The notes under the pieces: generated by a model
Told to the model about the DNA's origin: nothing
Seen by the model: the letters and a program-made list of their open reading frames with translations, nothing else
The model's database searches: none
Position numbers and translations under genes: made by a program
Shown: piece after piece, positions 1 through 64,000 of the stretch
Position numbering within the stretch: the first letter of the stretch is position 1
Layout: each line of letters begins with the position of its first letter
From: Trypanosoma brucei
Taxonomy: Eukaryota
Length of the DNA stretch: 64,000 nucleotides
Assembly (NCBI GenBank): GCA_000002445.1
Contig: CP000069.1
Span: 1,056,001 to 1,120,000 of the forward strand
Direction of reading: 5' to 3'

Positions 1-158
1 TGAGCAAAACCGAAGTGTGAAATCACAGGTAGAGTCAGCGGTGGTGGTTCAGGGGGCGCCAAGCAAAATTATTAAAAGAATGTTACAAAATAATGTAACG
101 AAACGAAGCCCTATCACTATTATCCCTTTTCCTTTCCACGAAACGTAAACCACGGTTT

Positions 159-3100
159 CTACACAGAGTTTGCGTTCCTTATCGTCAGTTCATCATCTGC
201 AAGTACAACTGTGACATACGTGGATGGCTCCTCTGGGACACACCATAAGCAGCGGGAGAGACGCGAGACACTCGCTCGTTTCTCCACAGCCAATGGGTCA
301 TTCGCTTGACGTCGTAATTCTGCCGAGCGCATAACATCTCGCGGATCGGGGCGCCAAATCTTGATAAGAGTCAAGACACCAAGCACAGGAACAACCAAGG
401 CACTCACCACTGCAATACATGTCAAAAATGAAACAATATCCGTTGTTTTCTTCCACACACCGTAGTAATAAAAACTCTCTAGGGAAGAGTAAATCATGTT
501 GGCTGCAACGTATACTACTGGCATTCCGAAGATAAAAATCGCATTTAATGCCGTAACAGTGTGTGATTCCATGAGGACAGTTACCACTTGCAATAGGATT
601 AAAATGGCATATGTTAGGGTGAATGCCACATCCTTTGCGCTTTGACCAGCATCATTTGGGGAGGCGAATCCCGTCCCATGCACACTTAAAACAAGGAAAT
701 AAGCCAAGATAGATTGGAACACTCCACGGAAAATGAACGACCCAAAAAACTGACAAACACCCAGATCCACACCGCTGCGGGTCACCTTGTAGAGAGCAGG
801 AGTTTGTTCAAGAACTCTTCGTGGAACCTTTCGATCAAGACAGTAGAGCATCGTCTGTGGAAGTGAATACAGACCGTTCCAAAGAGTTAGTCCAAAACCA
901 TCCCAAAAACTACCACCAGAATAATGGGTGTGAAAGATATTATGCACCAATTGAATTATGCCAATTAATACCGACTTGTAGAAGCTATACTTAATGACGA
1001 ACGCCGTACGGTTGTATGCCAGCTGTCCATGAACGAAAACAAGCGATCGAAGGTCGGAAAATCGAGAAATGCTAAAATCCGCTGCACGAGCCGCTTGTTT
1101 CCCTTCCCGCCCCGTAATCCCAACACCCACCTGCGCTTCCTGAATCATGGCCACATCGTTACCACCATCGCCAACTGCAAGAGTGATGAATCCACGGGAA
1201 CGAACGAGGCGCGTGACAGCTGCCTTTTGCTTGGGCGTCGTGCGTGCACAGATAACACTGGCGCAGTTTTCACTCAGCTCAGTTAGTAACTTTAACAGCG
1301 ATGGTGTCGTCAGGATTCTTTCAAGCACCTGACCACCTTCTATCACTAGCACGTAAGAAGATCCGGTTGACAGTGGATTCACATCAGCACTCTCATTTGT
1401 TTCTGTTGTCACACTTCCGTTTCGTTTTTGCATCATCCCCATCGCACACACTTTTTCACCCACCGCTGGATCACTACTAGACCCTGTTGGGAAGCCAGCA
1501 TCACCATACTGTACATCCATCATCACGCCCTTTGAGAACTGCAGAAGTGATTCCATGTACCCTTCCCAAGATTCAAAGGCATCTAACTTATCTGCGAGTA
1601 CACGTAGCACACAATCACCCGGTGAACACAAAGAACAGGTTAGTGCAATTTGTTCAGCCGTTTGTACCTTGTCACCAGTAAGCATCCATACCTTAATACC
1701 AGCTTGCAAGAAACTCCGGATAGTTTCAGGCACATGATCCTGTAACTTGTCCTCTATGGCGGTCACACCCAAGATAGTCACGGAGTTCTCCATCTCCAAA
1801 CGCAGCTTATAGATTTCCTCCTTCCGGTTATTCATTGAAAGTTCCGCCTCTCTCACCTTCTCCAAAAACTCATCAAGCTCGTTCCTTGTTAGGCGCTTCT
1901 CAGCGACTAGAAGCGTGCGCAAACCAAACACCGCATAATGTTCTACTTCAGCAAGAATGGCAGCTTTCGAAGACATTCGCTCCCCTTTACCCCACTGCGG
2001 CCCTCCAGTGGAAGAATTCTCATCGAGGGCCATCTCAAGAATGCGGTCATCCGCCCCCTTTACGAAGTAATATATCGCATTGGTGCTTTTTTCCTCAACA
2101 ATAACACCCATTGTCTTGAACTCCGATGCGAACGCAAACACATAATGAACAAACCACTCCTCCTTAATACCGTTCACCTCCACCGCCGCAGTGGTCGCAT
2201 CCCGTGCAACGAGTCTCACGTTCAGTTTCTCACACCCATTACACAGTGCCACTTCATCTGGTGATGCTGCTTGATAACGCATCGTCCCTACTGCACCACA
2301 CCCAGTTGATAAGCCACTCTGAGTCATCTCTTGGCTAACGTCATCATAGACAACTTCTACAGTGTTACACAACGACAAAACACGTCCGAAGTGTAGAACA
2401 TGCTCTCCACAAGAGACCTGCACCTCTTCCGCTTCTACTGGCGCCAGGCACTTTCGCTCACCATTTATCGTTGCAAACAGAAACTCCATTACATTTTGCG
2501 TTAGCGTACCTGTTTTGTCCGAAAGCACGTAGTCCACTTGCCCCAGGTCCTCCACAATGCTGGAGTTCCTCACATTACACCATTCACCATCGTGGTGCAT
2601 GGCCACATCGTTTTCAATAACCAATGCAAAGTAGTATTTGGACATGTCCGTAACGAATTTGAATGAAATTGGTATGAAAACGGTTGTCAAGAGGAAAAAA
2701 CGAAGAGTATAAATGCCGAAGGCGAGCCCATCTTCACCCGTTGTCATCGGAAGGTACCAGTATGTTTTTTCCACATTTTTGTTCATGAGGTAACCTACAG
2801 CCCCAAACAAAAAACCACAGCTTATTTGGAAAATAAAGACGAAAATAGCATACTTTGATATATCTCGGTCGATTTGGGCCCACTTTACCTTTGGGTTCCG
2901 CTTATTCAAGCAGCATTTAGTATCCTCTCCCGTATATACTGCTAAACAAATTGCTGTTTTTGTGTTCTTCAATACGCACGATTGAGGTAAAATATTGTTC
3001 TCAGATAAGGAAACCCGCATCGGAGCGCTGTTATTCGCCGCCACAGTCTCAGCCGCTGGTGATCTGGAGAAAAAGAACTCTGCAACCCCATCGAAACAGT

Positions 3101-3749
3101 TGATCATAGGGGAGGGATCAGAACACGTGACGCGCATTTGGCCCAACTTTCCCACAATCGATGCACAGCTATCATCAACAGAAAGCAACTGATGAGCAAT
3201 GGCATTGGGCACATCGTCGCCTCCCCTGTGATCACTGGATAATTGAGGAGCAACAACATCCCGCGGTTTCAAATCAAGCTCACCATCAAGATTGTCAGTC
3301 CTTATATACACTATAGGATTCGTTGCAGCCAGTACCACCACGTCACACGGAATATCTTCGCCTTCGCGAAGTAGGATCACATCTCCAACCCGAATGCTGC
3401 GGTTCGTGCGTGTCTCCCATGTCATTGCTTCCCTGTTGAGGACTTTCCGTTCTTTCTTGTTGTATATGGCATCCTGTTTATGACGCTTAATATCGTCCCT
3501 TGCCGCCTTTATTGCAGTGAGGGAAAACGTCAGTGCCAGTGGCAGTAGGGTTGAAAGCGGATTGACCGGAGCAACGATGGAAATAAACTTTAGTGATGCC
3601 ACAAGTAAGAAGTAAAAGTTCACCGGACGCCGAAACTGCTCATAAAAGTTCAGAAACAAGAAATTCCAAACGGTGTAGCGGCTATTCGTGACTTTGTTAT
3701 CGCAAAACGCCGCGGCTGTCGAACCATCCAACGGAGCTACGATTCGCAT
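159..3749 (-). CDS. Phospholipid-transporting P4-type ATPase (aminophospholipid flippase)
   Basis: 1196-aa ORF with P-type ATPase signatures. These are the phosphorylation motif VSDKTGTLTQN, the TGDK motif (MLTGDKVQTAEQIA) and the hinge motif AVGDGGNDVAMIQEAQVGVGI. The N-terminus (SRYTVWNFLFLNFYEQFRRPVNFYFLLVASL) matches the P4-ATPase family pattern, and the hydrophobic C-terminal half is consistent with 10 transmembrane helices. Confidence 0.9.
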   Translation of the reverse strand: MRIVAPLDGSTAAAFCDNKVTNSRYTVWNFLFLNFYEQFRRPVNFYFLLVASLKFISIVAPVNPLSTLLPLALTFSLTAIKAARDDIKRHKQDAIYNKKERKVLNREAMTWETRTNRSIRVGDVILLREGEDIPCDVVVLAATNPIVYIRTDNLDGELDLKPRDVVAPQLSSDHRGGDDVPNAIAHQLLSVDDSCASIVGKLGQMRVTCSDPSPMINCFDGVAEFFFSRSPAAETVAANNSAPMRVSLSENNILPQSCVLKNTKTAICLAVYTGEDTKCCLNKRNPKVKWAQIDRDISKYAIFVFIFQISCGFLFGAVGYLMNKNVEKTYWYLPMTTGEDGLAFGIYTLRFFLLTTVFIPISFKFVTDMSKYYFALVIENDVAMHHDGEWCNVRNSSIVEDLGQVDYVLSDKTGTLTQNVMEFLFATINGERKCLAPVEAEEVQVSCGEHVLHFGRVLSLCNTVEVVYDDVSQEMTQSGLSTGCGAVGTMRYQAASPDEVALCNGCEKLNVRLVARDATTAAVEVNGIKEEWFVHYVFAFASEFKTMGVIVEEKSTNAIYYFVKGADDRILEMALDENSSTGGPQWGKGERMSSKAAILAEVEHYAVFGLRTLLVAEKRLTRNELDEFLEKVREAELSMNNRKEEIYKLRLEMENSVTILGVTAIEDKLQDHVPETIRSFLQAGIKVWMLTGDKVQTAEQIALTCSLCSPGDCVLRVLADKLDAFESWEGYMESLLQFSKGVMMDVQYGDAGFPTGSSSDPAVGEKVCAMGMMQKRNGSVTTETNESADVNPLSTGSSYVLVIEGGQVLERILTTPSLLKLLTELSENCASVICARTTPKQKAAVTRLVRSRGFITLAVGDGGNDVAMIQEAQVGVGITGREGKQAARAADFSISRFSDLRSLVFVHGQLAYNRTAFVIKYSFYKSVLIGIIQLVHNIFHTHYSGGSFWDGFGLTLWNGLYSLPQTMLYCLDRKVPRRVLEQTPALYKVTRSGVDLGVCQFFGSFIFRGVFQSILAYFLVLSVHGTGFASPNDAGQSAKDVAFTLTYAILILLQVVTVLMESHTVTALNAIFIFGMPVVYVAANMIYSSLESFYYYGVWKKTTDIVSFLTCIAVVSALVVPVLGVLTLIKIWRPDPRDVMRSAELRRQANDPLAVEKRASVSRLSRCLWCVPEEPSTYVTVVLADDELTIRNANSV

Positions 3750-4493
3750 TGAACAGACGTGTCAACCACCACCTCCGCACCGTACCGGCGTAAACTGCAA
3801 CAAACGCCCAGGTTCAAGAGTGCAGGAATAACGTACTCAAGAGACAAACAGCAATTTCTTTTTTAAAAAAAAGGCAAGCACAGTCAAAGAATCGAATACT
3901 AATGACAGAAGATATTTGCGCTCCGATACTTATTTTTCTGTGAACTTTACTTTTACTACAAAACATAAAGAATAGTAATAAAAACAAACAAAAAAGTAGA
4001 TATGAAACGTAATAAAGGAAACAAGGGCACTCATGGCATTGACAACGATTACAGTGTCATGCAAGAAAAAACAAAAGTCTCCTACCTTTTTAAGGCTAAT
4101 TAAAAACAAACCACACACACACCTTCAAAAATATATATAATTGAAGTACACCACACTATCAACGACAATGGCGAGGAGATCATAAGAATTTTCTCGAATT
4201 TCTCTTGTTACAACCTCACGAACGTTTTAAACGACAACATCGTGGATAATAAAGGTAAAATGACCTTTTTACTTCCCTTGGGAATTCCCATATCCCAAGA
4301 GACTTCCATGATATTTACAAGAAAAAAAAAGCAACCACATCACAGATAACATTCGGGTGTTATGAATCTTATAGAAATAAGCAGTTAATTGATGCTCTCT
4401 AGTACCCTTCAGAGAAAAAGGGATAAATTTGGCGAACAAAAATATCCCCATACTCGAGAACCGCATTCATGACCATTTGATATGGGACACCGC

Positions 4494-4520
4494 AAACACA
4501 CACACACACATATATATATA
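4494..4520. repeat. (CA)n(TA)n compound microsatellite
   Basis: Direct read: acacacacacacacacatatatatatatg, in the flippase/LRR intergenic region. A second (CA)12 lies at 4921-4947. Confidence 0.9.
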
Positions 4521-4991
4521 TGCAAGAACATGTGATACACCGCTTCTTTCCCGTTACGTTTCCCTTTTATGTTCCCTTTTGGCATCCTTTCAACGAGATG
4601 TCAGTCATCACATGCGGGAAGTAAGACCCTAAGAATTTGCCAAACTTCTCTAAGAATAGAATGTTGGGAAAAGGCAAAGAAGCAAACCTGCACAACGTAA
4701 CCAGCCACACGCAAAACAAGGGTAAATGCTCGAGCGTACGCTTGGAAATCATATTGTATGAGAAGCAGAAAAAAAAATAACGGGAAACAATACACTGAAT
4801 TTTTATAGAAGTGCACAAAATGGAATTCAATATGTTCCCATCGCCTCAGCTAGGTTATAGTGAAGACACGTGAACCGCAGCTCTGACACGCATGTCACAA
4901 AGAATTTGTCTCCCCTCCCACAACACACACACACACACACACACGCCAACCATATCTCAGTAACTGCCGTTGCCTAACAAATGGATTCCCT

Positions 4992-7900
4992 TCACCTTCT
5001 CTGGAGCTCTCTTTTGATTCTGAGAGGGTCCTTCAAAAACTCTCGCTGCATCTCTTCTCGTCGGGAGCGTTCTATCTTCTTTTGCCTTCGCTCAAAATGC
5101 GAGGAAACAAACTCATTCAAATCATCGCCGCCGTTCGAAGGTGGTGCACGCTCCACCTGCGGTTGGCTGTCCGGACGTTTTACGGTATCCAAAAGCTTGT
5201 GTGTATTGCTGACACGAATCTGCCCCGCAGAATTCGTACGAGGTGGCACATCCTTATTTGCAAAACTTGTTAAATGACAATCGAATGTGATGTTGAGTTC
5301 CGCTCCGCGGTTCTCCAAAACGCGCTGAAGAACCGCGCCAACTCCGTCGTATTCAGCTGTTGCATCATCGAGGAAATCAAGAGATACCGGCTTAAAATTA
5401 TCGTCATCATCCTCCAGATTAGACTTCATAATACGCTTGAGGCGGGAACGAACAACAGCCCCACGCCACAGCGGTTGGATGGTACGTGCAGCCACTTCAA
5501 GGCGCCGCCTCTGAACATTTTCGTAGGAATTCCTTAGTTCTTCTAGTTCCATTTTGGCCTTCTTTACAAGGAAGCAACCGTACATCCAGTTGCATATGAA
5601 CTTTTTCGCTCTCATTTCCTTATAAGCATTAGCCCGTTGGGTGTAGAGAGCGTCGACTATATGGATATTCCCTCGCACACGGGGCACATGCTCCATCTGA
5701 ATTAGGTGTTGCTCCATCATTTTTGTTGACTCACGACGGTTACGAACTTCCACTCTGTCAGAAAGACGTTGTGTTATTGGATTAAGGCTTTGCTTCGAGT
5801 CGCGTAATCGTTTTTTTAAATCTTCCTCTACGCTTACCGCATCATGATATCGGCGCCTACGTATGGTGCAGAGATCATCCTGCTCGCGTTGCATAGAGGT
5901 AAGAAAAATGTCGCTCTCCAAAGCTTTGAACAGATCCGCGTAGGTGTCGAGTGGGCCTCGTTCGCAACCCCAACAACTCATGAGACCGCAGAATTGACGC
6001 ATGTGATCTGCTGAAACAGACACTGGCCAATCCCACATGTCAGCGGGTTTATCTTCTGTGACTCTCCATCGGAGCCGGCGAGCGACACAATACGGCATAA
6101 GAGACGAGAACTCCTCAGTTTCAGATATCTGACGGTGCCCCTCCAACACCTTTTCATTGTTCAACTCGGAAAGGTGCGGAAACCACGCAAGCAGTTTGTT
6201 TCTAACTTTATCCAAATTCTTTCCCAAACTGTTATCGTCCATTTGCCTTGCTGAAAAGGGGTTCTCATTCACCGACAGCACCTGTACCATCCGGCATGCC
6301 GTTAGCGGCAGCAGATCTTCTATGCGCTGCAACTGGTTGAACGAAAGATTTACTGTGGTGAGCCGTGGGCAGTGCCGAAGCCCGGACACATCGCGTAGGT
6401 TATTGTTTTCCACGTGAAGCACCGTTAGCAGGGGAAACCAGCAGAAGCTCTCGTCAGATAATGCAACAAGAGCATTTCCATTTAAAAAGAGTTGACGGAG
6501 AAAACCAAGCGATAGCGTGGGCGGAACATCTCGAACTTTGTTTCGTGACAAGTATAGGTTCTGCAACAACACTTGATGAGCAATGGGATCTATGGTTTCG
6601 ATACGGTTGTCACTTAAGTCAATAGTTTGCAGCAGGCGGAGCTGCTTAAGTTCCACCAACGATGTGACCAAGTTGCGACTCGCCTCCAAACACTCAAGGC
6701 GCGTGCACTGAGCCAGTGGCAACAACGATTCCACCTTATTAGAGAATATAAGCAGCGTTCGGAGGTGGTACGAGAGGAGTTTACCCACAGCTTCAACATT
6801 ATCAAGCGCATTTGCAGATATGTCTAGACGCGTAACTCTCGCTGACTGCGCCACGGAGTTCGCTTGAGCCTCTGAAACACCCCGGAGTGGCGCGACGCGA
6901 CACCTAATATCACGGATTTTATTATCGTTTACATTGAGGCTACGAAGCGAGGGAAACACCCGCAACGCATCATCAAGCTGTAGCTGCTGGAGCGCGTTAC
7001 CACCCAAGTCGAGTTCCTTCACGTAAGAAGTTATCGATGTGGAACCTGCCTCTGCGCATGGCACTGTGAGAGTTGCAAGACTAGAGAAGTCGATATCAGA
7101 AATGTGCTCCAAAGCAAAAGACAACGAGTGACAGCGCTGCGCAACATCACGAGCATCAAGCCTCCCACCACCCAAAGCGAGAGGCTGAAGCCGCCTGGCA
7201 AGTTGAGCATTCAAACAGTTACTTGTATGACCATTTAAATTCGTGTCTCTGTCGCCCAATAATGGTGTTGAATGATTGTTTGCAGTGGAGAGGGAGCTGG
7301 AAGAGCCTGCCGTTGCGGGTCGGCTTCCCGGTGGTGGCTCCACTCGACAGGAATGTGAATCATCAGCACGTAACTGAGTTTTAAGTAGGTCCAAAGTATC
7401 GTTAATATCCTGATGGTACTCTTTCAACCATTTCTCTCCAAAGCATCGTTCCATTAAAAGCATTTTTATGCGAAGTGAGTTGCCAATACCAAGTTGAGCG
7501 GCCAGACCTGTTTTTAGAGCAGATAAGGATTCACCACACGCCTTTAGGGTCTCAGACGAGCGTCGCCACGATGCCTCCGTTGTGAACGTGGCGATATTCC
7601 GAGTGTGGAGAATCCTGTGATTCTGATTACCACAACTTTCCATACTGCCATTGCTGCAGCCCAACATTGAATCTGATATTTTCTGCAAGGTTTTTTTGCG
7701 CAGGGATCGAAGACCCTGAAGTGCACGTTGTGCTTCCTGATACATTTCACCAGCGACCTCCTCCTCCCTTGCAACTATTTCACAGCGGATGTGTTCATGC
7801 TCCTCCATAACCCGACCGAGATCTGCTTCCAGTGCCTGCCGCTGGCGAGTAACTTGCACCTGAGTAACCGCTGCAACGTCATCTCGTTCCTTCCCACAAA

Positions 7901-9440
7901 GTTGCTGAAAGGATATTTCTTCCTCTTCGACAATTTGTCTTTGCAGTGTTTCCTCGCGTCGTATAAAGTCTGCGATCGCGCTCGCCAAGGTATTTTCCTG
8001 CTCCTCAAGACGACGTCGCCACTCCTGGGCGGCCTTAAGGTCTTCTTTTCCCATTAGCAATGTCTCCCGCTCCTCGCATATGAGCCGAAAGCTTTCGCGT
8101 CCAGCCACTTTTCTACTCCGTTCCGCGCTAGAAACACACCGCTCCCCAACCGCTGTCACGTCTACACTTTCTCCTTCCATGGCAAGAATACCACGAATCT
8201 GCACTTCCAGTTCTCCTGGGGGTAATAAATCATCCACCCGCTTTGTGAAACTCTCAAACACAAGCCTACCATGATTCGCTCGTGGAAGCTGAAGCTGCTG
8301 CTGACGCTCTCGATGATGCAACTCCAGCTGCCTTGATGCAGCTGCCTCTAAGTCGCTGTCCCTCGCCTCTATAGTTGCAATGGATTGCAGTACCGTCGCT
8401 TGTTCCTCCTCCCAAGCAGGAGAGGCATGTATGCACATTTTTTTCTCATCTTGTTCGGTAGAAATTGTGTCTAAATCAAGCGCACTTGCAGAACTTGGCA
8501 TGCCTCCATTACGTATCAACTTTGGTGCATAATTAGGGTCCACTTCCAATTGGGTGACACTTTCTGCTCGCTTTTCACAATCCCTTACTGCGTTGTCCCA
8601 TTCCAACAGAATTTGTTGTTCCTCCAGTGTGGGTCCGTACTCAAAGGAAAAAAGTGTTTCCCCCCCTTCATAATCACGTTCTTCATCGATCACTTTCCTT
8701 TCTTCTCCAAATGCTCTAATAGCCCTAATTGCTGAGAGACTTACACTGCCGTCATCATCATCATCATCATCATCACTAGAGTCATCATCCCTTTGAACTG
8801 GGTTCCACAGGCGCTCCTCTTCTTCAAATGCGCGATTCCTCTCCATCAAGAATGTTTCATCCATTGGATCTATATATTGCTTCTTCCGACTTGCGAGAAA
8901 GCGATCTGCTTCCTCCAGCATTCCATCAAGCTTCTTTAAGAGTTCTGTGTCGTCGTTGGAGCGTAAACATGAACGCGTCAAATTGAACATATCCAAATCA
9001 TCAATGCCTAAACCATCATCCATGACGTTCCGCGTTCCATACCTTAACGAACCATCATCAACGGGTCCAACCGTCAGTGATACGGAAGAACTTTCACCCC
9101 CAAGCAATTTATTCACCTCTTCCAAAAGGGGTTGAGCTGTGGACGAAGATATAATGTCTGTATAGTGCATCACTACAGACTCAAGAGGCCATGTGTGATC
9201 CACATCAGCAGCAACGGGCTTCTTTCCATCGGCATCGTTTTCGACTTCAGCCTCCGTTTCCGCGTTGGTTCCTGTGAGGAAAACGTCTCGGCCGCCATAG
9301 TCAAAGACACTATTGGAAACAGCTTGGATGTCAAGCAGATCATCAAATGGGCCGCTAGCGCCATACTCCGCGAGAAGTTCGGCAACTTCCTCAGGCGTCA
9401 TCCCCCGCAATGACTTTCGTGGGGGATCCGAATCATCCAT
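4992..9440 (-). CDS. Leucine-rich-repeat protein with C-terminal IQ (calmodulin-binding) motif and acidic poly-Asp tract
   Basis: 1482-aa ORF with a run of canonical LRRs (LDLGGNALQQLQL, LRSLNVNDNKIRDI, LDISANALDNVEAV, LEASRNLVTSL, IDLSDNRIETID, LYLSRNKVRDV, LFLNGNALVAL, LHVENNNLRDV, VNLSFNQLQRI). An IQ motif (IQPLWRGAVVRSRLKRI) lies near the C-terminus, and there is a DDDSSDDDDDDDDGS acidic tract. Product name beyond LRR/IQ is inference. Confidence 0.7.
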   Translation of the reverse strand: MDDSDPPRKSLRGMTPEEVAELLAEYGASGPFDDLLDIQAVSNSVFDYGGRDVFLTGTNAETEAEVENDADGKKPVAADVDHTWPLESVVMHYTDIISSSTAQPLLEEVNKLLGGESSSVSLTVGPVDDGSLRYGTRNVMDDGLGIDDLDMFNLTRSCLRSNDDTELLKKLDGMLEEADRFLASRKKQYIDPMDETFLMERNRAFEEEERLWNPVQRDDDSSDDDDDDDDGSVSLSAIRAIRAFGEERKVIDEERDYEGGETLFSFEYGPTLEEQQILLEWDNAVRDCEKRAESVTQLEVDPNYAPKLIRNGGMPSSASALDLDTISTEQDEKKMCIHASPAWEEEQATVLQSIATIEARDSDLEAAASRQLELHHRERQQQLQLPRANHGRLVFESFTKRVDDLLPPGELEVQIRGILAMEGESVDVTAVGERCVSSAERSRKVAGRESFRLICEERETLLMGKEDLKAAQEWRRRLEEQENTLASAIADFIRREETLQRQIVEEEEISFQQLCGKERDDVAAVTQVQVTRQRQALEADLGRVMEEHEHIRCEIVAREEEVAGEMYQEAQRALQGLRSLRKKTLQKISDSMLGCSNGSMESCGNQNHRILHTRNIATFTTEASWRRSSETLKACGESLSALKTGLAAQLGIGNSLRIKMLLMERCFGEKWLKEYHQDINDTLDLLKTQLRADDSHSCRVEPPPGSRPATAGSSSSLSTANNHSTPLLGDRDTNLNGHTSNCLNAQLARRLQPLALGGGRLDARDVAQRCHSLSFALEHISDIDFSSLATLTVPCAEAGSTSITSYVKELDLGGNALQQLQLDDALRVFPSLRSLNVNDNKIRDIRCRVAPLRGVSEAQANSVAQSARVTRLDISANALDNVEAVGKLLSYHLRTLLIFSNKVESLLPLAQCTRLECLEASRNLVTSLVELKQLRLLQTIDLSDNRIETIDPIAHQVLLQNLYLSRNKVRDVPPTLSLGFLRQLFLNGNALVALSDESFCWFPLLTVLHVENNNLRDVSGLRHCPRLTTVNLSFNQLQRIEDLLPLTACRMVQVLSVNENPFSARQMDDNSLGKNLDKVRNKLLAWFPHLSELNNEKVLEGHRQISETEEFSSLMPYCVARRLRWRVTEDKPADMWDWPVSVSADHMRQFCGLMSCWGCERGPLDTYADLFKALESDIFLTSMQREQDDLCTIRRRRYHDAVSVEEDLKKRLRDSKQSLNPITQRLSDRVEVRNRRESTKMMEQHLIQMEHVPRVRGNIHIVDALYTQRANAYKEMRAKKFICNWMYGCFLVKKAKMELEELRNSYENVQRRRLEVAARTIQPLWRGAVVRSRLKRIMKSNLEDDDDNFKPVSLDFLDDATAEYDGVGAVLQRVLENRGAELNITFDCHLTSFANKDVPPRTNSAGQIRVSNTHKLLDTVKRPDSQPQVERAPPSNGGDDLNEFVSSHFERRQKKIERSRREEMQREFLKDPLRIKRELQRR
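8752..8776. repeat. Coding trinucleotide repeat (TCA)8 on plus = (GAT/GAC)n on coding strand, encoding poly-Asp in the LRR-IQ protein
   Basis: Direct read tcatcatcatcatcatcatcatcac. It corresponds to DDDDDDDD in the 4992-9440 ORF. Confidence 0.9.
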
Positions 9441-10023
9441 AGGCTGTGGAATTGCTCCTCAAGCCCAGTGTTTCAGTACTTACCTTCGCACAAGCACGGA
9501 CATAAAGAAAAGAAAAGACAACAAATATTTAACGTTTTTTCCTCCTCTTTAATTCTGAAAAAAAAATCATAAACAAACATAATATGAACGTGGGCGTTTG
9601 TGGGTATGCTTAGCCACGAAAGAGTTCGTCCAACACGACGGATCCGCATATAGGCACACTTCCACGCATCATTCACTTTACAAATAATTACGTCCCTGAT
9701 ACTTTAATTAAGCAGTGGAGTATCACCTTTTTCTTCGTGCGAAGAAATTTAAAGTACAAAGTGTGTTCACACCCCTCCGTTACCCTAACGTGAAAAAAAA
9801 AATGTATCAAAAAATCGTCTTTACACGTTTTTTTTGTGGCACCCCTCTTTCCTCCCCTTAAAAAATGAGCGAACCCGATAATTCACTACTACTTCACGTA
9901 AATCTAAATATTCTATGAAATAGTAACCTCATTACCAAATAACACCACAGAAAGATCAGCTGCTACCCCTTTTCGTTCCCGCAGAATCGCTTTATACAAG
10001 GGTGAAAACATTTTTTTTTGTAA

Positions 10024-11925
10024 TCAAGCCTCCAATGCCCACATATCGGCTTTGGTTAAATTAACATGCGGTGCTAAGACATCCACATCAGCTAGAGGAA
10101 AAGATGTTGAGTGGGAGGTGAGAAGTGGCGGAAAGATTCGACGGAAGCCGCGGCAGTACGCCAGTTCATCCTGCAGGCGCAACCACACTTCTTCCCTCTT
10201 CTCCAGATCCCCCAGTTGTGTGGGATTATAATGGCTCCGGTGATGGCCCTTCCAACGATGCACCGATTCCGCAGCTTCTAACGTAAGAGAGTCGCACAAT
10301 CCCATAGAGTGTAGACGTTGCTCGTCAATTACCCCCTTGAGACACTCCAAGGGCCGCTCAAAAGGTTCGATCATGGCGAGATTTAGTAAGTCAGAAATAA
10401 TGTTGGTTTTAACGGTATAGTCGAATGTAGATGTACTGGCGAGAGATGGTAGCGTATTGACTTCAACAAGCCATGGTTTCAGACTCGAATCTAACATCAT
10501 ATCGAAACCGTACAACTCAAAAAAGCTTCCAGGTGAGAGATTGCTTTTAACTCCTTTCGACATTGTTGATTTGACAGCTAACAGTGTTTTTACGATTACC
10601 TGTGCAATACTGTTCCACACATGGTCAGACGTTCGCATTTTCGGTGGCTCCGTGGCACAGATTGTTGACACCGACCGCTGTTGTGCTACAGGGCATAGCG
10701 AATCAATATGGTTCCAAAGCTCTTCCATGCTTTTCTTCAAATGTAGTGCTTGAATATCACGTCTTTCTTCACTTGCAATGAGATCAGCATCTTCTAAGTT
10801 CTCTTCCGAAGATCCAAATTGCTTCCCCTTCTTTACCCACTTACGTCCAATTGAGTAGTTCGTCAAGTCACGAAATGGGTCAAAATGAGACAAAGAGACC
10901 TCCACAGGGTCACATCGGGTCGCCTCATCGGGTGCGCCTTCGTTATACTGTTGAACGGCTAATCGAACTAATCCCTCATCGTGAAGGTACACCGTAAGTG
11001 GGTCATAACTAGTAACAGCAACGTAGAGGCGAAGATCCATCTTACGCCCCTCCAAGAGCAGTGGGTCATCCACGTATTCCTGCACCACATAACTGCGGTT
11101 CACCAACGATGGGCTCGTTAAGACGCGTCGCTCCATCTTCTCCAGAACACGCTTCCAATGCACGGAGTTCTTTTCCCCTCCGGGACAAACAAATATACCT
11201 TTTCCACAGCTTCCCCTCGCAGGTTTCCAAATGAAGCGCTGCGTGGGTCTTGCTTGATCCATTGCCTTCATGAGAGATTCTTTCTGCTCGGGGAATATCC
11301 ATGTTTGGGGGAAGAAATCAAATACGTCTCTCTTCACCCCTTCCCTTTCAAGTGACTTCTTTACACGGTGAAGCCGTTGCGCCAAACCCAGTTTACAGCC
11401 GAGTGTACTGTAGGTGCGTGGAAAGTGATTAAAACGCTGATGTGCACAAACCATCTGCAATGCTTCGGTGCTGCTCACTCCTTCTACACCCATAATATGT
11501 GGAGATGTGAGTTGGACAGCACCTCCAGTGTTCCCCGCGTCTGTCTTAATGGGTGCCGTAGGCCGAATCATCAATGAGCGCCCCCAGAGTAGATTACTGG
11601 GGATTTTCGGCGCTAAATGTGTGTGGAGTCGTTTGAATCCAGCCTTCAACAGTGGCAGACGTAGGGCATAATATTCACACGAAGGAGACGTTATACAGAA
11701 CATTGGTGAGGCCGTGCTGAGCGAGGGTGCCCTATAGGCGTAAGATGGGAGATGATCCCTCATACGTGGAAAAACGAAGCTGGGTTTACGGTACTTACTT
11801 CGACTTGGTTTCAGGTAAATGGGCTGTTCCGCTGGTACGGTGTCTTGCTGCTCTGTAGGCATAACAGACGCCCCCACCGTTGGGGATGCGCATGGCCCTC
11901 GCAGCGATCGGCACAGTTTTATCAT
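10024..11925 (-). CDS. Tubulin-tyrosine-ligase-like (TTLL) family protein
   Basis: 633-aa ORF with the TTL ATP-grasp core. Motifs are RFIWKPARGSCGKGIFV, VVQEYVDDPLLLEGRKMDLRLYVAVTSYDPLTVYLHDEGLVRLA and FELYGFDMMLDSSLKPWLVEVN. The true start may be at the internal Met MPTEQQ. Confidence 0.8.
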   Translation of the reverse strand: MIKLCRSLRGPCASPTVGASVMPTEQQDTVPAEQPIYLKPSRSKYRKPSFVFPRMRDHLPSYAYRAPSLSTASPMFCITSPSCEYYALRLPLLKAGFKRLHTHLAPKIPSNLLWGRSLMIRPTAPIKTDAGNTGGAVQLTSPHIMGVEGVSSTEALQMVCAHQRFNHFPRTYSTLGCKLGLAQRLHRVKKSLEREGVKRDVFDFFPQTWIFPEQKESLMKAMDQARPTQRFIWKPARGSCGKGIFVCPGGEKNSVHWKRVLEKMERRVLTSPSLVNRSYVVQEYVDDPLLLEGRKMDLRLYVAVTSYDPLTVYLHDEGLVRLAVQQYNEGAPDEATRCDPVEVSLSHFDPFRDLTNYSIGRKWVKKGKQFGSSEENLEDADLIASEERRDIQALHLKKSMEELWNHIDSLCPVAQQRSVSTICATEPPKMRTSDHVWNSIAQVIVKTLLAVKSTMSKGVKSNLSPGSFFELYGFDMMLDSSLKPWLVEVNTLPSLASTSTFDYTVKTNIISDLLNLAMIEPFERPLECLKGVIDEQRLHSMGLCDSLTLEAAESVHRWKGHHRSHYNPTQLGDLEKREEVWLRLQDELAYCRGFRRIFPPLLTSHSTSFPLADVDVLAPHVNLTKADMWALEA

Positions 11926-12310
11926 GAGAAACTCGGATACAATATTATGTTGTATCTATAAGAGCTGACACGCCACTTTGAACCTAGTGAAAAGAGGTGA
12001 TGATATGGGCGTACAAAGAGCGGATGATATGTGAAAATAAGTAAGTCCAAAAATTTAATTAAATCATTACACTCATCTTCACCATGCACATTTCTTTACA
12101 ACATTCACGAACGAGTAGAACCAAAGTTCCTCCATAGTGTAAAAGGAAAAAAACAAGTGTATTTGCCTCTTTAAAGTGTCCCCCACTTGTCGTACTGACA
12201 TGTGTTTATAACTGCACGATTAAACGAGAAATCAAGCGAAAGTGAAAACAGTAGCCGTTGCAGTTGGCGTATCCCGTGGTCCGTAAAACATCATCCACTT
12301 TCACATTTTT

Positions 12311-15097
12311 CTACGTTTCTTCCTTTTCGTCCAAGTTGTGTGGTGTAAGTAACTTTAAAATCAACTGCAAATCAAACTCCCTCAGCAACCCAAAGTGGGG
12401 AGAACGCACATACCAACTCAGAGCAAGAGGAAGTTCACCGGCATATTTGCCGCGACTTGTTAGACTCTTCGGCAGAACGCCAAGTAATGCCCGAGCGGCC
12501 TCATAAGAACCGTTAATTCGCGTGCGGTTCTTCTCCACAAAGTCATTTAATGTCATTACAGCATCCACTTTGGTCAAACTACGCCGCGGCGCCTGCCAGC
12601 ACGGAATTCCTTCCTTTTGCAAAAGAAACTCAGACGATAAGTTGCGTCTCGGATCCCATTCAAGTCCTGCCCGCACACTATCATGCGTTGGGCACCGCAA
12701 CACGGCAAATGTCAATTCGAGAGATTTGACGAGAGACTCAAGGCGGTTGTTATACAGCGACCATAGGCGCGTTGCTAGCTCTTGCCGAGCAGTGGGTGAA
12801 GAAACCTCAACGAAGCGATCCCCAACTGTTATGACATAACCTGTCGGCAGTTTCTGCAGTGACACGAATCCCGAGGCGGAGAGGTCATCAAGCCTAAAAT
12901 TAAAATCATTGAGAGACATATTCAACGCATTCGCTGCATTCACAACGCTCTCCATTCGCTTGTTGTTTCGACACGTCTCGAAAACACCATCTAACGCCTC
13001 GAGCTGAGCCAATGCGCTGCCAACACCCGATTGAACGTCCCGATCCCGCTTGCGCTTTCCACTTGTTGTTGTGTTGATTTCAGTAGACCAACGGATGACA
13101 CGATAACCAGTTGGTGACGTTCCATGGCATGCGGTCAAGACTCCACTTTCCAGTGTAAGCATCATGAAAAGAACAGTTTCCACCGTCTCTTCGCTCATCA
13201 TTAGCTCTTCCGAAATCTTTGACACAGACACCACGATAAGTTTGTCTCCAAACCTAGTAACGGGGCTGGAGAGAATGTGAGTCACAACCGACAGCATCTC
13301 CGTGGGGGACACCAGGGAGGAAAGCAGGCGAGAGCGCAGTGCATAAAAGTCGTATGGGTTGTACAAAAGTCTGCAAATGGATAATTTGCCATCACGTCCA
13401 GCGCGACCAGTTTCTTGGACGTAGCTTTCTATTGAGCTTGGCACCGACGCGTGAACCACAGAACGAATATTTGGCTTATCAATGCCCATTCCAAACGCAA
13501 CAGTCGCAATCAGTACGTCAATCCGATCATGCATAAACTGATTTTGGCACTTTGTTCGGGCATGCCGTTCGAGTGCTGCATGATAACTTTGGATTACGAG
13601 GGGTCTCCCTTCAACACCAGAAGTGATATTTTCCACCGTTCCGTTTTGTATCTTTTCATGAGTGGCGCTGGTAAACAATAAAGAACGTGTTTTATCCCCC
13701 TTTTTCCTCGCTTTTCCATTTTGTGCAGCCCCCAGCTTGGACGAGAGAAATTTAGCCAGTTCATCGGCGTCGGCCCGAGTTTGTACGTACACAAGCATCG
13801 GTTTTGGAAGCTCGAGCACTGTCTGCAACAGCTTCTCCCGCAAATCACTGTGAGTGGGAGGAGAGTCCTTCGTTACGTTTTCACTCAGGAGAGAAACTGC
13901 CTCCAATTGGAGGTTTGCTCGCTGATAGGGTACAACGACTGTTCGCCTAATATTGAATGTCGACTGCAAATCATCGATTACTGATGGCGTTGCCGTTGCT
14001 GTGAGACAAAGAAATGGGGGAGAAAAATCTCCTCCCAAGACTATATCTTCAAGCACACGATGAACGTACAGGAAGGATGGTCGAAAATCATACGCCCATT
14101 GGGAAACACAATGGGCCTCATCAATGCATATGAATGCGATACGGTGAACTTGACCCTTCAGTACTTGCCGAAGCTCACGGTGACGTACAATCTTTTCAGG
14201 TGATAGAAAAACCAAGTCAATATTACACACTGGGGAAGACAAACTTTCCAAGAGATCTTTATCACGTGCACCCGAGGTAGCTGAGGAAAGAATAACTGCC
14301 TTCAAGGAGCCATCCTTCGTAATCCTTTCAACCTGATCGGCCATTAACGACAGCAAGGGAGAAACGACCACACCAAATCGGGAGCACGGCGCCGTATATT
14401 CCGGTAACGATACATTTTCTAATTGCTTCTGTTTCCACAACATGAGCTTCTGCTGAAAGAGCAGTCTGTGAACAAGAATTGGCACCTGAAAGCAGAGCGT
14501 CTTTCCCCAGCCAGTGGGAAAGACAGCAAGAGTGCTTTCCCCTTGCAAAATGGCAAGCACAGCCTCTTGTTGTCCTTCACGGAACTCGCCCGAGGACACA
14601 CCCAAGTGGCTCTGTAACAAGTAGCTGCAAATGGGTATTGTCGAAGTGTTGGAACGTGGAGTTTCCTTGAACAGTCTTTCTAAAGTAACCTGCAAAATGC
14701 TCTTGTCGTCCTCGTCAACACCCTTTCGAATACAATTCATGGGGAAAGCCGCATTGGCAGGTAGTCCAACTGGGTTCTCATCTTGTGGCACTGAATGAGC
14801 GACATGACAAACTGTGAGTCCATTGCTGTTATTTCTATGGTCTGAAGGAGGAGTGTTGCAGAAAGTTGATGCTCGACGTGGCGCCAAAAACGGAACACGC
14901 ATCAAATACTCCTCTTCCTCCTTCTCTTCCTCTGTATTATTCTTTTCATCGTGTACGAGCTCCACATTAACAGGGGTTAAGGCTTCCCCTTCAGAAGGTG
15001 TGTTGTCGCTAGCTACATCGTCGAAAAGAATCTCTTCATAACTATTTTGCATCTTATGTGTGCCTGCCCTCCAAAGGCTGCTTCCCAGTGCAGGCAA
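12311..15097 (-). CDS. ATP-dependent DNA helicase, RecQ family
   Basis: 928-aa ORF with Walker A (VFPTGWGKTLCFQVP), the RecQ-specific DEAH box context (ICIDEAHCVSQWAYDFRPSF), and motif VI (QETGRAGRDG). A C-terminal extension follows the helicase core. Confidence 0.9.
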   Translation of the reverse strand: MPALGSSLWRAGTHKMQNSYEEILFDDVASDNTPSEGEALTPVNVELVHDEKNNTEEEKEEEEYLMRVPFLAPRRASTFCNTPPSDHRNNSNGLTVCHVAHSVPQDENPVGLPANAAFPMNCIRKGVDEDDKSILQVTLERLFKETPRSNTSTIPICSYLLQSHLGVSSGEFREGQQEAVLAILQGESTLAVFPTGWGKTLCFQVPILVHRLLFQQKLMLWKQKQLENVSLPEYTAPCSRFGVVVSPLLSLMADQVERITKDGSLKAVILSSATSGARDKDLLESLSSPVCNIDLVFLSPEKIVRHRELRQVLKGQVHRIAFICIDEAHCVSQWAYDFRPSFLYVHRVLEDIVLGGDFSPPFLCLTATATPSVIDDLQSTFNIRRTVVVPYQRANLQLEAVSLLSENVTKDSPPTHSDLREKLLQTVLELPKPMLVYVQTRADADELAKFLSSKLGAAQNGKARKKGDKTRSLLFTSATHEKIQNGTVENITSGVEGRPLVIQSYHAALERHARTKCQNQFMHDRIDVLIATVAFGMGIDKPNIRSVVHASVPSSIESYVQETGRAGRDGKLSICRLLYNPYDFYALRSRLLSSLVSPTEMLSVVTHILSSPVTRFGDKLIVVSVSKISEELMMSEETVETVLFMMLTLESGVLTACHGTSPTGYRVIRWSTEINTTTSGKRKRDRDVQSGVGSALAQLEALDGVFETCRNNKRMESVVNAANALNMSLNDFNFRLDDLSASGFVSLQKLPTGYVITVGDRFVEVSSPTARQELATRLWSLYNNRLESLVKSLELTFAVLRCPTHDSVRAGLEWDPRRNLSSEFLLQKEGIPCWQAPRRSLTKVDAVMTLNDFVEKNRTRINGSYEAARALLGVLPKSLTSRGKYAGELPLALSWYVRSPHFGLLREFDLQLILKLLTPHNLDEKEET

Positions 15098-15324
15098 CGG
15101 AGGTGATGGGCAACAAAGCCGCTAAAGTGGTGGTAAAAAGGAGAGTGAAATGAATATATATATGCAAGTATATATCACCCGAAACAACCAGAAAGTGCTA
15201 TATTTTACAGAAAAACTAACGTTAACGCAACCTCAAGAAAAATTTTACGTTTTTGTTTTTTTTCGTTCTGATTAGCATATATCCAAAAGGCATATTTGCT
15301 CCACCCGGTAATACACTTACAGCG

Positions 15325-18300
15325 CTAAATGATCTCATCGCAAAATTGGACGACACTGGCATCGGCATCTGAGTCTGTTTCATACAGGTCCCTCTTGTTG
15401 TTCACTTCATCCGAATCATTCTCAGCATCACAACACTCACCATTTCCCTGACTTTCCATATTCCTCCGTGCAACCATTGCTCCAGCCTCACAGCGTCTAC
15501 GTTCCAGTTGTAAAACAAGTTTTGCATTGGGATCATGGAAGGGGACGTGATACCGGAACCCTAATGGAGTGAGCGTGCAACTACCGTCACGGATCACACA
15601 AAGACCCCGTTCCTGGCAGGCGAGAAGGGCATCGTAGACACTGGTAAATGAAGTTCTAGCTAATGTATCCTGTGGGAGTACACGCATGGCGGTGCGAACC
15701 TCAACCATAGGCAACGGGTTAGGGAAAACTTCGTTTCGTTTTAGTGAGTAATCGAAAAGATTCAGAATGGGGGTAACCCGCTTGTGGAAAGAAGCACCAT
15801 TACTGAGTGCAGTATCAGCCGTCGCAACCTGCGTCAAAGAACTTTGTTTTTTTGCTTTATTATCGACATCATCCGTGTTTTCAACATCCTCAGCTGTTGA
15901 TTTGACAAGTTGCATCACACTCTCCCAAAACGTCGGCTTTTCATTTCCAAATGTTGCATGTTCAGCATCCTCCACACTTTCACAACTTGGCACTCTCTCG
16001 ACATTCGCACTTTTAGCGCCGATGGTACAGCCCACACCATCGGTGGGATGTATATCTCCTGGTACCTCACGGTTACCCGTTACGACATACTCCAACAACG
16101 CGTCCTGTGTCATGGTGGAAATATAATGGCGAAGTGTGTTCATTATGGTCATTACTCGCGCAGAACTGAGTTGAAGAGACTCAAGAAATGACGACATTCG
16201 AGATATGGCACCAAAATGGATCCTATACAGCCGTAAACGCTCCTTTTGTTCAACTTCTTTGGCATTTTTGGTTTTTACATTCATTTCGGTAAGAGTCATG
16301 AGAGCCTTTTGCATATTTTCTTGCGCTAGCAATCTCTCCCGAGTATGCCTTTCCTCCCTTTCCCGAAGCCGCCCCTCTCTGATATTTTGTATAAAGGCGT
16401 GCTCCCTCTCCCGTGATTCGTTACGTAATCTTAAGTTTTCCTCAAACTCCGCTGCCTTTTTGAGAATTTCCTCTGTTCTCTGTACAGACGCAAACACCTG
16501 CACTCTCATTGCCTCTTCCTCACGTCTTTGCTGCTCCTCACGCCCCCGGCACCGTAACTCCATGGAACTCAATAAGCAACGCTGCATGTTTAAAAAAGCA
16601 CTAAGTAACAGTTGATCATTCAATTCTCCCTCATCGATCGCCCTTTCGACAGCTGAAGCCAGCAGCGACGCGGCCAATTCATCTTCAGAGACAGCACAAA
16701 CCAGCTCCATCATTTGTTCCTGACCAATAAAACTAAGAACAAGTCCAATTGATTGCGTAGGTGACGGGAAACCATTCACTACATAAAAATTTTCTAGCAG
16801 GGGTACACCGCCAAGCCAAACATTAAGAAGTGATTTGTAGACGCCTAGCGAAAACTGTTGCGAGGTGTAGCTCTCCGGAAGGCGCAGCGCCAGAAGTCCA
16901 CAGCACTGAAGCTTGTGAGTAACTTGCACTGCCGCTATCAGCGCCGTGTTACTTTTGTGCCCTAATTTAGCGGTAACACTAGCTCCGTCGCGATTTTCAA
17001 CACTCCCTTCACAAGGCACCCAGATGTATAAGGTTGACAAAAGTGCATGAAGAAAACACTCCCAAGTTGCAGTGGGGGGTCGTGCTCGTCCATCAAAACT
17101 GTTTTTTACGGCAAGAAGCAAACTTGCAATCGACTCAATTGCTTTTTTAATCATTTCGTACATAGACCCATTAGAGGATGGTGACAGCCATATAACGAGA
17201 CAGAGGGCTTCCAAAATGAAGCCGCAGCGACAACATATGTCATCTTCTGCTCGCTCACAGTTTTGCTGATGGGATTGGCTCGTTTTGCCCTTCTCACTCC
17301 TTTTCTTCCCTCCAGAGGCACTCGGCTGTGCGCAGCTTATTGCTGCGGCAGGTGTTTGCTGTGAATCAATCAGCGTCAATAGTTTCTCCAGTAGTGCCAT
17401 TGCATGTGTGGGCGACAGAATACCCGACTCAACTAAGTTTAACTCCCGAACAACGTCAATCTTATGTCTAAGCCGTATACACTGTGAAAGAATGGATAAA
17501 GGTTTCACAAACCGATCAGTTTTTTCCGCAGTCGATGGAACTATGAGCGATGCGTTCACGACAGCACACCACAATCGTGCCTCCAACTCAATAGAGCAAG
17601 CAGATAATGCATCTTCTCTCCACTTAGCTAGTACTCTGTACAAGAAAACATACACCAAAACGCTACCAAACGCATCTTCATTTCTTACAACACGATTCAC
17701 GCAGTATCGTAGAAGGCGTTCGAGGCGCTCAGCTGCCCATGTTGTCAATGGATTCTCCAAGAACACCAATTCCGTCAAGAGGGACATTTTCTCACCATGT
17801 GTTTGTACAATGTCGATGAACACGTCCAACACTGGTACATCCAAACAAGGTATGAGTGCCATGGGGTGCAATGAGGGAATCAAGTGATCGCCGTACACAC
17901 CAAGGATTCGCGATGCCAACTCAGCATCACTTCCAACGACATGTTGGAACTTCTCGACACCATTCATCAATGATAAAAGCAGTTTTACACAATCTTGTGG
18001 AAGGACCACATCAAGTGCGGCGCGGATCATGACTTTAGGGACGAGAAAAGAAGACGTCTCGCGCTCGCCGTTCCCACTGCCCTGTGGTACTTCTTTTTTT
18101 GGTGTCCCCTTCACCTTCTCTGTGCGATTTCTTCGACCCTTTGTCTTTTCATTCCCAGTTTTGCACGCTGTCTGTGGTAAACTGAAGAAAAAGCACATCG
18201 AGTCCACATCCAGTGCTCCCGTCAGAGCGAACAACTTCAAAGTCAACGGCGAGTTTGGAAGAACCTCCTTTGCATCCTTTAATGTGGAATGAAGCGGATA

Positions 18301-18660
18301 CGATGACAATCCGTGCACATAGCAAAGCCCCTCGAGCAACAGTTCCATCAACTGGGGACACGGTTGCCTTCCCTCTGAGCCACTCCTTAGCGACGCACAA
18401 AGAACGGGGAATATCATGTTGATCTCCTCACATTTATCAAGCGCAGACACACGACCTCTACGTTGAAGATGGTTCAGTAAACTAATTAAATTTTGCGCCA
18501 TTGAGCGGCAACAGGGCGACGATGGGTTGGGAAAAGGTGGACGCCCAAGTGCATCATCCAGCTGCCGAACTGCCAAACACGCGTGTGTTTTAACCTCGTC
18601 CACCGTCAACCTGTCGAGTTCATCCGCATTGAAAACTTGCTGTGATGTCGCAAAATTCAT
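15325..18660 (-). CDS. Hypothetical conserved protein with central charged coiled-coil segment
   Basis: 1111-aa uninterrupted ORF in the same orientation as its neighbours. A Glu/Arg-rich predicted coiled coil (EEQQRREEEAMRVQ...REREERHTRERLLAQENMQ) is present. No recognisable catalytic motif. Confidence 0.6.
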   Translation of the reverse strand: MNFATSQQVFNADELDRLTVDEVKTHACLAVRQLDDALGRPPFPNPSSPCCRSMAQNLISLLNHLQRRGRVSALDKCEEINMIFPVLCASLRSGSEGRQPCPQLMELLLEGLCYVHGLSSYPLHSTLKDAKEVLPNSPLTLKLFALTGALDVDSMCFFFSLPQTACKTGNEKTKGRRNRTEKVKGTPKKEVPQGSGNGERETSSFLVPKVMIRAALDVVLPQDCVKLLLSLMNGVEKFQHVVGSDAELASRILGVYGDHLIPSLHPMALIPCLDVPVLDVFIDIVQTHGEKMSLLTELVFLENPLTTWAAERLERLLRYCVNRVVRNEDAFGSVLVYVFLYRVLAKWREDALSACSIELEARLWCAVVNASLIVPSTAEKTDRFVKPLSILSQCIRLRHKIDVVRELNLVESGILSPTHAMALLEKLLTLIDSQQTPAAAISCAQPSASGGKKRSEKGKTSQSHQQNCERAEDDICCRCGFILEALCLVIWLSPSSNGSMYEMIKKAIESIASLLLAVKNSFDGRARPPTATWECFLHALLSTLYIWVPCEGSVENRDGASVTAKLGHKSNTALIAAVQVTHKLQCCGLLALRLPESYTSQQFSLGVYKSLLNVWLGGVPLLENFYVVNGFPSPTQSIGLVLSFIGQEQMMELVCAVSEDELAASLLASAVERAIDEGELNDQLLLSAFLNMQRCLLSSMELRCRGREEQQRREEEAMRVQVFASVQRTEEILKKAAEFEENLRLRNESREREHAFIQNIREGRLREREERHTRERLLAQENMQKALMTLTEMNVKTKNAKEVEQKERLRLYRIHFGAISRMSSFLESLQLSSARVMTIMNTLRHYISTMTQDALLEYVVTGNREVPGDIHPTDGVGCTIGAKSANVERVPSCESVEDAEHATFGNEKPTFWESVMQLVKSTAEDVENTDDVDNKAKKQSSLTQVATADTALSNGASFHKRVTPILNLFDYSLKRNEVFPNPLPMVEVRTAMRVLPQDTLARTSFTSVYDALLACQERGLCVIRDGSCTLTPLGFRYHVPFHDPNAKLVLQLERRRCEAGAMVARRNMESQGNGECCDAENDSDEVNNKRDLYETDSDADASVVQFCDEII

Positions 18661-18690
18661 CCCACAGTTACACGACCATACGTCCTACAC

Positions 18691-18693
<3 letters not shown>

Positions 18694-18731
<38 letters not shown>
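18694..18731. repeat. (TA)19 microsatellite 33 nt upstream of the start codon of the 1111-aa gene
   Basis: Direct read: tatatatatatatatatatatatatatatatatatatat, immediately 5' of the ATG at 18658-18660. Confidence 0.9.
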
Positions 18732-18732
<1 letters not shown>

Positions 18733-19114
18733 CTTATATCAAAAGGGTAAAGATTAGTTTCTCACACATGAGTTTGTTAGCGCAGAAACTGCCAGATGGT
18801 AAAAAGGAAGGGGACAGAAATCTGTCCCACCGCTTCAACGGAGGGATGTAGAAAAGCTGAAAGTTACTGATACACACTTCCTCAAAAGCTCGTCGGTGAG
18901 GCAGAGAAATAATGTTTTCACGAAGAAACTTAACACGTTGAGTAAAAAAAAAATGTGATGAAAAGTGTTGATAGAGGTAGAAAGGGTGAAAAAAAGACGA
19001 GGAAGTAATGCCTTATTTATCCCACAGTAAGCTCACTTTCTCTCCCTTCTTTTAAAAAAAAGAAAATAAGTGAGAAGTGTCGAAAGGTTATAGGGAAGCG
19101 GAGTGAAAGTGTTC

Positions 19115-20497
19115 CTACGATGCTAGTTCTAGCAAGAAAGCGTAAGAGTAGCAGCCAGCCTCCACTGCTGGTAGCGTTGGGTAATCAATGGATGGCCCAA
19201 AGAAGCGAAGGAGTCGCGCTCTTAAACCATGCTCAGCGGTTACTCTGTTAAAAACGTTGAACATTTCACTCCGTGTGGCACGAACAACAGAAGCCGCCAC
19301 ACCACCTCCGGATGCCACATAATCATGCATTCCAAGCAATGCCACTTCCTGCGCTACGACTACAATAGAACCTTTGCCACAAACACCTCGAAACAACATG
19401 ACCTTCAACAAATTTTGCCACTGCTCAGGTGAAGACAGTGTGTCGAAACGGTGCTCCAGAAAAACAACATCCTGCTGACGCATGCTTAGTTCTTCGATAG
19501 GTGAATTTGTCGTTTCACAAGTGTTGAAAACAGCACTTGCATGGTTTGCTACCAGGTTTTCACGCACTCGGTTAAGGAGTGACTCATCTGATTCCGCGAA
19601 AACAACACTTTTCGCCGTCATTACTGCTTGAAGTGCAGCAGCTCCACCACGATCGTTAACACACAAAACGCGCTTACCATGGCATAAATCCCTAAGTACG
19701 GCACGTATTCGACGATGGGCTGTGTTGATAAGCCAACGATTACTTGATGTGGTGGGATATTCATCTCTTGGCAACCACATGTTACTCGCGCCATTTTCCA
19801 TGTATGTTTCGGGTAGAGTTATGGTTGGAGTAATAAGAGTTAGCTTTTCGTGATCCTTTAGGTGTGGAGTATCCAATAGTACCTCTTCGACTCCGTGCTG
19901 CCGCAGCAATTCGGTTACCGCAGGAACAATCCGTTCTGCACCCGCAGATGTTGCAACCACTCGCGCAAAGCTGGAAGAAAAGAGATCAACGTAAAGAGAG
20001 GGAACACCATCTGCATAACCATTCACGACGCGGTAGGCATTGGTGCTGCCGGTCCTTACATGACGGAAAACAGATTGTCGTCGCCCCCACGCCTCTTTAA
20101 CGCGATTAACGAAAAAATCCTCACTAATCCTTGGTAGGTCCGTCACTACTTTAGGTGTATGGTGAAAAATATCAACACGCAGCAGCGCTGGTTCATAAAA
20201 TGCCAGCGCTAGCAGCTTCCGGTGATCCGCATCTCTTAACTCCACAACACTTCCTGGTTCTATCTCACGTCGAGCAAAGTCAAGACTATGAGAATCGAAG
20301 GAGCTCAGCGGAATGGAAAGTTGTCGGCCACACGTGACTCGTCGCTGCTGTCCCACACGTAGTTGCAGTTGCGGAAACTTTTCTGCTGGTGTGAGTCTGT
20401 GGGTAAGCAATGGTGTAAACACCTTGGACCACATGGCAGCTGGAAGTTGTGTCCTCCTCCTATGTGTTAATGTTTCTTCCCTTATACTACCGCACAA
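19115..20497 (-). CDS. Putative SAM-dependent methyltransferase (RlmI/YccW-like, PUA-like N-terminus)
   Basis: 460-aa ORF. The C-terminal half has a Rossmann-type MTase motif I-like segment (RVLCVNDRGGAAALQAVMTAKSVVFAESDESLLNRVRENL). The N-terminal region resembles a PUA/EVE-like domain. Assignment is by pattern only. Confidence 0.45.
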   Translation of the reverse strand: MCGSIREETLTHRRRTQLPAAMWSKVFTPLLTHRLTPAEKFPQLQLRVGQQRRVTCGRQLSIPLSSFDSHSLDFARREIEPGSVVELRDADHRKLLALAFYEPALLRVDIFHHTPKVVTDLPRISEDFFVNRVKEAWGRRQSVFRHVRTGSTNAYRVVNGYADGVPSLYVDLFSSSFARVVATSAGAERIVPAVTELLRQHGVEEVLLDTPHLKDHEKLTLITPTITLPETYMENGASNMWLPRDEYPTTSSNRWLINTAHRRIRAVLRDLCHGKRVLCVNDRGGAAALQAVMTAKSVVFAESDESLLNRVRENLVANHASAVFNTCETTNSPIEELSMRQQDVVFLEHRFDTLSSPEQWQNLLKVMLFRGVCGKGSIVVVAQEVALLGMHDYVASGGGVAASVVRATRSEMFNVFNRVTAEHGLRARLLRFFGPSIDYPTLPAVEAGCYSYAFLLELAS

Positions 20498-20931
20498 TAT
20501 TTTTCCTTTATTGCACGGCTATATTCATCCGTTCATTCATTGTTCGTCCGATTAATTCACAAATGGCGGTCCCGGACACAAGAAAGATCAAAATATGTGG
20601 AGAAAAAAGAGGGGGACAGCAAGGATGTGACCATAAAAAGCAAGTTTGAAAAAGAAAATGACGTGCACACCGCAGAGTCCAATGATCAGTACACCTACAG
20701 GTACACCAAAAAAAAAAGTATAAGGAATAAAGGGATAATGATGAAAAAATAGAGAACTGTGTTGGAGCACTGACCGGAAAAACCGACCGTCCCCAATTAA
20801 TGGCAAGAAATTGGTTTTTTTTGTCGCATAAGTACACGCAGGACAACTGCATCCACTAGTACACCGCCGCTTCACACATGTAGTGTCAAGCATCACTGCA
20901 CGCGGGAAAATGAAGAGAAAATCATTCGATA

Positions 20932-21969
20932 TCATTCGAAGTGGTCGTGCTCACCTCCTGCAACTTCACGAGAAAACAAATAACGCGATTCCCACATATA
21001 ATCCTCATCCTCTTCTTCATCGGTGAGTTCATTGGCATTTGTGAAAGAATTACGGTGGCTACGAGGAAACATTCTCTTGCCTTTGTGTTCTCCATAGTCA
21101 AGTGTGAGTTCCTCGCCCACATTAATATCCCTTGCAGCCCGTACAACAACTGTAGCAGTTGGAAGCGACACACAAGCAGCACATGCAGGTGATGAGGCAC
21201 TGTGATTTAACATGTCAACAATTGGTACGATGGCTGACGTTACCGTATCTGTCCTAACGTCATCCGTCCGTATCACCTTCAATTTAAGCACACGAGCACG
21301 CACAACGTAGATGGAAGTAAGAATGGCACTGTCCAATTCGGACGGATGGGCATCGTAAAATCTGTACTCCTCCTGAGGGGCATGTAATAATATGCAATCT
21401 CGCAGATTCCACGCGATCTGCTCGATGGTGGAGTGCACATTTGACCCACACCCACCTTCCGAAAAGTATGGTGCCTCCAAACCATAAGAAAGATACTCAG
21501 TTAAAGGAAGGGAGCTTACGTATAAATCCGCCTTGCGATCTTTTACAGGTCCTAAAGAAGGATTTCCAATACCGACACGAGTTTTGAGTTTCATGACGCT
21601 CTGCCAAAAGTACCGAAGCGCAATGGACACGGCAAGCGACGCCTCCACGGGGGAGAGTGTTAGGGTTACAACTTCATTTTCGTCTGTTGACACGGACGCG
21701 GTAAGTGAAACGCGGTCTTGAGGAAAATCGGGCGACAGTCGCCACAGCCACATCGTTGCCTCGGGGAAAAGTGTGGACCGGTTCCAGCGGCGTAAAGTGC
21801 GAGGGACACGAGACGCATGAGGGAAATAACAGTTACGAGAGGGAACAGAGAGCAACAAATCCCCTTTTCGAAAACAACGGCGCGCGAATAATCCACGGAC
21901 GCTATCATGTCCCCGTCTCGCTTGTAACATAGGTGCCGCACGAGCCCCCAACATGTGAAGCAGCGTCAT
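20932..21969 (-). CDS. SET-domain protein (putative protein lysine methyltransferase)
   Basis: 345-aa ORF with SET N-region (RGLFARRCFRKGDLLLSVP). The C-terminal SET signature is MLNHSASSPACAACV ... GEELTLDYG, i.e. NHSxxPN-like plus ELTxxY. An acidic tail follows. Confidence 0.65.
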   Translation of the reverse strand: MTLLHMLGARAAPMLQARRGHDSVRGLFARRCFRKGDLLLSVPSRNCYFPHASRVPRTLRRWNRSTLFPEATMWLWRLSPDFPQDRVSLTASVSTDENEVVTLTLSPVEASLAVSIALRYFWQSVMKLKTRVGIGNPSLGPVKDRKADLYVSSLPLTEYLSYGLEAPYFSEGGCGSNVHSTIEQIAWNLRDCILLHAPQEEYRFYDAHPSELDSAILTSIYVVRARVLKLKVIRTDDVRTDTVTSAIVPIVDMLNHSASSPACAACVSLPTATVVVRAARDINVGEELTLDYGEHKGKRMFPRSHRNSFTNANELTDEEEDEDYMWESRYLFSREVAGGEHDHFE

Positions 21970-22665
21970 GCCGTAACTTGCGGTAAAAGGTCCTTCTGGT
22001 TGTGGTAGTTGGCACCAAAACAGCAGTAATGTAAGAAAGATACTAATAAATAATTGAACTTACACATAGGACAAGAGATGTAAAACGGAAAAGAATGAAA
22101 GATGAAGAACAATGTGCGGAATGTTCCTTGTATCATCATTTCATCGCTCATACTCGGTAAATATGTCAGATATACAGCACAACTACAATAGAACAAGAAT
22201 TCAAAAAAGCAACAACTAACCCCACAAACCGACGTACTCTCTGTCAAGGGAACACTCTTTCGATATACTACAGTTGCTACATAATGAACAAATACAAAAT
22301 AGAGGGAGGGAATTAGGTAGTATAGAATCAAATATTCACCGAAAGATGGTTCGTATCTCTCTTTTAAGTGAAATCAAATAGCTGCACGTGCAAGACATGG
22401 AGGAAAAGGCATACGGCACTCACGTGGACAGGCCTGCGATTGTGCAGTACGCTTGTGACACACTAAACGAACACAAAAAAAAACGTGCATACACACAGGG
22501 CAGAATGACTATTGATATCTGAACCATCTAAACGCTAATTGATCGACTTTTTTGTTTTCACGCATTCACTCACGGTTGAAACATACAGATAGTTCAATAC
22601 GACGAAGCAATTTTTTAAAAAAACATTATAAGTAACACCAAGATTAGCGCTGCATGATACAACTG

Positions 22666-22690
22666 CTATTATTATTATTATTATTTATTA
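22666..22690. repeat. (TTA)n microsatellite in long gene-free interval
   Basis: Direct read: ctattattattattattatttattac. Confidence 0.9.
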
Positions 22691-24057
22691 CACTCAACCT
22701 CGAGTAACAGCTGGGGGAACAAATCCCTTGTTGGTGTTGAGTGTCTACAGGACGGAGTTTTTAACATTTGTTCAGTGTCCCTTACACGCAGTATAATACA
22801 ATGAACAGGACTTTGATTCCCTTCCACTCTTTCCGTTAATGTGCCCACTCATCGCGCGAAGAAAAAAGGGTGAGGAAAAAGGAAGGAGGCACCTCGAAAA
22901 ACGGATGGAAAAGGGTCGAAAAACATGTAAAATATCGCGAAAATGATGTTTGGAAGAAACATGTGAATCGCAGGAACAAACGCAAGAAAAAGAACCACAA
23001 GTACAAGTACCCCACAATAAGAGGGAAAGGTTTGTGAAAGGCAACGAAGCAAAAAAAAAAATTGCATATGGATATAAAAATACGTTCACAATTCACCTCC
23101 AACTAACGGTAAAGAAAACAAAAAAAAAGTCCTCACGAGCACCCCAACGTAAAGGATTGATTAACACTCGATTTTTTTTTTTAAAAAAAGCGCATAAATG
23201 AACGAAAAGGAAACACCTCTTTACCTCTTCATCTCGATATATCCATTGTTTTCGTACTTTACAAGTCTGACAGCGTGCTATCACCATTCCTTTGAGTGTC
23301 GAGCCGCCCTGACCTTAGCGGTAAAAAATTACAAACAACGCATCAACGCATTTATGTGTAGTGAGGAAAGAAAACCTTGACCCAAACATGAGGTTAACGA
23401 AAAGTAGTAGAACCCAGATAACAACTGTCCCACAGGTCCCACAAACGGGAAAGAAAAAGATATTTACGGTCTGGGCGGGTGCAGTGAGGGATCCATCTAA
23501 AGATGTACAAACTTTTTACAAATAATTACCATGAATCCCAGGTGCGCCATATCCCCTCATTGACAAAACGGAGGAGCCAGAAAAATTACCGCCGCTTCCG
23601 CCCGAGTCCGTTTTAGAGACATGAGTTGACGAAACGGAAGTTGCCTTCGTAGTGGTTGAGGATTCTTTCGGCTTCTCCGACTCGAAGTAACTATTCACTC
23701 TTACTGACGATTTAATCGAGGTTTCCCCAGGTGCAACTGACACAAGCGTACATCCGCTCCCCGACGGCGCAGTGGTGGGCTGATCGTTGGGAAAAGTACG
23801 AGAATAATCGCGAGACTGTACGGCACCGCATACATCGAATTGAGTGTGAGAGGCGCTCGGTGGCAGAATAGCGCTATCGTGAGAGAATGCGGCGCTGTGG
23901 CAAGATCTGCTGCCAAATCCCATAAACGTTCCCTCATTGAGCACTATGGCTTGATGTCCAGGACGGACGTTTACATCAACCCTTTCGGAGATTCCAACTG
24001 CCCCTGAGAAATAAAGAGGTCGTAAATTTGGTCCTTGCGTGGGTTCAAGGCTATTGT

Positions 24058-25287
24058 CTAGTGAATCACCTTGTCGATACAGCGCACTTGTGTCCTTGTT
24101 CCCAAGAGCATCACTGAGGTGTCGAAAGCAGATGATGCATCATCGTTTCCACTTAGTGTCAGTTGCTCTACTTTCAGGCTACCAGTATCACAACTTCTCT
24201 GCCGTAAAGAGCTATGGTACGGATCCGGTGTAGTGCTGCCACTCGCATTATTCCAAAGTACCTCGACACTGGGAAGACTATACACTTCTGCTGGCGATGC
24301 AAATGATACACAATTAAGTACCTTCGGCTCAGCAGTCGAGGTGTTTACAACATCACAGTGTCGATGGAAGTTGCAGCTACCTACGTTTCGTTGCCTAATC
24401 GAAGCCTCCAACTGCGCCACGCGCAACTGTGTCGCATGTAGCTCCTCCTGAAACTTTTTAATTATCATTTCTTGCTCCACCTGCTTTCTTTGCAGGGAAA
24501 TGTTGATATCGTCAGGGGGAGGTGAACATGGCTGACTTGCCACAGGTAACGCTGCATTACCAGTGGAAGCTAACATGGCATTGTCATTCTTGTTTTGTTT
24601 ATTGCAACGTTGCTCGTTTGTCACGAACTCACGCAAAAACGCCAAATCGTGCTTAATTTGTGACACCTCCGCCATCAGTGGGTCATTTGACGCCTCAATT
24701 GCAGCTGATGATTCTGGTGGTGATGCGGTGGCTTCTTCTGTTAATGGATAGTGTTGGACCCTACGGTGACGTTTTATCATGTGAGAATTTAAGGATGAGT
24801 TAGAGGGATAGCTGTTGCCACAATATAAACAAGTGTGTAGCTGCTCCGTTATTCGAGAATGACCCCTCCAGCGTTCGTGCGCGACCTTACGATTAGTTGG
24901 GGAAGCGTCTTGTCGTTTCACGCCGCTCATGGAAACAATCTCTCGCAGTTCCGCCAGTTCTGCAAACACCCGATCACTTTCCTCACGCATGTCACGAAGT
25001 TTTTCTTCAGCTCTTTTTGCCTCAGTTTCCAGCATTTGCTGGCGGTACGAAAGGTACTGAATGGTGCACTGCATCGTACGACTAACTCGCCTCACCAAGT
25101 GATATGCCCTTTTTGAGAAAAACCATTCCAGAGGGAGGTCAAGTTCCTGCCAGCCGATTTGTCGTATCATTGATTCTTTCATTGACGTCTGAGTTCCTTC
25201 CTCAGAGCTGTAAAGCGCAGGCCCATCCACAACGGAAAGAAATGCAATATCACATGGTGGCTGGTGCAACTTAAATTCAAAACCCAT
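24058..25287 (-). CDS. C2H2 zinc-finger, coiled-coil protein (hypothetical)
   Basis: The ORF extends to 25434, but its first 49 codons are read through a telomere-like hexamer repeat (RVRVRVGF) and an upstream Cys/Phe-rich low-complexity stretch. The likely start is Met at 25285-25287 (MGFEFKLHQPP...). The protein has a single C2H2 finger (LHTCLYCGNSYPSNSSLNSHMIKRH) and heptad-rich segments. Confidence 0.55.
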   Translation of the reverse strand: MGFEFKLHQPPCDIAFLSVVDGPALYSSEEGTQTSMKESMIRQIGWQELDLPLEWFFSKRAYHLVRRVSRTMQCTIQYLSYRQQMLETEAKRAEEKLRDMREESDRVFAELAELREIVSMSGVKRQDASPTNRKVAHERWRGHSRITEQLHTCLYCGNSYPSNSSLNSHMIKRHRRVQHYPLTEEATASPPESSAAIEASNDPLMAEVSQIKHDLAFLREFVTNEQRCNKQNKNDNAMLASTGNAALPVASQPCSPPPDDINISLQRKQVEQEMIIKKFQEELHATQLRVAQLEASIRQRNVGSCNFHRHCDVVNTSTAEPKVLNCVSFASPAEVYSLPSVEVLWNNASGSTTPDPYHSSLRQRSCDTGSLKVEQLTLSGNDDASSAFDTSVMLLGTRTQVRCIDKVIH

Positions 25288-25296
25288 CGCCGCGAG

Positions 25297-25328
25297 TCTA
25301 AACCCAACCCTAACCCTAACCCCCCTCA
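25297..25328. repeat. Interstitial telomere-like hexamer repeat (CCCTAA)n on plus / (TTAGGG)n on coding strand, G-quadruplex-capable
   Basis: Plus strand reads ctaaacccaaccctaaccctaacccccc. The minus strand therefore reads GGGGGGTTAGGGTTAGGGTTGGGTTTAG, four G-runs with loops of 3, 3 and 2 nt. Confidence 0.85.
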
Positions 25329-25857
25329 TCAGTTCATTAACAATGCAAATAAAGGGTAAATAAAAAGACACACATACACATAGACTTGAGAATAACTCAC
25401 ACGTGTAGAATACGAAGTAACAAGCAAAAAACAATTAACGGAGCGACCAATACAATTCGTCGGCGTGAGGGGGGGAAGTCATGGCAATTACCAACTTATG
25501 TAGACCTCATGGGCAAAAAGTGTTTCGACCAATATATATGTATACTCTGTACTCTCAACGATAAAAGAGAATACGCATACGAATGCGCCCTCGTTCTGAC
25601 AAACTCAACGATATCACCAAATTATAGTCGCACAAGGGTGTTGTTCTGTCTCCACCAGTAAAAACGGAAGGTGACATTATTCCTCAGGCAGCACTATCTT
25701 ATTCCCATTTCACACTCACAGTGATGAGACCGAGTGAATGGGTGTACGGCTATTTCCTCCGAGGAAGGTAAAATAGTTAGGTATCTTTAAGAAATTATAT
25801 AAAAAACCCTTGGGAAACACCAATAAAAAAAGCGCATCTCGGCATAACCAACTTTTT

Positions 25858-27474
25858 CTAATGTTCGGTGCTGTAGTACTTGTTGAGAAATTCTTTTAAC
25901 ACATCCTTTATTATAGTTCTGTCGCTTACCTTCTGCTGTGATCCGTAAATAGTTGATTTAGCGTTGACAGCACCGTGGCGTCGGCCATTCTTCGTTGCAT
26001 CCTCATATTCCGCAAACATTCTGCCACCAATCTCCGTAACGTCCTCTATAAAGCGATCAGCAACTTCCCCAACCGTCTGCAGTAGCGTGACAGAAAATTG
26101 GAGACCAGATGGAAATTGCAAGCAGTTCAGAACCCAACCTCGGCTACGCAACTCTTCGTTTAAAACGAAAATGTCAATTATGTTACTTCCAAAGGCAAAA
26201 ACACAAGCGGTTGGTTTCCCAATAATGTGTATGTAAGGCAGTTTGGATAACGCATCCGTGATCCTAATCCTCGTTTGTACAATCTTCCGGCAGCAGTCCA
26301 CATAACCCTCCTCTCCGAGTCGTACCATTGATGCCCAGGCGCCAGCAATGACGCTTCCATTCTTTGAACCACAAACTGCTGGGGAACAGTACATGCCACC
26401 AGGCCAGTCCGCTACGCAACAGAACTGGTGGGACCGCAACTCCTGTGTTCTGTAGAGAACAGTCGATGTACCTTTGGGAGCAAAACCATACTTGTGTGTA
26501 TCACAACTGATGGAAGTAACCCCGGGGAGGCGGAAGTCCACAACCGGTGCCGGTAACCCCGCCTTCGCCATGAATGGCACAATGAAACCACCCAAACAAC
26601 AGTCAACATGAAGACCAACGTTGTGCCGGCATGCAATCTCTGACAACTCCTCTATGGGATCAATGACACCGTGAGGAAATGTTGGTGCCGATCCTACAAT
26701 AGCGACTGTGTCATATCTGATGTACTTCTCCATTTCTTTCGCGTCAACCTGCTTCGTGATCGGATCGACAGGTATCTTTACAAGATTAATGCCAAAATAT
26801 TCCGCACCCTTATCAAATGCTGGGTGTGCTGTGATGCCGACAATAACAGAAGGTCGCTCGATCCCCCGGCGAGCCCGTCCCCAATCACGATATGCCTTTA
26901 GAGCCATAACAATACTTTCCGTACCCCCCGATGTAACGGTACCACATGCGTCGGGAAGTAGGTGGCCGTTGAACATGTGAACGACCATCGACACCACCTC
27001 AGCCTCCATTTTACGCACAGCCCCAAAAACATCAGAATGCAGCGGGTTGCTCCACGCAAACATCTTAACAACACGGTTCAACAATTTAGTATGGGAATGC
27101 TCTCCATGATACACTGCGCCGCTTAGAGTGCCATCCTCAAAGGTTTTATCGAGATTTTGGTGAAACTCACTAACCAGGTTGATCACCTCCTCATCTGAAA
27201 AACCCTCCTTCGGTAGCCGTTTGGCTTTAAATTCTCCAGGTTTTGACGGCATCTTTATGCCTTCGGCACTTTTCTTTACTTCCTTCTTTATAATGGGCTC
27301 TACAAAGAACCTCACAACGCGCCACTTTGCGGCATGTAACCGCTTAATGATGCTGCCGTCACGTGCCACATAAATTAGGACTTTGGTTGCAAAGATAGCG
27401 CCGACGGTGAGACACACGATGTGTGACGGTCTTTTCCCCTGAAGACTCCTGTCCAAAAAGCATGACAGCGACAT
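25858..27474 (-). CDS. SPL: Sphingosine-1-phosphate lyase (PLP-dependent group II decarboxylase fold)
   Basis: 538-aa ORF with an N-terminal membrane anchor. SPL-type motifs are GTVTSGGTESIVMALKAYRDW and the PLP-lysine segment SISCDTHKYGFAPKGTSTVLYR. Confidence 0.9.
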   Translation of the reverse strand: MSLSCFLDRSLQGKRPSHIVCLTVGAIFATKVLIYVARDGSIIKRLHAAKWRVVRFFVEPIIKKEVKKSAEGIKMPSKPGEFKAKRLPKEGFSDEEVINLVSEFHQNLDKTFEDGTLSGAVYHGEHSHTKLLNRVVKMFAWSNPLHSDVFGAVRKMEAEVVSMVVHMFNGHLLPDACGTVTSGGTESIVMALKAYRDWGRARRGIERPSVIVGITAHPAFDKGAEYFGINLVKIPVDPITKQVDAKEMEKYIRYDTVAIVGSAPTFPHGVIDPIEELSEIACRHNVGLHVDCCLGGFIVPFMAKAGLPAPVVDFRLPGVTSISCDTHKYGFAPKGTSTVLYRTQELRSHQFCCVADWPGGMYCSPAVCGSKNGSVIAGAWASMVRLGEEGYVDCCRKIVQTRIRITDALSKLPYIHIIGKPTACVFAFGSNIIDIFVLNEELRSRGWVLNCLQFPSGLQFSVTLLQTVGEVADRFIEDVTEIGGRMFAEYEDATKNGRRHGAVNAKSTIYGSQQKVSDRTIIKDVLKEFLNKYYSTEH

Positions 27475-28314
27475 TTTTGTAAATGATGCTAAACTTTATG
27501 TGAATTATTCTTCACACGAGAAAGCGAAAAAAGTATTAAAAAGGCGTGAAAACAACAACTGAATGACAGCACAAAGAATGGGGAGAACTAATTTTTTTGC
27601 TAGCAGAACTAATCACATCCTTCGTGTTTCTACTCGTTAATCCCGCACCTCTCTTATTCATTTTCCCCTCTTCTCCTCCCCCCTTCCGCTTTTTTTATCG
27701 AGTCCACTCTATCTTCGTCTCAAAACAATGCAGCACATGAAATAACTCTATTTTTTAGACACGCACAACAAAAAGAAAAAAAATTGAAACAGAAACGGAA
27801 AAGAAAGCGAAAAGTGAAGAAAAAAAAAGGAAAGAGGAACGAAGCGCCGCCTCTTCGCCTCTCAGCGTCTTCTCTCTCCTTTTTTTTTACGCTGTGAATT
27901 AACCGGAAGATTCCCCGACGTTTTTTCCACGCGTAAGAGCAAAGTTAAACACCAAGAGAAAAACTGACGGTACCTCATTGTCATTGTCATGGGGCACTAA
28001 TAAGGCGGTAAATAATCATTTTTTTTTTAAAAAATGAAGTCAGCAGTATTTATTATGAAAGAGTGGGTCTTTATTTTTTTAAAATCCCATAAGCGGTGAA
28101 ATTACAACCCAGAATTAGAGGTTAAAGAGGAATTGAACAAAAAGAAAAAAAAGTTGCTTCGGGCTACACAAGCGGCCAAACGCGTTCCTCAAGGCGCCAA
28201 GAAGGGGGTGTAGGAAAATGTCGAAAGAAAAAAAAAAAGAAATGACTGCACAAAAAAAAACATGTACAGTGAGCCAAGTAGAGGCATTCAAACAGCAAAA
28301 CGAAGCACAAACGT

Positions 28315-28352
28315 ACGCACACACACACATTATATATATATATATGTGTGTG
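28315..28352. repeat. Compound (CA)n(TA)n(TG)n microsatellite
   Basis: Direct read: cacacacacacattatatatatatatatgtgtgtgc, in the intergenic region upstream of the SPL gene. Confidence 0.9.
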
Positions 28353-28720
28353 CATGTATGAATATGTGCTACGTGAAAGATTTTTATCTAGTTAAAAACA
28401 ACGGAAAAGAAATCCGACGCAGAGAAGGTGAAAATAATAAACAAAAAAATTAAAAGCAAGAAAGTAAAGTTGTATGACACGCACATACGAATATAAAGAG
28501 ACAAACCTACACAACATGGAAGAAACACTCACGAGTACCTGCCATCGTTTCGCATCACCCATTATTCCACGATCCTGTTCCTGCGTTTCGGCAACATTAT
28601 TCCCAGTAACAAAAAAAAATCTAACTAACACAACCCCTTCGCATAAACAAGTTTACAGTTTTTTTTCTTGTTTTAATTTATGTGGAAGAACGTTACAAAG
28701 CACTTTATTTAAATAACTAC

Positions 28721-30406
28721 TCAGCACGACACAATCAAGGATTCCTTGGGGTAGAGGATGAAACAGGGAGATATTCGCGGATGAAGGCTAGTAACCAGAT
28801 TTCCGTAGTACTTTCCATTTACATTAATGCCGAGTGAACCTTCATCTACGCTATATGTGAAGGTCAAAACGTCACCGATACAACACACAGGTAATTCCTT
28901 GAAGGATTGACCAATTCTACCAATGCCTCCATCAACAACACCGAGTTTTGTGGGTTTCCAGTAGAACCCTCCTGGAACAAGGGAAGTGTCTGTCCTTTCA
29001 ACCACACCGACAAATGATTTGTCAAACCCCTTTCCGAGCTGGACACGCCACGTCACACGCCCACGCTCCTCAGGAAACAAGCGCGCAATTTCCTCCACAG
29101 TTTGTTCAGTACGGATACCAATTTGCTTTAAACTATCGGCTTCATTGGGCTGAGCAGTTACATGAACGACACTGTTCAACACCTTCAAGTCAATGCCTTC
29201 ACGCTCCGTTAATGTGAAGCGTCTACCTGTTCGCAGTGGTATCATGCTACCGTCTTGTGCGCAAACATTCAACACTTTTCCCGATTGTGGTCGGGAATCG
29301 TCATCCACTTGTGAATGTGGAATACATCTCCTGAGGTTTGTGTCCCTTCTAATGCCGTTTTTGGAATGTTCTTCCGACCTCAAATCTAGAAATAATTTAA
29401 ATTGAGGTAAACCAAAATCACCAACCTCAAAAAACTTAAAACCAAGCCCTTCTACATCCGGAGTTTCTTCACTGAGGTGGTACGAAAGATATGATCGATT
29501 CTCTAATATCTTATAATCTGAACAACCGCGTTTCATGTGTTGCAGTAGAACAACCGACTCATTAATAGCATTTGCTTTTGCCAACACCCTTCCCCTACAT
29601 TGATTTAAGGAGGCATGGCCGGTATCGCACAACGACCCGAGGGCTTCAAGAAGCTCCTTTTCACGTTGTGACACCATCATCTGTAGTTGGCTAAAGCGTT
29701 CTTTTATTGATTTCTTAACCTCCTCTAAGGAGTCAAAGTATCTTGTCGTCACGACATTTAACTGATTCACCTTCTTTTCTAATCTCTCCTTCTTGTCTGT
29801 CATGAGGGTAATCTCACCGGGAGCTCTATTCCTAAATATGGCAGCCGCCTCTGGTACGCTAATGCTTTCATGACCGTTATGAGGGCCGGTGAGCAAACAA
29901 TATGCGCAGCAAAGACTTTCACAAACCTTGCAGTAAAACTCTAATCGATACTCTTCATGGCCTTGAACGCCGCAGCATCTATAAAGCTTTCGTGTTTCTT
30001 GAGCGTCATCAAGTGGGAAAAATGTATGGTGGCGCTTCGTGGCGTTTTTGTGCACAGCAGTGTTGCAATCCATGCAATAAGCGCCTGCACATTCATCACA
30101 TTGTATCGCAGCAGCAACCTCTTGGCACCATTGGCAAACCGGTTGCTGGGCGAGGCCCTCAACTCTCGCCTTAACGTAAGCCCTAAGTTCATTGTCCACT
30201 AATTTCGGTAATGTTTCATTGTTAATGTGCTCCTGTTTGGTGCTACAAAGAAGGCAAATGAAATCTCTACCTTCCAAGCATTCCAACCTCCCTAGCACAC
30301 AAGATGCGCAAAAGCTGTGTTTGCAGCTGAGCGTGACGGGATCGTGAAGAATTCCAAAACATATCCCGCAGGTAATAGTGACTGGTATCCCCGGAACCTC
30401 CGTCAT
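28721..30406 (-). CDS. RING / B-box1 / B-box2 / coiled-coil / SPRY protein (TRIM-like E3 ligase architecture)
   Basis: 561-aa ORF. C3HC4 RING: CGICFGILHDPVTLSCKHSFCASCV...CLLC. B-box1-like: CQWCQEVAAAIQCDECAGAYCMDCNTAVHKNATKRHH. B-box2: CCGVQGHEEYRLEFYCKVCESLCCAYCLLTGPHNGH. Heptad coiled coil (KKERLEKKVNQLN...LQMMVSQREKELLEAL). C-terminal SPRY-like region (VTWRVQLGKGFDKSFVGVV...LPVCCIGDVLTFTYSVDEGSLGINVNGKYYG). Confidence 0.75.
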   Translation of the reverse strand: MTEVPGIPVTITCGICFGILHDPVTLSCKHSFCASCVLGRLECLEGRDFICLLCSTKQEHINNETLPKLVDNELRAYVKARVEGLAQQPVCQWCQEVAAAIQCDECAGAYCMDCNTAVHKNATKRHHTFFPLDDAQETRKLYRCCGVQGHEEYRLEFYCKVCESLCCAYCLLTGPHNGHESISVPEAAAIFRNRAPGEITLMTDKKERLEKKVNQLNVVTTRYFDSLEEVKKSIKERFSQLQMMVSQREKELLEALGSLCDTGHASLNQCRGRVLAKANAINESVVLLQHMKRGCSDYKILENRSYLSYHLSEETPDVEGLGFKFFEVGDFGLPQFKLFLDLRSEEHSKNGIRRDTNLRRCIPHSQVDDDSRPQSGKVLNVCAQDGSMIPLRTGRRFTLTEREGIDLKVLNSVVHVTAQPNEADSLKQIGIRTEQTVEEIARLFPEERGRVTWRVQLGKGFDKSFVGVVERTDTSLVPGGFYWKPTKLGVVDGGIGRIGQSFKELPVCCIGDVLTFTYSVDEGSLGINVNGKYYGNLVTSLHPRISPCFILYPKESLIVSC

Positions 30407-30799
30407 CGTTGAAGAGGTACTGCCGCAATGAGCGGTTCAGGGGTGGAAAGAAAAAAAAAAAAAGAAAGGAACCACAAACGGAACTCGCTTTTACCTCTAA
30501 CGGGAGAATAATCTAGGGGGTTTAATCCAGTCTTTTTTTCCCCTCCTCAGGTGATGAAGAATTGAAGCGAACAACTTTTTAAAAAAGCAGTCAGTAGGGG
30601 AGAAGAATGAAAATAAAAGTGTGGCGAGTACTCAAACAAGCAGCGGACCATTCAACACACAGAGCGAGGGCAACCAGAAAGAGGGAGGGGGAAAGGGGAA
30701 AGGGAAGGTGGATGAGTTTAACGTGCTCAAAAGAAATAGGGGAGAAGAAAACACCCACAATTATGCCGCAAAAAACTTTCTTAACAAACACCACTGTGC

Positions 30800-30820
30800 T
30801 CCCCCCCCCCAAAAAAAAAA
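30800..30820. repeat. Homopolymer junction C11/A10
   Basis: Direct read: ctcccccccccccaaaaaaaaaag. A second C9 run lies at 30969-30977. Confidence 0.85.
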
Positions 30821-31818
30821 GACTCAAAAATATGGTCAATTTATGAATGACTCATGGTAGCGACAGAAGGTGTAGTGTGAAGAAAGCCAAGTGTCTCACA
30901 CACAATATGCCGAGGGAGACATTTAAACGAAAAAGTGACCGTACAGTAAATATTTTATCTTCTCTTCACCCCCCCCCCGCCATTTGCGTGTTTGCTTTTC
31001 TTTTTCCACGTACAAATTTGTAAGCGGCACATTTTTTTTAAAAAAATGGACAATTAATGTGGCTTGGAGACATGGCCCACACACACCTTTGCATTATTTT
31101 TTTTTGTTTCATTTCTTCCTCCGACTTGTCCATCTTCACACCTCCTATCCGGACTCAATTTCTCTTTATTCATTTTTCTAGGGGCCCTCCCACATTGTCC
31201 TCCACGTAAAAATATAAAGCCAGAGCACAAACAAAAAAATTCAAATGGTGCCACCACAAAATGATTGTTTCCCTTACAACGGCAAAAGCGTCAAAAAAAA
31301 TCAATGAAAAAGTAAAAGGGAAGGAGTAGACTTCACAAGCACTTCATTTCGCTCCCCTCTCGCTCATTCTAACTTCAAACGGTACCTTCATCCTTCTTTC
31401 ACACACACCTTTGCACGTCCCTTCTGTTCCGACCACAATAATACGCTCCGTAAAAACGTATTTAATTCCCCCTCTTTTCTCTATTCATGTCTTTCCGACC
31501 GCATCTAAGCTCAAATGACAATTAATTCACCCATCCTTCCTAACGAAAGAAACAATATTATTAATATCAATAAGAAGAGTCACACACACTCACACAACCA
31601 AAGTGTCCCCATTATCGGTTACGCTTTTGCAATGCAATCGCTCAACCAGAGGAACCAAAAGAGGGAAGGTAGTGGCAGTGACATCAATGTTATATATGAC
31701 ATGGAGATAAACGTAAACATATATGAATATCATATGTGAGTGAGGCATGAGCGTGTCTATTGAAGTCTTCCCCCAGGAAATTATTTGCTTTCAGCGCCTT
31801 ACAGACATCAGCTTCCAA

Positions 31819-32370
31819 TTACGGGGCACAAGTGCTAAGTATCCATGCCACGCCTTCCTCCAGTCCTGCTCCCGTTTTGGCGCTACAGCCTTGGATGTGC
31901 CACTTGCGGTCTCGGAAGTCATGCAAATGAAGGCATTCTGCGATCGCCTGAGCATCTTTTGCGGTTGCAAGATCTTGTTTATTCGCAAACACCAAAACCG
32001 GAGCACCTTCAATGCCCTTTAGAACATCCACAAATGCAGCGTGAGATTCTTCGAGTCGGCGGTGGTCAGAAGAATCCACCACGTACATAATGCAGTCCGT
32101 GTTGCTGTAGTAATCCTGCCAATAGTCTCGCAGCGCCCGCTGGCCACCGAGATCACATAACTTAGCCCGTTTATTCCCACGTGTGAGTGTTTTGATATTA
32201 AACCCTTGCGTTGGTCCCTCAGGTGCGGCGTGGGAAACTTTTCCCTCCACAGGCACCTCGTCTTCTCCCAATGCATTCAGTACGGTAGTCTTTCCAGCGT
32301 TGTCAAGTCCCACTATCAGTACACGCGGCTCATTATCACGTTTCGCACGGCTACGGATCCCCTTAAGCAT
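31819..32370 (-). CDS. ADP-ribosylation-factor-like GTPase (ARL2/ARL3 subfamily)
   Basis: G1 LIVGLDNAGKTTVLNAL, PTQGFNIKTL, G3 DLGGQRALRDYWQDYY, G4 FANKQDL, and HIQGCSAKTGAGLEEGVAWIL closely parallel ARL2/ARL3. The ORF as given starts at 32517, but its first 49 codons (CLCACVCVCVCV) are translation of the upstream (CA)n repeat. Start assigned to Met at 32368-32370 (MLKGIRSRAK). Confidence 0.85.
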   Translation of the reverse strand: MLKGIRSRAKRDNEPRVLIVGLDNAGKTTVLNALGEDEVPVEGKVSHAAPEGPTQGFNIKTLTRGNKRAKLCDLGGQRALRDYWQDYYSNTDCIMYVVDSSDHRRLEESHAAFVDVLKGIEGAPVLVFANKQDLATAKDAQAIAECLHLHDFRDRKWHIQGCSAKTGAGLEEGVAWILSTCAP

Positions 32371-32448
32371 TATCAAATAGATTACCCTTATTCCTCTTTC
32401 TTTTTTCTTCTTTTTTATTGTTACCTTGGTGCTCCTCACAGACACAAG

Positions 32449-32476
32449 CACACACACACACACACACACACACGCA
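32449..32476. repeat. (CA)n microsatellite immediately 5' of ARL gene
   Basis: Direct read: cacacacacacacacacacacacgcacaa. Confidence 0.9.
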
Positions 32477-33106
32477 CAAAGACAGAGAGGCACAAACAAA
32501 CAGTAAAACAGATACACAATTAAGCGGGACTACCTTTGAGAATACGATGCCCCCTGTAATGTTCTTTCTCCTTGTTCTCATCATCACATCTGTGAGTCTT
32601 CTTCACGCTGTGCAGAAGAAAGTGTTCGATCTTCACACAGTCAAAAATGCTTCACAAATATTAGTAACTGTAACGTTCGAATAGGAGATCAAACAATAAA
32701 TACAAAAAAATTAAAAAATAAAAGAATGAAACACCAACACACGAAATACGGTAGAGAAGAAAAAAAACATAAAATCAAATTTAAAAAAGACGATAAAACA
32801 CAAAAGTATTTTCCGGAAACCAGAGTAAACAAGTCGACAATTTTTTGCGACCAGTTAAGAGAAAAAGGTCATTATAATGTGATGTGCAGCTTCACTTTCC
32901 AAAAAAAAAAAGATCAGAATGCTGCAAGCATTTCTCCTTCGGATAGAAGCGCTTGTGTTCTGTAATGACACGCAAATGTCGGATGTACTGAATAATAAAG
33001 GAGCCAGTGATGCAAAAATATCCTCACTCCATTTAATATCCTCTTTGTCCTGGCGGGCAAAATCAGGAGGAAATGGAAGTACAATTGTTATAAAGCATTG
33101 AGTTAC

Positions 33107-33937
33107 TCAAGAATTGCTGCTACACGACACACACAGTTTGTTCTTGAGACACGTTGGCAATAACTCAATGCTGGAAAGTGTTTGATCCCTTGCACCGATG
33201 GTATCAGTCAGCCACTGCTCCAACTCAGTGGAACGTCCCACAAGATCTGCTACCTCACGGTCGAGAACGGCTATTTGGCGGGCGTTTTGTGCCCCCAGTT
33301 CCTCCAAATCGCGTTGCTCCAATTCAAGTTGCTCTCTTAGTTGCGCAACTGCGGCAGCGTATTCCTCCTCCTCCTCGCATCTTTCTGTTGGTGGCCCGGG
33401 GACCACAACGGCGGGGTTCAGCGCCCCTGCACCCCGGATCATGCTGGCTTCGAGGGCTTTCTTAACATCCTTCTCGAGTCTCTCTTTCTCGCTGTGAAGT
33501 TTTACGATATCCTCCTTAAGAGCATTAATGCGTATCTGAAGGGAAGTTGCGGCATTATCGCTCTCCCACAATTTTTGTAAGTTATCTAACTCCTGCAAGT
33601 GGCACACCCACTCGGCAACTAGGGTTTCCGATTTACTCACCTGTTTCTGTACATGCTCAGTAAGCAAAGTCTCTTCCACCTCACTTTGACGAATAGTGTC
33701 CGCACCAGACATTAGTTGCAACTGAGCTTGACGCTGCTCTTCCAATAGATGATCGAGTTCCTTTTTCAGTTCAACCTCACGTGCCTCACTCAACACCCGC
33801 TGCTGTTCCAGCTGTTGGTGCTCCTCTGTGACAAACGACAGTCGTGTTTCGGCTTCCTTCCGTTTCATCATCACCACACGCCGGCGAGTTTCGACAGCAT
33901 TGAGATGCTCCATCAGTGAAGCAACAGACGACTCCAT
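33107..33937 (-). CDS. Coiled-coil protein (hypothetical)
   Basis: Start taken at internal Met (MESSVASLMEHLNAVE). Continuous heptad-rich, Glu/Leu/Gln/Arg-rich sequence (EEHQQLEQQRVLSEAREVELKKELDHLLEEQRQAQLQL...). No enzymatic motif. Confidence 0.5.
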   Translation of the reverse strand: MESSVASLMEHLNAVETRRRVVMMKRKEAETRLSFVTEEHQQLEQQRVLSEAREVELKKELDHLLEEQRQAQLQLMSGADTIRQSEVEETLLTEHVQKQVSKSETLVAEWVCHLQELDNLQKLWESDNAATSLQIRINALKEDIVKLHSEKERLEKDVKKALEASMIRGAGALNPAVVVPGPPTERCEEEEEYAAAVAQLREQLELEQRDLEELGAQNARQIAVLDREVADLVGRSTELEQWLTDTIGARDQTLSSIELLPTCLKNKLCVSCSSNS

Positions 33938-34476
33938 AATTACAGTACAGCGAAATATATGTATATGTGTGTTGTTGGTTTCTTTCTGGTATGATATTCT
34001 CCTTCTTCTATAAACTGTTCTTTTTTCGTTCCGTATGTCAACCACGCCCCCCCCTCACAACGTGAAAAAGAAACAAAATAGGGTAGAGGAAACAAAAAAA
34101 AATGAATTATACGACAACGAAGACACTGTTTAGTGTCACACGTTCACTCATTATTACAAAGAGGATGCGAGGAGAAGGAAGAAAGCCACCAGTAAGTCAC
34201 TTCCCACACACACTTATGGAAGCGAAAAATTTTAAAAAACATGTGAGTGGCCACAAGCACCACTATCAAACAAGGAATTAAGGGGATGCGCCCCGTGTAT
34301 GTCTTTTGTACATAAACAGCACCAAACAATAATATTGAGTGCCCACAAAGACACAAACCATTTGCACCACGTGATACCAACAGAAACCAAGCACGAATAA
34401 GAATTTAGACCTACCCGCGGACACAAAAAACTCGGTGGCACATCACAAGAACAAAGAAATGAGGTATTTGTCAGCT

Positions 34477-37400
34477 CTACAACCCCTCCTCGAATACGCC
34501 GCGCTCTTGCTGGATCCACCGAGAAAGAAACACACCATCACACTGCCTTCTGGATGTGTCACCCCGCTGGGGACGAGAAGCGCTTCCCTCCACAGACAAA
34601 TTCGTGCCGTCACTGTTGTTATCATCAGCATCACCGCCCTCCCCACCTGAAGCCGCAGACCCGCACCTTTCAACGCAACCAACGAACATGTGGTAAAGTG
34701 CCCATAGCGGCATGTCACATTGCTCTATAACCCGCGGTAGAAGTTCCTTGCTTATTTTCTTCGCCTCCTCCACGGTGTTATCAGGTTGTGTTACGGGAAC
34801 CGTAACATCGAAGTAACACCCCATCAGCACTCCCCTCACGGTAATAAACACAAGTTGCCGCTCTAGCATGCACTGGGGTGCAAACACATCATCTACCACA
34901 AAAGAGAACTCCACGCCTTTCGCCAAGAGTGCCGTGATCAACGGTATCTCACGCAACTCCTCTTCAAGACATTTGGAAAAGAGATCTTTCGATAGAAGAA
35001 CGTTGGCGTATTTTTTTGACGGGAAAATAGAATCTTCCTCAATGCAAACATCATAAAAGACCCCTGTTGAGATACACACCACGCCCCTCTGCGATATCTC
35101 CACTCTCGTTGGATACGGGCGTGGTGCGAACAAATAACTGTAGCCATCCAACCGCACACTCAAGTGCCCGTTAGCTAAGGAAGCCACATTTACAAGGACT
35201 TGATGTCTTTCATCTTTTCCCTGCAAGCAAACAGCACCAATGCGCACTGTATTGAAATTACCCGTAGCACCAAAACCTTGAGTTGATAAAGTGACTAAGA
35301 CGTCCCCTTCGATTCCATCCAACGTGAAGGTACCCCGTCCTGTCAGCCGACGCTCAACATACTCCAACTGGAGCTCAAGAGAGAAGTACATAGGAATACC
35401 TTCCATCCAGCTCACATCAACACCTTTTTGCAATGACCCAACAAGTTTGTCGCTCAGTGTAACAAGACTTGCAAGCGGCATTTCAGACACTTCCATGGAT
35501 AGCGACTCAAAATTCCGGTTTAGTGCAACACGCTGAAGGCGACAAACAAAACTACCGCAGGCTGGCACCACCAATGTACCACTCAAGTTAACAGTCGGTT
35601 GTAGGAAAGACTGTGGCTGGTGTCCTAGCACGGCGTTAAAGTTAATGCTTAAATCACTGATAAAGGCATCAGGAAAGACATCCCCGATATCATATCGCGC
35701 ACTGGGTGACATTCCCGAGATCAAAATCTGTTCATCAGGGTAACCAATGCTGCCGGCCAACGTCAATTCAATAATGGGTTCCGTCCCCTCACCACTATCA
35801 AATTGCGTGTCATACGATACAAAGTTTATTCTCTTATGCTCCGTTACTGGCAATGCCATTTCCGATGGATCAACATTCGTAGCTTTCATACAAAGCTCAA
35901 TCTCAAACACCATATATCCAATCACCAAACCTCGTAAGCCAAAGTTGATATCATTCCCTGGTAACGTGAACCGAACGGTTGCATTAGGGCTATCCATCGT
36001 TGGCGCAGAAAGAATTATTTCCGTTTTCGTATTTTCCAAAAACTGCAGGGTGTACAGCAGTAGCAGTTTGTCGAAAATGGGACATGGGCAAGTTGCGAGG
36101 GAGGTGCGGCGGATAAAATTCACGCCAGGAAACAGCTGCATTTGGTGGTTGAGGGGTAATGGAGAGCACCCAGGAAACGTCAGTCGGTACCTCGGCGTGA
36201 ACACTAACGTATTGAGTGTAAACGCAATGAGTACCGGTTGACCGGAGAACCCGACATGATAGAGTAGAGGTAGTCTAGGGAAGTGTTCAATGGCCAGCCA
36301 GTTGATTTCCTTGATTTCCACTAATACCATCACCGACGCAACGTGCTCATTTAATGCATTGATTTTTTTTGTAACCAGCAAGTCCGTGTTTCTCTGTACG
36401 TGCAGAGACATGCTCCACAAAATGATTACGAAAGCACGAGCATTATGGAATCCGTAAAAGCTCTCTGCTAGCGTACCACCCTCCACAATCTTTGGATAAA
36501 ACCACGAAACGCTTTCCTTTTCGATGGAAAAATCACGAGACACCAACATTGGATTAGCAATTAACATGTTCAGCTTATCCACGCCACAGGAGTACCTTTC
36601 TGCTACCGCATGCAGTAAATACATGAAATCGTTTCCGGAGCGCCTTTCCGTGGATATGTACTTGTTGTCCGGAAGGTTCTTTGCCTTGGACGCATTCCTA
36701 AACACTTTACTCTGAAACGCAATATATTCTGATTTAAACCGCATGAAGTATTGGGCGATACGCCCATGGTGTTCAATGTCCTCAGGCTCACGGAGGCCAC
36801 TAACAACGCTCCTTGCTTGATCGTAGCCTGCACGGCACTGTTGACAAAATTCGTCTTCATGGCTATAGGCAGCATTTTTCCACGTCTCGTACATGCTGTC
36901 ACTGAGTGGACACCGTAAAAGGGATGATAATTTTGTCCTTGCGCCTTTCTCGAGTGACCAAAACACTTCAAAAAGCTCAAGAAATGACGCTTTGGGGATC
37001 CCCTTGAATCTCACTCGCCAGTATGATGTTGGAGTGTCTACAAAGAAGGACAATGAGTTTCCTTTTGGCGAGAAGGGTCTCTCCGCCACGGGGACGTAAT
37101 CTACTCCATTGTTACTTGTCTCAACAACTATAACCAACACCTCTTCTTCCATCTCTATAGCTTTAACGATCTCCTCCTGTTGAGCAGTTGAAGCCTTACT
37201 GATTTTCTTCCCGGTTTTCTTGGGAGCTCGTGGAGAAGAAGCGGAAGTCACCTCCAATGCTGCTAATTTTTCTAATTCCGCCTCTGCGTCGGGATTGGTT
37301 TCAACACGGCCGTTGACAAACACCTGCTTGAAATGTGGAGATGTATCGCTGTCAAAAAACCATGAAACAGAGGCTTCCGTTTCCATCCCACGCGAACGCA

Positions 37401-40400
37401 ATACAACAGTTTTTGCATTGTTATCAGACAAAAATATCGGCAACCGCACTTCATCGAATTTTTCTACTGCCATTTTCACATCGGGCGCCTTGGAGAAGTC
37501 GTAGCGAACGAATGCTTTACCGATAAAAGAATACCATTCAGCTTGGACATCGCACTCCTTTTTCCAACTTATAAAAGGCCCTGATTTAGAACTGAAACAC
37601 GTTTCCTCCAGATTATCTTCTGCAAGAACGGGTCGAAGCCGCCAGTGCGACGACATTCCTCGTGGTTTCCACCCTTGGCGCACCTTCCGAGAATCTGCAC
37701 TGTCATCGTTCCTCAGCGTAGCAACCGCTTGCCACGAGGAACCGTCAACAGAACGCTTTTCAACTACAAATGAAGAAAGTGGCGGCAACTCCGCCTCAAC
37801 AGCAACTACCTCGGTACAATTTCCCCTCAGGTTCAGGTCCTTTCCACTTGAGCCGGCTGCAATATCTCCCTTTGAGTCCACATGGTGGTAAAGGGTTGGT
37901 TTTGGGGTGTCGAATCGTATGCTACATATTCTTAGCGGCGAAGTTCCCACACGCTGTGTGACCCGAAGTCGCCAATACTGACAACAATCGCTTACATCCC
38001 ATGCTGCCTGCGCTAAGTTACCCCGAAGATTAAACGTTACCCCAACACCTCGCCACTCTACCGCATCGGAGCTACACTCAACCACGAACGCAGTGTAGGG
38101 ACTTTTGTTTTCATGGCATATCATGCAGACACCAACAACTTGCGTGGCGTCTTGCTTGCTGTCAAGAACTATTGACGACCCAACTTCTGCCGGCACAACC
38201 ACGTTTGCCACAGTATCACCGGAGGACCCCACTTCACACAGTACGAAGGGATCCAATAAACAGCTTAGATACAAAGAGTCCTCCAAATAAACGGACGGAC
38301 CCGTATACTCGAAGAAAGTTAAGTTTTCGTATATCGTGCTTTGTTCCCGTGCCTCCAGTTCTACGCTCCAGAATCGACGGGGTCCCCTGGGATGCCATGC
38401 AGCTCTGAAATAGTGGTCATGACTGTGCCACGTGCCGCATACCTCCCACTGTTCACCATTTGAACTGCAGGATATGATCCACATCACAGGTCGCGGTTTT
38501 CCAACACAAATACATGAAAACTCCATGACGTCAGACGGTTCCCTTTCCCCATAGTCTACTATGAGGTGCTGTCTGACAACCTTAGTAGCCCCGCTCTCGT
38601 CGACGGGGTTTTCGAACGCAACTGTGACCTTATCATCAACGAATAGCGAAGACATGGGTCCATTCAATGTACCGCTGCAAGCAACTCTTACCGGCAAAAC
38701 TCTGGAAGAAACCGAAGAAACTGTAAGAAGCAACATATGGAAATACAATACGGGATATTCGTGCCGACTGTCCACCTCCTCACATTCCAAACTGAAACGC
38801 CAGAACCTCCGTGAATGGTGTCCAACCCTCTCACTCCCCCAAATTGTCCGACACCGACTAGTTATTTGATGATGTCTTCCCACCGTTTGCCATAGAACAC
38901 CATCATCGCTGCACTCCACCACCCAGTTATCGTCGCATGGTTCTGAGCTCTGCATAGTCACCCCAACCAACAGCTTTTGGTAATTTTTAAAGTCAAGATT
39001 GATGACACAGTCGTGCCGCCTTATTCCCCATCTCAAATACCACGTAACGGGGAAAAATACTTCTGATTGAGAGACAGGCTTAGCCTCCGTTAGGTTAGTT
39101 ATCCCTTGTGTCTCCACGTCAAGCGCTGCCACAAGGTCCTCACAAAATGTATAAAAACGGGTTGGATATTTCGGGAACGAAGCGGCGCAGAGAATCTTTT
39201 TACCCTCAAAGGCAGGATGACGGAAATAGGTTGAGTTGCTCAACCTCATTGGTCCCTCCACAAGTTCCGATGTTACGATGTTCCAGCGAAGAACATGAGG
39301 GGACTTGATAACAAAGACCTCCTCCGGTTGGCTCCATATCTGGACAATATTCTCCACTTCCTCCATCTTCCATGGCAAATCTTTAAACATCGTCGCAGCG
39401 CTTTGAACACCACCACCCCCAGATGCGAATGCCCCCTTCTCAATGTCCCATAAAATAACATGACTTCCGCTAATGAACGCGACGATGTTGGGGGTCCTCA
39501 CGTTGGGATAAAATGCCGCGTTAACCCCTCTCAGGAATGGTGCAGGCAGTGTATCAAATGCAGGATGGGCTGCTATCGGTACCGCACGATGGCCAACCAC
39601 AACACCATTGGAACAATCTAATTCAACAAAGTGAGGGCCGCAGAACAACAGGCAGAAATCCCCATTTGGAAGAAGAGGAAGTATGCAATGCCGCTCGAAC
39701 CAACCTGCACTTGTCGACGTTGTGAAAACGGCACCAGGTGTCAAACAGTTTAATATATCCCTTGCTGGCGAAAGGAGACAGGGTGCATCGATTGTCACCA
39801 ACGTAGACTCCAATGGCGGTAGTGCAACGGTGGGATCGACAGGTATAGTTCCAACAACGTGCATTACCTCGTACAGAAGAAGACGCACAACGCCCGTGCC
39901 AACAGGCAGTTTGCTGACGAAGCGCACACGCCAAACGCACCCTACATGCGATACGCCCCAACAAACAGGTGTGATTGATGATGTAATAAAGAAATGTGCG
40001 TGTCTTACATACGCGATCCCGTCATCACTACTCTCGAGAAGGACTTCAACGGGCGCGACCTGAAGAACTCGGGGTTCTATGCACGACAGATTCAGTACAA
40101 TCACGAGCGCGCCGAAGGCGCAGGGATTCATAGGATCGTACCGAACCTCGATAGTCTGGGAAGGTTCTCCCAACAAACTCTCCTCAGTTTGTACAAACAC
40201 CGCACTTTCACACAGGAGCGGTGCGACCGTGGTAAAGTTATGGGGTAACACAACTGACAGAAGGTTTTCTGCGCACTCCGCACTCTGAGTAAGAGTACTT
40301 GTAACTGTACACTCCCTGTGAACGCTTCGATGAGCATCACATAAAATAACATCGTGAACACTGCACTCTGTTTCCAGCACCGTTCTACATATACTGCCAA

Positions 40401-43400
40401 GTGCTGTCATCGTATTTTGTCGAAACGCCATCGGCAGTCTCGACAAAACGGAAGAAGGAATGGTCTCAAACCGAACCTCGCACTTCGCGTCAGGGGAGTA
40501 AATGAAGTTTTTTACGGTTGCAACACGTCCACAGCGACCAATAAGCATCACCACCATCTCCTTCTCATGTGTAATGGAGCTCCCCTTTCCGTCACCGTTA
40601 TTGTTGTTTGCACTGATCTTTGCCGTTGTCCCCACCAAACTCTCTTCCCTTGTAGACCTAATACTCCCCATGCTCGCCCAATTATTGTTATTATTATCCT
40701 CTTGCTCTTGGCTCTCTTCCGTTTCACCACTTTTCTCCCACATCAGCATCGTCGCCATTGGGCCGTGAGGAAACACTTTCGACAGTGACGGTCCGAATAT
40801 GGTTTCACCTGCGTTACCCTTCCCATGATCCCCAACTCGCATCGGTCCTCCAACAAGGCACCTTTCCGTGATGTTGAACACAACGTATTCAAGCTGACAG
40901 AAGAAAAACACGAGCGGCGTGTTTGCCACCGGAACAGCGGCATTAATTCCTGAAAGAAACTTTTCTGGTAGCGATCGAAACTGTTTGTGACACCTCAATT
41001 TGAATAAACCACCACTACACCTCTGGCGGTAGCTATCCCACTCCAACCACTCCTCACCACAAAAAAAATATGCAGTTCGTGGGTTGACTGGGGAATTGAA
41101 GGCACAATCAAATCCACCCATAAAAGGAAAACTGTTCAGCCCCAACGTCTTGGACATGGGTTGTAAGGGAATATTCATGGAACGATTCTCCACGTTGAAA
41201 CAACACACGTGGTCTTTGATAAAAAACAGAGCATATTCGGTCAAATTTCCATCCTTTGTGCAAAGACAAATGGAATGCCATGTTTCACCGATGAGTGATG
41301 GCGGAACAACCTCAGGTTCCTGTGCTAACGCCCGTGCAGTAATCCCTTTTTCCATTTGTGCTGACAAGGGAAGCACCAACCGACCTCCGTTGGGTTTAGA
41401 ACGTCCCCCAGACTTCCTTTGCGATTCCGCCTCTTTCCTCATAAAGGACCACATACCCAACAAATCCTCATGAAATGGATCTTGTGTTATGATAGGGGCA
41501 TCTTTCTTGCGGTTCGCCGGCCTGGACACACGCTTAGTCAAACGTTTTTTTTCCACACGATCTACGGGAAGAGACGAAGACAAGGTGAGCATAGTTGTAG
41601 ACTCTGAGAGTAACCCCATAACTTGATTCCACTCAATATCACCGCTGCGTTCCCGGACATGTTCACGAGTCGCCGTCCCACTGCCCATCTGTAGACGTGC
41701 TGGATAGGGTGGAAGATTCACCAAATCATGTAGAAGCCGAGCAACCCATTCCACTGCGTTAGGACCAAGTACCTCGCTCAGGTAAAAGAGAACAAGGGAG
41801 CGAGTACTTTCAGTGAGACAAAGCTGTCGCAGCGTTCGCAGAAGTTTCCATTGACTTTGCGAAATATGGCACTCACCCGTGCGGTATGCAAAGAAAAGTA
41901 ACGCAGGTGGAAACCGAATAGCTTCCGAGAAAACTCTCGAGCCTTCAAGCCCCCCACCGTCGGTTGACAGGCAAATATCGCTCATGTAGTTGAAAGCTTC
42001 ATGGAGCACTTGACAGTTCTCCACTATGCCAATAACTTTCTTCGGAAGGTACCGCGAGGCGTGCAGTGAAATCTTCTCACCGTTGCTCAAAGCAAAGACA
42101 TTGGAATCAACAAAAATACACGCGTCACTGGATACATAGAGGTTAAAAACACTGCGGGGCACGTAAAAGAATCCACGATTCCCCACATTCTCCCCGAAGT
42201 TGCTTTGGCAGATAACATAGATGGTGTTGTGTATGTTTGTCTGCCCAACGACCTTAAGGGTCGTGTGAAATGAACGACCCATGGGCGATTCATTTGGTAT
42301 CACACCGTTCGGCAGTGCGAGCCACTCTACGCAAAAGCGCATGACGATAAGTATTGATCGCCGCATTTTACGAAACGCCCACAAAACAGCCCGTGTGTTG
42401 TCAAACAAGTTCGAGTGAGGGCCATCGACAATAAACAACCCTTGACGACGTCGCGAAAATGCAGCTCGAACCAAAGTCTCCATGTCAGCTACCTTACACC
42501 ACTTTTCCCATAGATAATAAAAGTCTCGTGTGGGTCTTTCTTTTCGACGGTTAAACGGTGCCGATTCCACAGGAAGGCAACCGACCATCAGCGCCACTTC
42601 ACACGCATGCCGCAACTCCATTCCCAAAGAAGTGGGAGGTATCTTAGCTAAGAAACGACCAACCGCATAGATCATATATGGATCAATAGCCACACCCTCG
42701 ATATCCGTCATCGCGCTCGCAACAGTAAGTGCACAACAGGTGTCTTCCCCAGCCGCATCGTCAATGTAGGCAGAAGCGAAGTTGATAATAGAAAAATCGT
42801 CATTTGATAACTGGGTCAACGGAATATCCAGCGAGGATAAAAGACTTATGCCGGTCATACTGTTCGTAACCTGCACACCGCCATAGCTATACAACCCAAA
42901 TCGTACAAGATGCTGCACGCACAGTTGAGAGCAAGGTTTGAACCTTTGGTGTTTTATCATTACTCTTGACAAGTGAAGAAGCGCCGACGGTCGCAGATAA
43001 CAGTCCACCGTTACGTCATCATGGAGTTGAGATAAGAATCTATACGCACCATTGGACAAACATAGAGTGTGATTTCCACATACGCTACACGCATCCGCAT
43101 CGTCATGGTTCTTCCTATGCATCTCCTCAGCGTCACTGCTGTCAGCTGACGAGCTGTCGAAACACCGTGTGGCTCCCGATGAGGCAGACGATAACGGGTT
43201 TACCACTTTCGTACTGCCCTCAGCGTTCAATTTTTCTGAATTTACGCGCTTTCTCTCCAGTCTAGCGACATTGTCTACCAGACAGCGCTGCAACGTTGTA
43301 TTCCGAGGACAAGTGCCCTTAACACCGTGGAGGTGCTCGCTCAACACACTCTCAATCATGATCACGATATCATCGCTCAGTTTATTCTTGCATTCATAAG

Positions 43401-44145
43401 AGCATATGAATAACACACCATTGTTCGTATCACAGCATACGAGCAAGGTCCGAAACAAAACTCCCAGCGCAACCTCGCAGTAACTCTCTCCACGATTCAT
43501 GAGTGCCTTCGAAAGCGCCAGGAGAATCTGTCCTTCAACCCTTTGGTCAGGGGAATAGATGACAGCCCTGTTGCAAACCAAACAACGGGAAGCCACTAAC
43601 TTCATGTTCGCATTGGAAAAGCACTGCCGTTGTATAGACAGGTACTTGGGTGTGTCCTTGTCCAATAGGATTTCCGTCAAGCAATTGTTTTTTAATGCGA
43701 GGGCGAAGAGCTTACGTCCACTGCTCACACTCAATGGAACGTCACGTAGGTCAATCTTTTGCAATGTTTCGTGAAAACCAAGGTACTGCAACATTTGAGC
43801 GATATCTTCCGCAGTCAACTTACATCCTCTCATGGACAAACTCGCAACGGAAAGGCGCTGTAGTGTTGTGAGAATAGGGATGATACCGCGTTCACCCAAG
43901 TAGCCGTTATCAAAGTTGAAAACTGTCGACCCGGCTCGTAATTGCTTTACAAACGCGTTGTTTACATTTATTCCAATGCGCGCACACTCCGAACGGTAAA
44001 ACCTCTCAGCTTCACTGACTGAATGGATCCGATTCGAAGTGGTTGAGCTTGAAGGCGAAGGTGGAGCTAAGGGATCCACTGTCTCCTCACTGGGGGACGC
44101 GGCCAAACACTTAGTGGCCCCTTTCAAGTTTTCTTCCCCTTGCAT
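34477..44145 (-). CDS. Giant (3222-aa) multidomain protein: N-terminal RNI-like LRR, long central region with six copies of a conserved repeat module, Gly/Asp-rich C-terminus
   Basis: Single uninterrupted 9.67-kb ORF co-oriented with its neighbours. Leu-rich RNI-like segment at aa ~90-170 (LTTLQRLSVASLSMRGCKLTAEDIAQMLQYLGFHETLQKIDLRDVPL). Repeat module at aa ~1369-2385. No catalytic motif recognised. Confidence 0.8.
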   Translation of the reverse strand: MQGEENLKGATKCLAASPSEETVDPLAPPSPSSSTTSNRIHSVSEAERFYRSECARIGINVNNAFVKQLRAGSTVFNFDNGYLGERGIIPILTTLQRLSVASLSMRGCKLTAEDIAQMLQYLGFHETLQKIDLRDVPLSVSSGRKLFALALKNNCLTEILLDKDTPKYLSIQRQCFSNANMKLVASRCLVCNRAVIYSPDQRVEGQILLALSKALMNRGESYCEVALGVLFRTLLVCCDTNNGVLFICSYECKNKLSDDIVIMIESVLSEHLHGVKGTCPRNTTLQRCLVDNVARLERKRVNSEKLNAEGSTKVVNPLSSASSGATRCFDSSSADSSDAEEMHRKNHDDADACSVCGNHTLCLSNGAYRFLSQLHDDVTVDCYLRPSALLHLSRVMIKHQRFKPCSQLCVQHLVRFGLYSYGGVQVTNSMTGISLLSSLDIPLTQLSNDDFSIINFASAYIDDAAGEDTCCALTVASAMTDIEGVAIDPYMIYAVGRFLAKIPPTSLGMELRHACEVALMVGCLPVESAPFNRRKERPTRDFYYLWEKWCKVADMETLVRAAFSRRRQGLFIVDGPHSNLFDNTRAVLWAFRKMRRSILIVMRFCVEWLALPNGVIPNESPMGRSFHTTLKVVGQTNIHNTIYVICQSNFGENVGNRGFFYVPRSVFNLYVSSDACIFVDSNVFALSNGEKISLHASRYLPKKVIGIVENCQVLHEAFNYMSDICLSTDGGGLEGSRVFSEAIRFPPALLFFAYRTGECHISQSQWKLLRTLRQLCLTESTRSLVLFYLSEVLGPNAVEWVARLLHDLVNLPPYPARLQMGSGTATREHVRERSGDIEWNQVMGLLSESTTMLTLSSSLPVDRVEKKRLTKRVSRPANRKKDAPIITQDPFHEDLLGMWSFMRKEAESQRKSGGRSKPNGGRLVLPLSAQMEKGITARALAQEPEVVPPSLIGETWHSICLCTKDGNLTEYALFFIKDHVCCFNVENRSMNIPLQPMSKTLGLNSFPFMGGFDCAFNSPVNPRTAYFFCGEEWLEWDSYRQRCSGGLFKLRCHKQFRSLPEKFLSGINAAVPVANTPLVFFFCQLEYVVFNITERCLVGGPMRVGDHGKGNAGETIFGPSLSKVFPHGPMATMLMWEKSGETEESQEQEDNNNNNWASMGSIRSTREESLVGTTAKISANNNNGDGKGSSITHEKEMVVMLIGRCGRVATVKNFIYSPDAKCEVRFETIPSSVLSRLPMAFRQNTMTALGSICRTVLETECSVHDVILCDAHRSVHRECTVTSTLTQSAECAENLLSVVLPHNFTTVAPLLCESAVFVQTEESLLGEPSQTIEVRYDPMNPCAFGALVIVLNLSCIEPRVLQVAPVEVLLESSDDGIAYVRHAHFFITSSITPVCWGVSHVGCVWRVRFVSKLPVGTGVVRLLLYEVMHVVGTIPVDPTVALPPLESTLVTIDAPCLLSPARDILNCLTPGAVFTTSTSAGWFERHCILPLLPNGDFCLLFCGPHFVELDCSNGVVVGHRAVPIAAHPAFDTLPAPFLRGVNAAFYPNVRTPNIVAFISGSHVILWDIEKGAFASGGGGVQSAATMFKDLPWKMEEVENIVQIWSQPEEVFVIKSPHVLRWNIVTSELVEGPMRLSNSTYFRHPAFEGKKILCAASFPKYPTRFYTFCEDLVAALDVETQGITNLTEAKPVSQSEVFFPVTWYLRWGIRRHDCVINLDFKNYQKLLVGVTMQSSEPCDDNWVVECSDDGVLWQTVGRHHQITSRCRTIWGSERVGHHSRRFWRFSLECEEVDSRHEYPVLYFHMLLLTVSSVSSRVLPVRVACSGTLNGPMSSLFVDDKVTVAFENPVDESGATKVVRQHLIVDYGEREPSDVMEFSCICVGKPRPVMWIISCSSNGEQWEVCGTWHSHDHYFRAAWHPRGPRRFWSVELEAREQSTIYENLTFFEYTGPSVYLEDSLYLSCLLDPFVLCEVGSSGDTVANVVVPAEVGSSIVLDSKQDATQVVGVCMICHENKSPYTAFVVECSSDAVEWRGVGVTFNLRGNLAQAAWDVSDCCQYWRLRVTQRVGTSPLRICSIRFDTPKPTLYHHVDSKGDIAAGSSGKDLNLRGNCTEVVAVEAELPPLSSFVVEKRSVDGSSWQAVATLRNDDSADSRKVRQGWKPRGMSSHWRLRPVLAEDNLEETCFSSKSGPFISWKKECDVQAEWYSFIGKAFVRYDFSKAPDVKMAVEKFDEVRLPIFLSDNNAKTVVLRSRGMETEASVSWFFDSDTSPHFKQVFVNGRVETNPDAEAELEKLAALEVTSASSPRAPKKTGKKISKASTAQQEEIVKAIEMEEEVLVIVVETSNNGVDYVPVAERPFSPKGNSLSFFVDTPTSYWRVRFKGIPKASFLELFEVFWSLEKGARTKLSSLLRCPLSDSMYETWKNAAYSHEDEFCQQCRAGYDQARSVVSGLREPEDIEHHGRIAQYFMRFKSEYIAFQSKVFRNASKAKNLPDNKYISTERRSGNDFMYLLHAVAERYSCGVDKLNMLIANPMLVSRDFSIEKESVSWFYPKIVEGGTLAESFYGFHNARAFVIILWSMSLHVQRNTDLLVTKKINALNEHVASVMVLVEIKEINWLAIEHFPRLPLLYHVGFSGQPVLIAFTLNTLVFTPRYRLTFPGCSPLPLNHQMQLFPGVNFIRRTSLATCPCPIFDKLLLLYTLQFLENTKTEIILSAPTMDSPNATVRFTLPGNDINFGLRGLVIGYMVFEIELCMKATNVDPSEMALPVTEHKRINFVSYDTQFDSGEGTEPIIELTLAGSIGYPDEQILISGMSPSARYDIGDVFPDAFISDLSINFNAVLGHQPQSFLQPTVNLSGTLVVPACGSFVCRLQRVALNRNFESLSMEVSEMPLASLVTLSDKLVGSLQKGVDVSWMEGIPMYFSLELQLEYVERRLTGRGTFTLDGIEGDVLVTLSTQGFGATGNFNTVRIGAVCLQGKDERHQVLVNVASLANGHLSVRLDGYSYLFAPRPYPTRVEISQRGVVCISTGVFYDVCIEEDSIFPSKKYANVLLSKDLFSKCLEEELREIPLITALLAKGVEFSFVVDDVFAPQCMLERQLVFITVRGVLMGCYFDVTVPVTQPDNTVEEAKKISKELLPRVIEQCDMPLWALYHMFVGCVERCGSAASGGEGGDADDNNSDGTNLSVEGSASRPQRGDTSRRQCDGVFLSRWIQQERGVFEEGL
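36993..40041 (-). repeat. Six intragenic protein-level repeats of a module marked by [LV]VE-x-S-x-[DN]G-x-x-W ... ~32 aa ... [FYHV]W[RS][VLF][RSE][LFV]
   Basis: Six copies by manual residue counting, at aa 1371, 1743, 1891, 2021, 2124 and 2341. They are: ESSDDGIAYV...VWRVRFVS, VVECSDDGVLWQTVG...FWRFSLEC, IISCSSNGEQWEVCG...FWSVELEA, VVECSSDAVEWRGVG...YWRLRVTQ, VVEKRSVDGSSWQAVA...HWRLRPV and VVETSNNGVDYVPVA...YWRVRFKG. Spacing is 110-370 aa. Confidence 0.6.
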
Positions 44146-44711
44146 TAATGACTCTTTTCGCCTCTTCTTTTTGTTTTTATCGTTTTTTCCTTCTTCCCCT
44201 TCTACTTCCTTCCTCCACTTTAAAAATAGATCTAACCTTTATATTAACCCTTCGGTGGTCTCTAAATGGTAAGGGACTGTGTGCACCTTGTTTTATTATT
44301 TTACCTTCTGTTTCAATTTATGTGGTCCTTTTCGGCAGCACGCGGCCGTGCAGACGTACGGACTTTAATATTTAGTTACCGACGTAAGTGAGCACGCGGA
44401 ACCCCCGTCACAAAATAATGAGGAAATAATAAAAAGAAATTAACCAGGAGAATATAACATAAAACCCTCACTACCATGACAGTGCGACCCCTCTCCTCCT
44501 CCTGGTACGAGGAATAATTATGTTGAATTAGTAAATAGAGAGCGGCTCACAAAACAAATGCTTTTTCCTTCGTTCAATACCAACCTTCAAAAAAAAAGCG
44601 TGGCAATTAATTTACCCTTGCCAACTTCGCACACGACAATCACATTGCCTCTGGTGCCAACAGTTACACCTGATTGATGGATATGGTGCTGTCAAAGCTA
44701 TTTTTCCTTTT

Positions 44712-45596
44712 TTATTCTTGCTTTTTATTTGCGTCTTCCCTTTCCCCAGCCTGAGAACCTATCGAGTGGTGTTTTAAGGTTCCGACTAGGCGCAGTTTAT
44801 TATTCTCCTCTACGAAAGGGGAAGTGTTGCGGATTATATAAGCCGACACGCCAGCCTCCAACCCAGCAGAGACGATAGCCTCCAATAGTTCCTCGCCACA
44901 TTCAGGAATCATAACGGAAAATGAAGAAAGGTACGCCCGCAAAAGTATTTGAAGGGGAAGCATTAGTAAAACACGTGTGGTGCAGCATTTTTTGGTCCCG
45001 AGATGGCGGCGACGGTACCATAGTTTTGCAAGTGTGAGCGCCACTGAGGGCATTTGCCACACGAAAAAGTCCAAATCCCACTCCGATGTAGACGAGAAGG
45101 CATAAACGGCGTACGATGCAAAGCGTCCCGGAGAAAAGAGGTCCAACGTTCGCAAAATCTCCGACCAGCCAGTGAGCGTGTAATCAAAAAGGAAACGTGG
45201 GGTTGTCACCGCAGCAAGGTACCGCACTGGGCAAATAATCACTGAAACACCAATTTCTAGTCCCTGGGAAGCCACATACGAAATCATTGACTGCTTCGAC
45301 TGTGAAACAGAACCTCTACGACGTAGCACATACTGCGAAAACAGGCCTCGTCCCGTGTAGTAAGTGACAGAATAAATAATGAGACGTAAAAAAGATCCAA
45401 AGACCAGCCGGAGTGTCTCTACACGCGAGTCGATAGTTGGTAGATGCTCCATAACATCTATGCACAAGACTAAAAATTGACACTGCCAAGTGGAATCCTT
45501 TTGTGTCTTCAAAACATCAAATAACAAGAAGAAAAGCAAAAAGCAATGAAATTGGAAATTGGAAGGGAAGTGCGGCAACAAACTTGTGCAACACAC
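44712..45596 (-). CDS. Hypothetical small multi-pass membrane protein
   Basis: 294-aa ORF, with a probable real start at the internal Met (MEHLPTIDSRVE, ~45452). Four to five hydrophobic segments carry small-xxx-small motifs (GLEIGVSVII, SAGLEAGVSAYII). No family assignment possible by eye. Confidence 0.4.
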   Translation of the reverse strand: MCCTSLLPHFPSNFQFHCFLLFFLLFDVLKTQKDSTWQCQFLVLCIDVMEHLPTIDSRVETLRLVFGSFLRLIIYSVTYYTGRGLFSQYVLRRRGSVSQSKQSMISYVASQGLEIGVSVIICPVRYLAAVTTPRFLFDYTLTGWSEILRTLDLFSPGRFASYAVYAFSSTSEWDLDFFVWQMPSVALTLAKLWYRRRHLGTKKCCTTRVLLMLPLQILLRAYLSSFSVMIPECGEELLEAIVSAGLEAGVSAYIIRNTSPFVEENNKLRLVGTLKHHSIGSQAGEREDANKKQE

Positions 45597-45786
45597 AAAC
45601 TAAAAGAGATCAGCGTTGCAGTTCGTAAATCGGAATGAAAAGCAGACGAGAAATGAAGCAGCGTGCACATGCGCGGACAGAAGAAAATAAAAAATTATAG
45701 TGGTTGAACGGGACACAGTTACAACAGAACAACACAGAACATGAAGTTTTTCGCACCGACAAGTATGAAAGAAAGAACTGAAATTT

Positions 45787-47082
45787 TCATGGGGCTTGTA
45801 AAGGTGGCACTTTATCCCGTGGAAGCCTGATAGTCGGCGAAACCAAAATGAAAGGTTTGGGAAGCGTACCCGCTACCGGGGAGAGAAACGAAAAGAATGT
45901 TTCCCCTACCTCCAGAAGAACAATAAACCCGGCAACATTTATATCGTTGACTGCTTCTAGGGAATCTGTCCAAGAAACAGCAGCTAAACTAAGAGGTTCA
46001 ACGTCCTTCCAGGAAAGAGGTTCCAACTTTAAAGCGTGGATGAAGTGAACGTCCTTTACGTAACAAACAGCTCTGTAAGACAATAAAGGGGTACGTTTCG
46101 TCCCTTGAAAGTAACTTACAATTTGCTCTGCACGCCAGCTGTCGCGAACGTTACCCTTGCGCTTGAACACTCCCGTTTGCTTTGGGTATTTGAGAAAAAT
46201 GATTTTCTCGTCGATCACTGCATTACGCAAGGTTTCTGTAAGTTTGTTACCTGAACCACAGACTACAACATGCGTGATACTGAACACGGAAAGTAGCTGA
46301 AAAAGGAGGTCAAGCCCCATGTCAGTTACCCACCCCATAGTATTCACAATAACGCCACCGGCAGCAAATTTTGGGGTGGCCAAACTAAAAGATATAATTC
46401 CCCGTGCCAACGATGCACATAGATCCAAATATCGTCCTCGAGTGGAAGCATTTACGGTTTTATCACCAAAGAAGGCCGTTAATGGCATCACCGTATTAAA
46501 CCCCTCATCAATCGGTAAATAGTTATCAACAAACGCTGTTGCAACACTTCCTGGGCAGGTAATACCTTGTTGCCCAACATCCACGTCCACAAGGGCAACC
46601 CCATGAACCTGCGATGCGACTGCCATATTCGCAAGTGAGCGGCACAAACTACTCTTCCCGGTATTCACGTCACCAACTACGAGGACACGTGGGCCCCATG
46701 GCCCCTCCTTCAAAGAGTTTGATGACGTGCCTCCAGGATTGGTGTCGTTTAAAGACGGTACACCGCGTTTGCTGGCTTCATGGCGCGCGAAATCAAGCAC
46801 AGCATGGATGTCATACACATCAGTACGAATATATGTTACCACGCTGGTGAAATCCCCTCCCACGTGAAGTCGACACGCCACAGGAGATACCACTGGTATG
46901 CTACACATGGAAAAGTCGTAGCGGGTATTTTTTTTTAGAGGTGCACCAAAAATGGTCGCTGCTCCATCCGTAAGTACAACATACCCCGAACTACGAAAGC
47001 GGATTTTTAGTTCTTTGCGCTCCAAATTGAATTCTTCAGTGCGACAATTAGAAGACATGCCGCTGCTATTCACCACGGCCAA
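45787..47082 (-). CDS. CLP1: Clp1-family polynucleotide 5'-hydroxyl kinase (mRNA 3'-end cleavage factor Clp1 homologue)
   Basis: 431-aa ORF. The P-loop and flanking context (GPRVLVVGDVNTGKSSLCRSLANMAVASQVHGVALVDVDVGQQGITCPGSV) aligns with the Clp1 Walker A region (PRVMVVGPTDVGKSTVCR...YVELDVGQGS) recalled from memory. Confidence 0.8.
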   Translation of the reverse strand: MAVVNSSGMSSNCRTEEFNLERKELKIRFRSSGYVVLTDGAATIFGAPLKKNTRYDFSMCSIPVVSPVACRLHVGGDFTSVVTYIRTDVYDIHAVLDFARHEASKRGVPSLNDTNPGGTSSNSLKEGPWGPRVLVVGDVNTGKSSLCRSLANMAVASQVHGVALVDVDVGQQGITCPGSVATAFVDNYLPIDEGFNTVMPLTAFFGDKTVNASTRGRYLDLCASLARGIISFSLATPKFAAGGVIVNTMGWVTDMGLDLLFQLLSVFSITHVVVCGSGNKLTETLRNAVIDEKIIFLKYPKQTGVFKRKGNVRDSWRAEQIVSYFQGTKRTPLLSYRAVCYVKDVHFIHALKLEPLSWKDVEPLSLAAVSWTDSLEAVNDINVAGFIVLLEVGETFFSFLSPVAGTLPKPFILVSPTIRLPRDKVPPLQAP

Positions 47083-47087
47083 CGAAA

Positions 47088-47111
47088 GATAATAATAATA
47101 ATAATAATAAT
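47088..47111. repeat. (ATA)n microsatellite directly 5' of Clp1 start codon
   Basis: Direct read: gataataataataataataataatc, beginning 6 nt upstream of the ATG at 47082. Confidence 0.9.
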
Positions 47112-47442
47112 CTATCTCCGGTCTCCCTTCAACCGTTTGTTTCTTCCCTCGTACTGTGCTGGTAATCGCGGTGCTTGTGTGTGTTACGGAAAAGGGGAGC
47201 GCGAAAGTAATCCAAAGTTATTCGATGTTTTCGAAAACGAAGCCCCTACCTTCACTTTGAACCGAAAGAGGAAAGCGAAACGACCCACGCACCATCATAC
47301 CGAAGTGCCAATTGGGCCGAAAAGAGAAACATAAATACCCTCGCAACAACACATGGAAATAAGTAGTGAAACCCATAAATGGGGGTATAAACGAGGACGA
47401 AACAACCAATTCATAGTCCAAAGCACACTGACGAGCGCAGCT

Positions 47443-48267
47443 TCAGGGGAAAAGTTTCAAATTCCCAGTAATGGGATTAACTTCACTCGAGGGAACAGGT
47501 CCAACAGCCACAACTACTAAATCCTCCTCAATATCTCTCACCGCACTTGGAGGATTCCCCACAGGAACACCAGGAGCATCACCACGGCTTCTGCTGCAGC
47601 ACGGCAATCCACGCTCCTGTGCACTCACCAAGACACGTCGCAATGTTTCCACATCGGGACCTTTCAGTGCTATTTTTGCGCAACCAACCATGTTCCACCA
47701 CAGATACCATCTTTTCCACTGTACGCATGCCCCATCACTTTGTATAGTTTGAGCGAGATGCATAGCTGCACCAGCGGCGTGCGTGGCCACCTCACTGGCA
47801 GGTGTCTTCTTACCGTCACAACGGATGACAAGAACCATTTTGAGACCAAGCTCCTCCATTCTCTCAAACCCGCTGCTTCCAGAAGAATATGAAGTCTCCT
47901 CCTCGTCTCCCTCGCTGGACTCGGCACTGTCGCTGCTATCACTATGCAAACATTGCTCTTGAGATTCGTCAGCTGATTGCTGCCCCAGTTTAGATAAAGT
48001 AGCCGCACGTTCCTTTTTCAACAGTTCTTTCAACGCCTCGCTAGCACGATCGATCCGCGGAGGCAAAGGCTTCTGTTTTCTAGTTTTCATTTGCCACACC
48101 CCAAGTTGCGCGACAACCCCAGGGAGAATGAAGCCGAGGAAGAAACCAGCCAAACAGGATAGCAAGGTTTGTATGCTGGTTCCTGTATCCCCCAACACGT
48201 TTCCCTCCAACATACACCACTTTAAACAAGCGAAAACACCAAACAAGCAAGTGAAAAAGGAAGGGAT

Positions 48268-48273
<6 letters not shown>
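47443..48273 (-). CDS. PTH2: Peptidyl-tRNA hydrolase PTH2 with N-terminal transmembrane anchor
   Basis: C-terminal ~115 aa match the PTH2 fold signature. Compare LKMVLVIRCDGKKTPASEVATHAAGAAM...GCAKIALKGPDVETLRRVLVSAQERGLPCCSRSRGDAPGVPVGNPPSAVRDIEEDLVVVAVGPVPSSEVNPITGNLKLF with human PTRH2 ...YKMVLVVRNDLKMGKGK...VVKAPDEETL...[26 protein letters not shown]. An N-terminal hydrophobic helix precedes a Ser/Asp/Glu-rich linker. Confidence 0.85.
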
Positions 48274-48298
<25 letters not shown>

Positions 48299-48318
48299 GA
48301 TAGATAGATAGATATAGA
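48271..48318. repeat. (TA)n(TAGA)n compound microsatellite overlapping the ORF-track start of the PTH2 gene
   Basis: Direct read: atatatatatatatatatatatatatagatagatagatagatatagatgg. Confidence 0.9.
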
Positions 48319-49607
48319 TGGACATAACGATTGTACAAGCGCTCATCTACAGTTTCAAATCAAGCATGTGGCTGAAGGCATGAGCACGCGTTTTAAGTGC
48401 TTATGCCCTCATGTGGCTGTGTAGTAGTGAATGTATAAAGGTTTGAATGACAAGGTGTATATTAGTTCACAAAGGAACATGCGCCAAAAGAAATCAGGTA
48501 ATATACTTCAATGCACGACCGCAATGCCTTGAAAAGCTAATGTGTTTATTCTACAGATATACATACGTCGCACCAGACCACAACACATGAACTCACATAC
48601 ACACTTCGTCCCTCTTTCGATCCGCTTAACACAATTTGCCGCACCCACAACAATACATATTAACATATATAAATATATTTATGCATATTTGTATATATGT
48701 ATTATTTCTTTGATTATTTGATTATTTTTTTTCTTTTAAAAGTAGAAAGTGAAAGGAATGATTAGCAGGAGGAAAGTTGCTGCTACCAACCACGTAACGC
48801 TGACTGTGTTTATGTGTGAAACCGCACACCAGATGAGCTGGGTAGCATAGTAGGCCGCAAAAAAAAAAAATGGTGATTGTAAAAAAAAAAAGGTAAACAA
48901 AGCGATTGATAAACGATGGACAAGGTAAGCGAGGGAAAGAATGCCACAAACAAAACAACAGAGAAAACGAAGGGAAAAAACATGAATGTTCAGAAATAAA
49001 CAAACTAAACGCTTTAGAGAACGCATCGGGTTGACGCTGGCAAATGCAGCCAGAAGAGATATACATCGTGTGCTATATATCTGCATTCACATGCTTGTTT
49101 GCTTGCTCGCGCTCGCCAGTGCGAACTCTGTTTTTTTCCCCCCTTCTCCCTCCATGTGGCATAACGGTAAAATACAATTCTTCTGCTTTCTTTTTGCGGC
49201 TCCTTTGTGGATGAAACCCGGGGAACACGCAGCGTATCGTCCACCGCCCCTTTTCCGACATACCGGTATCTCACCGTTGTCGATATGCATTATCCAATAG
49301 CATAAACAAACCAAATTATTTCTCTCTCTCTCTCTTAAGAAAACAAAAAGTAAGGAGTCAGAACGATGACTGTTCTCGCTCATTAACCCCAACACAATAA
49401 CTGTTCTATAAATAAGCATAACAAAAAAGGTAAGCACTGAAACTTCCGTCCCAGGGAGGGTGTAGTCGTAATTCCCTGAACTTCATAACACCGACCAAAA
49501 ATGAAACAAACTTGTTCACACAACACCTTACCCAATGTGCCTTATAAAGTAAAAAAAGACAACGTACCGTATGAAAATAGACACAGATACACGTACACAT
49601 ATGTACC

Positions 49608-51764
49608 TTAAGACACGCGGGTCCGGACAGTGCCGCCACAACTTCGCGTCCGGCGAGAGTTGCTGACACGACCAGGTGCGTTCGCGGAGATTCTTTCAAA
49701 CCCGTTGAGTCTCGAGTTGCCCATTTGAGTGGGTTTGTTGGATCTTGCCGTTTGCGCAGGTGTGGGAACGAACGTTCGCCGCCCCGAGGCTGCTTTCTTG
49801 AGATTTATCGCAGGAGGTTTGCATGCGGGTGCTGCACGCGGCGTTGCAACAGGCCTGACGGGACGAAGAAAGGATGGACGTTCCCTCGCAGATGTTGCAG
49901 TAGCGAAAGTCCTTACCGATTGCGTCACTGACGACTCCACTCGCTTGTTGGCGCCATTCGTATTGTGGCTAGTTACAGTATTGACGGCGGTATTGCTAAG
50001 CTGATGTCCCCGTTGCCTCGGTTTATTTGGTGAAACATTGTTTATAACACTAGCGATTCGCGAAGCTGAATGGGGTGCCTGCTTTTGTGAAGGGGGTAAA
50101 TCCTTGGGGAACGTTGGGGACGAAAAGCGCGGAACGACCTGCCTTGTCCGCGGAGACGAACACTTCGCTAATGGCGGTGTCGCTTCAATAAACGACGGTA
50201 CAGCGGCTGGACCACCATTTCCCGCAGAGCCGCGCACCGCTTTCAGCGTTGCCTTTTCACCTGCGCTTGTAGACGCAGCGGGGTAGCGGCTCGAAAGTAA
50301 CGGTTGCGAACCCGACGATGGTGACCTTACCCCATTAGATGATTTCCACCGTCGCGCAAGACCAAAAGAAGACCGCAAAAGCATAGAATAGAGTGCGTCA
50401 CGGTGAATTTTGCTAGCAACGTCCTCGTTTCGGCGATTCTCAGCATCACGCTGTGAAGCAGTGTCAATCAACTCCGCTAGCCTTGTCAAAACGCAAAGTT
50501 TGTTCTCTTGCATCTCTGGTGACTGCCATCCTCTTCCGGGAGTTGGGGAAATTTTAGTAAGTGCCTCACTTGCCGTAACAGAGTTCCCAAAATCTGGAAA
50601 GTACATGGGCCTCTCCGAGTCCTCGAGGTCCTGGTCGTTCGCGCGCCGAGCTGAAGACACGCTTACACTCAATCCCTCCACGCTCTTTCCACTACTGCTG
50701 CTTCTGAGACCGCTCCCACTGGCGGAAACCACCTTTTGCTTCCGACTGTTATGAATAATCCGCTGCTCTCTCCGTAGACTTTGCTGATGCTTGGAAACCA
50801 AATCAACTAAGTGGGTGGGCGCATCTGTACTCTCCACATGGGGAGACGGCTCCTCCTCAGCCGCCAACGGAGAACTGCAAACTGAAGAGTTATAAATTTG
50901 GGAATTAACAACCAACGCACGACTTCTGCACCACACGCCTGTCGCCAGACCTAACCTAATGCGTTCAATAGTATCGTTTATCCGAGACTCCAGTACATCT
51001 TCCCGCAAAACAGTACCATCGGCCTCACACAATACATTTAACTTTGAGAAGGTTGAATGAAGCAACCATTCCAAGTCACTGACCACTTCTTCAGGTTGAC
51101 GTTGCTCACCGCTGTGTGGCGCCAGTAACCAATCCCCAATAACCCACCGAGACCTATGGTTAGTTTCCGCCGCACCTGTTCGAACGTTTAGTTGCCTAAG
51201 AATTGAACTAAAACTCAAGTTACAATGAGGTGGCAACTGCATACATACAGATCCGTACTCCTCTACGCAGCTGAGAATATCCTCAAAGTCAGCCTCCTCA
51301 ATGAGTCGCCAGCCGGAACGTATGACATCTCCTAAAGATAAACCGGTGAAAGCTGAAAGAGACACGACAAAGCGCTCTCCACTGGATGGCAACTGACGCA
51401 CGTACGCGTCGACAGGAAGAGCTATTGACAGCGGTAAATCGCGTCGATGTGAGGCTGACACCAATGCTTCCAGCCTCTCCTGTTGTGCAAGCAGAAACGC
51501 ATCGTTAGTATTTGTGTCTTCCTCTGTTCGTGCACCTCGGTCCGTGGATGACGGCGCAATCTTTCTTGGTTCTTTCTGTGCCAGTGGAAGGCAGCGCAGC
51601 TCGTACATGCATTTAGTGTATTTATCTTTCGCACAGTAACGTGGTCCGTTTGCACTCTCCGCCGCGTCACTAATGCAGTTGCAGATGGTGAACATGGGGA
51701 AAAGCTCCGCAGTGTTTACCGACGGTGAGAGTAGCGAAAACGATGCTACTTCGGGCTCCTGCAT
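49608..51764 (-). CDS. Hypothetical protein, Ser/Arg/Pro-rich low-complexity C-terminal half
   Basis: 718-aa ORF co-oriented with the cluster. The N-terminal half is globular-looking. The C-terminal half is S/R/P/A-rich (SSSGKSVEGLSVSVSSARR..., RSPSSGSQPLLSSRYPAASTSAGEK...PRTRQVVPRFSSPTFPKDLPPSQKQAP). No motif recognised. Confidence 0.5.
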   Translation of the reverse strand: MQEPEVASFSLLSPSVNTAELFPMFTICNCISDAAESANGPRYCAKDKYTKCMYELRCLPLAQKEPRKIAPSSTDRGARTEEDTNTNDAFLLAQQERLEALVSASHRRDLPLSIALPVDAYVRQLPSSGERFVVSLSAFTGLSLGDVIRSGWRLIEEADFEDILSCVEEYGSVCMQLPPHCNLSFSSILRQLNVRTGAAETNHRSRWVIGDWLLAPHSGEQRQPEEVVSDLEWLLHSTFSKLNVLCEADGTVLREDVLESRINDTIERIRLGLATGVWCRSRALVVNSQIYNSSVCSSPLAAEEEPSPHVESTDAPTHLVDLVSKHQQSLRREQRIIHNSRKQKVVSASGSGLRSSSSGKSVEGLSVSVSSARRANDQDLEDSERPMYFPDFGNSVTASEALTKISPTPGRGWQSPEMQENKLCVLTRLAELIDTASQRDAENRRNEDVASKIHRDALYSMLLRSSFGLARRWKSSNGVRSPSSGSQPLLSSRYPAASTSAGEKATLKAVRGSAGNGGPAAVPSFIEATPPLAKCSSPRTRQVVPRFSSPTFPKDLPPSQKQAPHSASRIASVINNVSPNKPRQRGHQLSNTAVNTVTSHNTNGANKRVESSVTQSVRTFATATSARERPSFLRPVRPVATPRAAPACKPPAINLKKAASGRRTFVPTPAQTARSNKPTQMGNSRLNGFERISANAPGRVSNSRRTRSCGGTVRTRVS

Positions 51765-52868
51765 GCTACCAGCGTATGGGAACTAGAGAATAACGATAAC
51801 TGGTTAAAGAACACCCTTCCGCTACGCTTTCCAAAAGTGGCGATTGAACCACTTCCGGCACTAACTTTGAGTGGGTAAACAAGGAAATACACCACCTATA
51901 GATTTCTTTTTTAAAAAAAAGGAGCGGGAACAGGTTTGAATAGTAGTAACAGCCGAATAGGCATAAGAGACATTAAGAAATAGAAAGACAATATCACGGA
52001 AATGAGTTCAAGCTGATGTAAAGAGGATTCCGGCAAAAACTCTTATTGCAGAGCGCCTCCGATGAGCCCGTTGGCAGCTGCTATGCCGCATTTTCTCCAG
52101 TGCGCACCTTTTCTACTAATCCTTTAGTGGATTCTAGTTGCCGAAAAGTGAGTCTGGGGGTCATGCGACCGCCGCTGAGGGAGTTCACCGCCACCGCTTG
52201 CACTTAAAAAGGAGGAAAGGAAGAATCCCTTAAATCTTTCACCAACCCACCAAAGAAGCAACTGACGAAGTAAGGAAGTGGAAAGAGCAACGACCAAACT
52301 TAAAACTAAGAGACAAATATATATATAAATATATACTTGAATAAATCTTTAACCCTCAGTAACAACAAAGACAAACAAAACAGCTTTATTCAAGAAATTA
52401 AAGAGAGATCAAAAAGAAAGTCAAATACGGAGCATGAAACACAAAAAAGATATTATTAGTAAGCAGAGCAGCGGTAGTGTAAGAGAAAAAGTAAAGATAA
52501 GGCAAATGATAATGTGTGCAAAGCGAAACGAACACCAACGCATACAAAACAAACAGAAAAAGAAAAAAAAACATACACAAAAGTGTGAAAAAAAAACATG
52601 GAAGGTAAACACGTTCTTTGGCTATGAAGTAATAAAATTTACAGCTTTGATGCCTCCAGTGGCCATCCAAGGATGAACTTCATCACAAAAATTACGGAAG
52701 CTGAATATAGTTAACGACACCAAAAAGTATATTGTATTAATCGCGCATGACAAGCGAAGGGATGAATTGTTTTTGTTTTTCTCTCATTTTTTTCGTTCCT
52801 ACCCTCCTTTTGATCCCAATCACCTTTAAGTAAGTAAATGTGAGGTGTCCTTCACTTCCCTGTTTGGT

Positions 52869-54881
52869 TCACAAATGTGGAGCAACATCCCATGAAGGAA
52901 TCGACAAGTCTTCGTTAGCACCGATATCTCTTAAGGCGACAAGTTTAACAGACGAACTTGTCTCATCGACGACTACTTTACAGTTTGCTTCATTGAGTGA
53001 TACACGGCGCACCGCACCAAGCAGTTGGGGAAGATAATACAAGACCGAGCCGTTTTCGCAGTTTGAACCCTTTACCCCAACCGCAAAAACCGAGACGTAT
53101 TCGTATAGCGCGTAAAACAAGTGAAGCGAGAACATCTCTTTTTCGTCTTTTGTAAAGAAGGTAGTTAGGTTATCATACACCATATACACTTTCTTATTTA
53201 TGTTGCCTTGTGGATCCGCGTTAACCAATGGAAAGACACCAAGCTGCTGCAAAGCTGATTGCAAAGGTAAAACCCCATCGTTTCCCGACACACGTGGTTC
53301 GGAGAAACCTTCGTAGGAAGATACTGAATCTTGTTGCTCATCTTCACGCGAATTGTCCTGCTGGGCGCGTAGTCGTCCGTACGTGACGTAGACCATAAGG
53401 AACAACCGCGTTGCCATATACGTCAAATCAAACAATGTGCGTTTCTCCCCAGGGGCAGAGTTGACACCAATAAGATCACGTGCCCGGTCAACAGCAGCGC
53501 GGTGACGCCCGTATTCTATGCTAAAGAAAAGCGACGAGCGTTGACGGCATTCCTCGCTACAGAAGAGTGCTATGCGCTTACCCGGAAGAGGTGAACACTC
53601 CGCGGACACGGGCGTCAGACTAGAGGCAGGTTTGAGGCACACGCAACATCTATCAGACGGCTCTGACCAAGGGGACTCCATGGCGAGAATTATGCTGGCC
53701 TCAGCATAAACAATTTCCGATGCTCGGAAATAGCGACGGGCGACAAGTTGCTTCCTATACTGTCCATCAATGTAGAGTCCCAAACTGTCGACTGGCAGAG
53801 TTCCTTGGAGGGAAAGCATGAACGAATTCAGTTCCTCTACTGCGTGCAGCTCTTGCGAGTTCGGAAGCATCCGCAACGCGCACTTGACGTTGTCACATGC
53901 TTCCTTAAACTTTCCCATTCCACTTAAAGCACGTGCAGCACAGAGATACCCCTTTACCCAAAGTGGTTCAAGGGCTATAATCCGCTGAGCATCCGCCATC
54001 GCCTCTTCGTAGCGTCCAAGAGACACCTTGGCGCGGGAACGTAGAATCAATGAGCTCACCGTGACACTAGACTCATTCTCAAAGGTCTCTAAAAGGTGCA
54101 GTGCTTCTTCACCCCTTCCGCCGACGATATGATCCCGTATCTCCACTAACCGCGGAGATTGTACCTCTAAAATGTATAGAGACTCGTAATACTGACTGAC
54201 ACAGCGAAGCACTTCACAATTATTAGGACCATCTTGACAGCATCCAGGTTGGCTGGCAAAGTTTCCAAAAACCCGCAACAGTGGACCTGATCTGCTACTA
54301 TAACTTCCAGATTCCTCATACGCCTCTATAGGCTCAGTCGATAGACATATCCGTGGGAACGTCAGAGCATAGTCCAACTCGGCGTGATCATTGCGAAAAG
54401 CGACGAGTGTCATTTTACCGGAGTGCCGGACCACTGTCCCTCGTGACCTGCCATTACAAACAACGCGGTGTGACTCGCTCCAGTATTCCCGCAACAAATG
54501 GCAGACATCGTACTCATCCACAATCCACACAGAGGACCCTGCAGGAAGGGATTCCACTGGAAGTCGGGGAAGTTTCGGCCTCTTTCTGCGGCTAAACGTG
54601 AAGGCTGATTCGGGAATATAAAGTTGCGTTTTATCATCCCACTCCTCCTCACGCCCCTCATCATTATCCGCATGCTTGCCATCCAATTTTTCCCCTGTGC
54701 CGTTCATAATCTCCTCAATTGAAAAATTTTCCTTCACGGTACCCCAAACAGATTCGTCAAATGAGGTTTCAGCAGCCGCAGTCAATTTTTCATCACCAAC
54801 GTTAAGTAGTGAAAAGGGCTGCAAATCGGCCTCTTCCTCATCAATCGCTTCTTCCAAGTCAGGACACCCAGTGTGGGACAT
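52869..54881 (-). CDS. TPR-repeat protein with MYND-like Cys cluster
   Basis: Start placed at Met MSHTGCPDLEE (54879-54881), because the 16 codons upstream (MCVCVLCLCV) translate a CA-rich repeat. TPR-like helical pairs (LGRYEEAMADAQRIIALEPLWVKGYLCAARALSGMGKFKEACDNVKCALRMLP). Cys/His cluster CCVCLKPASSLTPVSAECSPLPGKRIALFCSEECRQRS. Acidic N-terminus. Confidence 0.6.
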   Translation of the reverse strand: MSHTGCPDLEEAIDEEEADLQPFSLLNVGDEKLTAAAETSFDESVWGTVKENFSIEEIMNGTGEKLDGKHADNDEGREEEWDDKTQLYIPESAFTFSRRKRPKLPRLPVESLPAGSSVWIVDEYDVCHLLREYWSESHRVVCNGRSRGTVVRHSGKMTLVAFRNDHAELDYALTFPRICLSTEPIEAYEESGSYSSRSGPLLRVFGNFASQPGCCQDGPNNCEVLRCVSQYYESLYILEVQSPRLVEIRDHIVGGRGEEALHLLETFENESSVTVSSLILRSRAKVSLGRYEEAMADAQRIIALEPLWVKGYLCAARALSGMGKFKEACDNVKCALRMLPNSQELHAVEELNSFMLSLQGTLPVDSLGLYIDGQYRKQLVARRYFRASEIVYAEASIILAMESPWSEPSDRCCVCLKPASSLTPVSAECSPLPGKRIALFCSEECRQRSSLFFSIEYGRHRAAVDRARDLIGVNSAPGEKRTLFDLTYMATRLFLMVYVTYGRLRAQQDNSREDEQQDSVSSYEGFSEPRVSGNDGVLPLQSALQQLGVFPLVNADPQGNINKKVYMVYDNLTTFFTKDEKEMFSLHLFYALYEYVSVFAVGVKGSNCENGSVLYYLPQLLGAVRRVSLNEANCKVVVDETSSSVKLVALRDIGANEDLSIPSWDVAPHL

Positions 54882-54900
54882 CACCAATGGTGGAGTAAAT

Positions 54901-54929
54901 ACACACAAACACAACACACACACACACAA
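54901..54929. repeat. Imperfect (CA)n repeat at 5' end of TPR gene
   Basis: Direct read: acacacaaacacaacacacacacacacaag. Confidence 0.85.
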
Positions 54930-55467
54930 GCAGTGGGTCCCTTTTCCAACCCAACGTAAATTAGTACCTAAAACGAAATAAAATAATAACCACTTTTATC
55001 TATTTTTATCTTTTTTTTCCGTTTTAAAGATAAATATATTTGTATGTATATATGCGTTAAATAAATGTGTAAAGAAAGAAAAAAAAGGTAAAAAAGAAAA
55101 CGGGGTAGATAGAGAGGTGACCTCCAACTCCTACCCTTGATACCTCACTGTTAAGCACCCGTCCTTCTTTCCCACGTCCTTAAGAATACCTCCACTACCA
55201 AAAGAAGATGTTTTCCACCACAAGAGGTACCTTAAGTGAGACCTTCGGGAACGGCGAGTCACCTTTGCCTATCAATGAATGTCCCCTAACACTACGTTAA
55301 AGAGAGAATAGAAACAATCAAAGCAGCAGAAGAAACAAAATATGACAGAGCATTCCTAACATGACAATAGCAACACAGTAAAACAATAAGAGCAATGGTT
55401 CCAAATTAATAATTGTATGGAAACAGCAATTTGGAAAACTCACAAACCTCTAACAACACGCAGTCAC

Positions 55468-56436
55468 CTAACCACCAGCCACAATGCTGAAATGATCTTT
55501 CGGCGGCTGCACAGTCCTAAAGTGTCTCCCCGGTTTGACTGGTACAACAGGGTCCGACTCAACCTTTCCCTCGCTGGCGGCAATCAAAACAATCGCCGCA
55601 GCGACAACAGAAGTTTCCACCACTTTTCGATGACGCATGTACGTTTCCATCAATTCCTCCCGCTTTTCCACCAGAGATTCATAGAACCATGTACGATTGC
55701 GATGGTGCTTCCCCCACGCAAATGCACGCTGGTACATGAAGTAGATACTTACTAGTGCTAAAACCAAATACAAGCGCAAAAACGTCGGACTTCGAGACGG
55801 TAGGTCACCGCTATCACTCAAACGGTCGACTCCACGTTGAAACACTGTCTTTGCGTTGTCTTCTTTCTCGAGGTCCAACGACCGCCTTCGTAACTCCTCC
55901 GTCATCTCTGATTTCGCAGAGAAAGAAGCGTAGCGCGGCTGTTGTGCGCGCACTAATGGCCTGTCGAGCTCTACCCACTTGCCATCATCACGGTTTTGGT
56001 AAATATACTTCCCAGTAGGTGTCACACGCTCAGTAGAGGGATCAAGAGCGCTTAACTTGGCACATTCTTCTTCTGACAAGGTGGCACTCACATGTTCTTC
56101 CGATTGTTGTAACTGTTCAGTGGAGATGGGACTCGGCCAACGCGTCTCAGCATTAGGTTTTTGGCCAACTAACTTCGAGCGCAGCTGCTCATACGCTCCC
56201 TCTTTTAGTAAGAAATTATAAGCCTTATTTATTCGCTCCATTTTTTCACTGTCACCAGTTCCTGAGTCTGGATGGTGAAGTCGAGCCAACTCTCGATAAC
56301 GCATCTTCACCTCCGCCTTCGTAGCTGTGCGGGCAAGACCCAAAACCGCAAAAGGGTCTTTTGAAAGCAAAAAAAACGACGAGCGCATACTATCAAATAC
56401 GAAGGCACTCACCGCGAGCACAACACAAGCGGTCAC
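55468..56436 (-). CDS. Membrane-anchored J-domain (DnaJ-like) protein
   Basis: J domain with the HPD tripeptide (DPFAVLGLARTATKAEVKMRYRELARLHHPDSGTGDSEKMERINKAYNFLL). It is preceded by a hydrophobic N-terminal segment and followed by two C-terminal hydrophobic helices (FLRLYLVLALVSIYFMY, VVAAAIVLIAASEG). Confidence 0.75.
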   Translation of the reverse strand: MTACVVLAVSAFVFDSMRSSFFLLSKDPFAVLGLARTATKAEVKMRYRELARLHHPDSGTGDSEKMERINKAYNFLLKEGAYEQLRSKLVGQKPNAETRWPSPISTEQLQQSEEHVSATLSEEECAKLSALDPSTERVTPTGKYIYQNRDDGKWVELDRPLVRAQQPRYASFSAKSEMTEELRRRSLDLEKEDNAKTVFQRGVDRLSDSGDLPSRSPTFLRLYLVLALVSIYFMYQRAFAWGKHHRNRTWFYESLVEKREELMETYMRHRKVVETSVVAAAIVLIAASEGKVESDPVVPVKPGRHFRTVQPPKDHFSIVAGG

Positions 56437-56892
56437 AAAGCAACCCTAAGAGTGTACTTTCAATACAATCAAAAAGTAATATTGTGCTTTCAGCTGGAGT
56501 ACAGCGGAAACACACTATAGAAAGAAAACAATAATAATAAGAGTAATTTCTTTTTTAAAGAATTGTTTCACGGGGGAAACCAATAATAGTAAAATATAAA
56601 CAAATTTAAAAATCTTATAAAATTACTTATCAAAACCCCTTCAAACACTTTTAAAAAAGTCAATATCATTATATATTTGCCTAAAATTATAATAGCGAAA
56701 AAAAACGCTCAAAGTACAATAATAAAAAACCTTAAACCACAAATATTATGCCGTCAATTCGACCGACCGGCACAATCATTGAAGAAAAAACGACCGAAGA
56801 TAACACACACACAAAAAAAAATTACACCTCCATAAAATAGGCGTAAACATTTTTTTAAAAATGACTCAGTAATGCATCCACCAACATTTCAC

Positions 56893-58866
56893 TTACTCCT
56901 TCTTTTCACCAGATGCCTGCTGCTGTTGTTGCTCACCCTGACCTTCTGTGCTGCTGCTACCAGAGCTACCGCTGTTCGCTGCTGCCGCCTGTTGGTACTC
57001 CGTGCGACCACATTCCATCACTGCCTTTTGCAGTTTGTCAGTAGAAGCCGACAGTTCATCCTTCGTCACGTTTGGATTCTCCATCACCTTGCGAAGTTCA
57101 GCCAAAAGGGTACGCACATTCTCCTTCTCAGCGTCCGTCACGTACTTCCATTCCGTCAGTTGTCGCTCAGCAGTGTTAGCCTGAGTCTCAGCATTGTTAC
57201 GCACTTCCACAAGCTCCCGCTTCACACGGTCAGCTTCAGCGTGCATCTCAGAGTCGCGGATCATGTTCTCGATCTGCTCCTTCGTCAACCCACCATGAGC
57301 AGTAATGGTGATGTTCTGTGTTTTCCCAGTTGCCTTGTCCTTCGCAGTTACGTGACAAATACCATTAGCATCAATGTCAAATGTCACCTCAATTTGTGGT
57401 ACACCGCGTGGTGCAGGAGGAATTCCAACGAGGTCAAACTGACCCATCATTTGGTTGTCAGATGCCATTTCTCGTTCCCCTTGGAACACTTTGATTCCGA
57501 CCTGTGTTTGGTTGTCCGCAGCAGTTGAGAAGGTTTGACTCTTCTTCGTCGGGATTGTTGTGTTCTTGGGAATCATACGTGTGAAGACACCACCAAGTGT
57601 TTCGATTCCAAGTGATAGTGGTGTAACGTCAAGCAATACAAGACCCTTCACATCACCACGGAGAACACCACCAAGTGTTGCAGCACCCAGTGCAACGGCC
57701 TCGTCAGGGTTCACACCACGGAACGGTTCGCGACCGAAGAACTGCTTCACAGCCTCCACAACCTTTGGCATACGCGTCATACCACCAACAAGCACAACCT
57801 CAGAGATTTCCTTCAGGTCAACAGCAGCGTCCTTGATGCATTGCTTGCACGGTCCAAGTGAACGTTGTACGAGCTTATCAGCAAGGGACTCAAACTTGCT
57901 GCGGCTCACCATCATCTGCACGTGCTGCGCTCCGTCCTGGTTAGCTGTGATAAACGGAAGGTTTACCTCCGTCTCCATCGTCGTCGAAAGTTCACACTTC
58001 GCCTTTTCTGCAGCCTCACGAATACGCTGCAGTGCCATCCGCTCCTTGCTCAAGTCAATTCCAGATGTCTTGCGGAATTCCTCCAGAATGTGATCAGAGA
58101 GGCAGAGATCAAAGTCTTCTCCACCAAGGTGAGTGTCGCCATTCGTTGCCTTTACCTCAAAAACACCTCCGGCAATTTCAAGTACGGAGATATCAAATGT
58201 TCCACCACCAAGATCATACACGGCAATTAAGCTGTCCTTCGTTTTGTCCAAGCCATATGCCAGTGCAGCAGCAGTCGGTTCATTCACAACACGGATCACA
58301 TTCAGTCCAGCAATCGTACCGGCATCCTTCGTTGCCTGACGTTGCGCGTCATTGAAGTACGCGGGGCACGTCACCACAGCGTTAGATACTTTGCGTCCCA
58401 GGAAGTTTTCTGCCGTTTCCTTCATCTTCTCAAGTACGAATGCACCAACTTGTGAAGGTGAGTATTGCTTCCCATTCCCATCTTGCACCCACGCATCACC
58501 ATTATTGCTCCGAATAATCTTGTAGGGCACATTCTTGATGTCGTGTTGGATGTGCTCATCATCGAAGCGACGACCAATCAGCCGTTTCACCGCGAAGAAT
58601 GTCGACTGTGGGTTCGTAATCGCCTGACGTTTCGCTGCAAGGCCAACAAGTTTTTCCTGTCCTTTGAACGCAACCACAGACGGTGTCGTCCTGAAACCCT
58701 CTGTATTCTCAAGTACGCGTGGCCGGTCACCTTCCATTACTGCAACACAACTGTATGTCGTACCCAAATCAATACCAATCACGTCACCAGTTACCTTCGA
58801 TGACTGCCACCGCGCAAACGGGGCAGACGCCAGGCACATGGGTGCGCATACACGACGGGCCAACAT
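56893..58866 (-). CDS. mtHSP70: Mitochondrial HSP70 (mtHSP70 / mortalin-type DnaK), copy 1
   Basis: 657-aa ORF with DnaK signatures [24 protein letters not shown] and [13 protein letters not shown]. Arg-rich N-terminal mitochondrial presequence [20 protein letters not shown]. Gln/Gly/Ser-rich C-terminal tail without cytosolic EEVD. Confidence 0.95.
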
Positions 58867-59451
58867 TTTATTACTTCACAAACTACTTCTTACCTTAGAA
58901 ATACTTTACCTCCGAGAAAATATCTAAGAAGTATGCATGTCATATGATATAGAATAAAAAGGAATATCTCATATATTGAAATCAATGAATCTCTTCTATA
59001 ATTGAAGACGTTACAACTGCGTTTCAGATATGAGTGTATATGTAATAATAAAATTCGTAGTGATGTAATAATAATGTTGTATGGATCGGCTCCCTTCACG
59101 CTCAAAAATCACCAGGTACAGTTGAACTTTGTCGCAGCACCCAACAACAATCAACAAGGATTCGTTTATAACCCTCCAGTTTTCGTTCCTCAATTGTGCA
59201 GATAAACATATAGTGAAACGATAAAACTGAAGCACCCCACACTTCACTAGAAGAAATGAGGACAATAACTTAATAATACCCCATTATCCAAATTCGTTGC
59301 ACCATTTATCAAGTAGATCACAAGCCGGTCAAATTAAAGAAACAAAAAAAGCAATAAAACATAATAGTAATGATAATAATACTCCTTGATAGTAAAAAAC
59401 GTTAAAAAATCAGTTAGAAAAAAATCAGTAATGCATCCACCAACATTTCAC

Positions 59452-61425
59452 TTACTCCTTCTTTTCACCAGATGCCTGCTGCTGTTGTTGCTCACCCTGA
59501 CCTTCTGTGCTGCTGCTACCAGAGCTACCGCTGTTCGCTGCTGCCGCCTGTTGGTACTCCGTGCGACCACATTCCATCACTGCCTTTTGCAGTTTGTCAG
59601 TAGAAGCCGACAGTTCATCCTTCGTCACATTTGGATTCTCCATCACCTTGCGAAGTTCAGCCAAAAGGGTACGCACATTCTCCTTCTCAGCGTCCGTCAC
59701 GTACTTCCATTCCGTCAGTTGTCGCTCAGCAGTGTTAGCCTGAGTCTCAGCATTGTTACGCACTTCCACAAGCTCCCGCTTCACACGGTCAGCTTCAGCG
59801 TGCATCTCAGAGTCGCGGATCATGTTCTCGATCTGCTCCTTCGTCAACCCACCATGAGCAGTAATGGTGATGTTCTGTGTTTTCCCAGTTGCCTTGTCCT
59901 TCGCAGTTACGTGGCAAATACCATTAGCATCAATGTCAAATGTCACCTCAATTTGTGGTACACCGCGTGGTGCAGGAGGAATTCCAACGAGGTCAAACTG
60001 ACCCATCATTTGGTTGTCAGATGCCATTTCTCGTTCCCCTTGGAACACTTTGATTCCGACCTGTGTTTGGTTGTCCGCAGCAGTTGAGAAGGTTTGACTC
60101 TTCTTCGTCGGGATTGTTGTGTTCTTGGGAATCATACGTGTGAAGACACCACCAAGTGTTTCGATTCCAAGTGATAGTGGTGTAACGTCAAGCAATACAA
60201 GACCCTTCACATCACCACGGAGAACACCACCAAGTGTTGCAGCACCCAGTGCAACGGCCTCGTCAGGGTTCACACCACGGAACGGTTCGCGACCGAAGAA
60301 CTGCTTCACAGCCTCCACAACCTTTGGCATACGCGTCATACCACCAACAAGCACAACCTCAGAGATTTCCTTCAGGTCAACAGCAGCGTCCTTGATGCAT
60401 TGCTTGCACGGTCCAAGTGAACGTTGTACGAGCTTATCAGCAAGGGACTCAAACTTGCTGCGGCTCACCATCATCTGCACGTGCTGCGCTCCGTCCTGGT
60501 TAGCTGTGATAAACGGAAGGTTTACCTCCGTCTCCATCGTCGTCGAAAGTTCACACTTCGCCTTTTCTGCAGCCTCACGAATACGCTGCAGTGCCATCCG
60601 CTCCTTGCTCAAGTCAATTCCAGATGTCTTGCGGAATTCCTCCAGAATGTGATCAGAGAGGCAGAGATCAAAGTCTTCTCCACCAAGGTGAGTGTCGCCA
60701 TTCGTTGCCTTTACCTCAAAAACACCTCCGGCAATTTCAAGTACGGAGATATCAAATGTTCCACCACCAAGATCATACACGGCAATTAAGCTGTCCTTCG
60801 TTTTGTCCAAGCCATATGCCAGTGCAGCAGCAGTCGGTTCATTCACAACACGGATCACATTCAGTCCAGCAATCGTACCGGCATCCTTCGTTGCCTGACG
60901 TTGCGCGTCATTGAAGTACGCGGGGCACGTCACCACAGCGTTAGATACTTTGCGTCCCAGGAAGTTTTCTGCCGTTTCCTTCATCTTCTCAAGTACGAAT
61001 GCACCAACTTGTGAAGGTGAGTATTGCTTCCCATTCCCATCTTGCACCCACGCATCACCATTATTGCTCCGAATAATCTTGTAGGGCACATTCTTGATGT
61101 CGTGTTGGATGTGCTCATCATCGAAGCGACGACCAATCAGCCGTTTCACCGCGAAGAATGTCGACTGTGGGTTCGTAATCGCCTGACGTTTCGCTGCAAG
61201 GCCAACAAGTTTTTCCTGTCCTTTGAACGCAACCACAGACGGTGTCGTCCTGAAACCCTCTGTATTCTCAAGTACGCGTGGCCGGTCACCTTCCATTACT
61301 GCAACACAACTGTATGTCGTACCCAAATCAATACCAATCACGTCACCAGTTACCTTCGATGACTGCCACCGCGCAAACGGGGCAGACGCCAGGCACATGG
61401 GTGCGCATACACGGCGGGCCAACAT
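59452..61425 (-). CDS. mtHSP70: Mitochondrial HSP70, copy 2 (identical protein)
   Basis: Translation identical to copy 1 over all 657 aa. The nucleotide sequence differs at only 3 synonymous positions (for example 57070 g vs 59629 a, 57355 a vs 59914 g, 58853 a vs 61412 g). Confidence 0.95.
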
Positions 61426-62855
61426 TTTATTACTTCACAAACTACTTCTTACCTTAGAAATACTTTACCACTTACCAACTTGTCTATTAAACCGATAAGA
61501 AGAAGCATTGAGTGGGAGAATGTTTTTTTTTTTAAACAGCTTTAGAACTTTGTTCAATAGTTTTTGCTTATTGCTTTGGTTTTAGAGTCTTCGTATCTAT
61601 GTTATTTAACTGTGTACGTCGCTTGTTTTTAATATCGTACGTTGACGCTCTCTGTCGACAGGTTGACACGATAATAAAATATTATATTGTTGAAGTGGAA
61701 GGAAAGCTTCTTCGCAACATTTCATTTCTATCTTATGTTATTACAGTTACCAGTGTGCTTTGGCTGTTGAAAGAAATGCATTATCCTTTTTTTAAAAAAA
61801 GGGTGGTGTCTTTACAACATTCTCATCAGTTTTGCGAGGGAAGCGGCGACACACATGTCTTTTTCACAACGGCGGATGTCCCGTTGTTCCTTTTCCATAC
61901 CTTGGGCTGGATAAAGAATAATTTAAACAGATTTCATAATTTGCTGATAGGTCCCCCTTGTCATAAGGGTTGTGTGTTATCCAGGCAGCTATCGTGAGGT
62001 AACTGTAGCAATTAAGGCGGCGCGAGCGTGTATTGTAAACATAACGAATACCTCTTTCGCAATATGCCCGCGCATCCCTTAGAAAATTTGCGTGGTTTGC
62101 GAAGGCTGGAGCATCATTATACATTCTTCCTGGCGGCTTCCTTAAATTAATGTCCGTGATATCTCTTTGAGTGTCATTGTGCGACTCACTACAATTAGTA
62201 AGTGAGAGTAGCTGCAGTAAGTCATGAGGGCATCCTTTTTACCATTCCGGTACCTTCCCCTTGCATTGAAGTTTTAGGTTATCCTGTCATCCTGCACACA
62301 AACGAAACCCCCAAACCAAACGCCTTCGCCGTAGCCGTCGCATCTGCGTAGGAATATATTTACCCGCATTACTACGAAAACGATAAGAAGAAAATGGGAT
62401 ATGAACACGACACACAGGAAGAGAACCACTGATATTTCGTAGACGGTGTTACACGAATAACCAGTTGTATTCAGTGGCATAATTCGGAGACTTGCCACGA
62501 AGCACATGAAGAGGCCATTGACCAAATGTACAGAGTCTATTGGCATGTCGTAAACTTGCATGAGAATAAGAGAATGCTTTCTAATTAACGTGAAAATGTG
62601 AAAACGCTGGACTTACTGGACCCGCGCTGCACACTCGTGAAAAGTCACACAACTCTACTCGGCACGCGTATCTTGTTTTCTTAATTATTCTACGGCTCGC
62701 CAAGAATTCAGATAACGAGCGCAGTTTCTACCATTGATGCCGTCGTTTCGTGGAAAAGGCAGAAACAAGTCGATGCTCTCGTCGCAAAACAATACAAAAT
62801 AAACCCACAATCGCCTGCGACAGATTCACAAGAACGCACCACAGAGAACAAAACC

Positions 62856-63872
62856 TCAAATAGGAATGGCTAGTATGTGTGAAACACCGTATTTAGTCGA
62901 GGAGAGAGCAGCCCATAAATCACTCTGTTGCAACATAACGGCAGGCAGAGACCATGATTCGGTATCAGGGACCGTTACGGATGAGAGCTTCTCCGCTCCG
63001 CTTGAGGGTGGCCCAGACTCATTCGTAAGTAACGAATGCAAATCCCAGTACCTCGTGGGTTTGGGGTCCTCCTTCAAATCGAGACACGTCAGCTTCGCAG
63101 AGGTGTCTCCTGCCGCTATGTAGCCATTCCGCATCGCCACAGACCTGATAGGGGCCCGCTCTTTACCGGTTGAAAATGCTTCTTCCCTAACATTCCCCTC
63201 TAAGCACCTCAATACAAACACTCGACCACTAACAGTGCCGGTTGCCACCGCGCCAGTATCCGGGGAGGAGGTAATACTGATAATCTGGTCAGGAACGGCT
63301 AGAATCACCACGGGTTCGTGTCCACGTCTCACGTCATACAACATGGCTTTACCATCGTAAGCGGCAACAACAAGTGTGTTCTGAGTGAGTGCGGTACCAC
63401 CGACGACGCAGGGCTTTGGAATGTGGAGGTTGATTCGCGCGGTCGATGTCTCCAAGTCAATTATCTGTGCATCAGTGGGAGAGCAGGCCAGAAGAAGTGA
63501 AGGTTCATTCGGTACCTCCTTGAGTGAGAGCACAGCAGCTTTGTTCTGAAATGAATAGTGTTGCACCACATTCTTCGAGTGACGGGAGACAAGTACAATA
63601 TCGCCACTTGACGATCCAGTAGCAAAGCACGAATCATAAGAAACGAAACTCGAGGAAATGACGGCACCCTCACCAAAATTACCATGAGGAAAAGTTTCTA
63701 CATGCGTAACTGCTTGTCTTGCTCCGCATTGGGCGTGTTGTAAGTCTCCCATGTGAAATATGTGAGCCCCATTCATCATTGTGCTTGCAAGGCAGGCGTC
63801 CTCATTGCTTGCTTGCGTTAGGCACGATATACAGCCTTGCACCTCAAAGCAGGACGATCTCTCTAGCTTCAT
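62856..63872 (-). CDS. Hypothetical protein, probable WD40/beta-propeller fold
   Basis: 338-aa ORF co-oriented with the cluster. Periodic hydrophobic beta-strand-like segments with Gly/Asp turns (GDIVLVSRHSKNVV, LVVAAYDGKAMLYDVRRG, GTVSGRVFVLRC, GYIAAGDTSAKLTCLDL). No strict WD dipeptides, so the call is tentative. Confidence 0.4.
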   Translation of the reverse strand: MKLERSSCFEVQGCISCLTQASNEDACLASTMMNGAHIFHMGDLQHAQCGARQAVTHVETFPHGNFGEGAVISSSFVSYDSCFATGSSSGDIVLVSRHSKNVVQHYSFQNKAAVLSLKEVPNEPSLLLACSPTDAQIIDLETSTARINLHIPKPCVVGGTALTQNTLVVAAYDGKAMLYDVRRGHEPVVILAVPDQIISITSSPDTGAVATGTVSGRVFVLRCLEGNVREEAFSTGKERAPIRSVAMRNGYIAAGDTSAKLTCLDLKEDPKPTRYWDLHSLLTNESGPPSSGAEKLSSVTVPDTESWSLPAVMLQQSDLWAALSSTKYGVSHILAIPI

Positions 63873-64000
63873 TGTTTCCGGTTGCGGCTACCGGTTACTG
63901 CTTACAGCCAAACAGCAATACCTAGTAGTAGAAAGAATATCACAGCTATGCCGCTTTCGTGATGGGCCAAGAAAACTGGAGGGGAGAAATAGAAAATACG

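Follow-up and report, generated by a model that had tools for sequence, protein, structure and literature searches.

Near-Identical Mitochondrial-Type HSP70 Genes on Trypanosoma brucei Chromosome 6: Sequence Evidence for Concerted Evolution despite Distinct Flanks

Results

An HSP70 Gene Pair between WD40 and DnaJ Genes

The window, a 64-kb stretch of T. brucei DNA analyzed here as a whole, contains two direct copies of a 2045-nt unit on the minus strand, A (56866–58910) and B (59425–61469), which offset comparison and blastn place 2559 nt apart. Each unit consists of a 44-nt 5′ flank, a coding sequence (CDS), and a 27-nt 3′ flank, so that identity begins 44 nt upstream of the ATG and ends 27 nt downstream of the stop codon. 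The minus-strand open reading frames of copy A (56893–58866) and copy B (59452–61425) encode identical 657-residue proteins, each followed by a stop codon. The units are 99.85% identical, with three mismatches in 2045 nt (57070/59629, G/A; 57355/59914, A/G; 58855/61414, A/G), all of which are synonymous third-position differences, in codons 4 (CGT/CGC), 504 (TGT/TGC), and 599 (AAC/AAT); the non-coding 44 nt and 27 nt inside the units are identical as well. A 2-kb match of this quality cannot have arisen by chance, and a whole-window repeat scan identified the pair as the sole long repeat of the 64 kb.

A preliminary description of this DNA had reported a near-identical mtHSP70 pair with three synonymous differences and sharp homology ends. 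The pair, the differences, the 5′ limit of 44 nt, and two of the three mismatch sites it listed stand; the third site had been placed 2 nt off, at 58853/61412, the unit is 2045 nt from 56866 rather than 2044 nt from 56867, and the 3′ limit is 27 nt, not about 26 nt.

Outside the −44/+27 limits the sequences around A and B are unalignable. The unique 514-nt intergenic spacer (58911–59424), which would accommodate B's 3′ UTR and processing signals together with the 5′ signals of A, is not significantly similar to either outer flank, with nothing above chance in blastn searches that allowed for gapped homology, and neither tblastn nor blastn detected a third HSP70 copy or another HSP70 donor within the 64-kb window. 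Directly upstream of the pair lies a WD40-repeat gene (62856–63872, minus strand), and directly downstream, adjoining copy A, a gene for a J-domain (DnaJ) protein (55468–56436, minus strand; PF00226, E = 9.8e-12). Both serve as synteny anchors: the WD40 neighbor is also present in T. b. gambiense, equiperdum, T. vivax, T. cruzi, and L. mexicana, and the DnaJ neighbor is kept in all trypanosomatid loci compared.

Protein Identity and Correspondence to Published Genes

Pfam analysis identifies the shared product of A and B as a full-length HSP70 (PF00012, E = 1.6e-266; profile positions 1–598 of 599, residues 29–624). The protein matches the T. b. gambiense “heat shock 70 kDa protein, mitochondrial precursor” at 100% identity and the T. 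cruzi protein of the same name at 94%, and its other best matches are “HSP71_TRYCR Heat shock 70 kDa protein, mitochondrial” and “molecular chaperone DnaK”. Judged by these similarities, its closest relatives are mitochondrial/DnaK-lineage HSP70s, not cytosolic or ER forms. An Arg/Ala-rich stretch of ~28 residues precedes the HSP70 domain, and the C terminus reads ...ASGEKKE, not the cytosolic EEVD. The Pfam and gambiense matches bear out the earlier mtHSP70 assignment, and we identify the product from its sequence as a mitochondrial DnaK-type HSP70, its localization being taken from the literature (Týč et al., 2015; PMC4337576).

On sequence and coordinate grounds, the pair is the T. b. brucei TREU927 array “Tb46” (Jackson, 2007; BMC Evol Biol 7:54, PMC1855330) and corresponds to Tb927.6.3740 (inferred for copy A) and Tb927.6.3750 (inferred for copy B). 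Tb46 was described as a heat shock 70 kDa protein array on chromosome 6 with two copies of 1974 bp at 1112893–1117425; in the window, too, both CDSs measure 1974 bp, and the 4533 bp between the first CDS base and the last (56893–61425) equal the published span. Placement on chromosome 6 is backed by 99.4% identity to the gambiense chromosome FN554969.1. The array is catalogued in the supplement of that study; Table 1, in which divergence and concerted evolution are analyzed, does not include it. Tb927.6.3740, Tb927.6.3750, and Tb927.6.3800 have been reported as three copies in one chromosomal region, with predicted proteins that are 100% identical and predicted 5′ and 3′ UTRs that differ among the genes, and the number of mtHsp70 copies varies between 2 and 6 across kinetoplastids (Týč, Klingbeil and Lukeš, 2015; mBio 6:e02425-14). 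The latter work is a functional study of kDNA maintenance, with RNAi directed against all three copies together, and contains no analysis of nucleotide identity, of homology limits, or of concerted evolution. The literature already covers the gene array as well as the homogenizing process.

A Third Copy and Pair-Specific Homology Limits

The third identical copy, C (Tb927.6.3800; Týč et al., 2015), lies ~6–8 kb past the right end of the window and ~9 kb upstream of the pair, as known here from related genomes and the literature. A third copy outside the window had been anticipated in the preliminary description. Four genes intervene between C and A/B, and these are intact in related genomes. 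Comparison with C reveals that the homology limits depend on the pair considered. Copy B shares with C, but not with A, a further ~112 nt of upstream flank (61470–61581, minus strand; 96–100% identity), extending B/C homology to about −156; copy A shares with C, but not with B, a further stretch of downstream flank (56827–56865, minus strand, +28 to about +66 after the stop; ~84–90% identity). The short −44/+27 limits are thus those of only the two ends facing the internal spacer. Because the limits are pair specific (~156 nt for B/C, ~66 nt for A/C), conversion is not confined to the coding block: the earlier proposal of ongoing conversion restricted to that block holds with respect to concerted evolution, but “restricted” was too strong. 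The −44/+27 limits may instead mark the junction formed by the original duplication or rearrangement, and not a bound of the conversion machinery. An RNA-mediated (cDNA) origin of the block, prompted by the start of homology near plausible trans-splice acceptor AGs, was rejected, since the limits are pair specific at both ends (−44 versus −156; +27 versus +66) and +27 lies much too close to the stop to be the end of a 3′ UTR.

Variation within and between Genomes

In T. b. gambiense, the B–A spacer and the flanks have orthologues (97–99% identity; 97.5% for the spacer itself), which places the A/B duplication before the split of the T. brucei subspecies; the African trypanosomes compared were T. 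brucei, gambiense, equiperdum, and T. vivax. In searches of the window and the compared loci the spacer matches only its gambiense orthologue, and it is absent from the equiperdum assembly. The preliminary description had suggested that paralogue divergence be compared within and between isolates. Among the T. brucei subspecies, six strain-specific synonymous substitutions are common to paralogues of one genome and no site groups by position: at CDS sites 381, 522, 840, and 1860 the two window copies, A and B, agree with each other against all equiperdum and gambiense copies, whereas the variant at site 9 is peculiar to gambiense B and C, and that at site 1734 to both equiperdum copies. Five singletons complete the variant table of the T. 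brucei copies.

More distant comparisons follow the same pattern. Two HSP70 loci, one upstream of AAA and the other between WD40 and DnaJ, are syntenic and occupied in T. brucei, T. vivax, and T. cruzi, with 1+2 copies in T. brucei versus 2+1 in T. vivax and T. cruzi; the WD40–DnaJ locus holds two copies in the former and one in each of the latter. Copies within a genome differ at 0–8 nucleotides (dS 0–0.013; 0.0066 for A versus B), as opposed to 383–420 nucleotides between species (dS 2.0–2.7, saturated; dN 0.04–0.05 between trypanosome species), with the reservation that copy number and paralogue differences rest on assemblies, in which a consensus over 2-kb near-identical repeats can itself homogenize copies. 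In T. cruzi, 16 sites group by strain or haplotype and none by position. In T. vivax, a truncated relic of a further HSP70 copy follows the copy adjoining DnaJ. The T. vivax copies are 100% identical, which could partly reflect long-read polishing.

Reliability of Assemblies at the Locus

The expectation that assemblies misrepresent such arrays was borne out in two related genomes. One equiperdum assembly has a single copy here, with a B-type 5′ flank and an A-type 3′ flank, exactly one 2559-bp period being missing; this may reflect either true copy-number variation or assembly collapse. The assembly of equiperdum IVM-t1, with which GCA_003543875.1 is only presumed to be identical, has very low PacBio coverage (7,508 PacBio reads, combined with MiSeq). 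The gambiense DAL972 assembly is scrambled at the locus, with N gaps and a duplicated junction. It also contains a 658-residue paralogue, P0006, with 91% amino acid identity and an apparent 9% divergence. Paralogues differing at many sites in other isolates had been named as evidence against concerted evolution, and P0006 was considered in this light but rejected as a genuine diverged copy. Its ~70 differences form a single patch (CDS 630–978), in which their density per 50 nt rises through 1, 2, 6, 11, 13, 15, 14, and 14 and then falls to zero; the patch contains frame-breaking indels in the raw DNA, and a second partial gambiense copy beside an N gap carries different errors in the same region. 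The rising density, the indels, and the discordant errors of the second copy indicate that the patch consists of low-quality read tails.

Discussion

We consider it very probable that A, B, and C are an old small family whose coding sequences have been repeatedly homogenized by non-crossover gene conversion, each copy having its own flanks. The age of the duplication, the free synonymous divergence between species, and the grouping of substitutions by genome and not by position support concerted evolution, as far as can be read from sequence comparison. A very recent tandem duplication, too young to have diverged and involving no gene conversion, would likewise yield just three differences in 2045 nt and would suit the variation of copy number at this locus between species. 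It is, however, largely refuted by the orthologous spacer, which shows that the two-copy layout predates the strain split, and by strain-specific sites common to paralogues, including the four substitutions that A and B share relative to the gambiense and equiperdum copies. Moreover, after a simple tandem event the spacer would be homologous to one of the outer flanks, which it is not, and copy C, at a locus common to T. vivax and T. cruzi, is equally similar; this explanation is hardly tenable. That purifying selection and codon-usage constraint alone maintain the identity of an essential chaperone might be proposed from the high conservation of the protein and from the synonymous nature of all observed differences, but is refuted by the saturated interspecific dS, since synonymous sites are unconstrained relative to the T. 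vivax and T. cruzi positional counterparts, and the non-coding flanks within the units are identical too.

Assembly artefact, whether through false duplication or through blending of the copies into a consensus that exaggerates their likeness, is very unlikely. The one-copy equiperdum assembly (built, if it is IVM-t1, from few long reads) and the scrambled DAL972 locus would be in keeping with it, but the flanks of both window copies are unique and non-homologous, the three differences between the copies are real, the spacer is independently recovered in gambiense, the finished TREU927 chromosome catalogues the array as two copies (Jackson, 2007), and experimental work treats the family as three genes (Týč et al., 2015). 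Blending could lower the apparent number of A/B differences but cannot create the structure. Homogenization mainly by unequal crossing-over, that is by cycles of copy loss and re-duplication, is unlikely, though less so. The equiperdum single copy, if real, is the expected product of unequal B/A exchange or single-strand annealing, per-locus copy number has changed between species, and the T. vivax relic is also in line with such turnover; against this, re-duplication would yield a flank-homologous spacer, whereas the actual spacer is unique and has been conserved in both brucei and gambiense, and crossing-over of C with A/B would remove the four genes between them, yet C is homogenized too. 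Crossover thus accounts better for the turnover in copy number than for the identity of the sequences.

The window matches TREU927 chromosome 6 at ~1.056–1.120 Mb, and the pair lies in a minus-strand polycistronic unit between the WD40 and J-protein genes. Under the preferred explanation of repeated conversion, non-reciprocal homologous recombination would repeatedly even out the coding sequences of A, B, and C, while the intergenic flanks, and with them the UTRs and RNA-processing signals, stay particular to each copy. Conversion without crossover is suggested by the preservation of distinct flanks, orthologous between strains, and by the intact genes between C and B, although with three A/B differences no individual conversion tract can be statistically delimited. 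The −44/+27 limits would then lie where the units join the internal spacer and strand invasion runs out of homology, with no intrinsic restriction of conversion to the coding block. The benefit might lie in the gene dosage of a single essential chaperone that is transcribed polycistronically, possibly together with copy-specific UTR regulation.

Segmental gene conversion is known for the PGK genes, and Lee, Polvere and Van der Ploeg (1990, cited by Jackson, 2007) are said to have described it among hsp70 genes of T. brucei, reportedly the cytosolic and not the mitochondrial DnaK-type genes. In both cases, the conversion tracts involve paralogues that neighbor each other within a polycistronic unit. 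Invariant T. brucei tandem arrays under concerted evolution include those of tubulin, histones, PFR, glycerol kinase, and cysteine peptidase (Jackson, 2007; PMC1855330). As in these arrays, the mtHSP70 coding sequences are identical save for rare silent changes, and paralogues are monophyletic per species despite synteny of the arrays between species. Unlike most of them, in which the intergenic repeats are identical too, the mtHSP70 pair has flanks that are unalignable beyond its homology limits. Disrupted flanks and physical separation have been linked to escape from concerted evolution (Jackson, 2007), in contrast to copy C, which appears homogenized despite four intervening genes and distinct flanks. 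The locus thus provides a clean, small case in which conversion would homogenize coding sequence despite unrelated flanks, even between non-adjacent loci, and slightly qualifies the published generalization that trypanosome arrays cease to evolve in concert when they are structurally heterogeneous. It opens no new question, and its practical consequences are modest: the three genes are indistinguishable by coding-sequence reads, RNAi, or peptides, flanks alone telling them apart, and assemblies of the locus are unreliable, as the false 9%-divergent paralogue of DAL972 and the missing equiperdum copy illustrate.

A further, more tentative possibility, which we regard as doubtful, is that the family represents one protein in three regulatory contexts, conversion keeping the coding sequence uniform and selection keeping the UTRs distinct across the life cycle. 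Inter-locus conversion would then act across ~9 kb and four unrelated genes, and the sharp homology limits would be kept by selection, not merely inherited from the duplication junction. If true, this would be a counter-example to the release of duplicates from concerted evolution by disrupted flanks or separation. A hint in this direction is that Tb927.6.3750 alone is a cluster marker in 3′-biased single-cell RNA-seq of bloodstream forms.

A Near-Identical Pair of mtHSP70 Genes

Self-comparison of the window, shifted by 2559 nt, reveals one long block of identity, in which 56866–58910 matches 59425–61469 over 2045 nt (99.853% identity by blastn) with three mismatches, at 57070/59629, 57355/59914, and 58855/61414. 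Each unit carries a 657-residue open reading frame (ORF) on the minus strand (copy A, 56893..58866; copy B, 59452..61425); the two proteins are identical, and all three differences are synonymous, at the third positions of codons 4, 504, and 599. The identity also takes in the 44 nt preceding the ATG and the 27 nt that follow the stop codon, ending sharply on both sides, and a similarity search within the window gave only chance-level matches between the 514-nt spacer that separates the copies (58911–59424) and the two outer flanks. A repeat scan identified the A/B pair as the sole long repeat of the 64-kb window, in which no further HSP70-like sequence or third copy was found. The preliminary description had correctly recognized the near-identical units, their three synonymous differences, the first two mismatch sites, and the sharp ends, including the 5′ limit at about 44 nt; its unit length (2044 nt) and 3′ limit (about 26 nt) are each short by 1 nt, and it misplaced the third mismatch by 2 nt (58853/61412).

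The A/B protein is a full-length HSP70 (Pfam PF00012, E = 1.6e-266), identical to a T. b. gambiense protein annotated as a mitochondrial HSP70 precursor, and shares 96%, 93%, and 94% identity with its T. congolense, T. vivax, and T. cruzi homologues, respectively. The length of the coding sequences (CDSs) and their 4533-bp span equal exactly those of array “Tb46” (heat shock 70 kDa protein, chromosome 6, 2 copies, 1974 bp, 1112893–1117425) in a published supplementary catalogue (Jackson, 2007; PMC1855330), so that the window corresponds to approximately 1,056,001–1,120,000 of T. b. brucei TREU927 chromosome 6. The two genes are Tb927.6.3740 and Tb927.6.3750, which with Tb927.6.3800 make up the three T. 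brucei mtHsp70 genes, reported to encode 100% identical proteins with somewhat different predicted UTRs (Týč et al., 2015; PMC4337576).

The minus strand carries all large ORFs of the window, in keeping with the polycistronic units of trypanosomatids. The neighbors of the pair are a WD40 gene upstream (62856..63872, minus strand) and a J-domain (DnaJ) gene downstream (55468..56436, minus strand). The latter, directly 3′ of the mtHSP70 genes, keeps this adjacency in T. brucei, T. vivax, T. cruzi, and L. mexicana, and is distinct from the mtHsp40 (Tb927.9.12730) that Týč et al. examined (PMC4337576). The same transcription unit includes large trypanosomatid proteins lacking a Pfam match at E ≤ 0.001, encoded by ORFs of 3222 (34477–44145, minus strand), 718 (49608..51764), and 686 residues (52869..54929).

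A Third Copy Four Genes Upstream

A look-up returned the exact protein from chromosome FN554969.1 of T. b. gambiense DAL972 and from an assembly of T. b. equiperdum. The sense-strand order is [511 aa]-HSP70(C)-[AAA]-[IBR]-[208 aa]-[WD40]-HSP70(B)-HSP70(A)-[DnaJ], with about 8.98 kb between the stop codon of the third copy, C, and the ATG of B in equiperdum. Extrapolated from the equiperdum spacing, copy C would be expected at approximately 70.4–72.4 kb in window coordinates, 6–8 kb past the right end. The gap in numbering from 3750 to 3800 agrees with the four genes between C and B, and this gene order, together with Tb927.6.3800, bears out the earlier suggestion of a third copy outside the window.

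Substitutions Are Shared among Paralogues within Lineages

In gambiense, the B–A spacer and the outer flanks have orthologues with 97.5%–99% identity to those of the window, and the two-copy arrangement is thus older than the split between these lineages. At CDS sites 381, 522, 840, and 1860, window copies A and B share a state distinct from that of all gambiense and equiperdum copies; site 9 is gambiense specific and common to gambiense B and C; site 1734 is equiperdum specific and common to both equiperdum copies; and the remaining variants are five singletons. Across strains, none of the sites in the window, gambiense, and equiperdum copies unites copies from the same position. The sharing of lineage-specific sites by paralogues implies that substitutions arising after the duplication have spread between them, even between loci about 9 kb apart. 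Between A and B, dS is 0.0066, and it is higher between strains (0.013–0.015).

One gambiense gene appears to depart from this pattern. At position A, DAL972 (FN554969.1) has a 658-residue paralogue with 91% protein identity (locus L003, 13068–15046), the differences of which are confined to one patch (CDS 630–978); outside the patch, gambiense A and B differ at only 3 sites. Within it, the density of differences climbs through 1, 2, 6, 11, 13, 15, 14, and 14 per 50 nt, with a peak of about 30%, and then falls to zero, and the raw gambiense DNA contains frame-breaking indels. A partial HSP70 copy after gambiense C (a 223-residue fragment; locus L002, 12517–13461), beside an N gap, has different errors in the same stretch, and, around gaps, the assembly assigns the 3′ flank of B to C and vice versa. 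The patch profile, frameshifts, and N gaps lead us to reject true divergence in favor of low-quality read tails and an assembly artefact. DAL972 thus illustrates the earlier caution that collapsed assemblies often misrepresent such arrays, and the apparent case of paralogues differing at many sites in another isolate, named in the preliminary description as the pattern contrary to its reading, is artefactual.

Homology Limits Depend on the Copies Compared

The limits of homology vary with the pair of copies: −44 (5′) and +27 (3′) for A and B; about −156 (96%–100% identity) and +27 for B and C; and −44 and about +66 (approximately 84%–90% identity) for A and C. The short 5′ limit belongs to A and the short 3′ limit to B, both facing the internal 514-nt spacer, and the outer flanks of the B/A pair are still similar to those of C. 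Likewise, in T. vivax and T. cruzi, some pairs lose homology 5–50 nt from the CDS and others share 567–711 nt of flank. Gene conversion, as proposed earlier, is supported by our analyses, but the B/C and A/C homologies imply that it is not restricted to the coding block, as had also been proposed. Conversion may instead extend as far as a given pair retains common sequence. The −44/+27 edges are probably best read as the points where the duplicated segment meets the spacer, or as the ends of a later spacer replacement; outward of them, there would be no homology to support strand exchange.

The four genes between C and B are intact in every genome examined. Together with the copy-specific flanks, which are retained and orthologous between strains, this argues for non-crossover gene conversion as the homogenizing process; changes in copy number may arise by occasional unequal exchange. 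In the equiperdum assembly (GCA_003543875.1, CM010677.1), a single mtHSP70 copy lies between WD40 and DnaJ (locus L011, 10001–11974), with a B-type 5′ flank, an A-type 3′ flank, and no spacer, exactly one 2559-bp period being missing without Ns. This structure may equally reflect a genuine change in copy number, for which unequal exchange or single-strand annealing would give the expected product, or collapse by a short-read assembler; the IVM-t1 genome paper, presumptively linked to GCA_003543875.1, describes the merging of only 7,508 PacBio reads with a MiSeq assembly. The single copy has one non-synonymous difference (CDS 1745 A>G).

Comparison across Trypanosomatids

Both syntenic loci are also occupied by HSP70 genes in T. 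vivax and T. cruzi (Dm28c and TCC), with the copies per locus reversed: two upstream of AAA and one between WD40 and DnaJ, compared with one and two in T. brucei. Paralogues differ at 0 nucleotides in T. vivax, 5–8 in T. cruzi Dm28c, and 2–3 in each TCC haplotype; between species, HSP70 genes differ at 383–420 of approximately 1970. Sixteen variable sites in T. cruzi group by strain or haplotype and none by position. Between T. brucei and T. vivax or T. cruzi, dS is saturated (2.0 and 2.7, respectively), with dN of 0.04–0.05; synonymous sites are thus free to change, and selection cannot explain the within-genome identity. Such a pattern is the classic mark of concerted evolution, and it holds for the mtHSP70 family across trypanosomes. 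The lineage-shared sites, syntenic loci, and saturated interspecific dS support the earlier proposal of concerted evolution; the near identity of the duplicates is confirmed, and the limits of homology are refined.

In T. vivax (SOPI01000326.1; locus L004, 11963–12713), the 711 nt after the single DnaJ-side copy exactly match those after C1 and comprise the entire C1–C2 spacer and the first ~95 nt of another HSP70 CDS (tblastn, residues 1–45), truncated just before DnaJ. Either the DnaJ locus retains the remains of a second copy, at 12579–12713, or the stretch is a long inter-locus conversion tract. In T. cruzi, C1 and the DnaJ-side copy have 567 nt of identical upstream flank in common.

The L. 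mexicana WD40–DnaJ locus (FR799582.1; locus L010, 10001–19905) contains copies of 666 and 636 residues with a 344-residue fragment between them. The 666- and 636-residue genes are not homogenized (158 nucleotide differences, dS 0.17, dN 0.065) and differ in their C termini. Concerted evolution of the mtHSP70 family is incomplete in Leishmania.

Relation to Previous Work

The tandem pair was already known, both as Tb46 (PMC1855330) and as genes for identical proteins with distinct UTRs (PMC4337576), and T. brucei tandem arrays in general have been described as evolving in concert via frequent conversion (Jackson, 2007; PMC1855330). Tb46 is not among the arrays analyzed in Table 1 of that study, and the present explicit test is therefore a small addition. 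It has been suggested that remodelled flanks and physical separation free duplicates from concerted evolution (Jackson, 2007; PMC1855330). In contrast, the three mtHSP70 copies are homogenized despite distinct flanks and with one copy four genes away, making the family a mild counter-example. In one paper, Tb927.6.3750 alone serves as a single-cell cluster marker, which hints that the divergent UTRs may matter.
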